Part shown: one piece after another, positions 1-64,000 of the stretch
How the letters are laid out: each line of letters starts with the position of its first letter
Position numbering within the stretch: the stretch's first letter is position 1
Assembly (NCBI GenBank): GCA_973895155.1
Contig: OZ316897.1
Location: forward strand, 21,170,260 to 21,234,259
From: Marsupella aquatica
Taxonomy: Eukaryota; Plantae; Marchantiophyta
Direction: 5' to 3'
DNA: 64,000 bases
Position numbers and translations under genes: made by a program
The notes under the pieces: generated by a model
What the model was told of the DNA's origin: nothing
What the model saw: the letters and a program-made list of their open reading frames with translations, nothing else
Databases searched by the model: none

Positions 1-250
1 GTACATTTTCTGATCCTGCTGCCATGTTTTCGTCCATTCTTTCACTTTTTAGAGTGTATATATTCAACACACTATCATTTCTGGTTCGAGGACTTGATGG
101 TTTTTGCGAATTGTTTAAATAATGCGCCCGGTTCGTTCTCTTGTCATCTATCCCTGAGTTGGAATGCCTCGACTTATTGATGCTGGCAATCTGTTGAATC
201 CTGCTCACATTTTCGACTGAGGTATATGAAATGGAATTTCGTTTTTGCAG

Positions 251-3200
251 ATATGAGATTTTCGGCCTCCATCGCCATCCTAAACATGGAGTTGAGTTGT
301 ATGAGTGGGCTCCGGGTACGGTGCCTGGACATATACCAATATATCGGGAAGGCTCTCGTAAAAAGTTATATATTTGTTCCCGTAAATTGCCACAACATTT
401 AGCAGTGAACTGGCTTGTTCAGTTTTCGGTAACTGAAGATGCATGATGAAGCCTCGCTAGACTTGCGCATTGACACTTAAGAACGCTCAATTGCTGAGGT
501 GCCTGACTTATTATTCAACCTTACAGGTGCAACTTTCTTTTCTATCGTTGGAGATTTTAACAACTGGGTGCACAGAGCGAATTGTATTGGGGAGAGGTAT
601 CTCGGGCGTGATGACTATAACCACTTTCGGATATTTGTCGAGGACCAGTTACGGGATGGGGAGGAGGAAGATGACACTTTGCAAGAGTATAGCTACATGA
701 GTGATTTTGACAAGGGAGACGAGGACGTAGACTTTGCTGCCGTCTTCCAAAAAATGAATGATGATTACTGGGAACCTGGAGAGGATGAATATCTGCGTAA
801 GTCACCTGAGGATGTAGCGAAGGAGATTTATAATCAGATATTTGGAGCTAGCAGTGCAGGCCAGGAAAGGAAGGACGAGGAGGAGGATTACGACGAGGAT
901 GAGGAAGATTTTGAGGAAGAGGATGAACTTCTGGATTGGGAGGAGACAGACGATCCAGAGGCTCTCATGAGGCGCTTTGGAAAATCTGGGGAAGACTTGG
1001 ATGCAGTTCAAAGAGAAGATGAGGGACAGGAAGATGTCGACACTGGCACGGATTTCCCAGAGACGAAGAAGAGAAAGAAGAAAGAAGGGACGATAGAGCA
1101 GTTGGTGTGGGACGACGGGAGGACACGGCTTGAAAGGTATAGGGCGAGCCCTGAATATGATGACCACGGGCTGCCACCCGTTGACATCGTGGATGATGGC
1201 AAAGACTATGATCGGCCGCACATGGTGGATGACCCAGTTTGGCGAGCCAAAGTGCAGGAGAAGACCAACCCTTATGCCTATTGGGAGCTACTTGTCAAGG
1301 GTCGGAAGGCCTGGGAGAAGAAGTACATCCCCGGCATTCCTCACTTGGGCCGTCATCGAGAACACGTGCGTACACCAGAGGGTGCCTTCGAACGGATTCC
1401 TGCATATGCAACTTATGTCTTACCGGGTATTGTAGAGACTTTCTTGTTTGTCCTCTTCTTGTTTTCTTCCTTCAGTACCTAGAGTAATCGTATTATGATG
1501 TTGTCAATAGTGTGTGGATGGTACAAATGCAATATGAGTTGTTTACTTCCTTGAAAGATTTGGCCATCAGGTTAGCTTACGCATTTGGGTTATCTATGTA
1601 GACGGCGAGGGTAAGTACAGTGCAGTGTTCTGGGATCCGCCGCCAGAAGGTAAACACAAGTGGGTTCACAAAAGCCCACGAAAGCCAGAGAGTTTGCGTA
1701 TATATGAGTGCCATGTTGGTATCAGCGGAGAGGATCCACGAATTGCTACTTTCAGGGAGCTTGCAACGAAGGTATTCTCAGTTTTGCACAATTGACTTGA
1801 TTGAAGTTTGTGGTTATCATGCCTACTTGACAAAACTTGTTCATATGTCATTTATGATAGTCCCCGCAGTTGATGCCATCTTTACTGCACTCTGGTTTAC
1901 CTATTGGTGTGGGCTGCAGGTTCTTCCTCATGTGAGAAAGTCTGGATATAACGTAATTCAATTGATTGGTGTTCAAGAGCATGTCGAGTACTCTAGCGTG
2001 GGCTACAAGGTAAATAATCTTGCGTTCGGCTACGCAGCATATCTTCATTTGTTGCCAGCTAATTTGGGCTTTCTGGATGGTTGAATGAATTGTTTAAACA
2101 CTCCGTTTGCTCTTCAAATGTGAGCTGAGGAAACTAGAAGGAATTTGTGATAGTTTGAAGACCATGGACCTCCAGGCCGGCAAAATTTCCAACATCTGTC
2201 TCCTACATTTTGGCTTTCTATTTTCCAACGCAGTCAAAGTGAGATCGTGTATCTTGTTTATATGTAGAATGAGTAATTTGGTCTTGGGTTAACGGACAGA
2301 GTCTTTAGAAAGACGGCTACTGTCGTTTGAATAAATTCTTTCTGATGGTGGAAACTGTTGGCGGTGCTCTCTGGTATCAATTCGTGTGACAGGTAACAAA
2401 CATGTTTGCTGTGAGCAGCCGATTTGGAACCCCAGAAGATTTCAAGTTTCTCGTGGACACCGCGCATGGTCAGTTTACTGTTTATGAGTTTATACCGTCA
2501 TTGCTCATCTGGCATTTCTACACTTCTTCTATGTCTGTCCTGGGGCTTGACCTGGCACTGAAAATCATGATCTAGAAGTCATTAACTTTTGGTTTAGGCT
2601 CAATTAGATAGCCCTCCAGTGACCACCAATGACAATAAATACGATAGATTGATACGCCACATTTGTTGCAGGATTGGGCCTGCTTGTATTTATGGATATT
2701 GTCCACTCTTATGCTGCTCCCAATGAGATGGTTGGTTTGGCAGCCTTTGACGGGGCAAATGACTGCTTCTTTCACACTGGTATGTCTTGTCGTTTTTTGT
2801 TCGGGCGGGTGATGGGGTGTTGGGGGGCGGTGCTCTATACGGCAGTTTCACGCAGGCAAAGGGGCGACCTGGGGTTGCTAGTTCAATACTAGGTTGCCTA
2901 GAATACCGTTGATCATATCATGCAGAGGATAAAATCAAAGAGCATCTTATGAGCCGAGTTAATATCTTTTGTGCAAAGCATCATATCAACACTAGAAAAA
3001 GATATCATGAATTATTTCACTGCTTCTGAACAGGAAGGCGAGGGTTACACAAGCGATGGGGGACTAGGATGTTTCGATATGGGGAATATGAAGTAGTCCG
3101 GTATTTGCTGTCAAATTTGAAGTGGTGAGTGTTTTGAAGACATCTCGTTATTCTTCTACACTCACCTCTTTTCATTTGTTTGGTTGGCTCTTCGCTCGTT

Positions 3201-6200
3201 AATGATGTCACTGAATTTAAGTCATGCCTTAAAGATCTTATTGATGGCAATCCATGATTTGTTTACAAAGATGAGAGGAACGTTTCCTTCCGCTATATGT
3301 GTCTTGCTTCACAGGATGAAATTTTTAAATATTCCTTGTCTTGGGGTATGCAGGTGGGTTGAGGAGTATAAAATCGACGGGTTCCATTTCCATTCCGTGT
3401 CCTCGATGCTCTACACCCACAACGGCCTTTCGGACTTCGATAATGGTTTAATAGAGTGAGTCAGACATTCTCACCTCATACATACCGAGTAAACACTTCC
3501 TGTGCTATGAAGCTACACCTTTGTTCTTCGCTTCCGTGGTTCTATATCTGAAGGGACGGTTGCCTGCAATGTGGACTTTTGGTTGATGGACATGTCTCTG
3601 TTGCAGTTATTGCAACCAATATGTTGACAAGGACGCTCAAATCTACCTCATGCTCGCAAATGAAATGCTACATCAGCTTAAACCAGATATTGTCACCATC
3701 GCGGAAGATGTATGTAGCAATCGATTTTCGTACTGGGGTGCTGCAATATCCAGGAAATTTTCCTTTCGATAGTACATTCTTCTTACATAAGCCTTCAAAT
3801 TAAGTAAATTGGTTGGGTTTATCTGATCTTGACTGTCTTCTGTGTCGTGAGAAGCATACTTTATTCTGGGCTTCTTGCACTATGTAACGGTGCACGCAAA
3901 AGTCTTGGCAACAGCCATATGACCGCAATTCGTTGACTATGATATTCCTTGTTTCGCAGGTGACGATGTATCCAGGAATTGCTCAGCCCCTGAGCCCAGG
4001 TGGTTTAGGTTTTGACTATTATGTCAATCTGTTGCCCTCTGAGTTATGGGCCCAGTTAGTTGAGACTGTGTCGGACCAAGATTGGAGCATGACAAAGGTA
4101 CTAATCCCTATTTCTTAGGGCAAGCATGAAGGCGCAATCTGGAATCTCTTTCCACTACTCAAATGGGGAGTTTCACTGATAGTGAATTTATGCGTTTTTT
4201 TGACTTTGAGATACACAGATAGTTGCGGCTCTGAAGGTGGATGAAAGTTTGGGCAAACCTCTTGTTTATGCTGAGAATCACAACCAGGTATCTCGTGAAA
4301 CGGCCTCAAGTGTTTTTATGTTTGCTCTAGTAGTTACAACAATTGTATGTGACTCATAATTGAGCTGCCAGATTGGCCTTGAGCATCCATCGGAGGTTAT
4401 TGCTTGAGATTTGCCAGTTAGGAAAAGACGGATCCCTTTTGCCGTCCCTTATCGTAATGAAAGATGAAAGTAAAAAGTTGTGGAGTTGCTAACTTAATCT
4501 AATGGACACTGAATTCTACGGAACAGTAGGGTCCTTTGTTGACATGATTGTACCATTTGTTTTGTGCATCAGTCCATCGTTGGAGGAAAATCTCTAGCTG
4601 AATTACTTCTGAATCGTTCAAGAAGTAATAGTAAAGCTTCCTCAAATGCTACCCTGTCATCTACGGGTGGCAAGGGAAATGGTTTAGAAGACACCAAGTT
4701 CTCAACGAGAGGTGTTTCACTATTACAGGTTCTTTTCTGCTCCAGTCCTCCATAATAGTTTCTAGATCCCTACTTCGTGGGTTTTGTCGAGTCTGCCCTT
4801 GATGTGCATTCTTGAGATATAGCTGATGTGGACTGAAGTTCACTGGACTCTATGCAGATGATCAAGCTCCTTACCTTGACCCTGGGAGGAAGTGCATACT
4901 TGAATTTCATGGGCAATGAATTTGGTCACCCTGAGGTATGCCTTCGTGTTCCCCAGTAATTACTTGAAATTAACTTGTGACCCGTGATTGAATACGCAGT
5001 CCCGAAGGTAACATTTAGGCTGTTTAGCAATAACTCTGTTTTAAAATTTGTCGGAGAATCTTGTGATATACTTGTTTCGTTGGTATTTTGTGATCTCAGT
5101 GGGTGGAATTTCCAAGATCTGACAATAATTATTCATACGCTCGAGCGCGACGACAATGGAATCTTCTTCATGACAATGCTCAACACAGTCATCTCGCGAT
5201 TTTTGACAGGGTGGGTGTTCGCCAACTTATTATTGGTGGACTTGCTGTGGAATAGTAATACTAGAAATTCCGTTTTCCGAATTTAATTTCTGCTCCCTCT
5301 GATGCTATATCCCATGCACGTTCTGGCAGGCTCTTATGGAGATTGAAGAGGAACATAAAGTTATGTCCAGTGGGCGTGTTACTATCTGTCATGTGGACGA
5401 TTCTACCAAGGTACATTGACTTGAGTCTGACGCTGCAGGAGTTTCTTTGTTAAAGTCGAGCTTACCGTCAAGTGCTTGGTATTGACAATATGTAGCAACT
5501 TGTCATGATTTGCATATTGTACGTATGATTTGCATATTGACAATATGTATTTGCATGACATGAGTTTCTTTGTACATATGTCAATACGCAAATACATATT
5601 GTCATGAGTTTCTTTGTACTTGCAGGTCATAATTTATACTCGGGGAAATTTACTCTTTTCTTTCAATTTTCACCCCACAAACTTTTACGAAGTCTACAAG
5701 GTCGGTGTCCCAGAAGCTGGCGAGTATGGGGTACGTCCAAAACTTAGATTCATGGCACTTTTCATTGAAGGACTTTCAGAGCCTTCAATGAATTTTTGTT
5801 GGGTCCTTATTTGTTATTCATACTTATAGTAACATAAGAAAGATTGGTGACGAAGAGGACACACGTTGCTGAGACTGGTTTTGACTATCGCAGAAACTAT
5901 TGGACACGGATGAACAAACGTTTGGTGGAAATGCTGACCTGAGTTCTGAGTGCTTGACCACGACAAGAGGAAGGTATTCATCCTACCCATTCCTCTCAAA
6001 TCGAGGCATGGATGTTGGCTTCTCGTGGATAGCTATGAAACTAACACTCGTGTCTGTCTGTCCTGTAATCCTTGTCAATGGTAGCGCTGAAGCGGTTGTT
6101 CCAAATTGATTATTTTTCTTTTCGCAGGATGGATAATTTTGCAAATAACCTTACCCTGGAGTTACCACCATTAACTGCACAGGTATGCCAGTGATTTGAG

Positions 6201-6433
6201 TTTTTGGGCAAAGATTTGTCCATTACTATATTTCCCTGAATTTCACGGACCTCTGTAGTCGGGGTGGAATAGTTTCCAATTCTTGCGACCAGGAGTTTTA
6301 GTCTCAGGTGAACAGTCTCAAGAGCTCGCTCTACTTGCATCAATTTGAGTCTGTTTGATTACGACTAATGTTACATGTACTGCCATCGTCTACATTGCAG
6401 GTGTACAGATTAGAACGAATATGGGCAGACTAG
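251..6433 (+). CDS. SBE3: 1,4-alpha-glucan (starch) branching enzyme, class III (SBE3/AtBE1-like), 5' part outside the window
   Basis: GT-AG exons splice in frame: 251-315, 527-1426, 1602-1771, 1920-2009, 2393-2468, 2672-2779, 3034-3124, 3354-3455, 3607-3709, 3960-4097, 4219-4287, 4573-4728, 4858-4935, 5100-5210, 5330-5410, 5626-5730, 5894-5973, 6128-6182, 6401-6433 ([10 protein letters not shown]). GH13 branching-enzyme motifs: [67 protein letters not shown]. Confidence 0.95.
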
Positions 6434-6850
6434 ATACCAGCTGATAGGAAGAATTGTAACAACATATACCCACGCTGTAGGCTAGACGTTTTGCAACATC
6501 TCCAGTGTGTATTTCTGGTGGCTTGAATGTTGTCAATGAATTTTTGAGCAAGTCTACGACCACATTCACGTACTTGCCTCAGTCAGTTGCCCTGGTTAGT
6601 ATCAGGTAGTTATCTCTTCTACCTTGGCTAGAGTCACAGGTTTATTTGTCACCATAGAATCATAAAACACAAATCCACTACTTATGCATGCAACTTACAC
6701 CATTGTGAAGTCCATTTTTGTGTGGGCATATATAAATCGTCAATTGGGGAGCGGAGAATTGCCACTCGAAGTTAGTAAATTTAAGAACTTTTTGTACACT
6801 GGGTCATCAGTGTCCTCTAAAACGAGGAACCATGACATCGTATTCACCAA

Positions 6851-8612
6851 TCACAAGTAAATTTTGGGTGGCAGCCGAGTGGGCATGCTGGAGGCTGGGG
6901 TTTTACAAGTTGGGCATTGCCTGTTCTTCAAGTTCCACAGAGTTTTGGTGCATTTGTAACAGATATTAGCATGATTGCAGTCCTTCCAGTAGGCCCGCTG
7001 CTGGTCTGGATCTTCTCCAAACTCGTTCGTGCAAATGATACACTCTGCCACCTGCACCCAACAACGCCAGATGAAGACCCATAACCAAGGTCTCATTTGT
7101 CTGTTTCATAACTCTTGTTTGCTTCCTTTCAGTCATCCTAACCAAGCTGATCTTTCCCGTCGATCTCTAATCTAGGCAATCCGTGGTTGTATCCTAGAGA
7201 ACAAAATATGTTCTTATCTGAGGGTGGGGATATCTGGACATAAGATATTCGTGAAGATTTCCTGCGTAAGTAATATGCATGCACGAAGTAATTTTTCATG
7301 TAATTTCCATACGCGTATTCTCTCAATATGCAGTTCAGGTACGTTTTTTTCAGTTGCGTTTGAAATTTACATATGTTAAGTAAACTTGATTGAAATGCGA
7401 GCTTATTCTAAGGTGCATACCAAAATGAGTGCGAGAGACTACTATGATCAAAACTGGAAGTCGAGAATTTTGAGTAGTACCATTACTTACCTCGTTCCTC
7501 TTAAGAATTTGGATCTCCTCTCTTTGTTCCCTGATTTGTTCCTGCGCCAGAGAGTGCTGTTTTGAAGCCTTCTGCAATTCCACTTTTTTGCATTTGATTT
7601 CTGCATTTCGTTGCTCCAGCTGGGTAAGCAGATTTTTGCACATTTCTTCGAGTTTCTTCCCTTCAGACACTCCTGTCCTAAGCTTAGCGGGTTGCGCCTC
7701 CCACCTTTGCCTCTCCAAGATTGCGCCTCCCGCCTCTGGCTCTCCAAGTTGGTCAAGCAGATCTCTGCCCTCTTCTTCAAGTCGTTTCTGTTCAGACTGT
7801 GCCTCCCACCTCTGCCTCTCCAAGATGCGATGCAGGGGCTGCTTATGTGAAACGAAATCCGCTACATCCGTCTTTTTGTGTTTCCCTTTCTGCACATCGC
7901 TTTTGCAGTGCGTCAACTTCCCAGACATGCCATCCGAAGGTCTCTCCATCTTCCTGGTGCGGGCCTGATGGTTTGAAACCTTTTGTCTATCTCCCAGTCT
8001 GGGTTTGAGATGTAAAGCTTGCTCTTCTACATGCAATTGCTCCAGCAGATCGCTGAATCCGTCTGCCTTTTTCTCTTCGGCAGCTGCTGAAGCCAGCCTG
8101 ATAGATTCCAGCCGCGTAACTTCGGCCTTCCACTGCTGTGACTCCACAGTGATCTTCCTCAGTTGCTGTTCCCGGGCATAAGCTTCATCTTGCAGCCTCT
8201 TGCACATGAGTTTCCACTCTTTCAGCCTCTTGCATGTGAGTTTCCAGTCATCTCTCTCGAGTTTCCACTTGTCTCTCTCCGTATTCCACTTATCCCTCTC
8301 AGCGTTGTGTAGCTTCAGTAGCTCTTGCATTGTCTCTCTATACGAATCTGTGGGACCCAACTGCCTGTTGTACTCCAGGCTCGTCTCAGCCTTCAATCGA
8401 TTCATCTGCTCTACTCGCCATTCATTTACTCGACTGGATGCTTGGGTCTCCGTCTCCCAATCACACAACTTCGTAATGGCCTTCAAAGTGAGCTCTAAAT
8501 CTTCCTCCCTTTGGCCGTCTCTAATCACTTCTGGTAGAGAGTGAGAGCCGTGAGGATTGTAATAGTCAGGCCTGCTCTCATTGCATTCCTCTTGAGAGAA
8601 GTAAGCTAACAT
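6851..8612 (-). CDS. Coiled-coil + C-terminal RING-HC (C3HC4) protein, family copy 1; putative E3 ligase
   Basis: Exon 8612-7491 (ATG; Trp/Glu/Lys-rich heptads; donor GAG|GTAAGT), intron 7490-7052, exon 7051-6851 (acceptor GGGTGCAG|) encoding C-x2-C...C-x-H-x3-C-x2-C...C-x2-C, ending PPKIYL*. Confidence 0.85.
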
Positions 8613-11319
8613 TTGTGGTGGGATTCTCCGTCCTCACGGTTTGAGATGTCCACAATTTCTATGATCAGTCAGTTTGCACATGTCAAGCACCGGAGTAGTC
8701 CAATACGTCTGGCAGTTTATTGTCCGGTTCTGTCGAATCGTTTAGTGCCATGGGCTCGGCTTCTTCTTCCAACTCCAGCGATGGGGCCGGGTGCTTGTCG
8801 AATCCTCTCCTCATGGACAGCTGAGGAGTACATAACGATTGTATGGTGAGCAGGCATGGCGGGAATCTAAGTGAACAGTCGAATTCTCCTAGGACGAGAT
8901 TCAACGTTGTCAAGCGCAAACTCAGGTCCCAATATGAATCAACTAGAGATTCCCTACAGGATTCATATCCGCGTGGTGGGATATGTGATCGTCGTCAATT
9001 CGCTAACATCCAAGAAAGACAGAAGCAGTGACACATCCCGAAGGTGTAGCGGTTCGTTGAAAACTTAGATGAAGCTGGAACGACCGTTCTCATGACTTCC
9101 ACCCACTCACAAAAGTCATTGCTATCAGGGTCTCCTTCACAACTAGTTCTAAATTACGGTCCAATTGACATCCGAAGAAACACGCAACACAGCCGCGAAT
9201 GAGAAAGGAAATTTCGTACCGAAGCTTTCACAGTACGCTTTCAACCTGATCACATCCGCGCTCACTCCGTTGTTCAATTATTGAAGTCTCCGATCGTTCG
9301 ATGAACACAAACGAGCCCTTGACAAAATTCAGCAACTAATTGGGCAGTTGGGCAGATGATCTTCCACTTCGTGCAGCAAAAGCAGCTGGATGTCTTCAAC
9401 TCTAATCGAGTCAGGGACGCATGAAGATCGCTTTGACCCGAGCTGAAACAATTCATGTATTTCTTCCACATCAGATAGCCTGTTGACAATTGCCGAGCCA
9501 CTATTGACCCAAGCCTCACTAATCTCCAATAAGTCAGGATACAATGATCGACCAAACTCCAAATTCTTGAGGTAAATAATTGGACGAGCTTTCAGCTTTG
9601 GATGCGGAGCCATCATTCTGTTCTTCACCTTATCTTCTCGTGCAGATGATCGTAAGAAAAGAACAATACCGTACAAATTAAACGAGGAAGCTTCAGAGTA
9701 GAATGGCACCGAAGCCTCAAGCACTTCGAATGACGGTGACAGCCACATCAAAGTTCAGATTCTCAAAGCAAACCGAAACTAAAAGGTTCAAGATCACCAC
9801 CCCGCATCTAACTCTCACATCACGATCACAAGCGTACTAGACGCAAAGAAGAAAAGCAAGGGGAATTGCAAGGATCGAAAGGCACAAATAGTGTGAGCTT
9901 CGAATCCTCGATTAAATTCACGTCAGCACCTTAGTCAGCCTTGGAAGTGCCGTCAGTTCCGCAGTCTCAGCCATCATCGATCTGAACTCGTAATCGTTTC
10001 TCCGTCGCACTGGTGATTCTCACGAGGAAGGGAAGCAGGGAGCATGAGCACAAGACGGATGAGGCCGAGGTGGGATTTGGGATGGCGTTGCTGCTGCTGT
10101 CCTTCCCGTTGTAAGTCACGTTTATTAGAGATTCTGATCAGAGTCAAAGGGAAGTCAGCTGAGCGGCGAAACACGATGCTAGAGGTTCTATGCTTCAGAG
10201 TTTATCGGTGGGTCCAAGAGATTTAGATTTAGATTTGGAAGTTGTTGAAAATCGGTCGGTCCAAGAGTGAAGACTTGAAGTTGTTGAAAATGTGGACCAT
10301 TGATTTATTTTATCCCAGAAAGCACCACTGTCCTTCCACTGTCGCTGCGGCAAAACTCACAATAATGAAACCTCATTAATTTGTCAACAAAGCTGCATGG
10401 ATGGATCATAACAAGTTGTCAAGTTGGATAACTTGGATGGACAGTCTTGAACCACTTTTCGTTTTAGTGTTTAGGTTTCTTAAGGAAAAGAGTGAAAAAA
10501 ACTTTACTCCACACACAAAAAGTAAACGACAGCTGTCTACTACAGCAGGTAGATTCTTCAATAACTTATTTAAAATTCAAATAGTGTTGCCCAAGTGAAT
10601 CTTCAACGGACCTCCATGTTGTCTACGAAGGCCACATGGACTGGCAAAGCTTGGATGGACCGCTCATGACATCTAAGTTGACTCAGATAACATTGTTTAC
10701 ACTGTCGGCTGAAATTCATTGTTTACACTGTCGGCTGAAATATGATGTAACATGTCTCCTTATCGTTTGCAGCCTGTTTCAGCTACATTACCGAACGAGT
10801 TTCCTCAGTACCGCAAATGTTCTTTAAAAACTCTCAAAACTTTGGGGGGGGGGGCGGGGGTGGGACCATATGTTGCAAACCTACACCATTCTTGTGAAAT
10901 TTGTGATGACTAAACAATTTCCTTAAGTGGCTGGCTCAAATCCGTGATACGAGAGCATTGGAGTGGCACAATGTTTTTAATCACACCTTCCATCTCATTG
11001 ATCCAATTTAATTGCTTGCTTTCAATTGGGCTGAGATTGTAGCTTCAAGACAAGAAGCTCCATTCTTCTCCAAGCAACATTGCTCAGCCAATCAGACATT
11101 ATTCTGAACAGAGGGCATTTTCAAAAAATGTGACTTGATGTTTGGACTACTTTCTTCACTAGTTGTCAAAGTTGTCAACTGCAATACACGACCGGTTCAT
11201 TTTAGGCAGTCCAGGGGGATGGGCACAGACAAAGTTTTGGTCCACTTGCCCTTCAGATTTGTGAGCTCAATGTTCCTTATTCTTTTTGTAAATAAATGGT
11301 CATAAATTAGGTCTCATAA

Positions 11320-12400
11320 TATATTGCAGGTGTACAAACTAGATCCAATATGGGCAGAGAGATACTTGCAGATGAGGAAGAACTGCACAACACATAGCCA
11401 CTCTCTATGCTAGACATGTGTGTATTTCATGGTGGCTTGTGTGTTGTCATGAATGTGAGCAAGCTTATTAATACAGTCACAAATTTGTCTCAAGGGATTA
11501 TATCAATTTAAAAAAATCTGCCCTGGTTAGCATCACGTAGTTATCACTTCTACTGAAGCAAGACTGGCATGTTTAATTGTCACCTTCAACCACTTTAATA
11601 TGTGATCCTGTCTGCCAAAATAGACCCCAAGACTAACAGGCACAAGGAGGGAGAGAGCAGAAGGAGCACAAGCAGGTGAGGGAGGCACAAGGAGGGAGAG
11701 GAATTCTGAGCAATTCTTGCAAAAGCTCTCACCACAAGTGTACCTCAATTTTCCATACCCATTTGCAACGTGCACCCTTTACTTTAGTCAACCACCTAAC
11801 TGAAACAACTATAGTTGTGGCGCAACATGACTGCCCCGACATGAGATGGTTGGGACAATAACACTTGCTTATTTCACTTGCACTTCTTTGTCTCACCTCA
11901 GCATTTCTACGTGACGCACAGGAGTTGCAATGACTCTTGACCACAATGACAATCATGGAATGACAGCATGGCCGGTTCAAGTGCATGACCACAATGACAT
12001 ATGAGTTTAAGCATCTTAATTATGCATTATGTCCTCGTTGAAATAATGGACTTCAATGTATTCTTCAATTTTTTTTGCTTAACACTTGCACACCCCATAA
12101 CATGGACGTGACAACAGTATGGCTGCAATGATCCCATGACCACTATGACTATCATGCAATACATGGGCATTAGGCTAATAGAAGCATGAAACACATATCC
12201 ACTACTTATGAATGCCACGTCCAGCATTTGTGAAGGGCATGTGTGTGTGGGCCTATATAAATCTTCAATTGGGGACCCAAGAGCACCCTGAACTTAATAA
12301 TGTTTTGTACACTAGGGGAGCACCCACTCAAGTCAGTAACTTTACTATTATGTTGTACACTAGGTGATCAGCATTTGAAATCTAAAACTAGGAACCATGA
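11320..12400 (+). pseudogene. Duplicated SBE3 last exon and downstream intergenic region, part of a segmental duplication, with a ~590-bp insertion (11585-12177)
   Basis: 'attgcaggtgtacaaactagatccaatatgggcaga' matches SBE3 6394-6429. Similarity to 6430-6840 continues but is interrupted at gtcacc^atagaa. Confidence 0.8.
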
Positions 12401-12414
12401 CACTGCAATTACCA

Positions 12415-12545
12415 ATAACATTTTGGGTGGAAAGCCAAGTGGGCATTCTGGGGGCTGGGGTCTTACAAATTGGGTACTGCCTATTCTTTAAGCTCCACAA
12501 AGTTTTTGTGTATTCGTAATAGATATAATCATGATTGCAGTCTAT
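12415..12545 (-). pseudogene. Degenerate extra copy of the 3' part of the RING exon
   Basis: 'attttgggtggaaagccaagtgggcattctgggggctgggg...catgattgcagtct' aligns with 6861-6983 and 12571-12695, with indels and substitutions. Confidence 0.75.
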
Positions 12546-12561
12546 TTAATTTCTGGATCAC

Positions 12562-15500
12562 TCAGAAGTAAATTTTGGGTGGAAGGGGAGTGGGCATGCT
12601 GGAGGCAGGGGTTCTACAAGAGGGGCACTGTCTATGTTTTGAGCTCCACAACGTTTTGGTGCACTTGTAACAGATATTAGCATGATTGCAGTCTTTCCAG
12701 TAGGCCCGCTGCTGATCCAGATGTTGTCCGAACTCATTCATGCAAATGATACACTCTTCCACCTGCACCCAATAAAGCCAGATGGAGACCCCATAACAAG
12801 GTCTCATTTGTCTGTTTCATAACTAGATATAGTTTGCTTCCTTTCAGTCATCCTAACCAAGATGACCTTCCCTGTTGGTTGGTAATCAAGGCAAATAATC
12901 CATGATTATATCCTAGATAACAAATGTGCCTTCACTGACGGTGGGGATGTCTGGACCCAAGAGATTCATGAAGATTTGCTTCATAAGAAATTTGCATATG
13001 TTAAGTAAATGTTGAGAGGGAGACACCACTATGATCAAATCTGGAAGACGAGAATTTTGTATAGGTGCACCACTTACCTCATCCCTCTTGAGCTTTTGGA
13101 TCTCCTCTCTTTGTTCCCTGATTTGTTTGGAAGCCTTCTGCAATTCCACGTTTTTGAGTTTGATTTCTGCATTTCGTTGCTCCAGTTGGTTAAGCAGATC
13201 TTTGCACAATTCTTCTAGTTCCTCCCCTTCAGACACTCCTGTCCTAAGCTTAGCAGATTGCTCCTCCCACCTCTGCCTCTCCATGATGAGATGCAGGGGA
13301 TGCCTATGGGAAACGAAATCCGCTACATCCGTCTTTTTGTGTTTCCCATTCCACATATCGCTTTCGCTTTGCGTCAACTTCCTAAACATGCCATCCGAAG
13401 GTCTCTCCATCTTTCCGGTGGGGGCCTGATGGCTCGAAGCCTTTTGTCTATCTTCTATTCTTCGTTTGAGATCCAAAGCTTGCAGTTCTACATGCAATTC
13501 CTCACTCAGAATAGCTTGAGTGGCTGCAATTTCTGATTTTACGCCTAAAGCCAGAAACTCTTGAAGTACTTGCTCAGATTGTAGCTCTGAATTACTCAGG
13601 ACAGTAGCAGCATGCGGGAATAACTCCTCCCTAAATGATCGTGCATCACTTGATATGGCCTTTGGAAATACTCCGTTGATGTCCCCTCTCTCCAAATGCA
13701 CATAAATGTCAACAATCTGCGACAACAGCTCTCTTGGATTGAACTCGTATTTCTCAGGATTATTAAGTCTAAGCATTCTCCGTTGAGGCCCAACCAATTG
13801 CATCAGGAAGTAGTTAAGCATTGAAGCAATTCTTTCCACCATCTCGGGAAGTAGGAAGGGAGCCGTTATTTCAGCAGAAGTGTAGCGCAACATTTTGACA
13901 TCCTCTTTTGCCAAAGTCATATCAATTCGTACAACATTCTCCTGTTGATGGAAAAATCGAGTTCGTTCCTGGGGAGTCGGACGCTCCCACTCGGCAGTAT
14001 TTTCCATCTCTGCCTCCATCTCTTTAAGTTCTGACATCTTATTCAAACTCTCTTCCAGAAGAGATGTACTGTCGTTGATCAGGAGATTGAGGAACTTCAA
14101 ATACGCTCCCCTTTCTTCAGTCACAGCAATCTGCTTCCAACAAGTACGGTGAGAGGGTACATCCCATAAGTATTCCAGAAGCTCTCCGATATTGTACCGA
14201 ATATTGAATTTGTCATAGAACTGTGTTTTAGAACCGGTGAACTCAATCTCTACATAAAGCTTGAGAAGGTTTGGCACCAGGTACTGCAATGCCAGCTGAT
14301 GCCCTTCGAGCAGGGAAGCCATCGAATTTCTTAACGCTGCTGAATCGCTCTTCGATGGCATCCAGGCACTTAAGACTTCCACCATTTTGGCCCGTAGGTA
14401 AGGATTTTTGACATGGAGAGGGCTTTCCATGAACATTACAATGAAACTCATGAATTCATCCAGAACCATTCCATCTAATGCCCTCGGAACTCGAGACGCA
14501 AAAAGGAGAAGTTCCAATGAGTCCTCGACAAAATGTTCAGGCATTGAAGCAAATTCCATAGGGCACGGAATAGGAAGAGGCATCTTGAAGCCCCCGACGA
14601 GGCTAACGAGCCAAACAATCATCAACCTGTAGAAGCTCAACGCGTTCTGAAGAAGAGCAGTATCCTTCGACAGCTGTGCCTCGTAGCAGTACCAGTCTTG
14701 GGAAAGACGTTCAACTAAAGCCATTCCCTGCATTGATTCCAAATTAGGAGGTGCTCTAACATCACGTAGCCATCTAAGGGTATTCAAAGCCTTTTTCTGC
14801 CGTGAAAGCTCCTGTGTGATAGACTTGAAGTTTGAAATGGCCTTCACCAGTCCCAGATTCAATACTCTCGCAGTCAGGAAGAAACACTCGCAGATAAAAC
14901 TGTAATTTCTTTGCTCCGGCCCCGAGCGGACTGGAACCAGTAAATGGTTCAAGCCATTGCTGGACGACGAAGTTGTGGCTTCGTGTGAATCCATACGTCT
15001 CATTTCTTCTTGCTCCTTCTGCTGCCGGAAACCTTCATTGCGAGATAGGTTGCTTTTATCGACCCATTCAGCGACTTCTTCCGAAGTAGCATGCAATCCA
15101 GTCAAAGAGCTGAAATCGATACGCCCTTTGTGCAGTACATACCCGGCATCTATTTTATCTCTTTTAGAAGAAGAGATGTCAAAGAAAGGTTTGCAGAGAC
15201 TCAGCATAACAGCACTCAAACACACGAACATACCATTGCTGGCATTCGTGAATGGGTTTGCCTGTAGGACTTCGCTTTTAACATTCTTCTGAATCAGGTC
15301 AGCAAAATATTGAAGAACGGATTCTCTGTTGTCCGCAGATTTCAGAAGCTTCAGCAGCAACTCGTGCAATCCTTCGTACAGCTGATGCATAACTGTCCTG
15401 ATCGTTGCAAAAGAAGAAATTATGTCCGAAGGCACCCGATAGCTGATATCGGCGAAGCACCGCTGTCCGACATTTGGTTCACCGTTGCCGAAAACGGGAT

Positions 15501-16302
15501 GGTCGGAAATAGTACTGATGTAGAAGAAGGGCCCTAAAATGCTGCCCACTTCCAACACTCTGCCATTCACGTGCTCGCCCTTGGGGTGCCATAAAGGATG
15601 GTTGACCAGCGCCGTGGCCAGAGGAGGATGCGACACCAGCATCACTAGAGCTCTCAACGGCCCTTGGAATGGACCTAGCGGAGAAAGTTTCGTGACACTT
15701 CGCTGCAAATCTCGAAAGACCGGATTGAAAATGTCACCTAGTTTCTCTGCTTCGAAGAAATTGATGAAGTCGTCAAGAAATCCGGGCGGCAAAGTCGGCC
15801 TACTCGCCCCGACGCCGCTAGTGCCCGGATCGGTCCCCACTGACGGGGAGATATCCGCAAGAATGTGCCCCAACAAATCTGAATGACCGTCATTCGCAGC
15901 CTCACAACCAGGATACAGGCATACATTCCCCACATGCGAGACGCAAAGGTCCCTAACCTGGCCCAACGTGTACTGAACCTCTGCGAGAATCTGCTTGTCT
16001 TTCATGTTTTGCAACTTCCGATGTTCATCTAAAGCTCTCCAGTAGCATCCCACTAAATACACAAATGGCATCTCTCCCCCTCCCAAAAGCCTCGCCATCA
16101 ACACCCTCTCGAGCACATCCCTGTTCAGCGCCAAATTCTTCCCCTCACTCAGCAGCTCAGCGGCTAGCAATTCCAGGTACATGTACTCATGAGCTATTGT
16201 TCCTGCTCCTCCATGCTGCTGCTGCACGAGCGTCACCAGCAAAACCTTCCTCAAAATGAAATCCTCGACCTTCTCTATCCTGCTTAGCATTTCCGCCATC
16301 AC
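12562..16302 (-). CDS. UFD2: Chimeric UFD2/UBE4 core (intronless retrocopy lacking the U-box) fused to coiled-coil + RING-HC (family copy 2)
   Basis: Uninterrupted exon 16302-13078 has UFD2 motifs (EDFILRKVLLVTL, SFICECFFLTARVLNLG, NPYLRAKMVEVL, EFTGSKTQFYDKFNIRYNI, NLLINDS, NPEKYEFNPRELL). It switches at ~13499 to LHVELQALDLK..., homologous to copy 1. Donor GAG|GTAAGT at 13077; RING exon 12762-12562. Confidence 0.9.
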
Positions 16303-17549
16303 TCCACCTCTGTCTCGACAATCTCTCTCTCAATAATCCTCCCCGTAAACCGAATTCAACACCTGTCCGTGCCCACGTTTCGCCTGCCTTCCGTCCTCAT
16401 TCCGTCCTCCTTCCACCAATGCACGATGGATTACCTACAGTAGGTGCCATTCCCGTTGGCGCACTAAATATAGAACTCCTGAAATTCTGGCCTCTAATGA
16501 CAAAATATTTGGGGTCCTTGTGAATCCTTCGAATTTTTTCCCCTGTGTGAAAGATGGCCTTCCTTACATGAAACGGCAATTGAGATTGAATGTTAATGGT
16601 ATACGGTTCACAAATTGGCGATCGCTGTAACTAAGAAACAAAAAGCACAAAAAATATAAACTTCGCATGCGTTTGGCAAGGGTTGAGTTTTTTTCCTGGG
16701 AGAAAATGAGGCTTTAGATGCATTTGGTATAAGATAATTGGCTGAGAATTCGAGAAAATGACCAAGTCTTTCTTAGATCAAAAGTCAACTGATTCCATAC
16801 GAACGTGAGGCTGAATAAGAGAGCTGATGCGATCCCCCACGCCACAAGCTTTGGTCTGCTTGGCTTGCCGGCCCACCCGACCAAGAGGAGGACTCAGGTG
16901 GATTCGAAAAGAAGAGAAACAAAGGCAGCACTCGGTTTCACTCCACTAACGAGGGGCGGGTTTGGCACATGACCCAATTGCCTTTGCATTCAGGATTCTA
17001 TTCGGACAGAGCAAGTACAAATGGGATGGAACTGTTCAAAAAGGATGATTTTTTTTGTTGGTTTTGAGTGCAACCTTTGCTGATAAGTAAAATGCATTCA
17101 AAAAGGATTTTGATTCAGTCCAATAGAAGATCAGAGTTTTTGAAGCTGTGAAACGGAGTCGCATCACCATAGACAGGACTCATCATAACATGCACTTAGA
17201 TAGGGGACTTTGTCAGGACTTACAACAACTTCTACAAATTGTAGCTGAATCAGCCTTTCTCGTGAATTGAAATCAATCTAAATATCTCAGTTGTAAATGT
17301 CGTAGCATCCATCATCCAAAGACTGAAGCAGGTAACACCCTTGTTCCACAAATATTTTGCATTCAATGTAGAGCCCATAAGTTCAAATCCCAACCTTAGT
17401 AAGGAATGCTTCTTAATAAAGTCCACTGCTCGCCAATAAGGGCGAGGGACGGAGCTTACTTCATCGCTAGGGATCCTGCCCGTCTGGATTGCTGTCCAAG
17501 GAAGATCCCTTAACATGTCTGCCTTTTTCTTCTCTTGGGTAGCTTCTTC

Positions 17550-17722
17550 TTCATTTGCACCCTCTTGCACATGAGTTTCCACTCTTTCAGCCTCTTGCAG
17601 GTGAGTTTACAGCTCTCCCTCTGGAGTTTCCACTTGTCTCCCTCCAAATTCCACTTCTGCCTCTCAGCATTGTGTAACTTCGGTAGCTCTTGCCTTGTTT
17701 CTTTATACGAATCTGTGGGAGC
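17550..17722 (-). pseudogene. Orphan 5' coiled-coil fragment of the RING-family gene interrupted by the UFD2 insertion
   Basis: PTDSYKETRQELPKLHNAERQKW...KRLKEWKLMCKRVQ closely matches copy 1 (8355-8190). Confidence 0.75.
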
Positions 17723-17834
17723 TACAATTGCCTGTTGTTTACGTGGAGAGCTGTCTTTTGGTTCTCTGCAAGGAGTAAAGCATTTCCGGGCCTCCGTCCC
17801 ACGTTTCGTAAAGAAACATAACAATAACAACTAA

Positions 17835-18030
17835 TGGTTACAGATGGTCCATCCAAGTTATGCAAGTTGTTGTGATCGATCCATCCACGCTGCTCTTTAT
17901 ACTACTGTGAAATTTACAAGGTAACGCAACGACTGTGGCAGAACAGTGGCGCTTTCTGAGACAAATCAATAACGGGATCAATGATACCCATTTTCAACAA
18001 CTTCAAGTCTTCAGTGTTGGACCGACCGAT
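17835..18030 (-). repeat. Inverted duplicate of 10250-10455 (upstream region of RING copy 1)
   Basis: 'cattttcaacaacttcaagtcttcagtgttggaccgaccgat' (17989-18030) is the reverse complement of 10251-10292 with 2 mismatches. Similarity extends to the 'ccatccaagttat' segment. Confidence 0.8.
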
Positions 18031-20064
18031 AAACTGTGAACCATTGAACCTGCATCGTTGTTTTCAGCCGAGCTAACCTGCCCTGTGACTCAGATCATAT
18101 TCCCTAATTACTACAGGACGGACGACAGAAGCCCGACTATCCCCACCGTTCTCATCTTTTCGTGCTCGTGTTCCCTACTTCCCTTCCTAGAGAAAATCAC
18201 CAGTGTGACCGAGAAACGATTACACTTGCAGGTCGATGATGAGACACTGCGAAACTTACGGCACTTCTTGGGCTGAAGAAGGCGCTGGCTTCAATTCAGT
18301 CGAGGATTCTAAGCTCACACGATTTTGACCCTTGTCACTTTTGATCCTTTTATTCCTCAGTTCTTCTTCTTTGGCGTCTAGTACGCGTGTGCTCATGGTG
18401 TAATGGTTCCGAATCTTGAAGCTCTTAGATCCGATTTCTTTTTAAGAAATTGCGGCAGGTATGAGCACCCGTACGAGCATTTATATGCCCTTTGCATGTC
18501 GACGCGCGTGTCTCGACGCGCATGGGAGGGAATGTCCAGAGCTGCAGCAAGGCGCGGTGTGTGGCTGCGTCGCCGGGGTGGTTTCATGTTGGCAGAAAAG
18601 GCAAAACATTGGCGCTCACTAAAATGACGTGGTCCTGAAACAAATTTTGGAGGCGCCCCAGAACTCATTTAGGGATTTGGAGACCGGATGCGAGCCAGAA
18701 AACACTGCTGGTCGCATGTGAGCTGCCCTGAAGAATGCGGCCCTCAACCTGACTCATGCTTGAGTGACGGAGAGTTACTTGCCTGAACCCTCTCCTGAGC
18801 CACGGCTGGCAGCAAAAAATTTGGAGTTCCCAAGGGCCCAAGGGCAAGGGCTGGAAATTTTCCTGCCCTCGAGGTCCCGACCTCAAAATTTATAATCAAA
18901 CAAGAGCACGGACGTGACACATGTTGTTCGACTCTGCCTTCTTTGTATTTGCCAGTCACCCTGCAATTCATGGAACCAAGTGCTTGAAGCAAGAATCGCA
19001 GCACTCAAGCTTTTCCCCTGTCCAAAGAACTGAGTTCAATTTACAAGTTCAATTTGCCACAATTCAGGCACTCATCGCAAACGATTCGAAGCTGAAGTTG
19101 TGGGAAATGACGATACTCATGCTCTGTACACACTGCAATTCATAAAAACACTTGAAGCTCAGTACTGAAGCTGCGCCCATCTCCAGACAGCACTAACTAC
19201 GCAAGAACAAGAGCACACATTGTGGCGATCTTGATTATGCGAGCTCAGCGCACTCCAGGCTCAATTCCGCTGTATACCAGAAGCAGAACGACGGCACCGA
19301 GCCCTGGCAGTACCTTCTATCCAGCATTTTCTTCTCGCAACATTTCTCTCAATCAACGCGGCTTTGTGTTGATGTGCTTTGTGCCTATTTCCTTCGGAAG
19401 ATTGTTGCGTTGATTGTGCATTTCTCTCACCACACAAATGCATTTCATTCACTTCCATTCCATGCAGCTGAATTCCTTTCAAGTGTGGCAGCCCTTTGCA
19501 ATACGTCAAGCTTTTTAGGCAGTGACAACTTGAGGGGCTCAGGAAGTCACCACCGAGCAGCTCTGGAGCTCTACCTGGCTTTCCAGGTTTCCCAGTTCTC
19601 TCAGTAGGATGATTGTTGGTCTTCTAGGCTACCTTGTGGTTTCTTTGGTTTGTTCCCTTTTGGTTGTGGGGGGCCTCTTGGCGGGATGGGCCTTTTGGTC
19701 TTCCTTTAGGTCTTCCATTTGGTCTTCCTTTTGGTCTTCTCAGGGGTTTTTCCCTCCCTTCAGGAGAAAGTGGCCTTTTGGTCTTCTTAGGGGTTTCTTT
19801 CCCTCTCTTCAGGAGAAAGAGAACCCAAATTTAGAAATGAGGGAAAAACAAAGTACAACGAAAGCATTGTTTTGACTTTGGGACCCTGAGTCTCCCTGTT
19901 AGGCGTTTTTGTTCTTTTGCACTAATATGAGCAGCAGTGCAAGTGAGATGGAAGTTACTGGTACAAGAGCACATGTGCATTGGTGCAAGAACGAAGGTTT
20001 ATGGCACTTTGCAGGTACACAAAATGCAGGGCCAATAATGTCCCTGTAAAGTGTGCCCTTTATA

Positions 20065-20182
20065 AGCCCTTGACTATACGATCATGATTCATACCATGCC
20101 CACTTAGTCGACATAATCCAGATGTGTTTCACCTCTTCTCCAAGGCTACGTCCACACGAACATGAAAAACTTTATTTCAAGA

Positions 20183-20231
<49 letters not shown>

Positions 20232-20390
20232 ATTACAATAAGCAAACACTAATGTACCAGTGGCTTACACTAGCCCTGGTATATACAAGGTCACTTACAA
20301 CTAACCTAATCTCAGCTAAGTCCTAACTGTGGTTAGACTAATTGTTGTAATCTATGAGTCACAAGACTAAGAGCAATATTTAGCCTGAGC
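20065..20390 (-). mobile_element. Degenerate Copia-type LTR fragment, same family as 58113-58459
   Basis: Its reverse complement aligns with 58120-58450 (atattgctc.tagtcttgtgactcat ... gtggacgtagcct ... gaggtgaa ... gtcgacta). Contains a (CT)n tract at 20186-20228. Confidence 0.7.
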
Positions 20391-20460
20391 GTCAGGTTGG
20401 CTGCCCCTTAACTTCTTGGCTTGAACCCCAACTTGGGCCCCAAATCTGAATACCAAAAAC

Positions 20461-20497
20461 CCTAACCTAACCTAACCTAACCTAACCTAACCTAACC
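20461..20497. repeat. (CCTAA)n / TTAGG telomere-like pentamer, ~7 copies
   Basis: cctaacctaacctaacctaacctaacctaacctaacc read directly. Confidence 0.9.
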
Positions 20498-22688
20498 CTC
20501 AATTTGTACCAAAGTCCCAATGGCCTCCTTAGGTTACGCCCTAACTTCCTTAACCCTTATGTAACCCTCCAATAACTGCAACAACAATTGAGGCCTCATG
20601 AAATTGCTTAGCCCCTAAATATAAAGGCCCAACACTACAGACATGCAAAAATTTTAGCTACTTTCTTGGGAAAAATTAAAATGACTATATATTCTCTGTG
20701 AATCCGTGTGTACCAATTGCCACATGTCCTGTGCATGGGCAAAAAACCTTAACTTTCTTAGAGAACTTCATGGAATATGACCCATTTGATGAGGGCCTAT
20801 TTTTCTTTAAAGCAGACCCAAAAATTTAATGGACCCTATTGTTCTTCCACAAAACTTTGGAAGTCTTCCTAGGTAGGATCATTTAAATGACCCTATACTT
20901 TGTCGCATATGATGTGACACTTCCGTGGAAGTGACCGCCCCTCTGGAGGTTTAAAGACCCTATATGCTTTGAATTCTTTAAAAAATATTCTTATAGAGCA
21001 AAACAAATGACCCTAATTATGTTTTGTTGTACTTGATGTGTCATTTTTGGGGAAATGAAACCCTTGAGATCTTTGGTCTATACCAGGGTTTCGAAGGACT
21101 AGTATATCATTTGGTAATAATCCTGTACACCCACTTTGGTGGAAAACTGGAAGTGAGTGTCTATGGTACTCACTATTGTCACTCAACAATGCTATAACCA
21201 AAGTACAAGACGCCATAAACACAAGTCAGATAAGTTACAAATGTAACTCCAAATGTAACACCCTACATAATAGTAGTCCCATCATAGACCAAAACTATAA
21301 TTTGCTGCCTCTGTTGTTAATGCAAACTGTAGGCACCACGGAAGGTGGTCCGCGGTAAAAATTTGTTGCTGGGCAGATGGTCAAAAGTTAGGGCAAGAGG
21401 TATAGAAGGAGTTGGCCGCAGTGTGAAAGTTGCAATGAGTATGTCCAATCATTTTAGTGCACTGCACTCCTACCAAAACTTGCAAACCCAAATCTCTTTC
21501 CCTCCTCCCTACCCTTCAGCTCCCTTCCCGTACCCCAACAATTCACAAGTTTCCCTTTTTCCCTCCCTGACTCCCCACATCACTTTCTATTTTCTTTTAT
21601 CTTCTCCTTTGTTTAATTGGTTTGATGAGGCTCATTGGAATTGTTCTGGAAATCCATTTTTCTTCAAAATTTGTATAGTGAGTACTAAGTCCTAAGTTAG
21701 TCAAATCTCATCCCAAACAGAGTTGAGATGACAAAGTTATGGCTACAAGCTCTCTTGATGCAACTTAGGACGATACCCAAGTAGGACAGAAATAACATTA
21801 TGAAAACTAAAATTAAAAAAAACACCTCACAAACATATATTACAGTCATATACATGCACATTGTCACCTGCCATCTGTCAATTAAAAATATCTAACAGTT
21901 GGCACCTTGCCTTGTGACCATGGTGCACTGTAGTCCACCGGCCTCCTTGTTAGCCTTGATCTCATGCATCAATCAATCAGATCCAATGGCTATAGGACCT
22001 CTCAGAATTTTTCAAGGCTTTCTAAGGTCTTTTCAGAGTGTCCCTTATGGGAAATCCCATGGTTTAGAAAAATTCAAAGGATAAATCTGATGGCATGGAA
22101 TTATTCCCTTCTCTTTTTATTTTTTCTAAACAAAAACTACCTGCTCTCTTGACCTTAGATCCATAGTTTTTGACATTAAATATTAGTTCCACAGAAGGAA
22201 TTAATTGTGCAAGGGAACATCTTGCCTTTGCTTTTTCTACTTACTGCAACATTAATCCATATACTTAAAGAAGTTATTGTCACCTTTAGGAATAATATCT
22301 GTATTTCCTCATATCATTAAAATATATTAATAATTATTTTAATTTGCCAGAGTACAAGACACGGAAGCAAGTTCGAGCATGCAATATGCTATATCTAATT
22401 TCTTATATTTTCGTGATAATTCAACAAAATAAAAATGAACACTAAGAGTGGGCGAGTGACTTTCAAGCAAATGAGCGTCATTTCCAATGTCATTTAGACA
22501 CTTTGCAAGTGCCTAGTCAGGCCCATAAACCACCACTTGTCTGCACCTTACTTGTCAATGAGGGCCACCTTCCAATGGCTAGGCCAGGTGCCCCAGAATA
22601 TATGCATGTTATCATGAGGTGCTCCGCAATGCAGGATTTTTTCAAGTCCTTTTTTGCCCGTGAAAGAGTGTATTAACATGCAGTAAGC

Positions 22689-22805
22689 AAGTTGCCTACA
22701 AAAGAATCTAGCAGTAAAGACCAAGAGAAGGAGAACCAAAAACTTTAAGTTGCCTACAAAAGAATCTAGCAGTAAAGACCAAGAGAAGGAGAACCAAAAA
22801 CTTTT
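22689..22805. repeat. ~59-bp direct tandem duplication
   Basis: aagttgcctacaaaagaatctagcagtaaagaccaagagaaggagaaccaaaaacttt occurs twice. Confidence 0.9.
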
Positions 22806-24405
22806 TTGTTTTATAATCTTATGTATAAAGCCAGAAAGGGAGCTATAGTTGAGTTCTAGGCTTCTAGAGTGAAGTCTATAGACAGTGACTCTAGAGCCCC
22901 ACCATAAAATATGTACATAGAAAAGAGGATGCTATATATATATATATATATATAACGTGAAGGGAAGCTAGAGTTGAAGTTTAGAGAGTGAAACCTCTAG
23001 ACCGCAACTCTAGGGCCCCACCATATATGTGCATAGAAAGGAGAATGTCATAATATGTATGATTGTTAAAATGATGGGGCCAGGCATGGTGGTTTTTTTT
23101 TATCAGACATTTCATTCACCTTCAAAGAATGGGAATAGTAAATATATTTGTTGACACTTTATTGTCCTCTCCACTATTATAGGAATCATGTTCTTTGACG
23201 GGTGTCGGGGCTAATATAAAGTAAAAAGAGAAGAGAAGGAAACAACACAACACTTGTGCATGGACAAAGAATTAAACAATTTGAAGAGATGACACACACG
23301 ACTACTTCAATGCTTACATTCCTCAATGTTGCTAGCATATTGCTCCGACCAGAAAAATTCCTGGGGTCCTCACTTTTTGTCTTCTGACTCATCATGCACA
23401 AATAAGTTTAAGGTGCTTTAATTGAATTTCATGAAAGACATACATTTTTGTGGGCAAACATTAGAGGTTTTCATCCAGACAGTTTTGAGCAATCAAGAAA
23501 AGACAGGCATTTTACAAGTAGTTTTGGAAGATTCCAAAATTATTCCAAAAATATGGGGTTAGAAATGAGGTTAAAAACCAACACAAGGATTAACAAGGTG
23601 CTTGGATGAACTCATAGTACCTGGATTGAGACAAACCAAGCATCACTACCTTATACAGTCTGTGTAACAGTACTCATGAGTTTATGATTCATTTCATATA
23701 TCACCCTATTCATTAAAACTGGAATTTCTCTAGTCCAGAAGTTGACCTTCAAATTTCTTATTTTACCCCCAAAAGTTCTATAACTTGTTCCCCAAAAGCA
23801 TACATTTTAGTTGCCAAATATACACTTTTTGAGGTCTAAAATTACAATTCTAATGCCCAAATTATTAATTAAATAATTCAGTTATCAATTATTAATACTT
23901 ATTAATTAAAAGACATTAAAGTGTTCTTATTATATACAATATAAACAATGAAAAAATAGAATAAGACAATATAATAAATTGAAATGACCCTGATAACCAA
24001 GTTACACAAAGTAACACGGAAGGTAAACCGGTGATGTATTATAAAAGTAAAAAACCTATTTTTACAGGGCCGAGACCACGTCTGCCCCAATGCAGGCTCT
24101 AGATGGTTTTGACCGGTTGTTGAATGTATATCAATTACTATGTAAAAATCTATGTCAAGATTATCTCGACCCAAATGTAGGGTCCACATAATTTTGACCC
24201 CTTGTTGAATCTATATCTCTAGCTATTCCCTTTGTATAGGGTCTAGACCCAAATAACCTTTTTCTGAGAACATATCTACAAGTAAATGAGGATCAACAGC
24301 ATCTAGACTCAAATGGATACTACGCATAGCTTCACTCTTTTTTCGAGTAAGAATATGTATATGTACAACTCACATCGTAACTGTTCAGTGTAGGGTCGAG
24401 ATAAT

Positions 24406-25680
24406 CTAGACCCAAATCTCATGCTCCTCCACCCCGCAGAATTCATTTGAGCAAGTAAACCTAGACCCTGACGGGTCATATTTCATATCGCGATTACAGA
24501 AATTGAGAGGCTTTCTATTCCAGAACTTTGTTGTGAGGTCCCTACACCTCAAGACTTCCAAAACAAATCCCCGATGATTGTCTCTGTAGGGTCTTGTGTA
24601 CTGATATCCAATTAATGTCTTTGCAAGGTCGTTGATCGCCTCCTCCGTCAATTCCTCCATTGGTGGTAATTTTTGCACTTCATTTTTGATATCCCAAGGA
24701 ATTTCGTCCGCTGTGACATCCAAGACTGTATGGAAAACGGAATGAACCCATACCATACTACCCCACCGCTCCGTCAACAATGCATAAATGGAAGCCTGTT
24801 GATCTCTGTCCGATAAAACATTTATCATAGACCACTTTGGATGATTGATAAAAAGATAGTGCTGAAGATTGAAGGCATGATACAATTTCCTGAGCAGAGG
24901 CCACAGTATTTCTGGAAAGAATGTATCATCCGTGGAGTGATGCGAAAATGAGGAAGGAAACAACCCACAATTCTTTGGATTTGCAAACGCCTTCATTGGA
25001 GTGTCATCAAGAAGGAGTGTATTAGTTTCGTCATATAATCCACCATAACGTTTCCAAACAACCCTCAAATCCTTCAAAAGAATATTTGCCTTCCCATCGG
25101 TAATGTCAGGCCTCTGGATTCCAGTATCGAATGTATCTTCTTGAGTGAGAATAAACTTGAATTGCTCTCTCTCTTCTTGATTGAAGATCAAATGAATCAT
25201 TTCATCCGTCTTGGGTTTCCTTGCACAAGTCCAAATGGCAACATCAAATAATGAAAAAGCTGCGATTAAGAACTCGTGAAGATGGGGTCGCTCAACATAC
25301 ATAAAGTTAAACCCTCCACGTCTCCCCCAGTGGACACCATTGACACTTGTCGCACTACGGCGCGGTCCGGAACTTGGCGTTTTGACAGAATCCCAGCACA
25401 TTTTGTTGAGGTCAAGAATCAATAGCTTCCGTCTGATCGGACCGTGAAGTGGAGGCAAGGGTCCTGCAAAGTACGAACACCAACGTTAGAATTGTGGGAG
25501 ATAAAACAAAGGAATGCTCGAGACGATCTCGAGCATCACAAGTGAATGAACAACAGTCAACATCATACCTGTTATTTGTGGAAGGTCAGTAGTTGAAGAA
25601 ATCTCAGGACATCTTCGGAGATTATTGTCGACGCACTCCACAATTTGTAAGGGCCCGCCTATTTCTGTGAAGGTAGACAT
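24406..25680 (-). CDS. FCP1/NIF-family HAD phosphatase-like protein (transposon cargo)
   Basis: Exon 25680-25569 (ATG; donor G|GTATG) and exon 25463-24406 (acceptor CTTTGCAG|) join in frame. Motifs KLLILDLNK, ERPHLHEFL, FDVAIWT, LLKDLRVVW, NTLLLDDTPMKAFANP. Confidence 0.8.
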
Positions 25681-25734
25681 AATAATTTAGACGGCTGAAT
25701 TTCCGGACAGTTCAAACTAACTTGGGTTTCAACC

Positions 25735-28700
25735 TCACGTGCTGAAAGACCCAAATTCATCTAGAAGGTTATCTCCTAGTTGGTTTTGGATGTCCAAATT
25801 TATCCCTCCGGGAAGGGTCTCAACAAGAGCTGGCTCAGACCAAACTGACACTAATTTGAACTTATCCATCCTATACTTTCTAGATCGAATAATCTTCTCA
25901 GACTGCTCTATAGAGATGTGTTGACCTTTTGACGGTCCATCAGTCCAAACATAATGAGTAGCACTTGCTTTGAGTGATTTGTAACCAGTTCTACCGATTT
26001 CAGTCCCCGGTTTCCTAACAAAAGGGAGAATTACGGGGCTTCCAGTAGAAGAATCTGTGAAAACAAGCTTATTCTCTGAAGCGCAAAACATTTGGTCCAA
26101 GGGAGAGGACGATGCACCTGCCTCGTCCTGAGGGGGAGTATGGAAGCCACTAGCTTTCTTAGTAGAGAAAATCTCATCCAGTTGAGGAGGGCTTGGAATT
26201 GGTTGGCTAACTGCATCCTGCAAGGTGGATTCCCAGCCAACATCCAAGGTTGAAGACTGTTGTTCACGTTGTGCATCCCCAAGGTCACCCGATGAAGGAA
26301 CACTTGGAACATCGAGATCATCTCGAGCATCATTTCCAAATTCAGGGAGTATTTCACCCTCTTCTTCCATGTAGCTTGTAATTTTCGGGCCCTCCATTTT
26401 GCGATGCTCTAAATTCTCCGCAAATACTTCCTCATAAACACTGGCTTCCACTGGAGCTATGTCTGTGGCCGCCTCTTCTATAAGAACGAGGGGACCAGCA
26501 GTAATTTCCTCAGATGGTAACGGCTCCTTGGGTGGCACATATAAAACTTGCTTGTTGTCATGAAGGAGCTGAGCAAAGGCTTCAGTGAATTCCATCTCTT
26601 GAGCTGTGTCCGAATACACAAAACAATCCCGACCAAGAATGACACAAGCTTTCAATGTCTGTCCTCCAGAGAAGAAATCCAACACTGTATGACCTGGGCA
26701 CGAGAAATAATCAACAAGACGCTTTGTCATTCGCAAAGGCTTTGCTCTCGGATTTACAAAGCCACCACGCCGACCGACCATCTCATAAGATGGGGCCATC
26801 TTCTCCAAAACTTTGACATCAATAGTGGATTCATCGAGCTTCTCTTTCCCATTTGATTGGTCTTTGTTGTTCCCAGTAGGGGCCTTCAAAGGCAAGACTG
26901 TGAAGTCTTTGTCCCACTTCTCACTGTAGTTCCAGAACGCATAAAAGTCATCAAAGAAAATTTGGGACCAGTCTGGTTCCTCTTCACAACAAATTCCCCC
27001 AAAGATGATTGAGTATCGAGCTCCAATGAGAAAATCTCCCTCCTCCTTGGGCACCTGATCACGGTAGTAGCTCCCGTACTCCAGCTTCGTGTGCACTTTC
27101 TTCTCACGACGAATCTTTTCAAAGGCACTCTGAATCTGGCCTATCAATGGGCCTTGACGGACAAAAAAGATTACTAAGACCTCCGTCGAGTTCGCCATCT
27201 GCAAGCAATACTCCAGCAAGACAAAAATTTCGGCATCTGTCCACTACCATTGTCGAATACGACCAAAATCGACAATGGAGAGTGGACACGTCCTTTGCAC
27301 CGAGTCAACAACCTCAGGCTTCATTGTCCTCATCAAATTATCGCTAAAAAATGTGCGATAAGGAGTATCCTCCATTGAAGGCAATCCGCCAAATACCTTG
27401 CAATATATCTGCTCAAGCCTCACAATGAGACTTTGCGGAAATGGGTCTTTTGGCCTATTTCTTTTTAGGAGGTTGGAAATCCAAACCTCTCCAGCAAGTT
27501 GTCTAAGTTTGGGCAACTCACCACGATCCATAAATGCAGGCAACAATTGAGTTAGCTCAAACCAAGTGAGTGAATTGGTAAACCGATCCGGATACTTCAA
27601 AACGAAGTACTCCATAATTTTTACCCTCAGCTTGGTCATGACTTTGAAAGTATGAGCCATATCACTCATTGATTGAATATCAGATTTGTTGGCTTGGTCT
27701 TTCTTCAATAAAACCTTCTGTTGTTGAACGGCAGTAAAAACTTTCAGAATGTCGTCATTACTCAGGTCTCCTTCAAAGCATCTAAACAATGCCGGCGTAA
27801 TCATTTTTGTTGTCCGGGCTTTCCCGTTTATTTTTGAACCTAACTCCCCTAGACCATCCGGAAGAAGTCCCTTGACCCAATCGATGCACATTTGTCTCCA
27901 AGTTCGGAAGAGGTTCTCATCCGAAAACAACAACCAAAAAATATTCCTCAGATCAGATTTTCCAGTCGTTATTTTGGCAAGGGCCATAAAATCCTGGTCC
28001 AAACAGTACAAAACAAATCTGAGGCTCGAGACGATCTCGAGGTAGAATTAAGAAACTATGGTAAAATTTATGGGAGAATACATGAAGATAAATCAAATAC
28101 AGAAACTTGACCTCGAGGCTCGAGACAATCTCGAGCTCGAAGTGGATTTGAGTTCAAATATACCTGGAACTTTTGATGATCCGTTAGTCTATTGGACCCA
28201 ATCACGGGTCTCTCCGGACGGCCACACTCGTCAAACTGTCGACGCGCATGGACCATAGTATCAAGAAAACAGGACTCATACTCCATTGTCTTATTAACAG
28301 CATTTGCCCTTTGTGAGTGTTGAGCAAGTATTGTCCTTGGAGTTCTGTCCGAAAGAATTCGTGACTTCCAATATTGCAGACTCTTCGCGACCTCCTTCAA
28401 CTTTGCATCGCTCTTAGCCCAACCTATGATCCAAACAGCTGCTTTTGCCGAGTGTTGTCCACTGATTGCAAGGAACTGCACCTTCTTATTCTTAACACCC
28501 CACTCAAACTCCTTTCGATCCTCAGCAGTATTCTCATAATGGAGCAACTGCAAACTCTCTCTTGAATACGGAATTAAATTCGCCATAGCTGGTACCATTC
28601 CAGGGTTTCTAACCATGGATTTTGCAACCTCCATGGCATGGTCTTTATTGAACATCCTATAAACCAAAACTGCAGATGGCGAATCTATACTGGTGACAGG

Positions 28701-30678
28701 AATGTCAAAAGTTTCATTCATGCCAAATGTGTAATACTCCTCAATCTCCTTAAGAACTTCGGCTCCTTCCTTAACGCTCTTTTCTCCCGGAGCATCTCCT
28801 GGAGTGCCATCATCATCGGTATGTGCATTCACACCCGAGGAAGATGCCGGAATGAGATCTACCTTGGGCGATGCGGACTTTTTTGGTGGATGAGCCTTCT
28901 TCGATTTGATTTCGGGTTTGTCAACCCTCTTCCTCTTTTGAGACACCTTCGCTTCCTTTTTGTCCGAACCGGAGGTCTTGTCTCCTGCAGCTATGGATTT
29001 CACTTTACCTGTTTGTCTCCGATGAGACAACACCCACTTTTTACAAGCATCCTGGTCAAATTCTCCGGCTCCAAACACAAAATCAGGGGATATAGATTCA
29101 AACTCCCCCAATTTGGATTCCAACATTAGTCTCAAAACCTTCCACGTGAAAGGAGTCGTGAATGCATCATCGCGATCAAGCCCATACTTCCGACAATAAA
29201 GGAATCCAAAAATTATGTCCGCTCCAGATATAGGAGTATCTTCTAGCAAATTACTTGTAGTAAAACCCTCGGGGAAGAAACCCATTGATATCACGCTCAG
29301 TTGTTTCCTGGCTGCACGTTCAATGTTAAGATCGCAAGAGTAGTTTTTGGCGTGAAGTCTAATTAGAGCCCACTTCCCTGTTTCGTGGTTCTCCACCGTC
29401 AAAACCATGTCCTTACCGTTACTCGTCACAATAGAAACAACAGGCCCTAGAAGGCTGCACACCAGAGGATCGACTGATGGAGACTTCGTCTTCACACAAA
29501 TAATAGTTCCTTCCATGTCTTCAGTTTCAGCAAGCTCAATGGCCCAACAGAATCCAAATAAACTCTATCCAGGGCAGGAAATCTCAATTGCATGTTCATC
29601 TTCGACTACCAAATTAGGCGATCCCAATTTCGCACTTGGTACAGCAAAAATGTAGCAATTGTCAGAAACATGTACTACAAAACCAAGATACAAATAGGTG
29701 GCTCGAGATGATCTCGATCTTCAGTTTACTATTAGACATGTTCCAATGCCATTTCATCCGTGGAATTTAAAAAGAGATTTCAAACCCAAGAATCCCAGGA
29801 AACACAATAGGCTCGAGATGATCTCGAGCCACCATCTGTTTAAAAGAAAAAGATAAGGGCTCGAGATGATCTCGATCCACATATATATCAGTTGAGGCTT
29901 TATTCCAACTGGTCCAAAAGGCAAGCTTGGATCACATTGAAAAGGATATTAGTAATTGAAGTAGACAACAAGGAGTCCTTCCAACTGGAAGAAATTGGCC
30001 AAGGGAGACGAATGAACATAAGGGAAGACGGTGTGGGATATATTTGGCTCGAGACGATCTCGAGCCTAACATATCAAATGAGTGATCTGAATATCATATT
30101 CAACAATTAACATCATATTCAATCAACGATAAAAAATCCACTTTCTCCATTAACTTCTGATACCCACAAACCCGTTCGGATGTCAATGATCAGAACGAGT
30201 TGGAGGGCACAGAAGTCCCTGGAGGAAGGAAAATTTAGATATTTTGGATATGATGTTCAATTTTGAAGGGTAAGGGTTTCCAACTTGAAGAAATCTCACT
30301 AGGTCACATGCAGGAATTGCATATTGGCTCAAGACGATCTCGAGCCTCATGCCACTTACATCAAATGCAAAATCAATTAATAGATCATAACTTTTGAAAC
30401 AAAATATTGGAGAAAACATCAATAGGCTCGAGATGATCTCGAGCCTCAACGGCATCCAAGGAATCCAAAAACAAGTGGACCAATTGAAGCTCGAGACGAT
30501 CTCGAGTTAAACCTGAACAGAACAAAGATGAAGAATTACGTTTAATGGTGCGATGGATCTGATGTGCTGAGTCTAGATGGGTCTGGAGCTCTTCGCCAAT
30601 GGTTGCAAGGTTGTACTCAGCGAAGTCCTCCTTGGAGAAATCTACAACAGTCGACATGGCTGGTGATGAGAGGAACAT
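25735..30678 (-). pseudogene. Multi-exon transposon cargo gene: ParB/Srx-like domain + beta-class N4C/N6A DNA-methyltransferase-like domain, with nonsense lesions
   Basis: ParB-like segment IPVTSIDSP..YRMFNKDHAMEVAKSM...FLAISGQHSAKA...ANAVN (~28720-28280). Phase-0 intron 28163-27994 joins KFQ|DFM. In-frame TAG at 27246-27244 and another TAG at ~29565. MTase-like PRAKPLRMTKRLVDYFSCPGHTVLDFFSGGQTLKACVILGRDC (~26751-26620). Likely first exon 30678-~30540; the exons between it and ~29640 are unresolved. Confidence 0.65.
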
Positions 30679-31810
30679 ACTACGGGCTGAGAACTTAAAA
30701 AAAATCTCGAGCCTAAAAAGAAAATCTCGACCCTATCAAAGCTCGACCCTAAACACAAAATCTTGACCCTATAAAATCTCGAGGAAAAAACCTAATCTCG
30801 ATCCTCTGCAATCTCGAGGCTAATAGAAGGATCTCGAGGCAAGAGCGCGAAACGATCTAGAGGCAAGGAGGCAAGGGACGCGAGGAGGCGAAGAGGCAAA
30901 GAGGCGAGGAGGCAAATGTGAAAATGGGGAATTCAAAACCCCTGAAGCCACTATAAGCCCCTCGGGGGTCGGCCTTGGCCGTGCCAAGCGTGCCAGGGCT
31001 CGTGCAGGCTCAAGCAGGCTGCCACGCAACCTGCTGGGTGCGTACAGTCATTATTACGGTCACACGTGTTGTCATTATTGTTATCCGTACTTCAGCCCTG
31101 CTGCAAGTTTAGCCGTGACACAAGTTCAACCATTCCGTCTTATTGCCCTTTTTGTCTGTCAGGGTTTTATATATTGCTTCTCCTTGCTCTTCAGCGGGTC
31201 ATTCTTCTCATTTCATTTCACCGCTCGCTCGTTTCTTCCTCTGCCTCTCTGCTCTCTCTCCCTCTCCCTCTCCCTCTCTCTGGCTCTAGATTTGTGCTCT
31301 GATCTCTTTCTGTTGTTCTTTTCAAGGGTTTTGGAGTCTACGTTTGTGTTTAGGATATTTCGAGAAATTGTCATTTTAAGCCCCGAAGGAGGTCTAAAAT
31401 AATTGAGCTCCTATCTTTTAGAAAACCGAACCTTTTCAGCTTATACTAATGTCGGTCAAAATCCATTTGGAAGCCTTTTCCCTCTATTTGATGGCCTTTT
31501 AGAAGCTTTTTCTCAGTGTCTGGAAGTAAACTGGGAGCCTACTTTCTTAATTGCACCAAATCATTCCTCTAGATCATCTAGAGGCATTTATATGTTCTTA
31601 TTTTGGGTGGCTTATTATTCCTAATAGTTTCTTTGTCAAATACAATGTCCTTTTTGGCTCGAGATCATCTCGAGTCATAAGTTTGGTCCTCAAACTTATT
31701 CACTTTCCCCTTCTTTCTAATGGTGCATTTGGTTTTCCTTCTTATAATAAATGTTTTTAGAGTGTCGGAGGTATAGAATCTTAATTCGATATTCAGTGAG
31801 ATTCATATTT

Positions 31811-32030
31811 TACCTCGAGATCGTCTCGAGCTAAATACTTCTGAATTTTTACATATTGGTGTTTTTGGTCCCTTTTCTACCTCGAGATTGTCTCGAGCTA
31901 AATACTTCTGAATTTTTACATATTGGTTGTTTTGGTCCCTCTTCTACCTCGAGATCGTCTCGAGCTAAATACTTCTGAATTTTGACGTATTGGTGTTTTT
32001 GTCCCTCTTCTACCTCGAGATCGTCTCGAG
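31811..32030. repeat. ~67-bp tandem repeat (3.3 units), each unit carrying the 17-bp CTCGAG palindrome
   Basis: Palindromes at 31814, 31881, 31948 and 32014, separated by ctaaatacttctgaattttt. Confidence 0.9.
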
Positions 32031-33454
32031 GTAGAAGAGTTTCTTATTTTCTCTATCACACAATTTTGTGGGATAAACTTCTACACTTGGGTTTTTGTAG
32101 TCACTTTACCTCGAGATCATCTCGAGGTGATCTCGAGGTAACTACATCCAACGGTTTGGGCCACGTTTTCAAAATGGGGAGTTTCTCTCGAGGGGACAAG
32201 GTGTGCCTCGTAATCGACGGAGTGGAAGTTGCTTGCGGGATGGTCCTCAAGGTTGACCCGGGTGACTCAGTGCGTAATGTTGATTTGGGAAGTAATCGTA
32301 TAGGAGTTCTCATTGAGAAGTGCTATGAGGGATCACAGGAAATTCCTTACCCTTTGCCGCCGATCAGGACCCTGTTTGATGCTGTCGACTCTTGCATTAT
32401 TTGGGATGCCTCTTTTGCATATTTGAAGTCACAGTCAACTCCAGCGACAACGAAAATGGATGCCTCCTGTTCTAGAAAGGATACGGTTCCGGGTTTTGTA
32501 CCAGAGAAATCGTCGGTGGAAATTTTTGGAGAGTGACTCGATTGTATCTGGCGATGAAGTCGAGGTCTGGATCGGCAATCAGATTGTGGCTCGTGGATTT
32601 GTGTTCAAGACGAATCCCGATGAGACATGTCACAATGAAAGACTTGGCACTTCTAGGATTAGTGTGAAAATATGTGAAGTTTTTCAAGGAAGGGAGAGGT
32701 TACCCTTTCCTCACAATGGAGCCGATACCGTTCAGGAAGCATTGGATACTTTTGTATTGTGGAATTTAAAGGATGTTACTCGGAGGAGTTCTTCCCGGGA
32801 TATGCTAAACAACCTGTCCAGACAGGATGTTTTTTCAAATTATAATTTCAAGGATTATAGTTTGCGTTCTAATTGGATGACCGAGGAGGTGGAATTGTAT
32901 GCTGAGGATAATCGGACCAAAGTGGGGGTTGGCATCATCACAGTTCCTTTCAAGTCAGGTGCAATTGATGATGATGTTCTTGGACCAGATCATGTTGGGG
33001 TTGCTGTCACACGCGTGATTGACCCTCTATTTTTCCCAAATATCTCCCCAGGAGTGCCTGGTCTTGTTAGGTGGGCCGTCCGTTCACTTTTGCTGATATC
33101 AAGGGGTATTTTTCTTCTGGATCTCATTGAAGAGGTTTCTCCGAAACCAATTATTGATGGTCGAGATCATCTAGAGGTAGATATGAAAGGTGACACTAAG
33201 TTTTTGAAGCGCCCGTATAATTTCATCAAGAGAACGAAGGTCAACCCAGATGAAAAAAGGAAGAAGCACTTGGAGTCTCGGGCGATACTAAAAATCACAG
33301 AGGAGGAAATCGACTCCATCCAAAGAGAAGGTTGTTGTAAGTTGAAGTGTTGCCTCAGCATGCCGAGAGAAGACCTACAGGAGATAAGGAGGGAATACCA
33401 TGGGATGTCAAGCGACAACAAAACCAGTCACATTCTCACTCTTTTTGGCTGTAG

Positions 33455-35137
33455 CACTAGTACATTTTACCTCTTTTTTCCGATTCTCTCCACATCGGAC
33501 GCCTTTGTAAAATAAAATTTGAAAAACCATATATCCGATACTACTAGCATCGCAACATGCCATTTTAATAGTATCGGATATCGACAATCGGACTTCTATC
33601 GGAAAGTCCGATGGTGGGAGAATGGGAAAGTCCGATGGTGGGAGAATGGGAAAGTCCGATGCTAGGAGAATGGGAAAGTCCGATGGTTAGAGAATGGGAA
33701 AGTCCGATGCTAGGAGAATGGGAAAGTCCGATGGTGAGAGAATGGGAAAGTCCGATGCTAGGAGAATGGGAAAGTCCGAAGCAATCAAAATGGGATATGC
33801 ATTTCAGTGGACGCGATATGTTCAGGTCACCTATCTCTTCCTTTAATTGGGTTTCTACTTTCATTTGGAACTATGAGCTAGGTGCCCATCTCCCTTGACA
33901 TGTGAACTATTCAAATTTTCTCAACTAATTGGTCACCCATCCCAATTGCTATTCCTCCAACATGAGCTTAACTTTGTGGTTCTTATTCCTTACATTGTAC
34001 ATGCAAGCTTAGCACTTTTGTTGTTTGACTTAGAGTGTTTGGGGATTTTATACACTTGTGAGTTTACTAAGACCCATAATTTGGATCCATTCTTGATCCA
34101 TTTTTCTCTATCATGAGATTAGATCTTTGCATCAAGTGACCTATTCTAGTTACCCTATTACATTCCCCTAGGAGAAACCAATAGAAATCTGGCAGGGGTC
34201 ATTCATCGATAGTAAAGCCCTCCTTCATTAGATTTGATATGGGATAATTATGGCTTATTAGTTATGGATGATATTTTGGTCCTTCCAAAGCCTCAGCGTC
34301 AATGGCTCCTGATTGTCTCATCTTTTATCAACTATGTTGTTGTTGGACTTGCAACAAAGACTACATGGGACAAGCAACCTCCTTCTAGATGATGAATTTT
34401 GGACTTGGCATGTTGAGCATATATTTCCGTAAGGGAACAATATGTTGGGTCTTGGAATGAGGCAAAAACAACACTCAAGTCCATTTGCCTCAAGTATGAA
34501 GTTATTCATGCATGCAAGAATGATTGCATCTTTTGGGAAGAGTATGTCGGTGCAACCACATACCCCATCTAACACATCAAAACTTTTCATTCTAACACAA
34601 TCAAAAATTTTCTTTTTGTCATAACCAGTCTTTCCCATACTCCCAGCATCGGACTTTCCCATTCTTCTAGCATCGGACTTTCCCATACTCCCAACATCGG
34701 ACTTTCCCATTCTTCCAGCATCGGACTTTCCCATTCTTCTAGCATCGGACTTTCCCATACTCCCAGCATCGGACTTTCCCATTCTCCTAACATCGGACTT
34801 TGCCATGTTAGCACAATCGGATATAATATCCGTTATTATTAACTACGGAAAGTTTCCGATCAATATTGTAACACACATCATTTTCGTTACAAAAAACATC
34901 GGACATATCAATCAAAGTTTCTGTTGAGGGATCCGATGTGTTTTCTAACGGATATGATCCGTTTTTTAACGCATCGGAAAGGTTCCGTTGTCAATTATAT
35001 CGGAAATGAAGATATCCGAAGCCGAGAGTATGGCATATTGCCATTTTTTGATAATCAGAATTTCCGATGCTAAAAGAATCGGACGCCGATTGTTCGCAAA
35101 AATTGAGCATCGGAAATCAGCTTAATATGTACTAGTG
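33455..35137 (+). mobile_element. Non-autonomous CACTA (En/Spm) element nested in the transposase
   Basis: TIRs CACTAGTACAT / ATGTACTAGTG, 3-bp TSD TAG. Many TCCGAT/ATCGGA subterminal motifs. TnpD remnant WNEAKTTLKSICLKYEVIHACKNDCIF at ~34454-34535. Confidence 0.95.
33601..33780 (+). repeat. 24-bp minisatellite (ggaaagtccgatgStRggagaatg, ~7.5 units) in the CACTA left arm; inverted mirror array at ~34630-34803
   Basis: Read directly; it produces the spurious GEWESPM repeat ORFs. Confidence 0.95.
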
Positions 35138-38100
35138 TAGGGAGAAGGAAGTGGAGACAAAAGGATATTTTGTTGTAAGAAGTAGACTTGTTTGCAAGGG
35201 TGCATTTATTAAAATGCATGGATTCAGCACTGCCAAGTATTATGATTACAAAAATCAATATGAAGCAGGTTGCACGGTTGGATTCCACGGAAACAAGGGT
35301 TCACACAAGACACGGGGAAGCACCTTGCATGCTCGTGCTTTGTTGGAGTCCATTCTAACCCAAAACGGAGAACCCATGCCGCATCTTCCCTATGGAGGGT
35401 CTCACGGGACTGACACGGTTGAGTACAGACTTCCATCTTGTTTCACGAAGAAAGAGATTTTTGAGGAGATATACTCAAAAATGGAATTAGATGGCTACGT
35501 GAAGGTGAGTGAAAACACTATGTATAAACTCTGGAGTGAGTCCTTCATGAATTTTGACTTTCACAAGGGAAGTGCATTTGCAAAGTGTACACTTTGCACT
35601 GAGTTCAAAGATCAGTTGATGCGGGAGAAGAGAAAGAAAGAGCGTTTAGAGATTGAGGAAAGAAGAGCTCGCCATCTTCGTGAGCAAATGTCTAGGATAT
35701 ATGTTTACTATGCTCATAGGGTTCTTGCGAAGAAGGATCCTGAGAACTATCTTTGCATTATACATGACAAGATGGACCAGGCCAAGACATGGATCCCTAG
35801 GTTGGTCCCCACTCCTAAATCATTGTCTGGTAGTGGTCAATCGCTCCCCATTGCGCTCACTGGGATGTTGACCCATGGAAGGGATCCCGGAGTGTATGCT
35901 CACTTCAGTTTTACTGGGCTTTGGCCAGGAGATGCAGACTTCACAGTGACATCATTGGCCAAGTGCCTTAGAGATCTGGAGGATTACAAGGGGGACAAAT
36001 CTGGAGACCTCCTTGAAGGATTATATTGGGCTGCAACGAGGCCAATTTTTCAATCTCTTTTGGACTTTGAAGCATTTCTCGCAGGTTACTTAGAACCCAA
36101 AAAAGTCTCAATTGCTAGATTTCAAGGAGCTGAAGATGACCAAGACGACTTTGGTGTTGATCCCAAGGCTACGTCTACCTCTTTCAAACCATTGCCAAGG
36201 CACCTGACCTTGCAAATGGATAATTCAGGGAAAGATAACAAAAACCAGTACATGATGGCATTTTGCAGTGAGCTTGTTAGTAGAGGGGTTTTTGAAACAG
36301 TGCAGATGTCGTTTCTCATGGTTGGTCACACCCATGAGGATGTCGATGCATTGTTTTCAAAAGTATCCAACCAAGTGAAGTACAAGGAGGTTTCTACCCT
36401 CTTGGGGTTGATGGCTGAGGTTTGGGAGTGTGAAAGCATTCATCCTGTGCCACGGTTGATCCAAGAGGTTGCAGCTTACAAAAAGTTTTTGAAAACTTTC
36501 AAGGTAAAAGATATAGAGGGTCACTCAAAACCAGTGACATTTCTTTTCTCTATGAGAGATAATGTTCCAATATATCAATACAAAGCACATGTGAAACAAC
36601 CTTGGTACCCTCCAACCGGAAGGTCCATTTGGAGAACTGATTCCAGCACCAATGCTCTCATTTTACCAGAAGGTCAACCATTTGCAAAACCCATCTCCGG
36701 GGATGTACGAGGCAAGGTTGAAGAAATCATCCCATTCCTTAATCGTTACATTGAGTTTTTGAAGAAGAGCTGTAAGGATGAGACCTCTACAGCATATCGT
36801 GAGCGGTTTCCTTTGGTGAAATATTGGGAGATGGTGGTGCAAGTATTATCTGGGGAGCTTACAATTGAAGGGGAGGCAGAAATACAGTTAGCATTGACAT
36901 ATGAATTCTGGCCAAAAACCAACCACGGAACTGGTTACAAGGTTAATAGTACAGGAACCTCTGAACCATTGGGGGAGCCTAGTAGTAGTACACAGAATCC
37001 ACAAATGGTGGAGCTTCAGAATGAGTACCTGGAAGAGATGGAGGATCAAGCTGCAACATTTGTTGGTGCTCGACACGAGCGAGAACTTGCACGTTGGATT
37101 CCTCTGCAGGACATTCAAGAGGGTCACTTTGTATTTCTCCGTCCAGAGGATGAATGGGAAAGGAAGAATGGGAAAGAACGTTTCTGGTTGGTGAGAGCTT
37201 TGGGTGTTGTGGACCCAAACCATGAGGTTCCTTCAGGAGACTTGCAATGCAATGAGAATTCTCCTACTAGTACACGGTATGCTCCTATGTTCCAAGTGCA
37301 ATGGTGGAGGCCTAAACATGGTAAGCATGATGCACCGGATCATGTGCGATATTCACGTTGCTTTCAGACCACTAAGACTTGGGAGGTGGATCCTGGGTTT
37401 GACAGTGCCACTGAACGTTGGCAATTTGCTAATTCTGCTATGTATGGATTCAAGTCACGCTCTAGAGAAGAAAATATAATTGATAGAGGTTTGACCATTC
37501 CCAAGAATGTTTTGAAAACACTCAAAACCTACATGGAAGGGATTGTTGAGTAAGTCAAATGTTTTTTAGTAGTCACTCTGTCAGAGTGAGGGAGTCTAGT
37601 ATGTCAATTAGTTTGGAATTAGACATGTCAGAGTGAGGGAGTCTATGTCAATTAGTTTGGAATCAGACATGTCTTTAGTACTTACTGAGTGTTGGTTAGT
37701 ACTAAGTACTAGTATATCTATTTAAGGAACTAATTATTATAATATTTTGGGATACTAGTTTGAATAGGTGGAGGTAATTGGACTTGGATACCTTTATAAT
37801 TGCTTCAATTAATTATTATATCAATACAGACTATATATTACATGAAGTCTTAATATCCATGATAGGATGTGAGTGCCTCTTAGTACTGTCTAGTAAACCT
37901 TAGTTTCAACTCGAGTTGCTTAGAATGTACTAACAAATTACTTGTCTGAATGGATATTTAAACTAAACCCTAAGTAGAAGGTTAATTTAGCTAGCTAAGG
38001 GTAGAGATCATATTGAAGCTTTACTAGTTATATGGGTAGAGATCATATTATTTGAAGCTTTACTAGTTATATGGGTAGAGATCATATTGAAGCTTTACTA

Positions 38101-38689
38101 GACACTTATATTCTATTAGTCAAATTGAATCAATGTAAGTAAATTCTACTTCTTATCCAACATATTTTACATTATTATCACCCAAATGTTTTTCTTTAGA
38201 ATCCAAATTAATATTTCATTTTCTCCTATGTACAATCTTGATCCCCCAAATGTACAACATCTGGTGCCCAAATGTACAACTCCCACTGCCCAAATGTACA
38301 ATTCTTGTGCCCAAATATATATTTTTTGGTGCCTAAATGTCCAAAGATCAAAGAATTTTCCAGTTTTAATGAATAGACTGATATATGTTAATAAATGCCA
38401 AACTTTGGAAATGCAAAGTGGAAGCTTGGATGGACGCAAATGTTTGACATTGCTAGGATGGACTCAAGAACTTTACACTGTCAGAATACTCTCTCAGCCT
38501 TCTAGTGTCATGATACGTGATAATCAAGAGAGTCAAACTCGTTCAGTTGAATGGGAACAGAGGCCACTGCATGGCAGACTACTAGAGGAATCCACACTTT
38601 CCAAACATTCTATTAGTGGTCAAATGCAGGGTTCCATGTCATTTTTTGAACAAAAGTGTAAAAACACTCTGTAAGTAAACCAACATGTA

Positions 38690-38835
38690 GTCTATATCCA
38701 GTTTCCACATCTTGGAAAAATGAATAGAAAGCTTTGATGGACCTAGGGGTTTGTCCTGTATATCCTATGGACTGCATGAAGTCCTCAGCCAATTTACACT
38801 CAAAGAAAAGATGACCAGTTGTTTTGGACATTAAA
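38690..38835 (-). mobile_element. Possible decayed LINE zf-RVT remnant
   Basis: TTGHLFFECKLAEDF resembles the ET..HLFF.C..A motif of plant LINE ORF2. The surrounding frames are broken. Confidence 0.3.
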
Positions 38836-40277
38836 GAGGTTTCATTTTTGAGAAAGATGCCTCAAGTAATTTTTCTAGACATCCTGGCCAATTATAAACC
38901 GCTGGTTTTTGGTATACTTGTGCCATTATTTGGACAATTTTTGGAACTCAAATTTTGCCAACACTTTCTCTAATGTCCAATCATTATCCAACTACATTTT
39001 AGATTTTTCTGAGATCATTTGTTCCGTTTCAGACAAGCATGACAATGGTCAAATATTGAAAACAAATTGCCAAAGGAAGTTTCACTTTTGTGAAGAATAC
39101 CCTCACTGGTTTGGACATAAACAACTTAGAATGCGTAAAGTAATTGAAAATGGATACCTCCAACCAAATAGAGTCTTAGTCCATTTACAGGTCACATTTG
39201 CATCCAACCTATGAAAGCGTCCTCTGAGCATTGTAGACTTCTTGTGTCAGTCCGTCATAGTTTTGGAAACCCATCGAGACTTCAGAACAACCACTAAATA
39301 ACAGATGGAAATGGGGTCTTTCCCTTTCCATTTCTTCCCTTTTCATTGAGTCCTTTGCCTTTGGTACACGTCTCTTCCTAGTTTGGCCTTTTTGTTTTTT
39401 GACATTGTGATATATAACTAACCACTGTTCAATAGGGCATCTCAAAGCTTCAAAGTTGCAGAGATGACTTTTGGTCTTAACTTTTTCACATGGTTGTGTA
39501 AATTTTGTTTGTTTGTTTGTTTTTGTACTAGTCTCTCCTCTCCAGTGACTTATGGTCATGGCATATGACCTATCATTAAGGCAAAAAGTTATGAATGATG
39601 ACTTTGGTAGTTCATAAAGTTTTCTGTATGCAAGGTTAAGTACTGAGTTAAGGGTGGCTTTACAAGAACTTGGGGCAGCAATTCCTTTTTTTCTAAGTGA
39701 AAGATGCAATCCTAACCATTCATATGGGAACTGGCCACGCTTCACTTTACATGAAGTTGGGGGCACAATCAAGCAAAAGCATTACCGAACCTAGTCATTT
39801 GTCAATGGGCCCCTTGTGGGTCCCATTTTTTGCTGATGTGTGCAAGCTTTTCGTCTAAGTGCTCCAGGCAGCTTCTTTTCATGGAATTGCATTGATTATT
39901 TTCAGACCTGACACATTTTGGCTCAGGCATTTCAACTTTTGTGTAAAGAAATGGTCATCAGCTTTGCCTTGGAGACTGAATGGCCCCCACCTTCTTATAA
40001 AGCCCCCCTAAGGTTCCGGATAGATGTCCATCAATTTGAAGCTTTGAAACATCCTTTTTGGGTCAGCCCCTTCAGGTCTCCTCCTGGTTTGTGTTGTACT
40101 GGTTCAACTTTTTTGTTCTTTGGTTATTTATAACCACTAGAATAGATGAAATATAATTACTAGACTTGATAACAAAAGGATGGAGAATGGAGAAAATATT
40201 GGCCAAGTAGGGTGACCCCTAGTGGGTCCCACATTCCCACTCACCCGTTCCCAGCACGGCCAGTGAGGATTGCTTCA

Positions 40278-40381
40278 GACACGTGTTTTGTTTCCTGCTC
40301 GTTTCCACTCGACTCTCCCTAGAAGCGACGCGTGGTGCCACCTGTTTGTTACCCCCTTTGCTTCGTCAGTCGTTCTTATAC
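40278..40381 (+). promoter_or_regulatory. ABRE/G-box (ACACGTGT), CE3-like ACGCGTGG and TATA-like TTATA upstream of the LEA-like gene
   Basis: gacacgtgtt at 40278, acgcgtgg at 40328, ttata at 40376. This arrangement is typical of ABA/desiccation-induced promoters. Confidence 0.55.
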
Positions 40382-40593
40382 TGAGCTAGAAAACGGTCTT
40401 CGCAATCCCCCTCGAGGAGTTCAGCCGGAATTCAGGTCAATACTTATCGGCTCGAATCCAAGGAATTCACTCGATTTCAGCCCACATTCACCTCTCCTTT
40501 GCATCGACAGTCACTCAGCTCAAATTCAGCTTCTCTGCATTGATAATCGAAGAGCGGTTCTGAAACTGTGGTATTGGAAGGAGAATCGTCACC

Positions 40594-42116
40594 ATGGCGA
40601 GAAGGTCGCAATATGTGTTCCTGGCAGTGCTGTTTGTCGTAGCAGTTGCTAGCGCAGCTCTGGTATGCGCGGACGAGGCTGCTCCTACCATCGCGGAGCA
40701 GGCACAGGCCACGAAGGAGAGCGCCAAGGGGCAGGCCGAGTCTACGAAGGCGACCGCGACGGACGAGGTTGCTCCCACGATCAAGGAGAAGATCGGGGCC
40801 GCGACGGATGCAGGCAAGAAAGAGGCTGCACAGTTGGGGGAGACCGTCCAGTCATGGAGGGAATGGGCGATGAAGTATGTATCCATTTGAATCTGGCTTC
40901 CAAAGTGTATGCAAACATTGCTGATGAGAGTTCCGGACCTTGTGACTTAAGTTTAGATTATAGTGTAGAATGTTTGTATCGTTTGTGCACTAATATACAA
41001 AGATATGGTAAGGAAGTTAGTTCTTATCTGGATAAGAACATATGGTGATGTTGGCCGGGGTGATTTGGACTCATGATCTAGGGAACTGTAAGAAGTCCCC
41101 GGTTTTTTGGACCCAGTTTTAGGAACAATTAATCCTATGGTTCGAGGGGACTGATCCGGTAGACTGCGCTGTGGGTGAAGGAAGGGCCTGCTTGGGTTTT
41201 GTTTGGGCGGAATGAACATGATGTGCTCATTCCAAAGATGCTCATCCATGATGTGCTAATTCCATAGCGCAGTCTACCGGATATCAAAGTTCAGATGTGC
41301 TCATTCCTAAGACGGGTCTGTTACTATTATAAACTGTACATCAGGCCAAGGAGAGATGCTGACAACTGAGCTCGGAGTTATAGGAGAATTGGAAAGTTTT
41401 TAGCTTTTGTGATCCCACCGAATAGAGCCGGAGAGTCATAAGCTAAGAGACTCTATTTGCTATCCTAAGAAGACTTGTGAGCACATACATGTAAACTTGG
41501 TGGAGGACGGAAGTACTAATCCTCAGTTACGTGCATCGACGGCCATTTTTGTAGGCGTGCTGGAGAGTTTACTGGAAAAGGGAAGGCGACAGTTGATGAC
41601 ACTACTGCGTCGGCAAAAGGTTATGCTAGCAAGGGTGCTGAGTCTGTTGATTCGTCCAAGGCCCAAACTCAAGAGTCAGCATCAGGTAAGAACTTTCATA
41701 TTTACTTCAGTTGAACCTGAGTGCTTTGGTAGTCTGAACTTCTGGAGATTGGAATTCAACATAATTACGACGTCATCCCTGATAACTAAACTATTATGGT
41801 CATTGGGAGAAGGATCATTTCGAAGGATTAGTTGTGTGTCGGCTTAGTAGCCAAGATATGTGCAAGTGTCTACTTTAAGCCACATCAAAGTTCTCACGAT
41901 TGTTGTCGAAACATGACTGCGTTTGTCTCTCCTCCGCATCACTGCTGACAATGACGATGACGGCTACTGTGATCAATTTCAGGGATGTATGGCAAGTGGA
42001 GCAACTGGGCGAAAGAAACAGCAGGAAAGTACAAGCCCAAGAAAAATCCAGCAGCTGACGCTGCAGCATATATCAACAAGAAAACCAGCGATGCAAAAGC
42101 AAATGAAGAGTTGTAA
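40594..42116 (+). CDS. Secretory-pathway LEA-like hydrophilic protein ending in NEEL (KDEL/HDEL-like)
   Basis: Exons 40594-40874, 41555-41685 and 41983-42116 splice in frame. Signal peptide; A/T/E/K-rich helical repeats; SWREWAMK and KWSNWAKE motifs; ends ...DAKANEEL*. Confidence 0.85.
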
Positions 42117-44173
42117 ACATGTCACTCTCAGCGATAAATGTCACGATCGTGAACTGACATGGTTCTTTGACGTGCGGATGTTGCGGAGTTTGTGAAACTT
42201 ATCCTGTCTACCAGTCAGAATTGGCTTGATAGGGTGAGACTCATTCGAGAATGTGAAGCTCTCATCAACAAAGAATGAAACAGGTTATGATTTCAGCCTC
42301 TATGCTGCCAACCGTGGTTACATAGAGTTATGTTGAAGCAGACGATGCGTTGGGCCTCAACGAAAGCAGATTGGAGTAGTTCTGTACATATAAAACTTCC
42401 CTGGTTTTTATGATTATTCTCTACCTTGTACTCGAAACAATCAATAAAATATATTGACCTGAAAGTTCCATCGACATGGAAATCTCCTACTGCCGACTAT
42501 TCTTTGGTATATTTAGGTCCATGCTATAATCGATTGTTTCCGTCGTAGCGAATTGAAGCAAGTCTAGTGAATGCGGTTATCAGACTAACCTAGTACGTGT
42601 AGAAGTAAGTTCAAACGCCTTTGATATTGGGTTTTCGAACGGGATAAAGCTCCAAATTCATGAATCCAATTGATCATCTTGCTAGGCGAGGTGAAGAAAT
42701 GATTACAAAGACCTCGTTACGTGACTCATGGGCTTTGAGCTCTAGAGCTATATACGTGGCGAGTTAATTCCAGAACTTATTCGTCACGAGGCGAGCTACG
42801 AGATTATATTGTTTTGTCCCTCGAAATAATGGATAGGCATCTATCCTGACTCTTCCAACAGGTCGACATGCGACATTCATGCGTTCCTCGGCAACTGTCT
42901 GTGGACATTGGCCCCTAGGGCAAACCTATTACTCTACAGAAATTTCTGAACTTTGATATGGATACGGATCGTGTCTATAATATCTTCTCAGAATCAAATC
43001 GCTTACTCGCTTAACTAACGGGGTGGATTCGTCCTAAATTTTGTCCCAATCGTAGTCGTTTTTTAATTGTATGTACCTCTAGTAACAGTAAAAAGCGTTT
43101 TGCCACACTTTGTGCTAATCCCTGCGATTTCCGGAGGCAGGTATTAAATCGCCCCTATTTGGTGTTTTGTTTCGACCCTATCACACCGCAGTGGATAAGT
43201 TTCGTAGCTCGTCTCATTTTCTTCTTTTAGTATTCCGATTTTCAACAACTCCCACCGTCCCTTACTTTTTTTGGCAACAAATAACAGCATTAAAAGCCAT
43301 TTTGTGTAGAGCAGCTGAGAGTTGCACCATCGGAAATCTCATCTTATGCGGCACGTCATTAGGGTTCGAATTTTTCTGGAAAGAAAAGTTGTTCCTACCG
43401 CAATGCATTATCAGTGACAGTATATGAAGAGTCGTTCATGATCATTCTGTAAAGTTACAGCAGCTCATGATATCATCCCCTACAACACCTTTGCACAGCT
43501 TCATTTTCTACAGCCGCGAACCTAATTAATTCTCGCCCTCTAGAGTGCAAGGTATTTCATACTAGTCCTTGATGAGACAGGGAGAGGAAGCGGATCCCAA
43601 ATCGAGGAAGGCAAGACAAGTTTCGAACTCACTAGTAATGACGATAAGCAGCGCGTGAAAGGATTATTTGCTTGGAAAGCCACGGGCAAAGGTACTACTG
43701 TCCCTTTTGACAATCTTCGTCATGTACACAATACAATATAACTATGAACATTAGCCCCAAAACTCCTGGGATCTTTTGATGACGACGATTTGGCTTTCTG
43801 CGGGAGACAGGACGTGTAGTCTTTACCTTTTGTCTCTGCCAACCAGAAGCAACTTTACTCTTAATTGCAGTGTGCGTTGGGGAGTTGTAGGAAACTGTGG
43901 CAGCTGTTACCCCACTTGTTACACAATTGTCTGGTTCTTATGTTTTGCGGGAGAGACTCTTAAGAACGGAGATTACTGGGACTTGATCGTCTTCACTGGG
44001 GTTGCTATGTTGTTATATCGCATTTGTCGTGGTGAGGATTGGAGACAGGATGGAAGTTCATGAGTACTGGAATGAGGGGAATTTTCTGAGCAGGGGTTGG
44101 GACGACAACTTGAAGTGATTGCCGATATTTGCCGAGACACACCAAATTTATCTGGGGATTGGCGCTGGTTTAG

Positions 44174-44387
44174 GATTCTGCACTAATATAGTGCACGACA
44201 TCCTCGTCTTGGCTTTCCATTTGACAAAGCAATACAGGGTCTAATTAGTGCATTATCTTGAGTACGGACATATGATCGGAGATTCTGCACTAATATAGTG
44301 CACGACATCCTCGTCTTGGCTTTCCATTTGACAAAGCAATACAGGGTCTAATTAGTGCATTATCTTGAGTACCGACATATGATCGGA
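44174..44387. repeat. 107-bp near-perfect tandem duplication
   Basis: gattctgcactaatatagtgcacg...catatgatcgga at 44174 and 44281, one mismatch seen. Confidence 0.95.
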
Positions 44388-45093
44388 GATTAAAAAGAGG
44401 CAGGAGCTGCAATGCTAAGAAAGGACTTTGCTATCACAATAGACGTTGCTTTCCAGGTTTGGTGATTGTGGCTGTATGTTTGCTCAAACTGTCCTGGCTT
44501 GGATATTGTCATGAATTTGAGCAAACATACAGCCACACAATCACCAAACTCTCTCAGTCGTGTGTCATTTTAAACCGATCTATCTTGATTAGCGTCAGGT
44601 ACCTATTTCTTCTTCCTTAGGCACAGGTTTATTTGTCACCATAGAAGCACATACTACACAGATCAGTTCTGTGTGCAAACAAGGTAATATCATTGTTTGA
44701 TCATATGAAGCCATTTTTGCGTGGGCTTATGTAAAGCGTCCATTGGGGATCAGAGAGCTCGTCAGAGAGCACCCACTTAGAGCCAGTAACTTAACCATTT
44801 TTGTGCACTGGGATGAATGAATCTCGTTGTCGGTAAGCTAGTAACTTAACCATTTTGGTGCACTGGGATGAATGAACCTCGTTGTGGGTAAGTGTCGGGG
44901 AGGTTCCTCATGACATTTCTGTATTGGGTTAAACAATAGGGAGGATCGAATGCACACTGCGAGCCATTCTTTGTCCTTATTTGCAAAAATTCGCCAACTT
45001 CCGCCGTTTTACTGGACGGGCATCTAAAGTACAAAAGAAGAAAATTGGAAAAAAGAATTTTTTGGTCACAGTTTTCCCATGGCTAGCTACGAA

Positions 45094-45420
45094 TTACAAG
45101 TAAATTTTGGGTGGAAGCGGAGTGGGCATGCTGGAGGCAGGGGTTTTACAGATGGGGCATTGCCTGTTCTTTGAGCTCCACAAAATTGTGATGCACTTGT
45201 AACAGATATTAGCATAATTGCAGTCCCTCCAATAGGCCCGCTGCTGACCCGGATCTTCTCCAAACTCATTCGTGCAAATAATGCACTTTGCCACCTGCAC
45301 CCTACAACTCCAGATGAGTTCAGTGTCTCGAATGTGAGTTCCAGTTCTCTCTCTCAACTTTCCACTTATCCCTCTCAGCGTCGTGTAGTGTCAATAGGTC
45401 CTGCAATATCCCTTCAGAAA
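45094..45420 (-). pseudogene. RING family copy 3: intact RING exon (45294-45094) with a deleted coiled-coil remnant
   Basis: VAKCIICTNEF...CNYANICYKC...CPIC...PPKIYL*, with the His ligand changed to Tyr. 45335-45420 reads SEGILQDLLTLHDAERDKWKVERE. Downstream 44500-44810 resembles 6520-6810. Confidence 0.8.
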
Positions 45421-46900
45421 ACCAAAGACTAATTGGCCATATGATCCTTGCCGGCTGGATATTGTGTTTGATTGCATGCTACATGTAGCCACCTCCAGAC
45501 TTTCGATTGTCAAGTATTTAGAAAATGTCACAAAATCTGTTAGGTCGACCTTACTCTTAATTCGTAGATCAAGTTGTTATTAAGAATAAAACGTGCGGAT
45601 GTGTACATTAAATTCATTTAGTAGAAGAGGACCTCATAGGAAGATGGGGATCATTGATCTCTAAGAAGAAGCAGTTGAGTTTGTTGCTGTTTGTGAAAAG
45701 ACCTCTGAAATATACTTTGACCGGTCATTGCATCTCCAGTGGTTTGTCCAGATTTCGGAGTCGCAGCGACAAATCCTGCTGAACCGACTCCTCTGCGGAA
45801 TCCAGCTCTGCCCATTTAGGAATTCCTGTCATAGTTCTTGTCTCGTCTGTAATTAATGTCCTTCTCCCCGTCTGCCCCAAAATCTGAGTAACATTTACAA
45901 AAGCAAGAAATCCCGAGAGCATACATCTTCTGTTCGTCACTCATCCTTCAGCTGTCTTCTAACATAAATCCACTTGATTGATTCCTTTTCCTATTCCTTT
46001 CCGCCTCTGTTGGTTTCTTCAATCTTGTTCGACGTCTTTTGACTTTCTTTTGTTTTGGAGTAACTGAGAAATCGGCAGGAACCTGAGGCTGCGTCTAGTT
46101 TTTACCGTTGGGACAGAAATGAACATCTTCCGGCTCACGAAAGAGTGACGGCAATATTCCCATTCAAGGAAAAGAATGGGGGCAATATACATATTCCCAT
46201 TTATAATGGTGGAGGGTGTTTTAGTGTTTTTACTCAACTCTTGGAAAGCAAGGAACGAGTCATCTCACAAAATACAAAACCTCTGTTTGATCATGACCAT
46301 GGTAGGGTTCTTGTTTGGACCGTGATTGTTCCCGTGTCGTGCTCCTTTTGGTCGATGGAAGTAGAATTCAGTTTCAATGTCCTGCACCGATTACTATTTA
46401 ATATTTTTAACCTGAGAAAGATTTGTGTGACCTGACCAGCCCGAGGTCTCTCAAGCTGTAGGGTTCTTTCACCACCGAATCCAAAACATCAATTATGTCT
46501 CGTTTCTTCAAAAGATGTCTACAAATACACACACAGTACATTGCTCATGAGACTCTACACAACTAAATCAACAGTACAGAGCAAATCCTGTGTGTTTTCT
46601 TGTTCAATGGAAGCGAGGACAACGTTGCATGTTGGTCTTGACTTTCTCAAAATTGAACTCAAATACATGGCGCTTTTGATTAGAGTGCCTTGCATTAGAT
46701 CACAACACCCAGGCTTTCTATTACACAGCAATCGCTTAAAAACATATTTGTACGCCCACCCAATGTTGTCATTTTCTACATAGCAGGTTCTGTTTTTGGG
46801 GAAGATAATAATAAGAGTGGAGCGAGTACTGATAAAACCATATTTGTACACTTGGTGACACCTGTAAACAAGGAAGCATGATATTTAGTTTACGGTTCAC

Positions 46901-48902
46901 TCAGAAGTAAATCTTGGGTGGAAGGGGAGTGGGCATGCTGGAGGCAGGGGTTCTACAAGAGGGGCATTGCCTATTCTTTGAGCTCCACAACGTTTTGGTG
47001 CACTTGTAACAGATATTAGCATGGTTGCAGTTCTTCCAATAGGCCCGCTGTTTATCCAGACCTTCTCCAAACTCAGTCATGCAAACGATGCACTCTGCCA
47101 CCTGCGCCCAGCATGCCCGATGAGGACCACATGACCAAGGACTGATTTGTCTGAATTAATTAAAGTTGACAAGTGTTTGGTTCCTTCGAAAAATCGCAAT
47201 GAAGATCTCTAATTACCTGTATGTTCACTAATGTACTTACGTTTTACAAAGGTGTGCAATCAAACAGTGTTAAATTCCAAACTCATCGTTGTGAAGACGA
47301 AAATGAATCCAGAAGGCGAGAAATTTGACAATGGAGGCCACTGCTCCAGTAATTACCTCAGTTTTCTCAAGCCTGATGATCTCCTCGCTCTGTTCCCTGA
47401 TTGTTTGATTCGCGAGAGCATTCAATTTTGAGGAGTCCTCCAATTCCACATTTCGTCGCTCCTGTTCGTCAATGAGATCTCTGCACAGTTCTTCGAGTTT
47501 TTCCCGTTCAGATTTCGCCTCTCGAGTCTGCCTCTCCAAGATGAGCTGCAGGACTTGATGCTGCGAAGCCCAATCTTCTACTTTCGGCTCACTCTGCCTC
47601 CCTTCCCCCACATCCCTTTCACTTTTCGTCAAGTGCGCACAAATTCCACTTGAAGATCTACCCAAAGTTTCTGTAAGAGCCTCGGTGCTCGAAATCATTT
47701 GATGGTCCTCTGTTCGGCGTTCGAGATCCAAAATTTGCTCTTCTACCGGGTGTTGCTCAAGCAGATCCCTACATACTTCTGCGATGTTCATACCTTCGGC
47801 TTCAGCTGATGCCAGCCTAGTAAAAACTGCCTTCCGCCGCTGTGATTCCAAAGTGAGCATCATAAGTTGCTGTTCTCGAGCACAAGCTTCATCTTTCAGC
47901 GTCTTGCTTGTGAGTTCCAAGTGATCTCTCTCCACTTTCCACTTTTCCCTCTCAGCGTTGTGTACCTTCATTAGCTCCTGCGTCGTCTCTCTAAAAGAAT
48001 CCCTTTCCACCTTCCACTGATCCCTCTCGATGTTGTGTAGTTTCAGGAGCTCCTGCAGTATCCCTTCAGATATTGCTGTCCGAAGCTTAGCACATTGTGC
48101 CTCCCACCTCTGCCTCTCCAAGATTAGATGCACGGGTTGATTGTGTAAAACGAAATAATCTACATCCGTCTTATTGTGTTTCCCTTTCTGCATGTCGCTT
48201 TCGCTTTCGCTCTGCGTCAACGTCCCAGATATGCCATCCGTGTGTCTCTCCAACTTTCCGGTGAGAGCCTCATGGTTCGAAAGCTTTACCGTATCTCCTG
48301 TTCTGCTTTGGAGATCCAAAGTTTGGTGCTCTACATGCAATTGTTGAAGTAGATCCCTACACACTTCTGCCACGTTCTTCCCTTCGGCATCTGCTGATGC
48401 GAGCCTGGTAAATTCTGCCGTCCACCGCTCTGACTCCAGAGTGAGGTTCCTGAGTTGCTGTTCCCAAGCACAAGCTTCATCCTCCAGCCTCTTGCATGCG
48501 AGTTTCCAGGTCTTGCATATGAGTTTCCAGTTATCTTTCTCGTGATTCCACTTGTCGCTCTCCGACTTCCACTTATCCCTCTCAGCGTTGTGTAATTTCA
48601 CTAGCTTCAGCAGTGTCTCTGTATCCGAATCTGTGTGCCTGAATGGCCTGTCCTCCTCTACGCTCTTCGCAGCATTCTTGAGATTTAGCTCGTCCACTCG
48701 AAATTCATTCACTAGATTGATTTCTGTGGTCATCGTTGCCAAATCATGCATTAATATCAAAATGGCGGTCAAAGCAGCTCTAAATCTTCGCTTTGTGGCT
48801 GTCCTCAATCCCTCTTGATAGAGCCTCCGAGCTCTGAGGCGTATTCTGCTCAGGCGTTCGCTCCTTGACTTTCTCGGGTGGGGACGAGAAGTTAGAATAC
48901 AT
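46901..48902 (-). CDS. Coiled-coil + RING-HC family copy 4, with N-terminal frameshift (pseudogene, or start at ATG 48751)
   Basis: The ATG equivalent to copy 1 (48902, MYSNFS...) runs into TAG at ~48780. The long frame resumes (ATG 48751) to donor GAG|GTAATT at 47357. RING exon 47101-46901. Confidence 0.75.
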
Positions 48903-51900
48903 AATGTCTATCATGTGAGCTGCACGACGAGAAAGGGCCTTTAGGATCATTCCAAAACTAACCGTCGAAGTCCCATTTGACAAGATTCAAGGTTGTCAAG
49001 TGGAAACTCAGGTTGCAACATAAGTCAATCGACTTCAGATAGGCAACATTGACGCGACCTGGTATTAATTTCGTCGGCTTTGAAATCGTACTCAATTTTC
49101 TACTGTCGACGGGTCCGAAGGTGAACCGATTCAGTGACAAGCTAGACTGGACACAACCGGTTCCTGAATTTCTCCCACACCCCAAAATAATTGCTACCAG
49201 ATCCTCCTGTCCAAATATTTCGAAAGTAACACGGTCTTATCGAAATGCTAATACCTTGGAGGTTCTTCACTACGGAAACCAATTCGACGGCACAAGTGAG
49301 AACTACTTAAACGATTTGGAAGTTGAGAGAATGATATTGAAAGATCAGTGATCCAGGTCCCAGGTGCGGATACGATGGGATGAACACAGGGTCTGAAAAT
49401 CGGACTCTTGCTCTTGATAGTTGAAATTGCTCTTGATACTTAGTTGAAAGTGGTCAAGCCATAAAGTTTAGGGTTGAATAACCAAAGAGAGACAGCTCTA
49501 GAGCACCTAGCTCCATGGGGAAGAACAGTGCTGAAGACCCAAACCAAAGCAACAACGAAAGGCTCAACATACACTCTTGATTGCCAAGCTTCACTGAGGA
49601 AGTGGAACGACACGGGGTCTGAATGAACGAGCGCCACGAGACAGGGAAGATAAGACTCTGCATGATACTGTTCAAATCTAACCTCTCGGACAGTTTATTT
49701 CACAGCACTGTCGCTGGACAACAGATAAGAGGGCAATTACAAAGTAAAAGCAAAGGAAGCGCCTTACCGAAACCATCACACCGCTCCTAATTCTAGCTCA
49801 TTCCATCCTGCTGCTCACTCTCAGTGCTGAATTTGGAAGTCTCCGGAGAGCATTCGATGAAATCGACCTGCCCATGACAAAATCAAAATGCCAATGAGTA
49901 ATTGGGGCCAGATGTCGATGGCTGATTGCATGCTACATATAAGTAGGAGAGATTAGACGGTCAACTAGTTAGAAATTGTCAGGAGAGCCACGAAATCCAC
50001 CTCACTCTCGAGTACTCGATCATCTAATTGCTATAAAGAAGAGAACTTACAGATGGGTGGAACTAACTTAGTAGAAGACGCGTCCAAAGCTTGGGCCTGA
50101 TTCTCACTCGGAGAAGCTCGGACCTGATCTTTGCATCTCCGCTAGTTGGTCCTCTCTTTTGCCCAGATGTAGGATTTTCTGCGAACAATCCAGCTGAACA
50201 GTCGACTCCATCCGACAACCGTCGCAGCTGCTCAGATTTGACTTCTTTGCACAGTTCTTCTTTGCTCTTCGCTTAAGTCCGTTGCTCCCACTTCTCATTT
50301 CCTCGATTCGCCCGTCTCTCTTTCCCAGCTTTGGCCCGAAATCTGAGTCTTTTTCACAAAGCAGAGAATTCCGAAGTCAACATATCTTCTCGTATCTCAG
50401 AAATTCGCTTGTCTTCTGTTCTTAATCCTGTCGTGCACTGTTCGGTTCTTCCATCCGGTTCCGCGTCGTTTGTTTCTATTCTGTCTGGGGAAGACTCGGG
50501 GGAAGACTGAGAAATCAAAAGGAACCTGACGAAGACTACTGTCGGATATAGAATGAAAGTTCTTCCCTCCCTCTCAGGTTCCTTTGTGGGCTAGCTGCGG
50601 CGCTGTTTTCTGTTGTATTCTGTACGCTAGCTAAGTATACTTTCTTTCGATTCTCACGCCAAAGTGATTTGCCTTCCCGGAAAGGAAAAACATTAACAAA
50701 AGGAACATTCGTCCGCGTCACGAAAGGATAGGGAAGCGAGTCACCATTACAAAATGCCAATCGAAACAGTTATACGGAGGTTCTCGCATGCAAATCGATA
50801 CATTCATACGGAAATTTGTCGACTGCAAACGGTTTCTCTGCTAGCGCAAACATTAGTTGGAAGGAAAACAACTACAAGTCCACACCATATCCAGAAACTG
50901 ATAAGAGATCAAGGTAGTGAATAATGTCTTATTTATTAAATAAGCTCGTATGGGCTGAGACGTCACCCTGCACAATGTAAAGTCTGCCTAGACGAAATCC
51001 AAAAGATGTTGCAAGATCAAAGTATCTCTCCAGTTCGAACGGCTGAGACGTCACCAAAACAGCTTTACTGTATCATTTTGTTGCTTGAACGAAATCCAAA
51101 AGCTTAGTGACATCACGCAAACGAAGATTCTTTGCCAACTCGATCAGGGGAGGTCTTGGCTGAGCGAAGACAGGGCTGCACAGTCCTCATGGCCCAGCTT
51201 AGGAAATAGGAACCTCCTGTCGTGGAAAAAAGTGTACAGTCGGACTGGACGACCAGATACATGTCTCCACGGCAAGCATGCAATTTGGTCCCCCTGTTTG
51301 GTCGTCATAGTACGTGGGACCCGGCCTAAATTTGTCTTTGGATTTTCGATCGGGCCCATCAGAGTGCCGTGGCGTGGGGATGGCCCTCGATCGCCAGCGT
51401 CTAGCACGCTTTGTTTTAGTTCTCCTTCACGTAAAAACGAACTTCGAAAAAGGCCCGGATCATCCGTGTGCGTGGCACCAAGAAATTTGATTCTCAAAGG
51501 TGAGATGATTATCTGCACATAGGCATTCGAAATAAGGAGGCACTCTAGAAGGATGAGGATGATTATTGAAATACGAGCCCTGGGCCACTGCTTTGCACTT
51601 TGCAAGAAGGGAAGGCCCATAGGGATTGGGGGAGGGGGGGCATTAGGGGCAGCAGGAAGCAAATATGTGATAGGGTCTACATTTTTCTCTTCAATGGTGA
51701 GCAAAAATAGCTAATCAAATCCAACGGCTGTTGATCTTTCCCGCCGAGAAGCTTTTTTGTATGCGGACGAAGGACAAAAAAAGACGGGATCCTTTATTAT
51801 AGTTGTAGATTGGAGACTCATTTTAGTCAGAAATTAGGACGACCAATATAAGCTCACTCTTGCCAACAACTTGCTTGCAAAGGCGCAAGAATCATGATTG

Positions 51901-52080
51901 AATACGAGTCGGGGGGGTCACTTCCACAAATGTTGACATCATGTATGAACCAAATAAGGGGCATTTTATTCATTTTAGGGAAGTACTTAGAAGTAGCGAG
52001 GAAGTAAGGGGGTAACAATTCAAAGAGTACCACAGGGAGTACCACTTGTCATCACATGATTCATTGCTTGCCACATGTCA

Positions 52081-54587
52081 CACTAGTAGAAACCGGGGCA
52101 TTTCATGACCAGACCAGTTATGACAGGCTTGACCACCAGAGTGCTTTAATAAAGCGTCAGTCTTATGGGTGTGACCCCAGATGACTTGACAGTCACTAAT
52201 GAGTCTACATAAGTGGCCCGCGGGTCTCTTAGAGGATTTTTAGGCTTCATAGAGAGTAATTAGTATAGTCGAGACGTTGTTTTGGAGCAAGTATGAAATG
52301 GTAGAAGTGACAAAATGGTTAAATAGAAATAGGAATTAAGCTCTATGCCCTTGACTTTTAGTTAGCAATAAGTGACATGAAGATTAGTTGAGAGAAAAAG
52401 AAAGATTTTTTTTCAGGCCATATTAGTATTGACATTTGATAGTCTAAATGTAAGTTTTAGACAAGTGTCAGGATAGATAAACTAAGCTACTTAGGACTTG
52501 GGATAAATATTCTTCTTGGTGTTAGATTAGTAAGGGAATAACCAGGAGTAGTTCTAGTAATTAGTCAAATTGCTGTAGTTGCTTGGAGATCAATCATGTA
52601 GAGGAATTAGTGAAATTTGGGGTTACACCAATTTGGCGGTGCCGCTAAATTGAATAGCTAGCTTAGAGTGGGACTTACAGGGCCTTGCTACTGGCCAGTA
52701 ATGAGGTGGAGAAAGGTCCAAGGGGGAGAAAATGTCGAGCCTAAAGTACAAGGGTTGAGCAGGAATCCAAGAGACCATCGATCGAAGGTTTGTGGCTATG
52801 GAGGTAGCAGCAGATCGGGAACTGTATCTTTAGCTTTGATTGCTCGTTTTTGCATTGCATAGGTGTGTTGGATTCGTCTTTGGATGCTCTCGCAGATGGC
52901 AGCTTCGATTTAGGCTTTCCTGGTACACCTTGAAGCTAGTAGAGGTTGCCATTTGACCTGGAATCCAAAATTTTCTCTGGTAAAAGCTGCAGCAGATCGG
53001 GAGATGTATCTTAGCCATTTCTTGATCGTTTTTGGATTGGATTGGGGCATTGGATTTGTCTTTGGATACCCTTGATGCTATGAGCCAGGAATCAAGCCTC
53101 CCATCAGCTGCTCAAAGCTGAAGGAGCTCGAAGTTCAGCCCGAAAGTTCAGGATTTGGAATAACAAAGGCCAAATTTAGTGCTACGGTTTAGGGAGCTGT
53201 ATCTTTGGCATTCTACCATCATTTTGGATTGGACAGCTGGGTTGGGATCGTCCTTGGATTCCCTTTGAGGACATGCATTCAAATCAGGGCTTCAAAAGGA
53301 TCGTTGGATGCTATAGGAGTTAGATCTGGGAGCCGGAAATTAGGGATTTGAGTGAGAAGAAGCCAAAATCTGAGTTATATATTGCTTGACATGAGGGCTA
53401 GCTCGTGGCTTTCCTTGTTGGTTGCTGGATTCGAGGGGAGTAGTTGAGGTGTCCCTGGTGGCCATTCAGTGGAGATTGAGGTGCAGGACAAGGAGACAAG
53501 GAGAATTGATGCAAGATTGAATGTTCTGGTCAGGGAGAGCACAGTGTGACTGATTTGAGGTGGAAAATTTGTGTGCATTGCTGGTGGCTCGTGGGTGCTG
53601 CTCAGGGATCCAAGGAGTGATACCAGGGCAAGTGGGCACCCTGAGGTTGAGTATTGGAGAGATCAGAGTGCTGTTGGAATCCACGAGAGAGATTTTAGGG
53701 CTAAAATGAGTGCCCAGGATACAATGTCATAAATTACTGAGTTACTACTAGAGACCAGGGAGGAGCTACTAGAGTAAAAATTGAAGGTAGGAGCTAGGAG
53801 GAGGTACCCATGGAGGCCAAAAGCGAATTCAGTTCAGGAGTGATGCATGGAGGTTTGTGAGAACTTACCTAGGTAGTGAGTAGGACATTTAGAATAGATG
53901 AGCAACAAGTTAGCCAAGTAAATTTCAGTTTCAAGCTTTGCAAGAGAGTAATTAGATGCATTGGATGCTGTGATAGGAGGTAGAGAAGAGACAAGGAGGA
54001 GAGCAGCTCCTGAGAGTGAGTGAGCTCTCAAGTTTTAGCTATTTAGTTGTGCAAATTTTCAGTTTTAGGGGCTTGTATGTTGTTGGCTGGTGGAAGCTAT
54101 GTGCATTTTCGCTCAAGCCAAGCTGATCAGCAACTGTAGTGTCCCAACTCTAGGAAAGTAGTGTGTGTATGAGAGAGGGTTCAGCCTGGAAGATTCACCT
54201 GTGTTGGAAGCTTTGAATTGTGAGTTACATAAAACAGCCCTCTTGACTTATCTCACTCTATTGTCCTGTTTGTGATGTTGTATATGACTGGTGGGTTTGT
54301 ATTATCTTCCATTCAATCTGATGTTGAAGGTTCAGAAGTGTTAATTGGTTGTGCATAGTACACTATAGCATGTTCTCATCCAAAAATGCCCAAGTATGGA
54401 TTTGGTCATTATTAGTCACAAAATGTGTCTTAAAGCCTAGTCACAGATCTGACCACTCGATTTCAGTCACTTTAAATAAGACGCTATGTCAAAATTATGA
54501 CTGGCTTGATACCCCCCAAACTTTAGTCACAAGGAGTCATGGGCAGTCGTAAAACCTAGTCATATAGCACCCCGTTTTCTACTAGTG
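52081..54587. mobile_element. Non-autonomous CACTA element
   Basis: TIRs CACTAGTAGAAACCGGGG / CCCCGTTTTCTACTAGTG, 3-bp TSD TCA on both sides. TGAC/GTCA subterminal motifs. Three degenerate ~180-bp internal repeats (52815-53280). No transposase ORF. Confidence 0.92.
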
Positions 54588-55419
54588 TCAATAAATGATT
54601 GGTGGATTTTTGGAGCTTCATATCTATTCCTTTTAGAGAGAGTGGTTAAATATGGACGTTCACACAGGGTATACAACAATTTCATAAGGTGAACCCCCCA
54701 AGATAGGAGTTCCTTGTTGTCTATTGGGAGCAACGGGTAGGGCAGAAGGAGCTTGTGATCAAAGCCATTGGGGCAACATTCAAATTAGTAGTTGGGTAAA
54801 GTCTCATGAAAGTAGACACGCACAGCATGTCAATGGGGATTTGTCACAACTTAGGGCAGTCAAGACAGGAAGAAAATATCTACAACTATAATAAAGAAGC
54901 CCCCCAAAAGTTGTCAATAGTCCCTTTGATTTGGTGAGAATAAAGCCTGACCATAATTGGACTTATGTTAGGTTTAATTTTAGCCTTTGACCGGTAGAAC
55001 TAAGTGTCCACCAAAGCAAATAGGACCTTAGGGTCATTAAGTAGGTGATAATAATTATGAGGAGAGACGGTCTACGGTGTATAAGTTAAGTACACCAAAA
55101 CTACAGGGTAAGCGCAAATAAGTATAGGGTTTTTATATTGGGTTTAGTGACATACTTTTAAATATTTGTTGAAGAATATTAAGGTTATTTTAATCCAATT
55201 TTGAAGATTATAAGAATCATGGGGTTTTTTAAAATCAAATTTTGGAATATTCCATTAAGTTAGGTATAAACAAATTCCTAAAAAAAACTTTATCGACTTA
55301 ACTTTTAGGATATATGTTTATTCCCCCAAAACTTCGCGCATGATATGGGACACCCCTTGGATTGAGGCCCTCGAGCAGTCGGCATGGTCCGCCAATTGCT
55401 TGATGACATTACTTACTTA

Positions 55420-55667
55420 GGCTAAAGATAGAGCATCACAGTGCTCACATCCTACTCTTGCATGTCCCGCCAGTCATCATTGTTGACATCATTTGGCTGG
55501 TCCTTTGACAGTTTGATAAGCCCGGTGGCACAAAATACCCCCTTCACCTGTCGCTCCCACAACAAGTAGTCTGTCCGGCCGTCGTATTTCATAACCTCAA
55601 ACTTGGGACCTCCAAGCTTGATTTCCCCTATCCTTTTTTTGTTACTTGTCATAGTCTTGATTCCCAA
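55420..55667 (-). mobile_element. Ty1/Copia gag N-terminal remnant
   Basis: PKFEVMKYDGRTDYLLWERQVKG...DDWRDMQE*DVSTVMLYL matches the Copia gag pattern KF....FDG..F..W...; contains a stop. Confidence 0.7.
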
Positions 55668-58112
55668 ATTCCGCTAGATCTTTTGCTCCCTGGGCCCTCA
55701 CTCCGTGTAAAATAAGTGGACCCCTTGCGATTGGGCTCTTTTCCTATTTACCTAGGGTTATTTCCATTTTACTATTAAAAGTTCCCTTATTACTGGTAAT
55801 AATTATAATTATTAGTTCAAAATGAATAAAAACTACCCTTTGAGCATTTGTACGTCCTCCACATATTAGTTAAGACTGAGGGCCTAGGGCTTTCGCTTCC
55901 TCCTCAGATTGCTCCAATGACTCAATAGAACCCTCCTTCAAGTCACTCATGATGTGAGAAATCAAGAAAAATTGTCATTTTTTTAACTTCTCAAAAAACT
56001 CAAAACTTGTCACCAATGCGTAGCCCATGAACCAAAATCCAACACTGAAAACCCAAATCAAAACCAAATTCCGACGTCAAACTTATTTACTTTTTGGTCG
56101 GGGTGGGTAAAATATAAAATTCTCCCCCGTTTTGACCACCTTGGGAATAACCAAAATTCAAATTAGAACCCAACATTGGAAATGCAATTCGATCGGTGCA
56201 CCATGTTGCCAACTCCGGGTGGCTACCATCAGGGCTTTACTTTCAAGAATGTTATGAACATTTTGATGAAAATATTGACTTTGTAATGTATGCACTTTTA
56301 AAACAAAAAAGTAACCAAACCAGGAGAACAAACATGTATTAGATTCTCTACAACTAGTATAATAGCATACATGTTTGGGCCTGATCCACAGCTAATGGGG
56401 GCCAGCACAACTGTTAGTTCAACACAAGAGAATTGGAATTTTTCTAGATCCTAATGGGTTACTGACCTAAGTGTTTGGTTGCTTGTGCATACATCGAGGA
56501 CCATTTAGCAACAGTTGTGTTAGGGAGAGTTGTGTTGCAGAACTTGTCTAGCTTAACACTCAGCTCCAGCGTCGCTGACTCCGACGCCGAGCTCCCTTAT
56601 GGTCCAAACCCGGATAGGCCATCTGGGGAGGACTTAGCATGGGACATGGCACTGCAAAGGCAAGGTGCTTAGTTGGTGGCACACAATAAGGACTTAGGCA
56701 AGTTGAGGGTTGGTCGGGTCCTCGGTTGGGTCAAAGGGAAAGGGCCGGGCTCAAGGGTCCTCGGACGGACTTTGAGTTCTGAGGGCTTGAGTGAGAGCTC
56801 CTCTTGGGCCCAAGGCCAAGAGAGTTGCCATGGGCAACGGATGCTTGGGGCGCGAGTTATGCGGGGGAGTTATGGCCCGATCCGGGTTTGGCTGATCGGA
56901 GGCCCCAAGCAACAATGGGATTTGAGGGCCTAGGCATGAGCACTGGGTTGGCCAAATCACAATGGGCTAAGGCACTCCGCTTGCAGACGCCTAATTAGAA
57001 AGTTATGGGCATTGCCAGTCGGTGGCGCCCCCAGACATGCGGGTTGGGGTCCAAGTGGGGGGCCAAAATTTGGGGACCAAAGTTGGTCCGAGGGTGGCAG
57101 GTTTCCAGAAGCATATATGAGGAGAGTGGTGTCTCCCTGGGGGCTAAGGGCGAGTCAAAGTCATGAGCCGCAACAGTCGTGACAAAAAGGTAAAATGCCA
57201 AATGGAAACGAGAATAACTTCCCAACGTTGGAAAGCATTGGAAAGCTCTCGAGAAGGGCTACATCCTCTTGAGCTCAGCTAGGTTTGGGGGTGCCATAGG
57301 TTTTCGGGGTTTGCGGGGGCTATCTTGCTCGCTTGCCAAAACCTGCCGAAACAGCAGCCAAGCCGCGTTTAGTCTCTCAAGGGAGCTTGCATTGGGGAGG
57401 CAAGGCCAAGTAGGCGTGGAGGTTGAGTTCCAAGGGCACTTGGCCCCTAGACCATCAGTGGGGCAAAAAATGGGAGTTGGTTGCTAGAGTCGGGGCAGTT
57501 CTGGTCCCGACGTGTTGGGACAAGCTTAGGATAAGCTTTAGGACAAGCTACACTATTTGGGCCATGAGCATATCCTGGGGGCAGGCGGTCAGTTGGTGAT
57601 GGATAGGTATAAGGGGGAACCCGGGCTGCACCCAAGGAAGGGGTTGTTCTGGATGAACAGTGGGTATCGGTTCCGGTTCTGGCTTATGGCATTGGGAGGA
57701 CCTATCGCTGACCTACTTACCAATGTCTGTTGAGCTTGAGTTATGATGCTAGACTTGGAAGTTCTAGATTTTGAGGGGTAACTACTTACCAAGATGCTTG
57801 GTTGCTTGTGCAAACAATGAGGACTGTTGAGTAGCGGTCGTGTTGGGGAGCGAACGCGGCTTCGTATGGGAGGGGCCACAGGCGGTGCAAGGGGTACTAA
57901 ATTGTTTGCTTGAGGTATTCCATGCAGGCATTCGGGCACCAGAGGCATTTAGGCGTGGGTGCTGGGATTGGTGAGGGTGTGGGGTGGCAAGGTCCACCAC
58001 TGGGAGTGAGTGCCGCTTTATGTGGGAGTTGCCGTTGGTGGTGCTAGAGGTACCAAGTTGCTAGCTCAAGGAATTCCGTGTAAGTGTTTGGACACCAATG
58101 ACACTTAGGCTA

Positions 58113-58459
58113 TGTTAGATATTGCTCTAGTCTTGTGACTCATGAGCTAACCACAGTTAGTCTAACTCAGGTTAGGACTTAGCTAATGTTAGTGGTAGTG
58201 CTGGTGTGCATATAGCTAGGGCTGATGCTAGACCCTGGTGGAACTTAGGCTCATTGTTACGGAGCTAGTTGAGAGATAAGGAAAGCTTACAGTGCTGTGG
58301 ATGCTTGGTATGGCTGGTCGGCCTAGAGTGCAGTAAAGCTCTTGTGTGTTCCCGTGGACGTAGCCTCATGTGGAGGTGAACCACGTATCTCTCTGTGTCG
58401 ACTATTGTACGGTGGATGGTTCATGGGCTTGCCGTTGCGAATATCGTCTATGCTCAACA
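58113..58459 (+). mobile_element. Copia-type solo LTR (347 bp) with 5-bp TSD GGCTA
   Basis: GGCTA|TGTTAG...CTCAACA|GGCTA. TATA-like catatag; Copia LTR motif gtggacgtagcc...ggtgaaccacgta. Confidence 0.8.
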
Positions 58460-60001
58460 GGCTAGAGTGTTAGGATTGGTGAGGGCACTAAGTGACTAGG
58501 TCCATCACTCCTTTGAATCCAATTGCTCTAGTGACTTTCTACGACTTGATAAAAGTTCTACCTTTTCTCATGAGTGTGAGAGAAATGATTTTGAACAATG
58601 TGCTATATGATTTGGTTTTGGTCAATTTCTTTTACATCAAAACATCAGTTTTTTCCAAATATATTTAATCTTTCTATTTCTTGAGTTGAGAGTTACAAGA
58701 GTTTAGTAGACTAAAATGGACCTAATATGGTCAACTGGATATCAGACCATTTTAAGGAATTTAAATATTGTCTTGTAGAAAGGGGAGTTGCATTGGGAGT
58801 TGTGTACTTGCACAGGTCCTGGAGGACAAATTAAAAAGAAATTAGTTACTTTTGGGAAGGCTCTTGGGAGTTAGATAAATGGTTGAGAGGGTGGGATGAT
58901 CATTTGGCAATACTAACATGGTGCCCAAATGACAGAGTAGAATAAATAATTTATCCAAAACCTTATAATGTTGTGACACACAAGACTGAATGAACATAGT
59001 TCACATTATTGTACTCTCTCTGGTGCCCCCTGTGTAAGTTTTCGTGCAATTCATGCAAAAACAAATCTACCACAATGCTTCATTATTAGACTTCAATCCA
59101 TTCACACAATGAACATACAATTTTCAAAAGTCAACATTTGAATAATTTAAAAATTTAAAGTATTCTATATATCGATCCTTTCAGGTATATATAATTATAA
59201 CTGGCTACTTGGACTGACCAGTGAATTCTATACTTGCGTTACGACTATGCAGTCAGACTAACTTCTGGAGTAGCGTTACTTAGCCAAACTCCTCGTTTGT
59301 TTTGCAAATTAGAAAATCTGGACTTTGTCAAAATGTTTGAATCAATTTTTTGAGATTTAAAAAGTTGCGATAGATTTGTCATGAGTAGCAGTCGCGATAG
59401 CAATCTCTCGAAATTTTTGGATCCATCAAAATCTGCAGAGTTTTGCATTCACCTACAGATTCCCTAGTTGTGTTCCTTTAGAGGATGACGCTCTGAAGTT
59501 GCCGTCTAGGTAACCAGATTAATTAACTAGCTGTACGTTGTCTACCAAAAGAGAATTGAAAACTTAAGACTGCAGGTTGTTGTTTAATTAACTTTCTTGC
59601 TAGTGACTTCATAATGCAACTCAAAGGACAGAAACGAAACAAGAGTCGAAATGAACCACATTTCTTCGAGTCAAAATATCAGCGGGAACATCAGTGGGAA
59701 CAAAATGTCCACATATAAAACGTACATGCACACTTCCTCGACTCAAAATATCAGTGGGAACAAAAGATGCATGGAAACCAGCCAAAAGTAAAATATCATT
59801 ATTCAAAGGAACATTCCTGGAAACCCAGCCAGGGGCATTATTATTCAAAAGTATAATAAGTGCAAGTTGCTAGCACCAAACTAGATTGTGCACCAAGGCC
59901 AGTCGATCTCCATGGACAGACCTGTCGATCAGATGAATATTGTGATCCAGCCTTTGTTGCCGTGCTTGCCCTACTGTATGGCGCATTTTTTTCTGTGACA
60001 G

Positions 60002-60918
60002 CTATAATTTGGCCCAATTTTGGAACAACTGGTATGGCTGGTCTGCAGCAGCTGATACGGAGAAGCCGGCTTCATTCACTATGTAGAAACAATCTGGCAT
60101 ACATGAGCGACCGTCTGGCATGGGCCGCATGGGGAACTCCTGGCACCAGCTGTTGATGGTCTGACTATACGTTCCAGAACCAGGTACTACCATCGTGTAG
60201 CTGCAGTGCCAATTCATACATGATGTCAAATTGTACCGCGATGAGAAATTAGGAAAATTTGTCCGACCGTATGACTAAAACACCGTAGTTAAGCTGGATC
60301 TAATAGTCATTCCATATCTATTCTTAGCAAGAAAGCGTAGCTCTGGGTTCTTTTCCACCCACGAGAAAGCAAAAACAATTCTGACCTAACAGCAAAACCC
60401 TAATTGAACCAGCCCACCACCAACACCATAAAGGATACTCCAGAGGTATTATAGCCGTAGCGTATTCGCATTGATGAGACATCTATTAATTGTCGTCACT
60501 CTTAGGTACCCGTCAGCCTGGTGAAAGCTTAATTATCGAAGCAACCTAGCTACAGCATGCATGGCAGGAAATGTATAACTGTAAAACGGATCGAAGCAAT
60601 ATAATGAACTATCAACTTAGAGGAAATTGTTATTAACAGAACTAGCCGACAAGTTTGAAGTACTCACTTCATGCCGACACAACCAATTGTGTTCTGCATA
60701 TTCATATCGATAGTCAAACCCGGATCGTGAGTGACAAACGGGTAATTTACAACGTTGTTGTTGGTATACTGAACAGTTTTCTGATACTTAATTGTGTAAG
60801 TACCCTGCGCATCTGGGTTGGTGATCTGGAGCGAGCCGATATTTTCTGCCAGCCCGCATTGAACGCAGGTTGCCAAAACCAGGAGGACAGCTAGCCATGA
60901 ACATGTGGAGCTCGCCAT
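60002..60918 (-). CDS. Small secreted Cys-containing protein, S-protein-homologue (Self-incomp_S1)-like, copy A
   Basis: Exon 60918-60668 (signal peptide MASSTCSWLAVLLVLATCVQCGLA; donor AA|GTGAGT) and exon 60200-60002 (acceptor CTGCAG|) join in frame. C-terminal SCMPDCFYIVNEAG resembles the SPH C..C.W...DG motif. TATA at ~61100. The gene is well supported; the family call is tentative. Confidence 0.7.
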
Positions 60919-61279
60919 TGCACCTTCTGAATCCGCTTATCTGACAGAATTGAGTAACGAAGCGAGAGAAACCGAAAGACGACCTAAACTGAGACAGAAA
61001 CGTAAGACCGCACTCTGAAAGAGAGACTGAAAGACTCCTTAATCTCAACAGCAGGCAATTGAAAGGAAGTGTACTGGAGCAGCAGAGCAAGTCAGCCTTA
61101 TATAGCCAAGTATACGAACGACACACCTTTCCTGACATTTCAAGATAGGGCCAACAGGGCCAACTGTTCGTAAGTGATCAGTTCAGTCTGCAGCACGACA
61201 TTTAGTTTCCTCTTGTTTCGACCTTCGATCTCGCTTTTAGTCAGTGACACCTGTTTGGTTCGACGCTGCATTTAGGTGC

Positions 61280-61495
61280 GTCCCCACTGGGGTCTACCCT
61301 AGGCTTTTTCCGTTTGCTATAGGCTTCCCCACTGGGGTTTTACTGTAGACATGTAACTTTTACCCTAGGGTGTTTCCGTAGACATTTAACTTTCACCCTA
61401 AGCCTTTTCCGTTTACTATAGGCTTCCCTAGTGGGTTTTACCTTAGACATTAAACTTTTAACCAAGGCTTTTTCCGTTTACTCTAGGCTTTTTAC
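61280..61495. repeat. Degenerate tandem repeat (accctaggctttttccgtttactataggct... units)
   Basis: Three to four interleaved copies read directly. Confidence 0.7.
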
Positions 61496-63779
61496 TTTTT
61501 TCCTTCTGCTTTTTTCCATTGATTGGGAAAATTGATGTGATTCCCATACCTACTTGTACTCACTGTTTGATTAATGTATACAGCACGCATAATTTTTCAT
61601 TCTCTCTTTTTGTCACCAGTGTTTTGTCAGTAATTAATCACAGGTTATGGGCCAGTTTTCGGGGGCAGTTTCTAGAAATACTCTTTCATTATTTATCCTT
61701 GTGTTTTAGTCTATTATTATTTTCTTGTCACTACAGGAGGATTTTTTACCTGGTTTTTGCACGTTTTTGCATCAAGATTTGTTGGGTCACATTTTCCAAC
61801 ATCATGCCTCCTAATTTCACGTGAGGATAAGGCATACATTTAATGCTGCATCTTCTAGGCAGTTCAAACTACAAATCTTGAAAAGGTAATATACTGCAAC
61901 TATACATTCTTTCATCTGGTGTCTGGCGGTACATTGCATGAAGGCAGTCATCGCTCCTACCCAAAGTACTGCACAACTTGATTACGAATTCCAGGATCGA
62001 ATGACTAGATGCTCATGGTCTGAAGGAAGCACAGGCCATGGACATTATCCTCTCTAATTCCTTCAAATTAAAACATTCAGTACTCCCTCATCATGGGAAA
62101 ACTGCTCAGGAATGACCCCGGACGATGCTTTTGCATCTGAAGGAATTATCCGGGCTAGCTTTATAATGGAGAAACCGCTTGAAGAATATTGCAATAGTTA
62201 TCGTTCAGCATTAGGGCTGTTCAGAGTGCTCGATGATGACATTTAACCTTTACAGCTTATCAATAGTACGTGTAGAGCATCATTTTTCAACCTGGTCCTC
62301 CTTTAAGGGAGAGCAGATGTACACTTGACCTAAGTCACCTCCATCTCTTGCCACTCATGTTTTGTGACTGTAAATACGGACGAGTACGTGTCAATCGTTG
62401 AGTTTACGAAGTTGGTTGATCGAAGGCTTTTAACTTTTCCCTTCCGCTTTTCTCGGGAAAAACTGATGTGATTGATACCTATTTATAGATATTCAATCTT
62501 CGAATGAAATTAAGCATTACACATTTTTTCACTCTCTTTTCGTGCAGGAGTTTTTTGTGGCAGTACTCAATTAAATCACAAGTCTTTAACGCCGGCTGAT
62601 GTGCACCCCGGCCAGCCATCATGTGGAAGCCAGCTACGTGTTGCTACCGGACCTCGACAGGAACTAATTAACAGAACGAACTACTGTTACTCTAGAACAT
62701 TCATCACCTCGCCAGCCCGGGGATCGACTGTTCTCTTATTTGTTGCATTCCCCATAGCATTGGATGGGCCGGTGCAGAGATACGATGCAAAAGCAAACCA
62801 AAGGCAGAGACCTGGGCAGTACGTACGTTCGGATATACTGGATAGAAGAAGAAACATTGCAGCCCTGTTACAAAATCCAACCAGAGGTAGCCACCTGTTG
62901 GCATTAATGGTTCCCCTAATCGTTCGGGTGGGTAACATGCGCAACCCAACCATAACAAATGAAACCAGGCCCCACCTGGTCTGTTGTGATCCCGGTTGTG
63001 ATCTGTTGGATGCGTGCGGAGACAGATATATATATGTGTAGCTAATTCAAACAAATTAAGCCGGAGCCAATCAAGTGCATATATGGTCTAGCGAGATGGA
63101 CGGAGAAATATAACATGCGCAACTCTAAAGCACATCAAAAGCTCGTTCAGTTCAAACAGCTTAGTTGACTTTCGTCCTTTCTAATGTTTCGATTAGAAGC
63201 TTAAATCTTTGTCAGTACGTGTTAATTAAAATATATTGTCAGGAACTTAGGTTGTTCTTTAACTTTCTTGCTAGTGACTTCATAATGCAACTCAAAGGAC
63301 AGAAACGAAACAAGAGTCGACGAAAGCTATGTGAATCAAAATACCCGTTCCTTTTCATTACGAAACATTAAGTACTTCATTTTCAAACAATGTTAAATGA
63401 TGGACAGGAGAAATATACTTTCACCAAACTACTGCAGGTAGGGAGCACCATTTATTTCCTTAGTTTCTGAGTTCAGAAGATATGAACCACATTTCTTCGA
63501 GTCAAAATATCAGCGGGAACATCAGTGGGAACAAAATGTCCACATATAAAAAGATGCATGGAAACCAGCCAAAAGTAAAATATCATTATTCAAAGCAACA
63601 TTCCTGGACACCCAGCCAGGGGCATTATTATTCAAAAGTATAGTAAGTGTAAGTTGCTAGCACCAAACTAGATTGTGCACCAAGGCCAGTCGATCTCCAT
63701 GCACAGATCTGTTGATCAGGTGATCCAGCCTTTGTTGCCGTGCTTGCCCTACTGTATGGCGCATTTTTTTCTGTGACAG

Positions 63780-63978
63780 CTACAATTTGGTCCAATTTTG
63801 GAAGAACTGGTATGGCTTGCCTGCAACAGCTGATACGTAGGAGCCGTCTCCATTCACTATCCAGAAACAATCTGGCATACATGAGCGACCGTCTGGCATG
63901 GGCCGCATGGGGAACTCCTGGCACCAGCTGTTGATGGTCTGACTATACGTTCCAGAACCAGGTACTACCATCGTGTAG
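63780..63978 (-). CDS. Last exon of the tandem paralogue (copy B) of the secreted SPH-like protein; exon 1 lies beyond the window
   Basis: YTMVVPGSGTYSQTINSWCQEFPMRPMPDGRSCMPDCFWIVNGDGSY...WTKL*. 63250-64000 is a near copy of 59575-60220. Confidence 0.75.
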
Positions 63979-64000
63979 CTGCAGTGCCAATTCATACATA

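Follow-up and report, generated by a model that had tools for sequence, protein, structure and literature searches.

On the minus strand of a 64,000-nucleotide stretch of Marsupella aquatica DNA (hereafter the window), a frame that begins as UFD2 runs on into a coiled-coil segment and a RING exon. Judging from the sequence, we consider it probable that this locus holds a processed copy of UFD2 set in a coiled-coil/RING gene, that the resulting 1,140-codon gene has been kept by selection, and that its product would act as a RING-type ligase with the UFD2 core as its substrate- or partner-binding body. Plant UFD2 is also known as MUSE3 or PUB1, and the U-box and the RING, which are structurally related, both serve as docking sites for E2 enzymes. 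We read the chimera as a chimeric retrogene, a kind already known, in which a processed copy in or next to another gene recruits exons of that gene into one frame, as in Drosophila jingwei, the chimeric retrogenes of rice, and primate TRIM5-CypA.

Anatomy of the chimeric frame

The chimeric frame occupies 16299..13078 and 12762..12562 on the minus strand and, after predicted splicing, amounts to 3,423 nt, i.e., 1,140 codons and a stop codon, with no internal stops. The initial annotation had proposed that UFD2, the coiled coil, and the RING exon share one frame without a stop, which is what we observed directly; it had placed the start at 16302, one codon upstream of the actual ATG at 16299. 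Along the protein, the UFD2 N-terminus is followed by a complete Ufd2P_core, a helical segment of ~144 residues, and a RING-HC domain, and the U-box is absent.

The UFD2-derived part (13511..16299, minus strand; codons 1-929 plus 2 nt) contains its own ATG, which would be the translation start, the N-terminal region, and the complete core, which Pfam places at residues 255-921 (PF10408, profile positions 1-626 of 628, E 1.8e-183). The U-box (PF04564) was sought in the chimeric protein by Pfam at E<=0.1 and none was found. The closest protein among the matches listed is UFD2 of Calypogeia fissa (P0003; 1,026 aa, with a U-box), which is about 80-81.5% identical from Met1; identity to Marchantia paleacea UFD2 is 70.6%, and the UFD2 part aligns to residues 519-865 of the 961 in yeast Ufd2, structures of which were matched at E 3e-55. 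Likeness to P0003 stops at ..IAAT(E/Q)A, 10 residues ahead of its IPDEFLDPI motif, so the break lies just before the U-box, as had been suggested. The earlier figures of ~935 intronless UFD2 codons and a junction at ~13499 hold as to the lack of introns and need correcting as to the breakpoint, which is exactly 13511|13510. Among the 120 database relatives listed, 118 carry the U-box and none a RING; since none of them, those of C. fissa included, shows the chimeric architecture, the distribution of the chimera appears to be narrow.

The host-derived remainder of exon 1 (13078..13510, minus strand; codons 930-1074) continues in frame with UFD2 and aligns to the coiled-coil/RING family proteins P0125-P0127. 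Within the window, blastn matched 13254-13503 to 7793-8042 at 86.8% and 13013-13287 to 7426-7721 at 81.4%. AlphaFold modelled this ~144-residue part as a helix (residues 2-24), a disordered stretch (25-59), and a second helix (60-143; pLDDT 88-98), and the long helix ahead of the RING would pair as a coiled coil. A search with the coiled-coil region of the chimera against shorter proteins gave no match at E<=0.001, and with a paralogue ORF as query three family proteins were found.

A 315-nt intron (12763..13077, minus strand; GTAAGT..GTGCAG) is predicted to separate the two exons, with GAG|GTAAGT as the donor (13078/13077) and GTGCAG|GTG as the acceptor (12763/12762), so that canonical GT..AG signals lie at exactly both ends of the intron first proposed. 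The acceptor reads GGGTGCAG|GTGG in three of the four copies in the window and GGGCGCAG|GTGG in copy B, GCAG|GTGG being common to all four. Family proteins P0125 and P0127 show the equivalent exon join, and one contig from sequencing run X6 passes directly from the end of a family exon 1 to the RING exon at 12762; the intron of the chimera would be spliced in the same way. The RING-HC exon (12562..12762, minus strand; 66 codons and the stop) has all eight zinc ligands intact, read from the translation as C-x2-C-x17-C-x-H-x3-C-x2-C-x11-C-x2-C, and is recognized by Pfam as zf-C3HC4_3 (E 2.7e-08; 33.9 bits, cut-off 27). It also keeps the Ile after the first Cys, the Trp in the central helix, the Pro after the seventh Cys, and the Arg after the last Cys, and may take over from the lost U-box in recruiting E2.

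Without splicing, a single ORF runs from the ATG at 16299 to 12916 on the minus strand (1,128 aa) and closes at a stop at 12915-12913, 53 codons past the donor, and a report on yeast Ufd2 mentions a U-box-independent role (PMC4582114). If the intron is retained or polyadenylation is early, a UFD2 core lacking both U-box and RING might thus be expressed and serve as an adaptor or a competitor of the canonical E4. We think this improbable, however, given the canonical GTAAGT donor, the conserved acceptor, and the chimera's own RING exon, which retains all ligands and has accumulated roughly 4 non-synonymous and 5 synonymous changes on its own branch (derived from pairwise counts).

Origin of the UFD2 part and its insertion

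All four DNA-type sequencing runs examined, which come from two studies and carry two organism labels ~1% apart, contain contigs that span the junction 13511|13510. The bridging contigs cover 13318-13653 in X1 (no differences; possibly the run from which the assembly itself was made), 13318-13640 in X2 (no differences; same organism label as X1), 13318-13653 in X4 (two differences), and 13409-13653 in X3 (three differences). Assembly artefact had been named as a danger at this point, and the junction proves to be real. Contigs of X6 (organism C; RNA by guess) show relatives only and no chimeric junction: an uninterrupted family member joins 13476 to 17555 across 174 intervening letters, and the UFD2-like contigs stop at 13511.

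Contigs of X2, X3, and X4 also contain a second UFD2 copy, which is interrupted by canonical GT/AG boundaries at nine or more sites at which the window runs on unbroken (~15406, 15262/1, 14665/4, 14656/5, 14461/0, ~14348, 14131/0, 13936/5, and 13836/5). All 11 distinct loose contig ends listed for the UFD2 part in DNA-type runs are GT or AG boundaries (nine lie no more than 2 letters from the place given, and two follow 3-8 unlike exon letters), and two intron places are seen from both sides (GTGAGT..GCAG and GTAGTT..TCTCTTAG). Continuous contigs of the window form cross intron places in those runs too, e.g., at 14368-14590 in X3 and X4. An intron-bearing parental UFD2 had been called for, and the second copy probably represents it; with an intronless and an intron-bearing copy in the same runs the proposed retro origin is supported. 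The second-copy contigs cease to resemble the window at 13511. More than six introns are given for sorghum UFD2 in PMC9520534; a UFD2 row was sought in the supplement of a tomato U-box paper and not found.

Run X1 by itself had suggested an intronless second copy, in that none of its six loose ends listed falls in the coding sequence and a 734-nt second-copy contig is colinear with 15525-16243; this reading was rejected. The same observations would suit a partial duplication, at the DNA level, of a UFD2 that already lacked introns, or an artefact of assembly, either of which we regard as highly improbable, because the intron-bearing copy occurs in X3, X4, and X2 (the last under X1's organism label), where the contig ends are canonical splice boundaries, the colinear stretch agrees with a large first exon that extends to about 15406, and the junction is bridged in every one of the four runs.

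The locus is, on sequence evidence, an insertion into a coiled-coil/RING gene. A decayed 5' remnant of the host gene lies upstream (17497..17738, minus strand), with a ~95-nt deletion and a frameshift and without a start; its stretch 17549-17738 matches 8183-8371 at 87.4% (blastn, within the window), and in an alignment the deletion is visible and likeness ends at ..GGGATCTTC. Between this remnant and the 3' half of the host are ~4 kb of filler and UFD2 copy, and the uninterrupted paralogue A (6851..8633, minus strand) has 141 nt where the chimeric locus holds ~4,046. The initial annotation had described a swap of modules within UFD2; instead, a 3'-truncated processed UFD2 copy and ~1.1 kb of filler were inserted in the first coding exon of the host. 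Upstream of the ATG is a leader (16300..16366, minus strand) that still resembles the second UFD2 copy, taken as the parent; an X1 second-copy contig fits to 16345, and its next 30 letters match after a 9-nt indel (17/20). Parental likeness may reach into the filler (16367..17496, minus strand). The filler yielded no Pfam or Rfam match and no terminal repeats in a repeat/TIR search, and HMMER against 1.84 billion representatives returned just 10 heterogeneous repeat proteins, which we took as spurious.

We suggest that the mRNA of a multi-intron UFD2/E4 gene gave rise to an intron-free copy, cut 10 codons before the U-box; end-joining or template switching may then have linked this copy to the host's first coding exon. 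The 3' junction has a 2-nt microhomology (AT). No poly(A) tract was found at the 3' end of the UFD2 copy, which ends inside the coding sequence at 13511 and passes straight into host sequence. A target-site duplication is possible in that both flanks hold versions of the paralogue's GATCTG (..GATCTTC | .. | ATTCTG..), very short and diverged. Reverse transcriptase and other retroelement domains were absent from the 64 window ORFs scanned (of 102 ORFs >=90 aa).

Besides paralogue A, the window contains paralogue B (46901..48907, minus strand), with a RING exon and an internally duplicated coiled coil, and fragment D (45097..45552, minus strand), a broken family member with stops upstream and the RING His ligand replaced by Tyr. 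Just past the stop of the chimera is a partial and degenerate duplicate of the RING exon (12422..12543, minus strand), a direct repeat at 77% (tblastn 64.9% over 37 residues and 65.7% over 35). The chimeric locus is thus surrounded by broken family fragments.

Evolutionary rate and selection

The UFD2 part has evolved 3-4 times as fast as the canonical copy (tree branch 0.17 vs. 0.041 + 0.012), with ~94 window-specific residue changes against 31 specific to P0003; with Marchantia as the outgroup, the unique changes number 89 and 29, respectively. Among the 256 alignment columns that do not vary in 40 other plants, 14 are changed in the window (one of them just past the junction) and five in P0003. 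This acceleration and the changed invariant columns would be expected if a truncated processed UFD2 pseudogene had simply disrupted one redundant member of the cluster, leaving a frame that is a relic and encodes no functional protein, and the decayed 5' half of the host, the broken family pieces nearby, and the lack of a poly(A) tract and of a clear target-site duplication fit such an origin as well. In that case, and if it is not expressed, the locus would be an ordinary processed pseudogene, in frame by chance. We judge this unlikely, albeit worth serious weight, on several grounds.

First, the frame is open despite those ~94 changes, which is improbable under neutrality at the observed divergence: the simulated probability of an open frame is 0.034 with 3% random substitutions and 0.008 with 5%, an argument that presumes direct passage from the parent to the host gene. 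If there was an earlier full-length paralogue, part of the constraint is therefore older than the fusion. Second, all five deletions in the UFD2 part are in frame, and no stop has arisen. Third, the most conserved stretch of the core (aa 550-699) is depleted of changes, with five of the 94 where an even spread would give ~15. Fourth, synonymous change is in excess between organisms A and B, the 24 exon-1 differences listed (among 40 of the 105 rows) being 11 synonymous and 13 non-synonymous, i.e., an omega of ~0.33, with a binomial P of 0.008, or 0.07 if 30% of changes are taken to be synonymous; the count includes a cluster of five changes that is perhaps one event or a conversion. Indels between the two organisms number four outside and none inside the coding sequence. 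Finally, the splice sites are intact and the RING exon is strongly constrained, with dN/dS of 0.12 and 0.19 against the RING exons of paralogues A and B, respectively, and with the C3HC4 ligands kept; in fragment D the His is gone. The coiled-coil part, with a dN/dS of ~0.7, and the narrow distribution of the chimera point the other way. Taken as a whole, this sequence-based evidence for selection is indirect and moderate.

Comparison with known systems

The chimera resembles canonical UFD2/E4 in its N-terminal region and whole Ufd2P_core, which are colinear from Met1, and differs in lacking the U-box and the introns, in carrying the helical segment and RING-HC, and in its faster evolution. 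To the lineage-specific coiled-coil family with a C-terminal RING (C. fissa P0125, 444 aa, PF13920; paralogues A and B) it corresponds in the C-terminal half from ..LHVE.. on, in the intron position, and in the RING exon, whereas the N-terminal ~228 residues of the family are replaced by the 929 residues of UFD2. The family's N-terminal half with KLHNAERDKW repeats is not in the frame of the chimera; it survives as the frameshifted remnant at 17738..17497, ~4 kb away.

Similarly to TRIMCyp, a retrocopy has been joined to a RING E3 gene. In TRIMCyp, however, the RING-bearing N-terminus comes from the host and the C-terminus from the retrocopy, whereas here the retrocopy supplies the start and the N-terminal body, and the host the RING. 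Further, unlike in known chimeric retrogenes, it is the 3' end of the UFD2 retrocopy, not the 5' end, that is missing, and there is no poly(A).

To our knowledge, natural replacement of a U-box by a RING, or the reverse, on one large scaffold is hardly documented. A full-text literature search returned no such replacement among the matches listed, as far as the text of those matches goes. We tentatively raise the possibility of a selected neo-ligase, in which an E4 body with partner- and chain-binding surfaces would have acquired the coiled-coil-dimerised RING of a rapidly evolving E3 family to which it is not related. Such a natural U-box-to-RING swap would change E2 choice and valency with UFD2 clients kept, and would have become fixed in two or more liverwort lineages that are close relatives. 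The initial annotation had seen in the chimera a potential rewiring of CDC48/RAD23-linked ubiquitination, which at this stage is a conjecture. If the chimera is expressed, the same E4 core could be compared within one genome with a U-box (parent) and with a coiled-coil RING (chimera), and the locus would be a clear case of bryophyte gene birth by a retrocopy landing in frame in an existing gene, with the disrupted half of the host still visible.

In having a long helix directly before or beside the RING, the chimera also resembles coiled-coil RING E3s such as BRE1 and TRIM. No significant sequence relation of P0125 to such proteins was found, and the matches that did appear were weak and generic to the RING (RNF38, MDM2, BRE1A, and TRIM32, E 0.03-0.09).

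Reading frame, domains and junction of the chimeric gene

The chimera is an open frame of 1,128 aa on the minus strand, running from the ATG at 16299 to 12916, in which Pfam recognized a complete Ufd2P_core (aa 255-921, E 1.8e-183, profile positions 1-626 of 628) and no U-box in the translated frame. A canonical donor (GAG/GTAAGT, break after GAG at 13078/13077) and a canonical acceptor (GTGCAG/GTG, break after GTGCAG at 12763/12762) would join this frame to a 66-codon RING-HC exon, which has 8/8 zinc ligands and matches zf-C3HC4_3 at 33.9 bits (Pfam cut-off 27); the predicted spliced CDS has 3,423 nt, or 1,140 codons. The open frame, Pfam domains and splice sites agree with the initial annotation of a UFD2 core in frame with a coiled coil and a RING exon.

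In a search of 5.8 billion clusters, the closest relative among the matches listed was a UFD2 protein of Calypogeia fissa (P0003, 1,026 aa, U-box present; 80% identity). The likeness spans Met1 to ..IAAT(E/Q)A and stops 10 residues before the U-box motif, which, together with the Pfam result, confirms that the U-box is missing, as first proposed. The U-box family is present in 118 of the 120 matches listed, and none of the 120 covers the chimera beyond its UFD2 part. Among solved structures, yeast Ufd2 could be aligned as far as residue 865 of 961. C. fissa has a second U-box-bearing UFD2 gene (P0007), with a very long branch (0.41) and differences at 69 of the 333 columns that do not vary among eight other plants; repeated duplication of UFD2 has therefore taken place in the lineage.

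Six public runs cover part of the window, and the four DNA-type runs were compared. Contigs in 4/4 of these bridge the junction 13511|13510, with no differences in the two runs of organism A (X1 and X2), and three and two in those of organism B (X3 and X4, respectively); the junction is not an assembly artefact. Organism B diverges by roughly 1%, with no indels in the CDS and four in the intron and upstream. At 14035-14066, five non-synonymous A-B differences fall in 11 codons (745-755), where organism B has the canonical UFD2 residues; B may have undergone gene conversion with the parent, or A may have acquired a cluster of mutations.

A processed UFD2 copy within a coiled-coil/RING gene

A candidate for the intron-containing parent postulated initially was found on other contigs of the same runs, as a second UFD2 copy with about 90% likeness over 15525-16243; a relative in organism C is about 94% alike over 13511-14142. 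Loose ends of the X2, X3, and X4 contigs were reverse-complemented and read for splice boundaries, and all 11 distinct loose ends listed within the UFD2 part read as such boundaries, nine lying at most two letters from the stated place and two following 3-8 unlike exon letters. They define at least nine intron places (~15406, 15262/1, 14665/4, 14656/5, 14461/0, ~14348, 14131/0, 13936/5, and 13836/5), two of which are visible from both sides (GTGAGT...GCAG and GTAGTT...TCTCTTAG). X2, a run with the organism label of the best-matching runs, supplies two of the nine. An intronless second copy, suggested by six listed X1 loose ends outside the CDS and a colinear 734-nt contig, was rejected on the splice boundaries in X2, X3, and X4, and the colinear 734 nt are compatible with a large first exon. 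The acceptor at 14665/4 and donor at 14656/5 would enclose a micro-exon of 9 nt, unless these two places come from different copies whose introns are shifted. More than 6 introns are reported for one angiosperm UFD2, that of sorghum (PMC9520534).

Because the second copy has introns where the window is continuous, the window UFD2 is, by sequence comparison, a processed copy, and the chimera is classed here as a putative chimeric retrogene, a known kind of gene. Unusually, the copy is truncated at the 3' end, lacks poly(A) and lies beside unexplained filler, and a scan of 64 of the 102 window ORFs detected no retroelement domain. Presumably a cDNA was captured by end-joining, or template switching occurred.

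The initial annotation of a retro-chimera arising by module swap holds for a processed UFD2 copy that lacks its U-box and is joined to a RING, but not for the swap: judging from its flanks, the UFD2 piece was inserted into a coiled-coil/RING gene, both flanks matching paralogue A of that gene. The 3' flank (13254-13503) resembles paralogue A at 7793-8042 (86.8%, blastn) and the 5' flank (17549-17738) at 8183-8371 (87.4%, blastn), the two being spaced by 141 nt in paralogue A vs. about 4,046 nt at the window locus. Alignment with paralogue A bounds the insert at about 17497 (5') and 13511|13510 (3'), where two letters, AT, are assignable to either partner. Upstream of the UFD2 copy, the host remnant (17738..17497, minus strand) carries a ~95-nt deletion and a frameshift, so the chimeric frame must begin at the UFD2 ATG. 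Searches of the filler, about 1.1 kb from remnant to ATG, for a recognisable family, RNA, repeat or homologue found none of the four, and its ORF at 17342-17470 has no real homologue by homology search. The same piece is alike in a contig of organism C (run X6; word depth ~499, loose letters alike to ~17470), which represents an abundant, uncharacterized transcript or repeat.

The coiled-coil/RING family

Further minus-strand copies of the C-terminal module within the window are paralogue A (8633..6851), paralogue B (48907..46901), a broken fragment D (45552..45097), and a partial RING duplicate (12543..12422). The family is small, adding a 444-aa C. fissa RING protein (52% identity to paralogue A) and one protein each from JGI and Logan. 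The exon join predicted for the chimera is also read across by two of these three proteins (P0125 and P0127), the acceptor GCAG/GTGG is kept in 4/4 window copies, and in an X6 contig the family exon-1 end runs straight into the RING exon at 12762. In paralogue B (47273-48907, minus strand) the whole KLHNAERDKW/coiled-coil unit is internally duplicated, and paralogue A has a shorter internal repeat (ILERQRWEAQ twice); the family is prone, in its helical part, to unequal recombination. The host remnant and paralogue A each have, a short way upstream, one member of an inverted pair (17804-18401 and 9817-10488, respectively; ~600-690 nt, 67% identity), which may be a shared repeat bounding duplicated units.

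Selection, likely product and neighbouring features

Several findings speak for selection. The window protein has about 94 changes of its own vs. 31 in P0003, of which five fall in the most conserved core (aa 550-699) vs. about 15 expected under an even spread, and compared with P0003 and Marchantia it has five deletions, all of them in frame. Under simulated random substitution, the UFD2 frame stays open in 3.4% of trials at 3% and 0.8% at 5%. Synonymous changes account for 11 of the 24 exon-1 A-B differences in the table rows covered (40 of 105), giving an omega of about 0.33; the synonymous excess has P 0.008, rising to 0.07 if a larger share of changes is taken to be synonymous. The RING exon has a dN/dS of 0.12-0.19 against its paralogues, with fragment D as a contrasting decayed example, and the conserved acceptor and X6 exon join were also counted for selection. 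Against it count a chimera branch 3-4 times as long as the canonical one, changes in 14 of 256 otherwise invariant columns vs. five in P0003, a coiled-coil omega of about 0.7, the A-B cluster at codons 745-755, and the assumed order of the fusion relative to these changes.

AlphaFold, run on the family alignment, predicts a long helix (segment residues 60-143, pLDDT 88-98) leading into the RING, which keeps the residues generally regarded as contacting the E2. The product would likely be a UFD2 body with a helix-borne RING replacing the E2-docking U-box; by family membership, the body would putatively bind CDC48 and RAD23-type proteins.

Elsewhere in the window, an 805-aa intron-free ORF on the plus strand (35136-37550) contains DUF7869 (E 3.6e-44), its flanking ORFs being without a Pfam match. 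Four long intron-free ORFs (359, 502, 267, and 498 aa) follow one another on the minus strand at 24409-29564: one is an NIF-like phosphatase (PF03031, E 1.3e-16), one has a weak match to N6/N4 DNA methylase (PF01555, 28.0 bits, cut-off 26.7), and two lack a Pfam match. Together they resemble a mobile or virus-like insert more than ordinary plant genes.

Follow-up and report, generated by a model that had tools for sequence, protein, structure and literature searches.

The locus analyzed here raises the question of what two passenger genes and a set of short palindromes are doing inside a large transposon of a liverwort, and whether they belong to one system. A repeat search of the window, by which we mean the whole 64,000-nucleotide stretch analyzed, found a 30-nt inverted repeat with arms at 23695-23724 and 38358-38387 that are 93% complementary and take in the ATAT on both sides, bearing out the terminal inverted repeats (TIRs) with ATAT flanks that an earlier note on this DNA had placed at 23702-38380. 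The element so bounded is 14.7 kb long, starts with CACCCTATTCATTAAAACTGGAA and ends with TTCCAGTTTTAATGAATAGACTG, and no second copy is present in the 64-kb window. As ATATAT is palindromic and one copy was read, the candidate 4-bp target-site duplication is indistinguishable from one of 2 or 6 bp, and a longer TIR would fit as well. The gene layout is also as proposed earlier, with a transposase on the right arm reading rightwards (PF25273, plus strand) and two left-arm passenger genes reading leftwards, away from the transposase (PF03031 and PF01555, minus strand). The features are collected in Table 1.

Table 1. Features of the element, in window coordinates
Feature	Position	Strand	Basis or remark
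ATAT, candidate left target-site duplication	23698..23701	.	Sequence
Left TIR	23702..23724	+	30-nt repeat; arm also takes in ATAT and 1 base
Phosphatase-like gene, exon 2	24406..25463	-	PF03031; stop 24406-24408
Phosphatase-like gene, predicted GT..AG intron with palindrome 25517-25533	25464..25568	-	Predicted by hand from splice sites and frame
Phosphatase-like gene, predicted exon 1	25569..25680	-	Predicted; ATG 25680-25678
Accessory gene 1, last exon: helical region, methyltransferase-like fold, low-complexity linker, conserved C-terminal domain	25735..27993	-	
Accessory gene 1, GT..AG intron	27994..28163	-	Sequence and homologues; palindromes 28119-28135 and 28025-28041 near its ends
Accessory gene 1, exon: PH-like N-terminal domain, lysine-rich linker, ParB N-domain	28164..29674	-	Homologues, VIA
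Accessory gene 1, predicted first intron, 7 palindromes (29702 to 30490)	29675..30539	-	Predicted from splice sites and frame
Accessory gene 1, predicted first coding exon	30540..30657	-	Predicted; ATG 30657-30655; open frame 30385..30732
Central divergent region	30658..32173	.	GC-/CT-rich core near 30850-31300
7 solitary direct half-sites ATCTCGAG	30704..30862	+	4 exact, 3 with one mismatch
Palindrome starts 1-9 of 18	25517, 26311, 28025, 28119, 29702, 29812, 29860, 30048, 30328	.	Pattern search
Palindrome starts 10-18 of 18	30427, 30490, 31658, 31814, 31881, 31948, 32014, 32110, 32121	.	Pattern search
Transposase part 1, N-terminal repeats	32174..33454	+	tblastn of P0001
Nested nonautonomous CACTA-type element, 1683 bp	33455..35137	.	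Termini CACTAGTACAT / ATGTACTAGTG
Transposase part 2, catalytic core HDKMD, QMDN..NKN, GHTHEDVD	35141..37553	+	PF25273, P0001
Subterminal repeats CCCAAATGTACAA	38228..38331	+	Right end; sequence repeats
Right TIR	38358..38380	-	Pairs with left arm in same 30-nt repeat
ATAT, candidate right target-site duplication	38381..38384	.	Sequence

The element belongs to a many-copy family of DNA transposons and is bounded by TIRs. Contigs with 90-100% identity to it number 7520, 2899, 2282, and 211 in four public runs, and the contigs of these runs span all 30 bins of 23500-38600. Its right-arm frame matches DUF7869 (PF25273, E 3.6e-44, Pfam search), which indirect evidence links to Sola1 transposases, and the element is probably a cut-and-paste transposon of the Sola1 type. 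The second part of the transposase shares 51% identity with P0001 over 812 columns, and the three acidic blocks of the core are invariant in 13/13 aligned sequences, while the N-terminal region is large and internally repeated. The subterminal repeats are putative transposase sites.

The copy in the window is dead, because passenger 1 carries two nonsense codons and the transposase has both a frameshift and a CACTA element nested within it. The frameshift lies between 32533 and 32538, where the tblastn match to P0001 passes from frame 2 (residues 1-115) to frame 3 (residues 127-461), and a contig of run X1 over 32422-32595 shows four gap letters there (170 contig letters versus 174 window bases). 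The CACTA-type insertion is flanked by a TAG duplication (33452-33454 and 35138-35140), holds inverted arrays of a 24-bp unit, and is skipped in one contig per run in 4/4 runs, where 33449 is joined to 35136.

Passenger 1 (accessory gene 1) is a single spliced gene whose product joins a PH-like domain and a ParB N-domain to a DNA methyltransferase fold of the beta class, with about 1295 codons predicted between 30657 and 25735. The intron at the ParB/methylase junction is absent from P0129 (Calypogeia fissa) and P0279, proteins that continue across it, and Riccia P0243 and P0241 likewise contain both parts; P0123, P0124, and P0127 stop just past the donor of this intron. One of the two in-frame TAG codons (29565-29567) falls in the ParB-domain exon, and among the contigs listed position 29567 is G in 4/4 runs, restoring CAG. 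The other (27244-27246) falls in the last exon, where the homologue P0122, aligned across it at 38% identity, has E.

The ParB-domain exon has seven homologues at 34-56% identity, with the motifs AISGQHS and HAR.Q invariant and AISGQHS present in 8/8 sequences. Residues 284-428 of a model with mean pLDDT 63 match ParB 7bnk_B by VIA with Z 8.2 and rmsd 2.8 over 95 residues; ParB, Noc, PadC, and KorB take ranks 1-11, sulfiredoxin scores Z 5.6, and Foldseek E values are 0.015-0.09. The ParB helix-turn-helix was not found in VIA alignments, which cover chain residues about 37-132, and fold searches of the larger model gave no lead for the 220-residue helical region at 27993-27247. For the methyltransferase-like part, the Pfam match to N6_N4_Mtase is close to threshold (PF01555, E 2.6e-6, 28.0 bits versus a cut-off of 26.7), and the structural match is to CcrM 6pbd_B (VIA Z 17.2, rmsd 3.7, 216 residues; model residues 224-509). 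Beta-class N6A/N4C enzymes take VIA ranks 1-20 at Z 14-17 with the permuted motif order matched, Foldseek gives E 1.9e-7, and M.RsrI is found by profile at E 1.3e-8. AdoMet motif I is kept, VLDFFSGG aligning with VLDFFAGSG of M.RsrI, and across 18 sequences K436 is invariant and D457 and S460 are nearly so. The catalytic motif IV, (D/N/S)PP(Y/F/W), occurs in 0/18 aligned family members; at its place after the predicted strand 256-260, which was set by strand position rather than by residue-level structural alignment, the window reads SIVDFGRI and relatives D-[FLAT]-x-[RHST]. Its loss throughout the family argues for a role in binding or scaffolding over DNA modification, and on sequence grounds a DNA-modifier role for passenger 1 is doubtful. 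The ParB-like/DNA-methyltransferase-like fusion proposed in the earlier note is real; it lacks motif IV, and of ParB only the N-domain was found.

Passenger 2 begins 55 nt downstream of the accessory gene 1 stop and matches PF03031 with E 1.3e-16 and 61.2 bits versus a cut-off of 21.8, over profile positions 1-155 of 160. NIF/FCP1-like HAD phosphatases have the catalytic motif DxDx(T/V), and enzymes of the NIF/FCP1 family target the tail of RNA polymerase II. At the motif position the window reads LILDLNK and Riccia P0261, whose residues 334-514 match 25431-24853 (tblastn), reads LILDVEG, the first Asp being kept and the second absent. The proposal of a HAD phosphatase is upheld by a profile match above threshold but not by an intact DxDxT.

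Both passengers could in principle stem from a single, Pack-type capture of host genes by this copy, since NIF-type phosphatases are ordinary host genes and the window passengers are broken. Presence of the left-arm genes in other family copies had been set beforehand as a test of this, and passenger bins lie under hundreds to thousands of contigs in the four runs at transposase-like depth; in run X2, accessory bins (4400-10075) and transposase bins (4390-17946) are alike, depth here being the sum over all contigs of runs that could be DNA or RNA. Open-frame homologues, again at 34-56% identity, occur in other organisms, and three Riccia loci have adjacent methylase-like and NIF parts (R1sor_016354, 008251, and 018816, annotated within one protein, which may be merged gene models). 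Accessory genes and transposases were also seen together: in Riccia sorocarpa, R1sor_018197 adjoins the DUF7869 transposase R1sor_018196, and a distance of two tags separates R1sor_011498 from transposase 011500 and 011623 from transposase 011621, so that 3/14 named accessory genes are within two locus tags of a DUF7869 transposase versus about 0.17 expected. Capture is contradicted by these data and very improbable. Contig depth like that of the transposase and co-location in Riccia support the view that the passengers are conserved partners of a transposon lineage, not one-off captures.

Of 20 accessory-family proteins looked up by name, none was algal; 13 are from Riccia sorocarpa and 1 from Ceratopteris richardii, the remaining six being unnamed. 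The closest relatives with names come from liverworts, not from the mosses to which the earlier note had pointed. Among 80 metagenomic DUF7869 loci, of which 28 extend at least 7.4 kb upstream, none holds the accessory gene, which is therefore no general part of the DUF7869 superfamily.

The second feature of the element is a 17-bp palindrome, CTCGAGAnnnTCTCGAG, of which 18 copies were found, all inside the element, in line with the 18-20 element-restricted palindromes counted earlier. Allowing up to one mismatch to CTCGAGANNNTCTCGAG, 18 matches fall between 25517 and 32137 (0.01 expected; 0/100 shuffles reach 18), the rest of the 64 kb having none, and with up to three arm mismatches 24/28 matches are inside the element. 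The sites occupy leaders and introns about the divergent center, 17/18 of them outside coding sequence. On the sense strand of their own gene, 16/18 read CTCGAGAT[C/T][G/A]TCTCGAG, the orientation flipping at the divergent center; the arm CpGs are mostly kept, whereas in 9/16 decay of the central CpG has left TCA or TTG. Tandem repeats of 67 bp at 31811-32030 contain one palindrome each, and exact solitary half-sites ATCTCGAG are absent outside the element. Because the genes are divergent, the central region is presumably a promoter. In P0128, a 48%-identical homologue, read-through of the corresponding intron yields the peptide ARDGLEA, as the palindrome would encode. Of two distant DUF7869 loci with palindrome arrays of their own, L015 is compact (3 kb) and has 10 copies in 47-bp arrays that flank its transposase on either side, and L077 has 20 palindromes, all outside three transposase coding blocks and with copies just within the gaps between them; the accessory gene was not detected at either, both contigs being short.

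We tentatively read the locus as a decayed DUF7869 transposon with a conserved two-gene module, its palindromes being recognition sites of a protein of its own, most likely the ParB-like one; as a whole, this has a reasonable chance of being right, if a little short of even. The transposase would cut at the TIRs and insert with a 4-bp ATAT duplication, and the central divergent promoter would drive both arms. The accessory protein would be a noncatalytic, sequence-reading scaffold that occupies the symmetric sites and the half-site array at promoter, leaders, and introns, dimerizing there through its ParB-type domain, and with its phosphatase-like partner it would govern the transcription or chromatin of the element that encodes it, for self-regulation or escape from silencing. 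The inability of half-sites to fold favors a sequence reader. The orientation bias and the intron-end copies count against self-binding, as a symmetric DNA-bound dimer needs neither. A fuller version, in which a catalytically dead ParB-methylase scaffold sits in parS/ParB-like fashion on oriented palindromes and half-sites about the divergent promoter and within introns and recruits the CTD-phosphatase-like partner to RNA polymerase II, so that copies would be self-recognized and their transcription controlled or protected by a module conserved across liverworts, is a long shot.

It is rather unlikely that the palindromes act in RNA, where sense-transcribed copies would form 7-9-bp hairpins or pair with one another and so define or loop out introns or mark transcripts; in a sub-variant they may have been left behind by small introner-like insertions. 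The common sense orientation and noncoding placement fit such a role, as do the palindromes near each end of the homologue-supported accessory intron and, in the predicted first intron, 33 nt from the donor and 26 nt from the acceptor. The hairpin is stable as RNA (-14.6 kcal/mol), CTCTAGA...TCTAGAG (31567) and GTC...GAC (24154, 24395) vary jointly in both arms, and the L077 copies avoid coding blocks. Yet the seven solitary half-sites are incapable of hairpins, same-orientation copies would pair with a central mismatch, so that orientation lends no support to pairing, and one inverted duplication with local copying could yield the orientation pattern without selection; intron 1 and the leader structure are themselves predictions, and no Rfam family matched.

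The arrays at L015 and L077, where the accessory gene was not detected, mean that the transposase could be the reader, the palindromes forming a second set of binding sites beside the subterminal repeats with which to find, pair, or condense a long element, and the accessory genes being unrelated. The large, internally repeated N-terminal region of the transposase is in keeping with this, but the nearest good palindrome is 1.8 kb from the left TIR, the last 5.2 kb have none, the element ends bear the different repeat CCCAAATGTACAA, and at L077 and L015 the accessory gene may lie past the ends of short contigs; we regard transposase binding as unlikely. Nor do we think it probable that the palindromes are functionless, a self-complementary unit spread by slippage, hairpin-primed repair, or gene conversion that persists because it is harmless. 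In favor of this are the palindrome in each 67-bp repeat, two 26-nt units (29805 and 30420) that are 100% identical, family structural-variant breakpoints at palindromes (29830 to 30420, 30063 to 32107, 31949 to 32108, and 29639 to 29809), and coverage of the element center in run X1 that is 5-20 times below that of the genes. Harmless spread sits less well with arm CpGs kept in most copies beside a decayed central CpG, with palindromes that sit in three different introns, as far as 4 kb away from the main clusters, with the related peptide trace in the same intron of P0128, and with terminal noncoding DNA of the element that has no palindromes. The recognition of palindromes by an element-encoded protein remains our preferred, tentative reading.

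Giant DNA transposons with ParB-like and methylase-like genes have been noticed only recently, in algae. The present locus extends the design to land plants, as a conserved module with a third player, the phosphatase-like gene, and defines a candidate target: the 17-bp palindrome CTCGAGATCGTCTCGAG, a half-site array, and a fixed orientation relative to transcription. If the fuller version given above were true, the transposon would encode an epigenetic module of three parts, acting in cis and trans, and because liverworts are tractable plants, transposon self-recognition through its own protein and sites is directly testable.

Known systems share parts of this design. METTL14 and MTA9, matched at Z of about 11, have a methyltransferase fold whose catalytic motif no longer works and which serves in substrate binding, but they belong to the MT-A70 clade and work with an active paralogue, whereas no active partner was seen in the window element. 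The VANC protein of VANDAL21 Mutator elements is an anti-silencing protein that reportedly acts on short motifs across the noncoding DNA of its own element, resembling our proposal in pairing an element-encoded protein with dispersed short motifs; it has no sequence or fold relation to the window proteins, belongs to another superfamily, and reportedly targets nonpalindromic motifs. Bacterial ParB-parS, and likewise Noc and KorB, share the ParB N-domain fold and short palindromic sites clustered within a few kilobases. The nucleotide-binding motif of ParB is the arginine-bearing GxxR, whose putative counterpart in the window protein reads SGQHS; the window protein also differs in having no helix-turn-helix detected, no ParA partner, and a eukaryotic nucleus as its setting.

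Closer parallels come from algal transposons. In Bostrychia moritziana, a giant Plavaka DNA transposon has among its accessory genes (PAG2/PAG3) one for a ParB-like protein and one for a protein with a PF01555 methylase domain, with tandem inverted-repeat arrays adjoining the ParB-like gene and binding to its own element proposed (10.1101/2025.02.11.637652); the best structural match of that ParB-like protein, 7BNR, is rank 2 for the window ParB domain. The Bostrychia element has a Plavaka/KDZ-EnSpm-type transposase and no NIF phosphatase, whereas the window element has DUF7869 and NIF; in Bostrychia the fusion partner of ParB is a 2OG oxygenase and that of the methylase a SET domain, whereas the window ParB is fused to a methylase-like fold (10.1101/2025.02.11.637652). 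The Ectocarpus element Sola1-1_Ec32 (21.5 kb, 4-bp duplication, AACCG/CGGTT termini, 282-bp TIRs) encodes an 1104-amino-acid ParB-like and DNA methyltransferase protein on the strand opposite the transposase, and such proteins are proposed to bind and modify their own transposon (PMC12477816). It is like the window element in being large and TIR-bounded with a ParB/methylase protein of about 1100 amino acids opposite the transposase, the accessory proteins being likened by description and not by sequence, and nested insertions and pseudogenized transposases, both of which the window copy shows, are common there (PMC12477816). With the idea of self-binding already published for algae, along with accessory genes of the ParB-methylase kind in Sola-1 and further giant transposons (PMC12477816; Petroll 2025), and with the Bostrychia inverted-repeat arrays, the module is not undescribed, as the earlier note had supposed; our literature search found no report of such a design from land plants. 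Sola1-1_Ec32 resides in a brown alga, whereas the window element resides in a land plant and has termini CACCCTATTC with TIRs of about 23 nt, and the available part of the Ectocarpus account mentions no phosphatase partner, palindromes, or lost catalytic motif, all of which the window element has (PMC12477816). Relative to the algal elements, what is new here is the land-plant host, the phosphatase partner, the lost catalytic motif, and the oriented palindromes.

The 14.7-kb transposon at 23702-38380 belongs to a many-copy family in which transposase and accessory genes are linked across species, and its accessory proteins keep recognizable folds with lost catalytic motifs. Both ends are directly abutted on the outer side by ATAT. 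The palindrome CTCGAGANNNTCTCGAG, allowing one mismatch at most, occurs 18 times, always within 25517-32137 and never in the rest of the 64 kb (shuffles give 0.01), and the 64-kb window holds no second copy of the element. Together with the terminal inverted repeats (TIRs), these results confirm the earlier note, whose inverted-repeat bounds, ATAT flanks and element-restricted palindromes were all reproduced. Relaxing the search to three arm mismatches gives 28 palindrome matches, of which 24 lie within the element. Near both ends (23760-23860 and 38228-38331) are CCCAAA(T/A)GTAC-like repeats on the plus strand; subterminal sites are usually mirrored, and those of this element are instead in direct orientation. 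The left-flank contig of X2, one of the public sequencing runs aligned to the window, ends at 23689, 12 nt short of the TIR.

Features of the transposon in window coordinates
Feature	Position	Strand	Details
Terminal inverted repeat arms	23695-23724 and 38358-38387		30 nt, 93% complementary
Nested non-autonomous CACTA-type element	33455-35137		1683 bp; termini CACTAGTACAT and ATGTACTAGTG; TAG duplicated at both sides
7 palindromes	predicted first intron of accessory gene, 30539-29675	minus	prediction only
2 palindromes	near both ends of supported accessory-gene intron, 28163-27994
1 palindrome	predicted phosphatase intron
7 palindromes	upstream of transposase ATG		four of them inside 67-bp tandem repeats

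The frame at 35136-37553 matches Pfam DUF7869 (PF25273, E 3.6e-44), probably a Sola1-type transposase; the term DUF7869 was not found in the literature searched. There are 182 transposase relatives at E <= 0.001, those with names coming from two liverworts, Riccia sorocarpa and Calypogeia fissa, and the HDKMD, QMDN..NKN and GHTHEDVD blocks show no variation in 13/13 aligned sequences. By tblastn the transposase starts at ATG 32174, has a frameshift within 32533-32538, and picks up again at ~35141; a contig of a second run, X1, covering 32422-32595 has 4 letters fewer than the window there. The N-terminal region (32150-32830) is internally repeated, with at least two copies of a domain of ~90-110 aa: residues 8-98 of the best full-length relative, P0001 (1250 aa, 51% identity), find a second match at 32553-32828, and its residues 117-203 find one at 32150-32404. 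Reading the interruption at 33455-35137 as an intron is ruled out by CACTA-type termini, the TAG duplication, inverted subterminal arrays of a 24-bp unit (33598-33795 and 34630-34821) and contigs that skip the insertion. In each of the four runs one contig lacks the nested element exactly, joining 33449 to 35136, and this join restores a transposase frame that aligns gap-free with P0001.

The window copy is dead. The accessory gene carries a TAG at 29565-29567, where all contigs listed, from all four runs, have G at 29567 and so read CAG; a second TAG at 27244-27246, which is Glu in the homologue P0122, breaks the methylase-like domain. This contig evidence comes from four runs of three coded organisms, with the kind of run (DNA or RNA) not on record. 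All 30 bins of 23500-38600 are covered, by 7520, 2899, 2282 and 211 contigs in the four runs, at 90-100% identity. Depth in X2 is alike for passenger bins (4400-10075) and transposase bins (4390-17946), and is 51 for a flank contig.

Linkage between accessory and transposase genes recurs in Riccia. The methylase-like profile gathers 156 representatives (27 reach E <= 1e-30), and the 20 looked up by name include 13 from Riccia sorocarpa (14 if a second member of a cluster is counted) and one from the fern Ceratopteris. Three of the 14 Riccia accessory genes lie within two locus tags of a transposase, compared with ~0.17 expected (rough Poisson P 0.0008): R1sor_018197 adjoins transposase R1sor_018196, and the pairs R1sor_011498/transposase 011500 and R1sor_011623/transposase 011621 are each two tags apart. 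The only accessory pairs at the same locus are partial Riccia gene models. In R1sor_016354, 008251 and 018816, methylase-like and NIF parts are annotated within one protein; the gene models are possibly merged, and they do show adjacency. Contig depth in the four runs and the Riccia linkage contradict the idea, raised in the earlier note, that the left-arm genes are a one-off capture. No accessory gene turned up in any of the 80 metagenomic DUF7869 loci searched (tblastn at E 1e-4, profile searches at E 0.01), 28 of which extend 7.4 kb or more upstream; this indicates that the gene belongs to a lineage and not to the superfamily. A NIF-like stretch occurs only in L011-L013, which are one place recovered from three assemblies, and the region there is decayed. 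Scanning metagenomes with the accessory protein as query gave 176 pattern matches, none confirmed. P0248, a 465-aa protein of the fern Ceratopteris richardii (KP509_05G015800), matches the accessory helical region at E 1.2e-6, so the accessory family may extend past liverworts.

The accessory gene is a single gene on the minus strand. Seven homologues match its exon 29674-28164 at 34-56% identity; P0123, P0124 and P0127 end just past the donor site of the window, and P0129, annotated in Calypogeia, and P0279 (1009 aa) run directly on into the next exon, 27993-25735, which together fix a 170-nt GT..AG intron between the two exons. Sequence searches with the ParB-like exon found no match in Pfam, NCBIfam, PDB sequences or Atlas, so the domain was revealed only by folding: ParB, Noc, PadC and KorB take ranks 1-11 for the first-exon model (mean pLDDT 63), with a best ParB-type match of Z 8.2 and rmsd 2.8 over 95 residues (model residues 284-428), a likeness limited to the N-domain. 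Residues 1-134 bear a weak PH/PTB-like likeness in the model (Z 5-6), and an Atlas search with the helical region gave no usable lead. For the last-exon model (mean pLDDT 64.6), beta-class N6-adenine/N4-cytosine DNA methyltransferases hold ranks 1-20 (Z 14-17.2, model residues 224-509). The AdoMet motif survives as VLDFFSGG (E 1.3e-8 in an alignment to M.RsrI), and the (D/N/S)PP(Y/F/W) motif is found in 0/18 aligned family members, the window having SIVDFGRI at that strand. The dead catalytic motif was the reason to drop the idea that the palindrome contains methylase targets such as GATC or GANTC. A conserved C-terminal domain of ~110 residues (25738-26100, minus strand) has FC.S..KLVF, SPVIL, HY.W.DGP.KG and E.GSF and is predicted to be small and beta-rich.

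The second passenger starts 55 nt past the accessory stop and has a predicted intron of 105 nt; by its Pfam match (PF03031, E 1.3e-16) it is a phosphatase-like gene of NIF/FCP1 type. Its motif reads LILDLNK in the window and LILDVEG in the Riccia relative, and thus the second Asp of DxDxT is not retained.

The only palindrome in coding sequence, at 26311-26327, is translated as ARDDLD; it falls in a linker of low conservation, where P0122 (38% identical) has VRDHLL beside a conserved EEGEI. P0128, a 48%-identical homologue, has ARDGLEA, the peptide expected from a translated palindrome, where it reads through the corresponding accessory-gene intron. The TCA and TTG variants look like decay of the central CpG, and arm CpGs are mostly retained. 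Some family copies differ structurally within 29639-32108, with joints at palindromes (30063 to 32107, 31949 to 32108 and 29639 to 29809); a further joint, 29830 to 30420, also at palindromes, falls between two identical 26-nt units. Among the joints listed (15 of 57), none is at an accessory or phosphatase intron.

What reads these sites can be argued in more than one way. Taken in the sense direction of the gene that contains them or into which they lead, 16/18 palindromes read CTCGAGAT[C/T][G/A]TCTCGAG, with orientation reversing at the divergent centre and exceptions at 26311 (coding sequence) and 32121 (overlapping 32110). Such fixed orientation, with the positions in introns, speaks for the palindromes acting in RNA; an Rfam search found nothing that reached the gathering score. 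The half-site array, however, favors a reader of sequence: seven solitary direct half-sites, ATCTCGAG, lie at 30704-30862, and beyond the element the window contains none that is both exact and solitary. That reader could be the transposase itself, as suggested by two distant metagenomic DUF7869 loci with palindromes of their own. L077 (1-6014) is dotted with the 15-bp palindrome ATCCCAGWCTGGGAT, of which it has 20 perfect copies, 20/20 outside the three transposase coding blocks and some just inside inter-block gaps. In the compact L015, a contig of 2977 bp, ACGGGTGnnCACCCGT occurs 10 times, with 47-bp arrays flanking the transposase on both sides (52-335 and 2837-2935), seven copies being in the tandem array upstream and two downstream. 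The palindrome of the window is found in none of the 80 loci.

That some element-encoded protein reads the sites is, in our estimate, slightly short of an even chance; that the reader is the accessory protein is a narrower proposal, our preferred one but clearly less likely than not. In the favored model of the element, a DDD transposase would cut at the TIRs and insert with ATAT duplication, and a central divergent promoter would drive both arms. The accessory protein would be a non-catalytic reader or scaffold assembling on palindromes and half-sites, and with its phosphatase-like partner it may tune how its own element is transcribed or packaged in chromatin.

The design is a known one. In the literature searched, its occurrence in liverworts and the phosphatase partner appear to lack a published report: we found none on ParB-type transposons or Sola/ParB in liverworts, two liverwort genome papers included, and none on a phosphatase (FCP1) partner in giant transposons, although preprint supplements may hold more. 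In the portion available, Iyer et al. 2016 list ParB-linked adenine methylases for algae and chytrids and none for land plants. The suggestion that the architecture is undescribed does not hold, as PMC12477816 already has the same layout in Ectocarpus Sola1-1_Ec32; its supplement gives a Sola-1 duplication of 4 bp, with moss Sola1-1_PPa as the nearest entry. In the Bostrychia preprint (bioRxiv 10.1101/2025.02.11.637652), inverted-repeat arrays lie beside a ParB-like accessory gene.

Follow-up and report, generated by a model that had tools for sequence, protein, structure and literature searches.

The bacterial and plasmid ParB-parS, KorB-OB and Noc-NBS systems consist of 13–17-bp palindromes dispersed on one replicon together with a ParB/Srx-fold protein from the same element, the nucleotide-binding box being GERRxRA in canonical ParB and DGQHR in an alternative type. 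In En/Spm (CACTA) transposons, the subterminal repeats bound by TnpA have a ~12-nt unit, occur singly and as inverted pairs near the end and the promoter, and would serve autoregulation. The VANC motifs of Arabidopsis VANDAL elements are short, family-specific and non-coding, and belong to tandem repeats that grow, shrink and diverge rapidly (PMC10398659). For the Ectocarpus element Sola1-1_Ec32, whose best match in the authors' table, Sola1-1_PPa, shows only that a Sola1 exists in a moss, it was proposed that the accessory protein may both bind the element encoding it and modify that element (PMC12477816).

The window analyzed here, the whole 64-kb stretch of DNA, contained one 14.7-kb Sola1-type element inside which a 17-letter palindrome was repeated ~20 times. 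The element, a Sola1-type DNA transposon at 23700–38382 (14,683 bp with its nested insertion), was recognized by its DUF7869 transposase, which we take to denote the Sola1 type, its ATAT duplication, its inverted ends and its multiple copies in the source genome. The left terminal inverted repeat (23700–23724, + strand) matched its partner at 38358–38382 in 23 of 25 bases, and the flanking 4-bp ATAT duplication (23696–23699 on the left, 38383–38386 on the right) fitted, in this one copy, the AWWT target preference described as a Sola1 hallmark (PMC3845634). Single-copy Logan contigs stopped at 23727 and restarted at 38357, marking the element boundaries, and contig depth in run X3 rose from ~15 in the flanks to 400–900 in the element (30–60 times). 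Two private stop codons and a frame change, along with an insertion nested inside it, have left the copy in the window dead. The transposase gene (32175–37553, + strand; PF25273, E 3.6e-44; tblastn with P0001, P0002, P0003, P0006 and P0009) was broken near 32535, where the frame changes, and again by the insertion, a non-autonomous CACTA-type element at 33455–35137 with CACTAG...CTAGTG ends and a TAG duplication, which was skipped by a joint 33449>35136 in all four runs. This nested element has inverted, En/Spm-like 24-bp subterminal arrays of its own.

Exact CTCGAGANNNTCTCGAG was matched 13 times in the 64-kb window against 0.00 expected from 100 dinucleotide shuffles, and the 20 matches with up to two mismatches (0.08 expected) spanned 25517–33176. 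The core TCGAGATNATCTCGA gave 26 matches at up to three mismatches (2.48 expected in the window) and 22 at up to two; these 22 all fell within 24155–33175, with the variants at 24155 and 24396 among them. The two-mismatch scan of the palindrome recovered each of the 17 full or near-full copies listed in the initial annotation, together with its variants at 31567 and 33160, and its left variants at 24155 and 24395 were recovered with the core at the same threshold; one further, overlapping copy at 32121 had been absent from that list. The family consensus has G at 24157, making the left-end site there a perfect GTCGAGATTATCTCGAC. The observation that no copy lay outside the element held true within the window, but the window has a single copy of the element by self-BLAST, and the specificity of the motif for the family is known at the scale of these 64 kb rather than of the whole genome. 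The repeated unit was a half-site of ~10–12 nt (ATCTCGAG/C-CC-TA), two of which placed head to head form the 17–21-bp palindrome and which also occurred singly, clustered in the left subterminal region and arrayed as direct repeats. The extended half-site ATCTCGASCCTA was matched 33 times at up to two mismatches (6.35 expected), 29 times inside the element, where 38 of the 49 CTCGAG hexamers and all 26 window occurrences of ATCTCGAG were also found.

An accessory gene with PH-like, ParB/Srx-like, methylase-like and NIF-phosphatase-like parts is divergent from the transposase gene and lies on the − strand. Its block at 28164–29720 encodes a PH/PTB-like domain, a basic linker and a ParB/Srx-like domain with an ISGQHS motif (88 relatives; AF2 model pLDDT 78), and contains the private stop 29565–29567, upstream of which the reading frame continues; 29567 was A>G in all four runs. 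The next intron (27994–28163, KFQ|D junction) was confirmed by the spliced relative P0131, which joins the same exons, and holds two palindromes (28025–28041 and 28119–28135). The middle block (25735–27993), comprising a linker and the methylase-like part (PF01555, E 2.6e-6), contains the other private stop (27244–27246; 27246 A>G in four of four runs) and an imperfect site at 26311–26327 in coding sequence. It is separated from the last block (24406–25485), encoding a NIF/CTD-phosphatase-like domain (PF03031, E 1.3e-16; UBLCP1 3shq, E 9.7e-10), by a gap (25486–25734) that must contain intron sequence and includes one palindrome (25517–25533).

Nine palindromes preceded the transposase ATG (32175) and seven were located in the 5′ region (intron or leader) of the accessory gene, whose introns and 5′ region together contained ten sites. 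The earlier placement of most sites in introns and the divergent promoter region was partly correct: two sites lay in the confirmed intron and one in the gap between coding blocks, two were in coding sequence (26311 and 33160, the latter variant at 33160–33176 within the transposase gene) and two were left-subterminal. The accessory-side array (29702–30506) consisted of seven palindromes (29702, 29812, 29860, 30048, 30328, 30427 and 30490) with a YGA centre on the + strand and was conserved among copies. The direct-repeat array (30697–30860, + strand) contained about nine half-sites (ATCTCGAsC) in a single orientation and lay immediately upstream of a possible accessory ATG at 30658; the half-site cluster previously noted here proved real, Tandem Repeats Finder giving 20- and 36-bp units across 30697–30817. 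In the transposase-side array (31567–32137), the nine palindromes had a TCR centre on the + strand, and the array included 3.3 tandem copies of a 67-bp repeat (31811–32030) and three CTCGAG hexamers spaced 11 bp apart (32110–32137). The left subterminal cluster (24093–24415) comprised six extended half-sites, some facing each way, with the palindrome variants 24154–24170 and 24395–24411 among them. The right subterminal tandem repeats (37999–38319, + strand) were weakly half-site-like, with 2.8 copies of a 39-bp unit containing TAGAGATCAT, plus a 22-bp unit containing the different CCCAAATGTA; the look-alikes there, at 38002 and 38076, had three mismatches. The strongest arrays were central, 6–8 kb from both element ends and away from the positions that a transposase has to bind, the right end held only weak look-alikes, and the 25-nt inverted ends were dissimilar to the palindrome; each of these counts against the transposase as the binding protein.

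In 18 of the 20 sites the centre C fell on the sense strand with respect to the nearest gene, and in the folded intron RNA every palindrome formed a 7-bp hairpin by itself (z −2.9), as might occur if the sites acted as RNA hairpins in 5′ leaders and introns to affect splicing, stability or small-RNA production. Such a role is highly unlikely: the fold is a trivial consequence of palindromy, hairpins are impossible for single half-sites and direct-repeat arrays, and sites were also found left-subterminally and, in relatives, downstream of the ORF.

Comparison of genomic copies, based on local alignments and on 27 variable positions that were clustered, showed that none of these positions in 29680–30090 fell in the four 17-nt sites (68 of 411 nt). 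One lineage with 26 differences in 140 nt had 30046–30069 intact, and relatives 82–84% identical in the gene kept the motif in arrays that could not be aligned. Copies also differed in unit number, as indicated by the joints 29830>30420 and 30701>30737 and the back-joint 31909>31867 in run X1. These whole-unit differences, together with the 67-bp tandem repeat making up part of an array, are consistent with an arrangement lacking a dedicated binder, in which slippage and unequal recombination would have spread either a palindromic, self-expanding minisatellite or host-factor sites through non-coding DNA; the palindrome of a related locus (L034) contains CACGTG, a common plant factor site. We regard this explanation as unlikely. 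The flanks of most palindrome copies were unrelated beyond ~4 nt, so that block duplication is inadequate; sites stayed intact amid diverging flanks; motifs were particular to each family, related transposases having related motifs; and at 31567 a symmetric double change left the site palindromic (CTCTAG...CTAGAG).

The ParB/Srx fold was assigned to residues ~270–449 of ORF 28068–29564 with modest scores, the best Foldseek matches being Noc, ParB and PadC at E 0.05–0.5 and the top VIA-align rows of 48,161 chains being pNOB8 ParB-N (Z 7.0), PadC (6.9) and KorB (6.8). A canonical GERRxRA box was considered for this protein and rejected, the aligned, nearly invariant stretch being SGQHSAxAA, which is closer to the DGQHR type. 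The methylase-like part matched M.RsrI only over the C-terminal motif X-I stretch of ~50 residues and read DFGR at the position expected for DPPY, the catalytic methylase motif; 27286 A>G, a synonymous change, was the single common departure from the family consensus seen at this stretch. These features weaken the earlier idea of modification sites. The PF01555 match, the M.RsrI-like stretch and the short palindromic restriction-type words within the motif (CTCGAG, TCGA or GATC) would agree with methylation of the sites by the element's own domain, yet so short a match, the missing DPPY and the presence of arrays in relatives without any such gene make this the least credible of the explanations, and a very improbable one.

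The sites could instead be parS-, OB- or NBS-like loading sites at which a dimer of the accessory protein would regulate or protect the element, as KorB does on RK2 or VANC on VANDALs, a reading that we hold to be doubtful but that accounts for several findings. The ParB/Srx fold was the top match in two aligners, ten sites were located within the accessory introns and 5′ region, and the same idea has been published for Sola1-1_Ec32 (PMC12477816) and for Plavaka PAG3 with its adjacent inverted-repeat arrays (bioRxiv 10.1101/2025.02.11.637652). The AF2 model of the ParB-like block stopped after two helices, and the following exon had no usable relatives and no atlas lead, leaving a palindrome-reading helix-turn-helix as a putative part of the protein. 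Against this reading, the ParB/Srx domain binds nucleotide while parS is read by another part of the protein, the domain has ISGQHS in place of the ParB box, and no ParA-type partner ATPase was detected by Pfam scan in the 11 ORFs of 18–42 kb, where small spliced genes could escape. A bolder and distinctly unlikely version is that a land-plant transposon co-opted a bacterial-style ParB system, its PH/ParB-Srx/pseudo-methylase/pseudo-phosphatase protein clamping on the palindromes as KorB or Noc do, spreading over the element and, via its CTD-phosphatase-like end, holding RNA polymerase II or blocking silencing. If this were true, the ParB-style clamp would represent sequence-addressed self-protection of one transposon family.

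The evidence bearing most directly on the choice of binder came from 80 metagenomic loci with related DUF7869 transposases. Relatives of the accessory ORF blocks were found in none of the 80 loci by tblastn, and profiles of the ParB-like ORF block likewise matched none, in a set where contigs of relatives were short (L032 5.6 kb, L051 3.0 kb, L081 1.7 kb) and an accessory gene could lie further out; only L034 (8.6 kb upstream of the transposase start) and long degenerate loci offered real room for one. At least five families among these loci had their own 13–26-bp palindromes or half-sites adjoining the transposase ORF, and a recurring palindrome or half-site was present within ~1.5 kb of the ORF in five of the six loci with a transposase ORF of at least 500 aa. 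L032 contained nine matches to TTGGCCATATGGCCAA (0.08 expected), eight of them upstream of the ORF; L034 had three matches to a 24-nt palindrome (0 expected); L033 and L060 carried the half-site GCTAGATTTCC; ten CACGGGTGAACACCCGTG sites flanked the ORF of L051 on both sides; and a 37-bp tandem array in L098 held TGGGATGTGCCATCCA (five matches, 0.07 expected). The degenerate copies L043 and L100 had four matches each to CTAGTGGCCACTAG (0.01 expected), and no recurring palindrome was found near the transposase ORF of L036. Motif and protein co-varied between families: the L051 and L081 transposases, 81% identical, shared the outer arms CACGGG...CCCGTG with differing centres, whereas transposases ~30% identical had unrelated motifs.

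Co-occurrence of arrays with a ParB-like gene thus failed at L032, L034, L051, L081, L098, L043 and L100, a result that the short contigs weaken. Arrays adjoining transposase genes in loci without a detectable ParB-like relative argue against the accessory protein as the binder and suggest that the arrays travel with the Sola1 transposase, the ParB-like gene being unneeded. Of the original parS-like reading, the motif, far above chance and concentrated in non-coding stretches of one transposon, the dimer-like pairing of half-sites and the encoded ParB/Srx-fold protein were upheld, and the link of arrays to the ParB-like gene was not. The transposase itself had 182 relatives, the best from liverworts and the nearest proteins from Calypogeia and Riccia. 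In favour of the transposase as binder, all relatives carry a CCx3-4CC motif and a helical segment in front of the catalytic core, and a weak winged-helix-like match (Z 5–6) covers residues 385–477 of the L032 transposase model. The weakness of such hints of a DNA-binding fold, all at Z <8, counts against the transposase. So do the intron sites of the accessory gene, more easily explained by a binder serving that gene, and the analogous VANDAL binder, which is an accessory protein (PMC10398659).

Taken together, the occurrence of private palindromes in relatives with no detected ParB-like gene points to docking of an element protein, probably the transposase rather than a ParB-like helper. Our tentative reading, drawn from sequence comparison, is that the palindromes may be family-specific docking sites most probably contacted by the transposase through the region before its catalytic core; the transposase would be the more economical putative binder, and the ParB-like protein its main and somewhat less probable rival. 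With the transposase as binder, a dimer would occupy each palindrome, and the arrays that flank the divergent promoter and occupy transcribed leaders and introns might act in an operator- or enhancer-like manner, making transcription of both genes, and perhaps recognition of the ends, depend on how much of the element's own protein is present. Unequal recombination between sites would lengthen and shorten the arrays, and arrays and protein could shift specificity together.

The locus resembles ParB-parS, KorB-OB and Noc-NBS in combining dispersed palindromes with a ParB/Srx-fold protein encoded by the same element, and differs in its eukaryotic host, its non-canonical nucleotide-binding box, the absence of a ParA among the 11 ORFs and the arrays not being tied to the ParB-like gene among relatives. 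As with the En/Spm TnpA repeats, a ~12-nt unit occurs singly and paired, near an end and at a promoter, with putative autoregulation, but here the strongest arrays are central rather than subterminal, with few sites at the right end. Sola1-1_Ec32, compared by description only, shares the Sola-1 superfamily, the 4-bp target duplication, a large size (21.5 kb, versus 13 kb here without the nested insert) and a gene opposite the transposase strand encoding ParB-like and DNA-methylase domains; the present host is liverwort-like, the accessory protein adds PH-like and NIF-phosphatase-like parts, and 'palindrom' is absent from the main text describing the Ectocarpus element (PMC12477816). Plavaka PAG3 of the red alga Bostrychia also has tandem inverted-repeat arrays adjoining an accessory gene whose N-terminal domain is ParB-like, for which self-binding was proposed; it is an EnSpm/Plavaka element with that domain fused to a 2OG oxygenase (bioRxiv 10.1101/2025.02.11.637652), and the Sola1 arrays are also found in relatives without a detected ParB-like gene. 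VANDALs are Mutator-like rather than Sola1, and the published description of the VANC motifs is of short rather than palindromic sequences, with a binder established by ChIP-seq and in vitro binding (PMC10398659); the binder of the present sites is putative. As an analogy the VANC-like comparison made at the outset is nevertheless apt, since family-specific non-coding motifs sit in fast-diverging tandem repeats and related families have differing motifs in both cases (PMC10398659).

A pattern search of the window recovered the palindrome (CTCGAGANNNTCTCGAG) 13 times without mismatch (0.00 expected) and 20 times with up to two mismatches (0.08 expected), all within 25517–33176, confirming the palindrome array that the initial annotation had placed inside the transposon. 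Every full or near-full position reported there was recovered with up to two mismatches, as were the variants at 31567 and 33160, and an additional overlapping copy was found at 32121. The two left-end variants were detected with the 15-nt core TCGAGATNATCTCGA at up to two mismatches, which gave 22 sites, all within 24155–33175. The CTCGAG hexamer occurred 38 times inside the element versus 11 times in the remaining ~49 kb of the window, and 26/26 window occurrences of ATCTCGAG lay inside the element.

The 21-bp form of the palindrome is GGCTCGAGATCRTCTCGAGCC, and the motif is best described as two extended half-sites, ATCTCGA(G/C)CCTA, arranged head to head. At up to two mismatches the half-site was found 33 times compared to 6.35 expected, with 29 occurrences in the element, and it also stands alone, about nine times in a single orientation at 30697–30860 and, facing either way, at six places within 24093–24415. 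The palindrome has an asymmetric centre, reading TCG, TCA or TTG, and the variants look like the decay of one CpG. Relative to the nearest gene, 18 of 20 sites have the central C on the sense strand, so that the two arrays mirror each other. The nine sites at 31567–32137 precede the transposase ORF, which starts at 32175, and so lie in its promoter or leader. At 32110–32137 the starts of three CTCGAG hexamers are spaced by 11 bp, roughly a helical turn, which allows the 17-mer to be interpreted alternatively as two XhoI-type hexamers on one face of the DNA; at 28112–28135, three CTCGAG starts are spaced by 7 and 11 bp.

The DNA transposon hosting the sites spans 23700–38382, with ATAT at both flanks and 25-nt inverted ends matching at 23 of 25 positions; the available text of one report describes an AWWT target preference as a Sola1 hallmark, which the ATAT of the element fits (PMC3845634). 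Contigs of four public sequencing runs showed that the element is multi-copy, with the depth in one of them (run X3) rising from ~15 in the flanks to 400–900 inside, and single-copy contigs stopped at 23727 and resumed at 38357. No second copy was found within the 64-kb window. The present copy is dead. Its transposase frame shifts near 32535, and at 29567 and 27246 the copy departs from all four runs, in both cases by a CAG to TAG change in the accessory gene. These private stops (29565–29567 and 27244–27246) were accompanied by a CG to CA change at 24157; deamination of methylated cytosine in a silenced copy would produce C-to-T transitions of this kind. Nested at ~33455–35137 is a 1.7-kb non-autonomous element of the CACTA type, which has CACTAG...CTAGTG ends and a TAG duplication, and copies of the host element lacking this insertion were present in all four runs (joint 33449>35136). 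The nested element carries a 24-bp unit, GGAAAGTCCGATGSTRGGAGAATG, in inverted arrays of ~7.5 copies each at 33601–33779 and 34630–34806. CCCAAATGTA, considered as a repeat common to both ends, was rejected, as its 12 occurrences (5.04 expected) clustered at the right end only. Mutually similar stretches at 6391–8591, 11320–13503 and 44586–48875 (65–88% identity) point to another dispersed repeat family, unrelated to the palindromes.

Constraint on the sites was checked by aligning contigs of the four runs to 29680–30090 at 80% likeness. This interval contained 27 variable positions, none of which fell in its four 17-nt sites (68 of 411 nt), and one diverged lineage had 26 differences per 140 nt, yet 30046–30069 was unaltered; clustering of the variable positions and the local nature of the alignments make the support for site constraint moderate only. 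The copies also differed by whole repeat units, as indicated by joints 29830>30420 and 30701>30737 and a back-joint, 31909>31867. Contig depth in run X1 (organism A) reached ~19,700 at 30044–30071 compared to 1,900 in the adjacent bins, a ~10-fold excess over one palindrome and its close flanks, indicating that the palindrome unit also occurs in numerous contexts other than this intergenic region, with other subfamilies or a satellite as possible locations.

The plus-strand gene product is a DUF7869 protein (PF25273, E 3.6e-44) with its nearest named relatives in the liverworts Calypogeia fissa and Riccia sorocarpa. A metagenome scan with the transposase alignment identified 80 loci, corresponding to 62 non-redundant clusters, and in several transposase families recurring palindromes adjoin the transposase ORF. 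At locus L032, TTGGCCATATGGCCAA occurs nine times (0.08 expected), eight of them at 527–1583, upstream of the ORF at 1929. L034 carries three copies of GAAATCTAGCACGTGCTAGATTTC (0 expected) plus half-sites upstream of a start near 8661, and its half-site GCTAGATTTCC was found again in L033 and L060. Ten sites of CACGGGTGAACACCCGTG are located on both sides of the L051 ORF, L081 contains CACGGG(C/T)GCGCCCGTG, L098 a 37-bp tandem array with TGGGATGTGCCATCCA (5 versus 0.07 expected), and the degenerate copies L043 and L100 four copies each of CTAGTGGCCACTAG (0.01 expected). Palindromes or half-sites were present in five of the six loci with a transposase ORF of at least 500 aa; the exception, L036, showed no array within the 660 nt of upstream sequence covered. 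The transposases of L051 and L081 share 81% identity, and their palindromes have the outer arms in common; at ~30% transposase identity the motifs are unrelated. For both L034 versus L033 and L051 versus L081, nucleotide similarity starts only at the gene, and the arrays are unalignable while the motif is retained. A crude and weak statistic for palindromes with 6-nt arms placed only L051, L081 and the AT-rich L089 at least 2 above the null among the 62 non-redundant loci. A scan of viral contigs for the palindrome returned 31 loci with one match each, close to chance by a rough estimate, and no clusters. The family-specific motifs, the half- and dimer sites, their conservation relative to diverging flanks, the dynamic arrays and the promoter or leader position point to putative binding sites co-evolving with an element-encoded protein. 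RNA hairpins, methylation targets and neutral expansion are less likely explanations of the sites.

Four parts could be identified in the accessory gene, which lies on the minus strand. Its PH/PTB-like domain gave fold matches of only Z ~5–6. The ParB/Srx-like domain (residues ~270–449 of the minus-strand ORF 28068–29564; AF2 model, pLDDT 78) returned Noc, ParB and PadC at the top of the Foldseek search (E 0.05–0.5), and pNOB8 ParB-N (Z 7.0), PadC (6.9) and KorB (6.8) with VIA-align. The methylase-like part matched PF01555 (E 2.6e-6), with the M.RsrI alignment limited to the motif X–I stretch, and the protein terminates in a NIF/CTD-phosphatase-like domain (24406–25485; PF03031, E 1.3e-16) nearest to UBLCP1 (E 9.7e-10). 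We take ISGQHS in the ParB-like domain, DFGR at the DPPY place and DLNKM at the DxDxT place to be non-canonical versions of catalytic or nucleotide boxes; given DLNKM, the NIF/CTD-phosphatase-like domain may serve in binding rather than catalysis. The intron at 27994–28163, with two palindromes inside, was confirmed by a spliced relative (P0131). A putative exon 1 from the ATG at 30658 gave no in-frame join to the next block, and a splice model at 25464–25738 was dropped with its product out of frame. Pfam searches with the ParB-like, linker and transposase-front ORFs gave nothing useful even at E 10, a PDB profile search with accessory alignment A1 returned low-complexity matches only, no longer relatives of the ParB-like ORF and no linker-exon relatives were found, and the atlas search gave no lead above 0.81. 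A metagenome scan with accessory alignment A2 produced 164 pattern matches, 0 of them confirmed, and A1 was too variable.

The initial annotation had proposed a dimeric element-encoded protein acting on parS-like sites. A dimeric protein is plausible, and the specific parS/ParB link is weakened by arrays in relatives with no detectable ParB-like gene. Neither tblastn with the accessory ORF blocks nor profiles of the ParB-like ORF block against all six-frame ORFs found a match in the 80 loci; most contigs of the relatives with arrays are short enough to leave room for a more distant accessory gene, save L034 and the long degenerate loci. Binding by the ParB-like accessory protein would fit the ten sites in non-coding parts of its own gene, the central rather than terminal placement of the strongest arrays and the analogous VANDAL system, which employs an accessory protein according to the accessible part of one report (PMC10398659); we consider it an unlikely but serious rival, as the arrays in relatives do not depend on the ParB-like gene. 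The arrays accompany the Sola1 transposase rather than that gene, making the transposase, via the region ahead of its catalytic core, the more economical, if still tentative, candidate binder.

A CCx3-4CC motif and a helical stretch ahead of the catalytic core are common to all transposase relatives, and the L032 transposase model gave a weak winged-helix-like match at residues 385–477. The front of the plant-type Sola1 transposase (32175–33449 in the window; 1929–3728 in L032) consists of 2–3 repeated small beta-barrel modules. The top Foldseek matches of the L032 model were the tandem Agenet H3K9me readers ADCP1 and AGDP1 (E 3e-3, probability 0.96), and VIA-align returned KOW and Tudor domains (Z 5–6). 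The modelled beta-barrel front hints that the transposase may read chromatin marks.

Our literature search found no description of palindrome arrays in Sola1 elements (preprint supplements lay outside its coverage), no report of ParB-like transposon genes in liverworts and no mention of the name DUF7869. To our knowledge, nothing is known experimentally about self-recognition by Sola1 elements. The 10–12-nt half-site forms arrays at the divergent promoter and is conserved from copy to copy, with other palindromes taking its place in related families; it provides a concrete probe for binding by the two candidate proteins. If the pattern holds genome-wide, arrays of family-specific palindromes would constitute a design feature shared by Sola1 elements in general and a simple marker for sorting their subfamilies. 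The arrays of the element belong to the known class of transposon cis-acting site arrays. ParB-plus-methylase accessory genes have been described in Sola1 and other algal transposons, with binding to their own element proposed, in the portions available of two sources (PMC12477816; bioRxiv 10.1101/2025.02.11.637652). Our analysis tempers the recent proposal that such ParB-like proteins bind these repeats, which here are independent of that gene, and adds a liverwort-type genome to the algae in which ParB-plus-methylase-like accessory genes occur, here joined by a CTD-phosphatase-like domain.

Follow-up and report, generated by a model that had tools for sequence, protein, structure and literature searches.

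A beta-class methyltransferase-like domain, predicted to be inactive, in an accessory protein of a high-copy liverwort element

Does a methylase-like domain carried by a liverwort repeat still modify nucleic acid, or does it serve some other purpose? The question arises in a stretch of 64,000 nucleotides from Marsupella aquatica (the window; contig OZ316897.1, positions 21,170,260 to 21,234,259). An initial annotation had pointed here to a beta-class DNA-methyltransferase-like domain with a degenerate catalytic motif, and had proposed either a transposon vehicle for amino-methylases into plants or a catalytically dead decoy. Our analysis moderately favours an inactive, likely DNA- or chromatin-binding module of beta-class fold, housed in an accessory protein roughly 1,200 residues long that belongs to a very high-copy mobile element of a liverwort.

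The accessory gene lies on the minus strand at 25735–29516, spans about 1,200 codons and comprises the ORFs at 28071–29564, 27247–28047 and 25738–27243, which run colinearly with P0056 (1009 aa) through the ORF break; its putative start ATG was taken from the translation. The encoded protein consists of an N-terminal part containing SGQHS (invariant in 5 out of 5 sequences), a helical region, the methylase-like domain, a linker that is acidic and disordered, and, at the C terminus, a small domain with EFGSF at its end. ParB/DndB (DGQHR) N-terminal domains, which have a DGQHR/GxxR box, are often fused to bacterial methylases. For a ParB/DndB-like N-terminal domain, searches of Pfam and NCBIfam gave nothing at E≤5, and an AlphaFold model of this part built from five sequences reached a pLDDT of 43.6, too poor for a fold search.

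Two interruptions separate the ORFs in this copy. The interval between the first two, bounded by GT and AG (27994–28163, minus strand, 170 nt), may be an intron or a small insertion: the two ORFs are offset in frame by 2, equal to 170 mod 3, and alignment of the flanks to P0056 runs up to residue 257 and resumes at residue 261. Two copies of a 17-bp palindrome (described below) lie inside the interval. Contigs from runs X1 and X4 omit 110 nt within this interval, which is weak evidence. The second interruption is an in-frame TAG stop (27244–27246, minus strand) that is private to the window copy, as other copies have G at 27246 and thus read CAG; the summed word depth with G at this position was 6628.7 out of 6676.5 for X1, 556 out of 795.4 for X2, 3841.8 out of 3841.8 for X4 and 90 out of 90 for X5. 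Among 20 ORF differences between the window copy and the majority, drawn from 40 listed among 413 such differences, 14 change a residue and 6 are silent, with 7, 6 and 7 at codon positions 1, 2 and 3, respectively. We infer that the window copy is decaying and non-functional. The repeat depth and the private stop ruled out a host or domesticated gene as its identity.

On the same strand, 250 nt downstream of the methylase-like ORF, lies an FCP1/NIF phosphatase-like ORF (24406–25485) that matched PF03031 at E=1.3e-16 with 61.2 bits (cut-off 21.8) over profile positions 1–155 of 160. FCP1–SCP HAD phosphatases share the catalytic motif DxDx(T/V). This motif is absent here, the window having the degenerate version DLNKM (LILD-L-N-K-M) and 8 out of 8 Riccia sequences that cover the site having D[VI]EGL. 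Over its length, the ORF can be aligned to the NIF portion of Riccia models, and 7 out of 43 scanned relatives, from Riccia, combine the NIF and methylase-like parts in one gene model. In-frame splicing of the two ORFs in the window was rejected because donor and acceptor phases, compared by eye, did not match; a separate NIF start (ATG at about 25680, donor at about 25571, acceptor at about 25489) would fit in phase and run colinearly with the Riccia proteins.

Divergent to the accessory gene, we found a DUF7869 transposase-like ORF on the plus strand (32427–37553; PF25273, E=3.6e-44, 151 bits). In the window copy it is interrupted by a nested insertion of 1,686 nt (33450–35135), delimited by arrays of a 24-bp repeat in inverted orientation, with arms at 33598–33795 and 34575–34821; position 33449 is joined to 35136 in X1 and X2 contigs, and the 1,686 nt are divisible by 3. 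In the Atlas, this ORF has DUF7869 clusters from Streptophyta and Mollusca as neighbours, and in one of these clusters 11% of members also have DDE_Tnp_ISAZ013. Of the 18 copies found of the 17-bp palindrome CTCGAGAYNRTCTCGAG, 14 lie at 29702–32137, a stretch that begins where the accessory gene starts and extends into the first ORFs on the plus strand. All 18 matches, counted with at most one mismatch, fall within 25517–32137, with 0.01 expected, and none of 100 shuffles reached this number. A candidate left terminal inverted repeat of 30 nt (23695–23724) is 93% complementary to a candidate right one (38358–38387).

The initial annotation's placement of the domain on a plant transposon was supported in that the domain lies in a mobile element of a liverwort, present at very high copy. 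Contig pieces of run X1, 2,969 in number, covered 5.4 kb of the window, and the summed word depth in X1, a quantity not equal to copy number, was 1.7e4–1.4e5 compared with 71–242 in the low-copy bins at 16500–19819 and 21148–22475. Depth climbed between 22476 and 23804, near the candidate left terminal repeat; the profile covered positions up to 36400, short of the candidate right one. Several contigs have internal deletions. Among the 102 window ORFs of at least 90 aa, we detected no reverse transcriptase, RNase H, integrase, recombinase or other transposase, and a retrotransposon context of the DIRS/LTR-DAM kind was therefore ruled out, there being no reverse transcriptase or recombinase.

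Do the two divergent genes belong to one element? The link between the accessory gene and DUF7869 comes from one window, in which the two lie next to each other, the high depth is continuous and one candidate pair of terminal repeats is present. Two adjacent, unrelated repeats, with the methylase-like protein coming from another type of element or from a multi-copy host gene family, would agree with the lack of DUF7869 in all 43 scanned relatives of the accessory protein, with the lower depth at 29780–31771 (3.6e3–8e3, against 6e4–2e5 on both sides) and with the annotation of the Riccia copies as ordinary genes. Such an arrangement would not explain why the divergent genes have a common palindrome array that spans the gap and enters both, or why the 30-nt inverted repeat pair brackets exactly these two genes, and it sits poorly with the lack of any RT, integrase or other transposase among the window ORFs. 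We regard it as unlikely. On the reading that we prefer, the element would be a DNA transposon with the divergent DUF7869 protein as its transposase.

The methylase-like domain itself occupies 26560–27372 on the minus strand (model residues 177–447), as supported by VIA-align, Foldseek and PF01555. Both peptides quoted in the initial annotation are present on this strand and in one reading frame, with the TAG between them: PRAKPLRMTKRLVDYFSCPGHTVLDFFSGGQTLKACVILGR in the window translation at about 26630–26750, and TFFSDNL...LSIVDFGR at 27259–27357. A PF01555 search, which that annotation had suggested, placed the 502-aa ORF (E=2.6e-6, 28.0 bits) and a 218-aa piece (30.0 bits) above the gathering score of 26.7 bits, the match spanning only profile positions 159–207 of 221. 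Among 19 scanned family relatives, 14 matched PF01555, 5 of these at or above the cut-off. M.RsrI was matched by phmmer at E=0.0057 and by a profile built from 25 family sequences at E=3.3e-9. These matches are confined to one side of the domain: the N-terminal half, which contains the motif IV side, was left unaligned to methyltransferases by every sequence method used; an hhalign comparison between the family and the canonical P0042 covered 113 columns, in the C-terminal half only, with a probability of 89.6; and sequence comparison detected no closeness to canonical enzymes beyond motifs X, I and II.

Structure prediction extended the likeness to the whole domain. An AlphaFold model built for 26560–27900 had a pLDDT of 84.4, and Foldseek returned 88 PDB matches at E≤1e-3, the top ones being CcrM (E=5.8e-8), M.RsrI, M.BceJIV, TTHA0409, M.PvuII, M1.HpyAVI, MboIIA and N4CMT. 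VIA-align superposed model residues 177–447 on CcrM residues 3–254 with a Z of 17.4 (210 residues, rmsd 3.4) and gave Z values of 16.6 for M.BceJIV, 15.7 for M.RsrI (residues 36–299), 15.5 for M.PvuII and 14.6–15.2 for the rotifer N4CMT, the range over beta-class enzymes thus being 14.6–17.4. The Rossmann-type methyltransferase fold of the model matches the beta-class order of motifs (IV–VIII, target-recognition domain, X, I–III). Its aligned part opens with the strands YRTFF-SD (181–185) and LSIVD-FGR (207–211), a predicted placement that agrees with the earlier assignment of TFFSDNL and LSIVDFGR to the positions of GD...DLIVTDPPY. Taking the PF01555 score, the match of the family profile to M.RsrI and the predicted similarity to CcrM together, the beta-class likeness noted at the outset exceeds chance, as judged from sequence comparison and a structural model.

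The stretch expected to hold the target-recognition domain is rich in E and K and weakly conserved across the family, and model residues 340–354, which lie within it, have a pLDDT below 50. These features argue against sequence-specific DNA recognition by the methylase-like domain.

To our knowledge, all characterised amino-methyltransferases of this fold use a (D/N/S)PP(Y/F/W) loop at motif IV. In the liverwort domain, the motif-IV position (LSIVDFGR, 27259–27282, minus strand) is modelled as strand beta4, residues 207–211, ending in Asp, with FGR replacing PPY. The catalytic motif is indeed degenerate, as [DNST]PP[YFWHL] occurred nowhere in the protein in any of 96 family members; P0042, the sole canonical bacterial-type match, has DPPF three times. 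The replacement is itself conserved: D211 and R214 are invariant in 7 out of 7 long relatives, hhDF[STAGL]R stands at this position in 13 relatives and LD[LV]TH in 22. Because the (D/S)PPY loop is replaced in 96 out of 96 relatives, the domain is predicted, from its motifs alone, to be catalytically inactive and to lack amino-methylase activity. Because the replacement motifs are conserved, it appears to have been retained by selection. Of the two proposals made initially, the vehicle for amino-methylases into plants is thus disfavoured, and the "catalytically dead" part of the decoy alternative fits these predictions.

The motif I region, VLDFFSGGQTLK (26650–26685, minus strand), is one residue shorter than the canonical VLDPFxGSGTT in the HMMER alignment to M.RsrI; the family has DFFSGGQ(V/T)L where M.RsrI has DFFAGSGVT, and HMMER opens a one-residue gap that leaves two glycines. 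DFFSGG (D408–G413) is invariant in alignment A3 (7 out of 7) and present in at least 56 out of 96 relatives. In the motif X region, VNPRAKP (26737–26757, minus strand) is the counterpart of the canonical HPTQKP in HMMER alignments to M.RsrI, with V, N and K invariant in alignment A3. The motif II acid at the end of beta2, equated by HMMER alignment to M.RsrI, is Asp in the window copy (YSD) and is D or E in 16 out of 24 contig-derived members compared with 1 out of 32 Riccia members. Since the first Gly pair of motif I, VNPxxKP and, in the clade of the window copy, the motif II Asp are kept, binding of SAM is possible.

The same pattern bears on whether the domain might still be an enzyme, SAM-dependent and with an unorthodox loop (DFxR or DLTH), that methylates DNA in another way or acts on an RNA, protein or small-molecule substrate. 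Replacement motifs that are conserved and not random would be expected of such an enzyme, as would the beta4 Asp, the DFFSGG loop, VNPxxKP, the motif II Asp of one clade and a whole fold predicted with high confidence to be intact. The complete loss of the (D/N/S)PP(Y/F/W) loop, a SAM loop that is one residue short and a ribose-binding acid gone in 31 out of 32 Riccia members speak against it, and we consider continued catalysis quite unlikely.

The family extends well beyond the window. We retrieved 96 relatives of the accessory protein; among 1.84 billion entries searched, 52 representatives matched at E≤1e-3 and 30 at E≤1e-10, and a profile search returned 43 proteins at E≤1e-5, of which 41 were Riccia sorocarpa gene models on many contigs. 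These include R1sor_026150, of 1,265 residues, and some models bear the label 'DNA methylase N-4/N-6 domain-containing protein'. The Atlas contained 12 unnamed look-alike clusters, each with at least 50 members. A query with alignment A3 also returned 30 metagenome DNA loci, which were rejected as family copies because they look like ordinary methylases: their match, of 31–49% and with a best E of 1e-7, spans no more than about 96 residues near motif I. In the literature searched, we found no description of the accessory-protein family, nor any of DUF7869. As for the host, the Ufd2 ORF of the window is 80% identical to that of Calypogeia fissa, 70% to that of Marchantia paleacea and 68% to that of Riccia sorocarpa.

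The spread of the family also bears on the possibility that the domain has no function and is what is left of a bacterial methylase that was captured and then decayed, its copies resembling each other only through recent amplification of one dead sequence. The window copy, with its stop and its 14 out of 20 non-synonymous listed differences, is what such a relic would look like, and numerous relatives are fragments. Relatives that are only 19–42% identical to the window sequence nonetheless retain the same motifs and domain order, the family occurs in two distant liverwort lineages with the NIF partner domain in both, and the predicted fold is confident, making this explanation very unlikely.

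How does the domain compare with known systems? With the bacterial beta-class enzymes (CcrM, M.RsrI, M.BceJIV and M.PvuII; PF01555) it shares the fold and the circularly permuted motif order, and motif X (xPxxKP), the motif I region and beta2 are recognisable in it too; it differs in lacking (D/S)PPY, in its SAM loop shorter by one residue, in an acidic, weakly conserved target-recognition stretch and in its location inside a eukaryotic protein, some 1,200 residues long, encoded by a high-copy repeat. The bdelloid N4CMT (PDB 8s9m, 8s9n and 8s9o), a eukaryotic 4mC writer of bacterial origin, likewise has a beta-class fold. Pseudo-methyltransferases of the METTL14 type, METTL14 itself being a partner that binds substrate without catalysing, have, as here, a degenerate yet conserved catalytic loop on a methyltransferase fold; METTL14 chains were among the Foldseek matches (E of about 1e-4), although they belong to another subfamily (MT-A70) and gave a Z of about 11, compared with 15–17 for beta-class enzymes. 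We found no active partner paralogue of the accessory-protein family.

In the liverwort Marchantia, MpDN4MT1a and MpDN4MT1b are 4mC writers of bacterial origin and also have a beta-class fold, MpDN4MT1 having a canonical TSPPY (bioRxiv 10.1101/2021.02.12.428880). MpDN4MT1 was not among our 52 or 43 family matches and may be missing from the searched collections. MpDN4MT1, like N4CMT, is a single or tandem host gene, whereas the family described here is a repeat without the PPY motif. Adenine-methylase-like DAM domains derived from prokaryotes occur in DIRS/LTR retrotransposons, and a preprint reports no activity in E. coli for them (bioRxiv 10.64898/2026.05.21.726589). They too are prokaryote-derived methylase-like modules on eukaryotic transposable elements, but they are of Dam type, keep the Asn-Pro-Pro catalytic triplet and reside in retrotransposon polyproteins (bioRxiv 10.64898/2026.05.21.726589); the liverwort domain differs in having the PF01555 beta-class fold, in having lost the PP motif and in belonging to an element without reverse transcriptase.

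On our preferred reading of an inactive module, the domain would have descended from a bacterial or phage methyltransferase acquired by the transposon. It may have a DNA- or chromatin-binding or decoy role, in which the accessory protein and the degenerate FCP1-like domain would aid the element non-catalytically, for instance by attaching to its DNA or to chromatin. Candidate binding sites would then be the 17-bp palindromes that cluster where the divergent genes have their 5' ends; a function of these palindromes as promoter elements or transposase sites, or an origin as a small nested repeat, would be just as conceivable. A far-reaching version, in which a bacterial methylase entered liverworts on a transposon, an active copy was tamed into the sperm 4mC writers DN4MT1, and a dead copy with a dead phosphatase became an anti-silencing decoy on the element's palindromes that shields it from host DNA methylation, seems to us highly improbable.

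For annotators, the label 'DNA methylase N-4/N-6 domain-containing protein' on such genes does not equate to 4mC or 6mA activity. Chromatin- or DNA-modification modules borne by transposons reveal how mobile DNA deals with host silencing, and the element described here ranks among the most abundant repeats in the genome of a liverwort. This element offers a candidate non-catalytic accessory factor, or pseudo-enzyme, in a DNA transposon, in which methylase and phosphatase folds both lack their catalytic motif, and it may mean that the beta-class fold has appeared a second time, independently, in liverworts, a lineage with known 4mC writers.

Both PF01555 and structural comparison bore out the beta-class (N6A/N4C) methyltransferase-like domain that the initial annotation had proposed; it lies on the minus strand. 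The PF01555 (N6_N4_Mtase) profile matched the 502-aa frame of the accessory gene with E=2.6e-6 and 28.0 bits (gathering score 26.7) and a 218-aa piece with 30.0 bits, the match being limited to profile positions 159-207 of 221, the motif X/motif I part. A phmmer search of PDB sequences recovered M.RsrI at E=0.0057 across the same 50 residues, and a family profile built on a 25-sequence alignment matched M.RsrI at E=3.3e-9. We modelled the residues encoded by 26560-27900, entering the stop codon as X (mean pLDDT 84.4, pTM 0.65). Foldseek returned 88 PDB matches at E<=1e-3, with CcrM at the top (5.8e-8); M.RsrI, M.BceJIV, TTHA0409, M.PvuII, M1.HpyAVI, MboIIA and rotifer N4CMT led the remainder, followed by METTL14 chains. 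VIA-align superposed model residues 177-447 on CcrM chain residues 3-254 (Z 17.4, 210 residues, rmsd 3.4), with Z of 16.6 for M.BceJIV, 15.7 for M.RsrI (chain 36-299), 15.5 for M.PvuII, 14.6-15.2 for N4CMT and about 11 for MT-A70 enzymes. Together, the Foldseek, VIA-align and family-profile matches indicate that, as modelled, the beta-class fold encoded by 26560-27372 is complete; residues 1-175 of the model make up a helical region of their own. The first two strands of the model, YRTFF (181-185) and LSIVD (207-211), coincide with the places previously assigned to 'hhhGD' and 'DLIxTDPPY'. No sequence method aligned the motif IV-bearing N-terminal half of the domain, so the equivalence of these strands to the canonical motifs rests on the structural alignment ranges.

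The accessory gene runs leftward on the minus strand in three consecutive frames, at 28071-29564 (498 aa), 27247-28047 (267 aa) and 25738-27243 (502 aa), and both previously quoted peptides lie within them. The second and third are in the same frame, separated solely by a TAG at 27244-27246. Comparison with contigs from public sequencing runs revealed that most other copies have G at 27246, turning TAG into CAG (6628.7 of a depth of 6676.5 in run X1, and the entire depth in X4 and X5), so this stop is a private change of the window copy. The 20 majority differences scored inside the ORF, from 40 listed among 413 in total, comprised 14 residue-changing and 6 silent changes, at codon positions 7/6/7, as expected of a copy in decay. 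The first two frames are separated by a 170-nt minus-strand interval (27994-28163) that begins with GT and finishes with AG; taking it out restores the frame, 170 mod 3 being the same as the frame offset of 2. The flanks of this interval match the relative P0056 as far as residue 257 and again from residue 261, and it is probably an intron or a small insertion. Two contigs omit 110 nt within it, which is weak evidence because the shorter side has just 21 letters.

Upstream of the methylase-like domain, the N-terminal frame carries an invariant SGQHS, reminiscent of the DGQHR box of DndB/ParB-like domains; neither profiles nor a separate model (pLDDT 43.6) supported that reading. After the domain, both the window copy (25738-26550, minus strand) and its relatives P0002, P0003, P0008 and P0056 have a long acidic, poorly conserved linker, and beyond it a small conserved C-terminal domain (GY.W..GP.KGK ... 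LQ..LG ... DEYGSF) that had no family match and is seemingly missing from the Riccia models examined.

This part of the window is clearly a repeat of very high abundance, diverged among its copies and found in three coded organisms. Contig pieces matching 24300-29700 numbered 2,969 in X1, 1,018 in X2, 939 in X4 and 97 in X5, mostly at 90-99% identity, and summed word depth in X1, which is not a copy number, was 1.7e4-1.4e5 over this stretch. Scanning 16500-36400, we observed X1 depths of 71-242 in bins 16500-19819 and 21148-22475, a climb from 22476 and high values from 23804 through 36400, the end of the compared stretch. Internally deleted contigs also exist, for example with 25120 joined to 26316, 26524 or 27112. 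Low-copy DNA flanks another short high-copy segment, at 19820-21147 (X1 word depth up to 7e4), which has no relation to the element under study.

Downstream of the methylase-like frame lies an FCP1/NIF phosphatase-like ORF (24406-25485, minus strand; PF03031 E=1.3e-16), which can be aligned from end to end with the NIF portion of Riccia models; NIF occurred within the same gene model in 7 of 43 relatives scanned. Its DxDxT box reads DLNKM in the window and D[VI]EGL in 8 of 8 Riccia sequences and is therefore degenerate too. By eye, no in-phase splice from the methylase-like frame to the NIF ORF was found; judged from the sequence, the phase would fit if the NIF ORF had its own start near 25680 and a short intron. 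Divergent from the accessory gene is a plus-strand DUF7869 ORF (35136-37553; E=3.6e-44), which runs in frame from 32427-33449 in other copies, as contigs of two runs join 33449 to 35136. These contigs lack a nested 1,686-nt, in-frame insertion (33450-35135), which is delimited by a 24-bp tandem repeat in inverted arrays (33598-33795 and 34575-34821, complementary at up to 90%). The 17-bp palindrome CTCGAGAYNRTCTCGAG occurred 18 times (0.01 expected), always inside the element, within 25517-32137, with 14 of the 18 copies in 29702-32137, from the accessory-gene start into the first plus-strand ORFs. Of the 18, two fall within the 170-nt interval described above and one within the possible NIF intron; GATC and two XhoI-type CTCGAG sites are present in most copies. 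Both genes lie between the arms of a 30-nt inverted pair (23695-23724 and 38358-38387, 93%), and none of the 102 window ORFs of at least 90 aa matched a reverse transcriptase, an integrase or another transposase family. These features are best explained by a putative DNA transposon some 14.7 kb long; that two unrelated repeats instead lie side by side seems unlikely.

Searching 1.84 billion representatives with the 502-aa frame (phmmer) yielded 52 proteins at E<=1e-3, of which 30 reached E<=1e-10 and 3 reached E<=1e-30; the top match was P0002 (901 aa, 38% identity). The sole canonical enzyme among these matches was P0042, with three PF01555 domains; the named family members were from Riccia sorocarpa and the remainder from short contigs. 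Of the 43 proteins that a profile search gave at E<=1e-5, 41 were Riccia gene models spread over many large contigs; UniRef automatically labels some Riccia models 'DNA methylase N-4/N-6 domain-containing protein'. In the Atlas, 12 unnamed look-alike clusters (at least 50 members each) ranked before bacterial PF01555 clusters.

As the initial annotation had suggested, the catalytic motif is degenerate: [DNST]PP[YFWHL] was present in 0 of 96 family proteins, whereas P0042 has three DPPF. At the motif IV position, 13 of the 96 read hhDF[STAGL]R and 22 read LD[LV]TH. Seven long members share invariant D211, R214, V382, N383, K387 and D408-G413 (DFFSGG). Aligning DFFSGGQ with DFFAGSGVT of M.RsrI required a one-residue gap (HMMER). 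The acid aligned with the motif II Asp of M.RsrI is D/E in 16 of 24 short-contig members and 1 of 32 Riccia members, and the expected target-recognition stretch is variable, E/K-rich and in part of low confidence. That the altered motif sites are conserved speaks for selection on some role besides amino-methylation. A still-active, unorthodox enzyme and a neutral relic are both improbable readings.

Elsewhere in the window, an intronless Ufd2/E4 ORF (12916-16329, minus strand; 1,138 aa; Ufd2P_core E=1.9e-183) matches plant E4 proteins along about 82% of its length, with 80% identity to Calypogeia fissa, 70% to Marchantia paleacea, 68% to Riccia sorocarpa and at most 63% to mosses, ferns and seed plants, which assigns the window to a liverwort; the searches reported no U-box in this ORF. 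At its 3' end (about 13013-13510) it shares 84-90% identity with a repeat at 7426-8049, with a more distant copy at 47509-48207 (regions 7353-8633 and 47273-48907), and the ORF may be a retrocopy or a repeat-truncated gene. Direct repeats of about 640 nt at 59588-60221 and 63259-63999 (95-100% identity, 3.7-3.8 kb apart), extending to the window end, resemble the paired LTRs of a small element of LTR type. A small minus-strand ORF at 45097-45390, within another repeated family (D1/D5/D6), gave sub-threshold RING-finger matches (zf-RING_2 E=2.9e-5, 24.7 bits against 27.3).

Marchantia MpDN4MT1a/b are TSPPY-bearing, sperm-specific host genes (bioRxiv 10.1101/2021.02.12.428880), and retrotransposon DAM domains are Dam-type and retain an Asn-Pro-Pro triplet (bioRxiv 10.64898/2026.05.21.726589). 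The family described here shares neither the TSPPY nor the triplet, and our literature searches turned up no prior description of it; we thus class it among the methylase-like domains of prokaryotic origin that transposons carry, in this case as a conserved pseudo-enzyme variant. We propose that, in the accessory protein of this probable DNA transposon, a methylase fold of bacterial type has been kept as a non-catalytic module. Its predicted role would be to bind element DNA or chromatin, with the 17-bp palindromes as candidate sites, and the long acidic linker would fit a chromatin-facing protein.

Follow-up and report, generated by a model that had tools for sequence, protein, structure and literature searches.

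A predicted arginine-less ParB/Srx-fold domain joined to a methyltransferase-like domain in a high-copy transposon of the liverwort Marsupella aquatica

The stretch of Marsupella aquatica DNA analysed here (64,000 nucleotides, hereafter the window) carries a transposon accessory gene whose product joins a domain of predicted ParB/Srx fold, without its pocket arginine, to a methyltransferase (MTase)-like domain. We give an even chance to the view that the ParB-like domain is the DNA-engaging module of this protein, directed at the element's own DNA, rather than a canonical CTP clamp or a nuclease. The ParB-like domain would bring the ParB-MTase protein to the element's own DNA, 17-nt sites concentrated between two divergent genes would be the candidate places of binding, and the bound protein may modify, shield or regulate the element, as has been hypothesised in print for algal ParB-methylase proteins. 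The fusion of the ParB-like domain with the MTase-like region is supported at the sequence level, whilst both folds are predicted from structural models. Since both catalytic signatures are replaced by equally conserved residues, we expect non-canonical chemistry or a binding or regulatory role; judging by those residues, N6A/N4C methylation of the ordinary kind, with CTP hydrolysis coupled to it, is not expected.

The first-pass annotation had placed the domain in a plant transposon protein, and the gene does lie within a high-copy DNA transposon, of about 14.7 kb (23695-38387), which also carries a DUF7869 transposase. Candidate terminal inverted repeats of 30 nt were found at 23695..23724 (plus strand) and 38358..38387 (minus strand), 93% complementary to each other, and repeat-level depth sets in within the bin 23668-24334 and drops after the bin 37675-38341, such that the ParB-MTase gene and the transposase frames both fall within the repeat-depth block at 23.7-38.4 kb. 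The transposase is encoded on the plus strand by a 5' part at 32427..33449, which matches no Pfam family, and by the DUF7869 (DDE-like) frame at 35136..37553 (PF25273, E 3.6e-44; Atlas clusters 0.96-0.97). In the window copy only, a nested CACTA-type insertion (33450..35135; termini CACTAGTACAT, with a TAG duplication) lies between them and contains 24-nt arrays in inverted orientation; other copies join 33449 to 35136 in frame, skipping 1686 nt (3x562). A NIF/FCP1-like phosphatase frame at repeat-level depth (24406..25485, minus strand; PF03031, 61.2 bits) constitutes its own gene and lies downstream of the stop codon of ParB-MTase.

The accessory gene runs from 29.6 to 25.7 kb on the minus strand, opposite to the transposase, and its two exons encode a protein of about 1,220 aa. 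The stop-to-stop frame 28068..29564 encloses the peptide IPVTSID...RANAVN, and the open part of exon 1 (28164..29564) encodes an N-terminal domain to which no fold was assigned, a lysine-rich linker (KRKRVDKPEIKSKK, 28937-28896) and then the ParB-like domain. The last codons of exon 1 (...AAG TTC CAG) run to 28164 and adjoin GT at 28163-28162, and the 170-nt GT..AG intron (27994..28163) closes with AG at 27995-27994, so that exon 2 opens at 27993 with the frame kept. Exon 2 (25738..27993) encodes a helical middle, the MTase-like domain, a disordered acidic stretch and, ahead of the stop codon at 25735-25737, a conserved C-terminus (...DEFGSFST). This junction, together with two homologues that continue across it uninterrupted (P0011 and the Calypogeia fissa protein P0108), supports the earlier claim of an in-frame splice between the ParB-like and MTase-like regions. 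The window copy is itself interrupted by two TAG codons that read CAG in other copies, one in exon 1 (29565..29567) and a premature one within the MTase-like domain (27244..27246), the latter adjoined by a TGG that is CGG elsewhere. Other copies have C on the minus strand at 29567, where A>G accounts for all read depth of X1, X2, X3 and X5; at 27246 the corresponding A>G depth is 3175.3/3175.3 in X1, 556/795.4 in X2, 933.1/933.1 in X3 and 60.7/60.7 in X5. The explanation offered here therefore concerns the family and not the window copy.

Conservation in the protein is highest in the ParB-like domain, which shares about 66-72% identity with P0002/P0001 compared with 42% over the whole exon. 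As modelled, it covers 202 aa (28155..28760, minus strand), the last three of which fall past the exon end at 28164, in the intron. The peptide that had first drawn attention to it is present on the minus strand (28293..28703), with IPVTSID beginning from 28703 and RANAVN running to 28293. A profile of the domain recovered 99 representative proteins at E<=1e-3 from among 1.84 billion, 63 of them at <=1e-10 and 22 at <=1e-30, every named one being from a liverwort, and a conserved family of this kind indicates that the peptide is not a chance resemblance. Across a 30-sequence alignment Q102 and H103 are invariant, and G101, S104, A107, R131 and N153 are conserved in at least 90% of sequences. 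The SGQHS motif (28449..28463, minus strand), which sits at the N-terminus of helix 102-114 in the context AISGQHSAxAA, is the counterpart of the GxxR of ParB and the DGQHR of DndB with serine in place of arginine. It is found as SGQHS in 51/76 members and as DGQHS or DGQHT in a further 4/76, with the histidine present in 77/79, the glutamine in 72/78 and the glycine in 72/80. An altered arginine finger had been suspected from the GQHS of the window, and the change proves to be family-wide: the conserved arginine of the GxxR/DGxHR pocket motif is absent from all 77 members that cover the position, which carry S (68), T (4), L (4) or W (1), whilst G, Q and H are kept. Two residues after this Box II position lies a variable one, where R and K each occur in 12/77 members. 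A Box I-like arginine is retained in 65/73 members and a Box III-like asparagine in 67/69. In CTPase ParB proteins, CTP binding involves a Box II arginine patch of the GERRxRA type, and the loss of the arginine here argues against the canonical CTP-gated mode.

The AlphaFold (AF2) model, built from the 30-sequence family alignment without templates (pLDDT 90.6, pTM 0.84), contains the alpha/beta core of the ParB/Srx superfamily, namely a strand, a helix, two strands, the motif-bearing helix, a strand and a helix (E18-21, H39-51, E60-66, E95-98, H102-114, E130-136, H142-155). Against the PDB, all 22 rows listed by Foldseek, to rank 24, were Noc, ParB, PadC, sulfiredoxin, SbnI or KorB, with a marginal best match (E 1.6e-3, prob 0.99; none <=1e-3). 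VIA-align against 48,161 representative chains gave Z>=2 for 23 and Z>=5 for seven, these being PadC (7.9), KorB (7.7), a serine kinase (7.2), pNOB8 ParB-N (7.0), plant sulfiredoxin (6.1), SbnI (6.1) and Atu1540 (5.7); we take all seven to be of ParB/Srx fold except Atu1540, which is uncharacterised. Unrelated chains followed the family at Z<=3.1, leaving a clean gap. In a second VIA-align set of 431 chains, 52 reached Z>=5, and the best structure match was the nucleotide-bound Myxococcus ParB (ParB-CDP; Z 9.7, rmsd 2.5 Å, 95 residues aligned). A viral structure library returned three matches at E<=1e-3, its named rows being ParB, sulfiredoxin or GmrSD-N proteins along with a few labelled only 'Uncharacterized protein', and the language-model look-alikes of the domain include a ParB_N cluster (score 0.91).

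The modelled domain thus matches ParB/Srx-fold proteins in three libraries, and the predicted fold is supported. Profile and structure searches had been proposed as the check on this fold, and only the structural half of it came out positive, with ParB recognised by none of Pfam, NCBIfam, PADLOC or the PDB sequences. PF02195 (ParB_N) matched neither the window frame (E<=1) nor any of 45 homologues (E<=0.01), 30 alignment members (E<=5) or 10 proteins (E<=0.05, a scan that took in P0001/P0002). PF14072 (DndB) matched one of the 30 members, weakly (E 0.04), a profile search of PDB sequences returned no ParB, and hhalign against phage P1 ParB gave a probability of 0.1.

The second domain (26542..27378, minus strand; residues 206-484 of P0106) is modelled with a beta-class N6A/N4C DNA methyltransferase-like fold, which bears out the MTase-like region that had been reported in the same frame. 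Its VIA-align top 20 comprised amino-MTases only, among them CcrM (Z 16.2), TTHA0409 (15.8), M1.HpyAVI (15.6), MboIIA (15.5) and PvuII (14.0), with the next score at 5.6, and Foldseek matched M.RsrI (E 2.6e-7). The predicted Rossmann-like fold has the beta-class order, with motif IV ahead of motif I. In place of catalytic motif IV, (D/N/S)PP(Y/F/W), the window protein reads DFGR (27259..27270), and the motif is absent both there and from eight homologues (DFSR, DFSR, DFGR, DFTR, DFGR, DFGR, DLAR and DFAR), such that all nine sequences covering the column have D[FL]xR in place of DPPY. With the catalytic tetrapeptide missing, 'marking' of DNA by methylation is doubtful. The motif I region VLDFFSGGQ (26659..26685), of the SAM-binding FxGxG type and with LDFFSGG conserved among homologues, is the sole part matched by PF01555 (profile positions about 160-215), at 28.0-28.2 bits for the window against a cut-off of 26.7 and at 23.1-25.9 bits, below the cut-off, for seven of seven homologues. 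Motif I and an NPxxKP stretch are under strong conservation, which suggests that the domain is more than a passive scaffold. Between the two domains, about 200 residues (P0106 residues 1-200) are modelled as a helical region with pLDDT of about 78-94; a structure search that covered this region, but in which the MTase domain filled the match list, identified no HTH or C-terminal dimerisation domain.

Where the protein might act is suggested by a palindromic core of 17 nt, CTCGAGA-NNN-TCTCGAG, which occurs 18 times, all within 25517-32137, against a chance expectation of 0.01; in several copies GG/CC lengthens the arms to 9 nt. Fourteen of the 18 are clustered between the two divergent genes (29702..32137), with a flip in site orientation between 30.5 and 31.6 kb, and the remaining four lie at 25517, 26311, 28025 and 28119, the last two within the intron. 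We infer that these inverted repeats are candidate binding sites of the ParB-MTase protein, though the transposase or a host factor might just as well use them. This arrangement also suits a transcription regulator comparable to KorB or DndB, in which the palindromes of a divergent promoter region would be bound by the ParB-like domain and helical region so as to tune how strongly the transposase and the gene itself are expressed, with the MTase-like domain acting as a non-catalytic SAM/DNA sensor. The position and orientation of the sites, the retention of both folds despite replacement of both catalytic signatures and the high placing of KorB in the fold comparisons (Z 7.7-7.8) are all in line with such a role, which we nevertheless regard as unlikely given that no DNA-binding fold was identified, that the divergent promoters are putative and that motif I and NPxxKP are so strongly conserved.

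The CTP/NTP-gated clamp favoured by the first-pass annotation would load at the element's sites, close by dimerisation of its N-domain and slide or spread whilst carrying the MTase-like domain. Its appeal lies in the nearest solved structures, those of CTPase ParBs and Noc with nucleotide bound (Z 9.0-9.7, rmsd 2.5-3.1 Å), in the conserved Box I-like arginine and Box III-like asparagine and in an array of eighteen clustered palindromes reminiscent of parS. We consider it improbable, however, as the Box II arginine is missing from 77 of 77 members, no HTH or C-terminal dimerisation domain came to light in a search that gave no informative match for the helical region, a scan of the element's large frames showed no ParA-like partner, and the architecture is that of a ParB-methylase fusion and not of a partition ParB. 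In addition, the NTP residues of a phage ParB are described as dispensable for its activation of a DNA dioxygenase on dsDNA (PMC13229309).

A nicking or DNase role for the ParB domain, as in Bce_0392 of Bacillus cereus, might aid excision or replication of the element, and ParB domains in fusion with adenine methylases are described as nicking non-specifically (PMC5512222). That account assigns the activity to a pocket in which an arginine is highly conserved. Here all 77 members covering the GxxR position have S, T, L or W instead, and a DDE-like transposase is already at hand for DNA cleavage, so we rate this role as very unlikely. Least credible of all is that the domain is unrelated to ParB/Srx proteins and that the resemblance is fortuitous or a model artefact, for although every sequence-profile test failed to recognise ParB and Z scores of 7-10 are middling for VIA-align, the top matches of Foldseek and VIA-align in the PDB and viral libraries are ParB/Srx only, the secondary-structure order and the G-Q-H at a helix N-terminus fit the superfamily, and the same ParB and methylase architecture is published for algal transposons.

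Amongst known systems, partition CTPase ParB, Noc and KorB match the core best in structure (Z 7.7-9.7) and have the Box I-like arginine and Box III-like asparagine in common with the present family, which differs from them in its lack of Box II arginines and of a recognised HTH or C-terminal dimerisation domain, and in its fusion to an MTase-like domain. Other branches of the ParB/Srx superfamily are marked by the motifs DGQHR (DndB) and DGQQR (GmrSD/DUF262, SspE). The x-G-Q-H-x of the present family resembles the former except for the missing arginine; structural scores for SspE (Z 3.5), BrxU (2.9-3.1) and the DndBCDE entry 9jfl_A (2.3) are far below those for ParB, PadC and KorB. Prokaryotic and phage fusions, such as B. 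cereus Bce_0392 and the MTases of ParB-terminase loci, likewise place a ParB N-domain ahead of an amino-methyltransferase of the N6_N4_Mtase type but, as described, have retained both the arginine of the pocket and an active motif of DPPY type (PMC5512222, PMC4738411). No sequence-level link to them was found: tblastn of the MTase part against phage gave 108 records over motif I only (best E 2e-3), and none of three sampled phage methylases contained ParB_N. These searches lend no support to descent from a prokaryotic ParB-methylase fusion.

Among language-model look-alikes of the domain, fungal clusters with DUF3723 (PF12520) rank highest (0.94-0.95, with 173-183 of 256 features shared), and DUF3723 proteins of Starships are similarly described as cargo of large eukaryotic transposons (PMC9156397). 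PF12520 was absent from the 30 members at E<=5 and our literature search found no paper naming both DUF3723 and ParB, so kinship with Starship DUF3723 is a lead only. A bolder proposal, and in our estimation a long shot, is that the arginine-less ParB is a site-specific loader on palindromes flanking a bidirectional promoter which, with the DPPY-less methylase-like domain, forms a self-directed epigenetic switch, the module being shared with Starship DUF3723. If true, such a switch would let a transposon escape or set its own silencing, and large eukaryotic transposons, whether of fungi or of land plants, would have a toolkit of ParB-derived accessory proteins in common.

Closest in design are the accessory proteins described for transposons of brown, green and red algae, which combine ParB-like and N4/N6-methylase domains. 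In red-algal Plavaka elements, by the published description, PAG3 combines a ParB-like domain with a 2OG oxygenase and PAG2 an N6A methylase with a SET domain, and repeat arrays adjoining the gene are proposed as binding sites (bioRxiv 10.1101/2025.02.11.637652). In both cases the cargo of a giant DNA transposon includes a ParB-like domain paired with one that modifies DNA or chromatin; there the methylase is in a separate protein from the ParB-like domain, whereas here the ParB-like and MTase-like domains share one chain, and the 24-nt arrays of the window, unlike those of Plavaka, belong to the nested CACTA-type insertion and not to the host element. Sola1-1_Ec32 of Ectocarpus is described as encoding a 1104-aa protein with ParB-like and N4C/N6A MTase domains on the strand opposite to the transposase, a protein for which binding and modification of the transposon that carries it have been proposed (PMC12477816). 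The liverwort gene matches that description in having one long ParB-like and prokaryote-type N4/N6 MTase protein opposite the transposase strand of a large DNA transposon, and departs from it in its land-plant (liverwort-related) host and its DUF7869 rather than Sola1 transposase. The GxxR arginine and DPPY are replaced family-wide here. Given that ParB-methylase accessory proteins are already published for algae, we regard the present gene as a land-plant variant of this theme with altered active-site motifs.

The peptide that the first-pass annotation likened to the ParB N-terminal consensus is present in the translated window, running on the minus strand from IPVTSID at 28703 to RANAVN at 28293 within a stop-to-stop frame of 498 codons (28068..29564), with the SGQHS motif at 28463-28449 on the same strand. 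When a three-sequence profile of the domain was searched with HMMER against 1.84 billion representative proteins, 99 relatives were found at E<=1e-3, 63 at <=1e-10 and 22 at <=1e-30. The domain is also the best conserved part of its exon, being 66-72% identical to the homologous proteins P0002 and P0001 compared with 42% for the whole exon, and the linker in exon 1 could not be aligned with either protein. Judged from these sequences, the peptide is not a chance string. Exact sequence matching provided a species name for seven of 20 family members checked, all of them the liverwort Riccia sorocarpa, with the other 13 coming from metagenome or run assemblies; a relative of the gene's downstream part was found in a second liverwort, Calypogeia fissa. 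A word search, which is weak evidence, found no longer fused forms of the protein.

Sequence profiles and predicted structure give different answers on the proposed ParB/Srx assignment. Pfam ParB_N produced no match in the window frame (E<=1), in P0001 or P0002, in 45 longer homologues (E<=0.01) or in 30 aligned family members (E<=5), and DndB (PF14072) was matched weakly by a single one of the 30 aligned members (E 0.04). Neither NCBIfam and PADLOC profiles nor PDB sequences, searched with a single sequence in phmmer and with a profile, gave a relevant match to the domain; the best rows of these PDB searches, an RPRD1B domain and a fimbrial subunit, were judged spurious. The family alignment scored a probability of 0.1 against phage P1 ParB in hhalign, and the domain had no tblastn match among 50,697 phage records. 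By the sequence profiles used here, then, the domain is not assigned to ParB/Srx.

The part of the assignment that stood is structural. An AlphaFold2 model of the domain, made from the 30-sequence family alignment without templates, reached a pLDDT of 90.6 and a pTM of 0.84. Foldseek against the PDB returned solely Noc, ParB, PadC, sulfiredoxin, SbnI and KorB among the matches listed (22, to rank 24), all with marginal E-values, the lowest being 1.6e-3 and none reaching <=1e-3. In a separate comparison with 48,161 representative chains by VIA-align, which did not depend on the Foldseek search, just 23 chains had Z>=2 and seven had Z>=5: PadC (7.9), KorB (7.7), free serine kinase (7.2), pNOB8 ParB-N (7.0), Arabidopsis sulfiredoxin (6.1), SbnI (6.1) and Atu1540 (5.7). 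Free serine kinase and SbnI are proteins that we take to have the ParB/Srx fold. Next below came human sulfiredoxin (4.9) and SspE, a GmrSD-type ParB-like protein (3.5), with unrelated chains beginning at Z 3.1. In a second pass over 431 Foldseek-ranked chains, 52 reached Z>=5 and the best matches were nucleotide-bound partition ParBs, led by Myxococcus ParB-CDP (Z 9.7, rmsd 2.5 A, 95 aligned) and followed by Caulobacter ParB (9.2), Bacillus ParB (9.0) and Noc (9.0). A viral structure library yielded three matches at E<=1e-3, its named rows being ParB, sulfiredoxin or GmrSD-N proteins and a few just 'Uncharacterized protein'. The order of elements in the model (strand 18-21, helix 39-51, strand 60-66, inserted helix 79-90, strand 95-98, helix 102-114 beginning GQHS, strand 130-136 and helix 142-155) is that of the ParB/Srx superfamily core with one insertion. 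A ParB/Srx fold for this domain is therefore well supported at the level of the predicted structure.

The proposed in-frame joining of this domain to a methyltransferase-like region also appears sound. Exon 1 ends AAG TTC CAG at 28164 and is followed by GT, an AG lies at 27995-27994 just before the start of exon 2 at 27993, and the homologue P0011 and the Calypogeia protein P0108 are continuous across the junction, supporting a predicted 28163/27994 splice in frame. The first part of exon 2 is a confidently modelled helical region of ~200 residues, for which a fold search gave no informative match. It is followed by an alpha/beta domain, modelled at a pLDDT of about 70-90, whose structural matches are beta-class N6A/N4C DNA methyltransferases: VIA Z scores are 16.2 for CcrM, 15.8 for TTHA0409, 15.6 for M1.HpyAVI, 15.5 for MboIIA and 14.0 for PvuII, and rotifer N4CMT is also among the matches. 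The top 20 VIA matches are all amino-methyltransferases, after which scores fall to 5.6, and Foldseek matched M.RsrI at E 2.6e-7. The Pfam match is confined to the part around motif I (about positions 160-215 of the profile), at 28.0-28.2 bits in the window against a cut-off of 26.7 and at 23.1-25.9 bits in seven of seven homologues. The homologues conserve motif I (LDFFSGG) together with an NPxxKP stretch, and the catalytic (D/N/S)PP(Y/F/W) is replaced by D[FL]xR in all nine sequences covering the alignment column, reading DFGR here (27270-27259, minus strand). Overall, the fusion of ParB-like and methylase-like domains is well supported. Seven homologues share the terminal ...DEFGSFST, with which the protein finishes here at 25738, so the NIF/FCP1-like phosphatase frame at 24406-25485 on the minus strand (PF03031, 61 bits) is a separate gene. 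At the position of its DxDx(T/V) motif this copy reads DLNKM, and the phosphatase encoded here may for that reason be inactive or decayed.

Both genes lie on the minus strand of a repeat-depth block whose edges coincide, in three public sequencing runs (X1, X2 and X3), with a pair of 30-nt inverted repeats, 93% complementary, at 23695-23724 and 38358-38387. Depth rises from 547, 204 and 73 in X1, X2 and X3 respectively (bin 23001-23667) to 15,348, 5,236 and 500 (bin 23668-24334), stays high through bin 37675-38341 and is down to 698, 233 and 142 by 39009-39675; low-depth contigs adjoin the block at 23689/23727 and 38357. The element so delimited is 14.7 kb long. Beside the ParB-methylase-like gene within this block is a DUF7869 transposase frame on the plus strand (32427-33449 and 35136-37553; DUF7869 E 3.6e-44, Atlas clusters 0.96-0.97), which bears out the transposon setting first suggested for the domain. 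One DUF7869 look-alike cluster also carries DDE_Tnp_ISAZ013 in 11% of its members, hinting at an ISAzo13-like DDE origin; our literature search found no paper mentioning DUF7869. Elsewhere in the window, an intron-less frame of 1138 codons (12913-16329, minus strand) encodes a full Ufd2P_core (E 1.9e-183). The coiled-coil-like tail at its C-terminus is shared by two further long frames (7350-8633 and 47270-48907, both minus strand), so this gene may have been captured or retro-copied within another repeat.

With two in-frame TAG codons in the ParB-methylase gene (27246-27244 and 29567-29565, minus strand) that read CAG in other copies, the window holds, by comparison with contigs of the public runs, a degraded copy, while the majority state of the family is open at both codons. 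The A>G difference at 27246 accounts for 3175.3 of 3175.3 depth in X1, 556 of 795.4 in X2, 933.1 of 933.1 in X3 and 60.7 of 60.7 in a further run, X5, and that at 29567 for all depth in the four runs. Each premature stop stems from a C-to-T change, the pattern expected of a methylated, silenced repeat. Across 25700-29700, differences between this copy and others are mainly transitions (against X1, A>G 22, T>C 28, C>T 29 and G>A 14, with 4-7 in each transversion class). The transposase frame of this copy is interrupted as well, by a 1,686-nt nested CACTA-type non-autonomous insertion (33450-35135; termini CACTAGTACAT, TAG duplication) that is absent from other copies; X1, X2 and X3 all show the joint 33449->35136 instead, which preserves the reading frame.

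A candidate binding target for the ParB-like module can be named within the element. The inverted repeat CTCGAGA-NNN-TCTCGAG, which contains GATC and CTCGAG, is present at 18 places in the window when one mismatch at most is allowed in its 17-nt core. By chance 0.01 would be expected, and none of 100 shuffles reached 18; several copies have arms lengthened by GG/CC to 9 nt. All 18 lie within 25517-32137, and so only inside the element, and 14 of them fall at 29702-32137, in the 2.5 kb that separate the ParB-methylase gene from the divergently oriented transposase gene; their orientation switches between 30.5 and 31.6 kb and their flanks are not conserved. These clustered palindromes offer a concrete, testable candidate. 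The subterminal 24-nt arrays at 33601-33779 and 34630-34806, in inverted orientation, had also been considered as ParB sites (33.6-34.8 kb) and were dropped from the model because they belong to the nested CACTA-type insertion that other copies lack.

We infer function by adapting to this element an idea published for the algal relatives, in which case the ParB-like module is likely to engage DNA of the element itself and to position or activate the methylase-like domain. The strongest rival, for a protein whose candidate sites mostly lie between two divergent genes, is a role as a promoter regulator, which we regard as unlikely overall.

The residues of the pocket bear on what such a module could do. 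Q102 and H103 are invariant across 30 aligned sequences, in which G101, S104, A107, R131, N153, A60 and P64 are at least 90% conserved, and the pentapeptide SGQHS occurs in 51 of 76 members covering the motif, with variants including DGQHS/T (4) and NGQHS/T (3). The family keeps a Box I-like arginine (65/73), a Box III-like asparagine (67/69) and a later HAR.Q motif, with its R in 58 of 63. The GxxR arginine of ParB, suspected from this one copy to be altered, is lost family-wide: its position holds S in 68, T in 4, L in 4 and W in 1 of 77 members, and R in none. A pocket arginine is described as central to both the NTPase and DNase activities of the superfamily (PMC5512222). A pocket is thus under selection, but without the superfamily's central arginine. 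Since both canonical signatures, this arginine and DPPY, are replaced by other conserved residues throughout the family, we consider non-canonical chemistry or a binding and regulatory role likelier than clamping driven by CTP or N6A/N4C methylation of the ordinary kind. A CTP/NTP-gated clamp, as first proposed, is very unlikely for a pocket of this kind, even with nucleotide-bound ParBs as its best structural matches. The family thus represents a natural test case for the roles of ParB and methylase folds once their textbook chemistry is lost.

Few transposons encode proteins that modify DNA or chromatin, and such cargo is one of a small number of ways in which an element can act on its own epigenetic state. 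In bacteria and phages, ParB domains fused to adenine methylases are described (PMC5512222, PMC4738411), and from architecture alone descent from such a prokaryotic fusion is plausible. By sequence, tblastn against phage and plasmid records found no link to these fusions: the methyltransferase part matched 108 phage records (best E 2e-3) and two plasmid records (E 3e-2) at motif I only, and ParB_N was absent from all three phage methylases inspected. A phage ParB is reported to activate a thymine dioxygenase on dsDNA with its NTP residues not needed (PMC13229309), and in the liverwort Marchantia, N4-methylcytosine in sperm is reported to be written by a host enzyme from the N4/N6-methylase family (bioRxiv 10.1101/2021.02.12.428880). 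Fungal DUF3723 clusters head the look-alikes that a language model gives for the ParB-like domain (0.94-0.95, 173-183 of 256 shared features), DUF3723 being described as a conserved cargo gene of Starship transposons (PMC9156397), but this likeness has no HMM-level support in 30 members and we found no paper joining DUF3723 and ParB. Among red algae, PAG3 combines a ParB-like domain with a 2OG oxygenase and PAG2 an N6A methylase with SET; where that preprint mentions Marchantia or bryophytes, it concerns sex chromosomes and TALE-HD factors rather than transposon genes (bioRxiv 10.1101/2025.02.11.637652). In Ectocarpus, a 21.5-kb Sola1 family carries, on the strand opposite its transposase, a gene for an 1104-aa protein with ParB-like and N4/N6 methyltransferase parts (PMC12477816). 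Our literature search found no paper on a ParB-like and methylase transposon gene in bryophytes. Accessory proteins joining ParB-like and N4/N6-methylase parts have so far been reported for algal elements only; this conserved family of high copy number, with liverworts as its named relatives, would bring land plants into the class.
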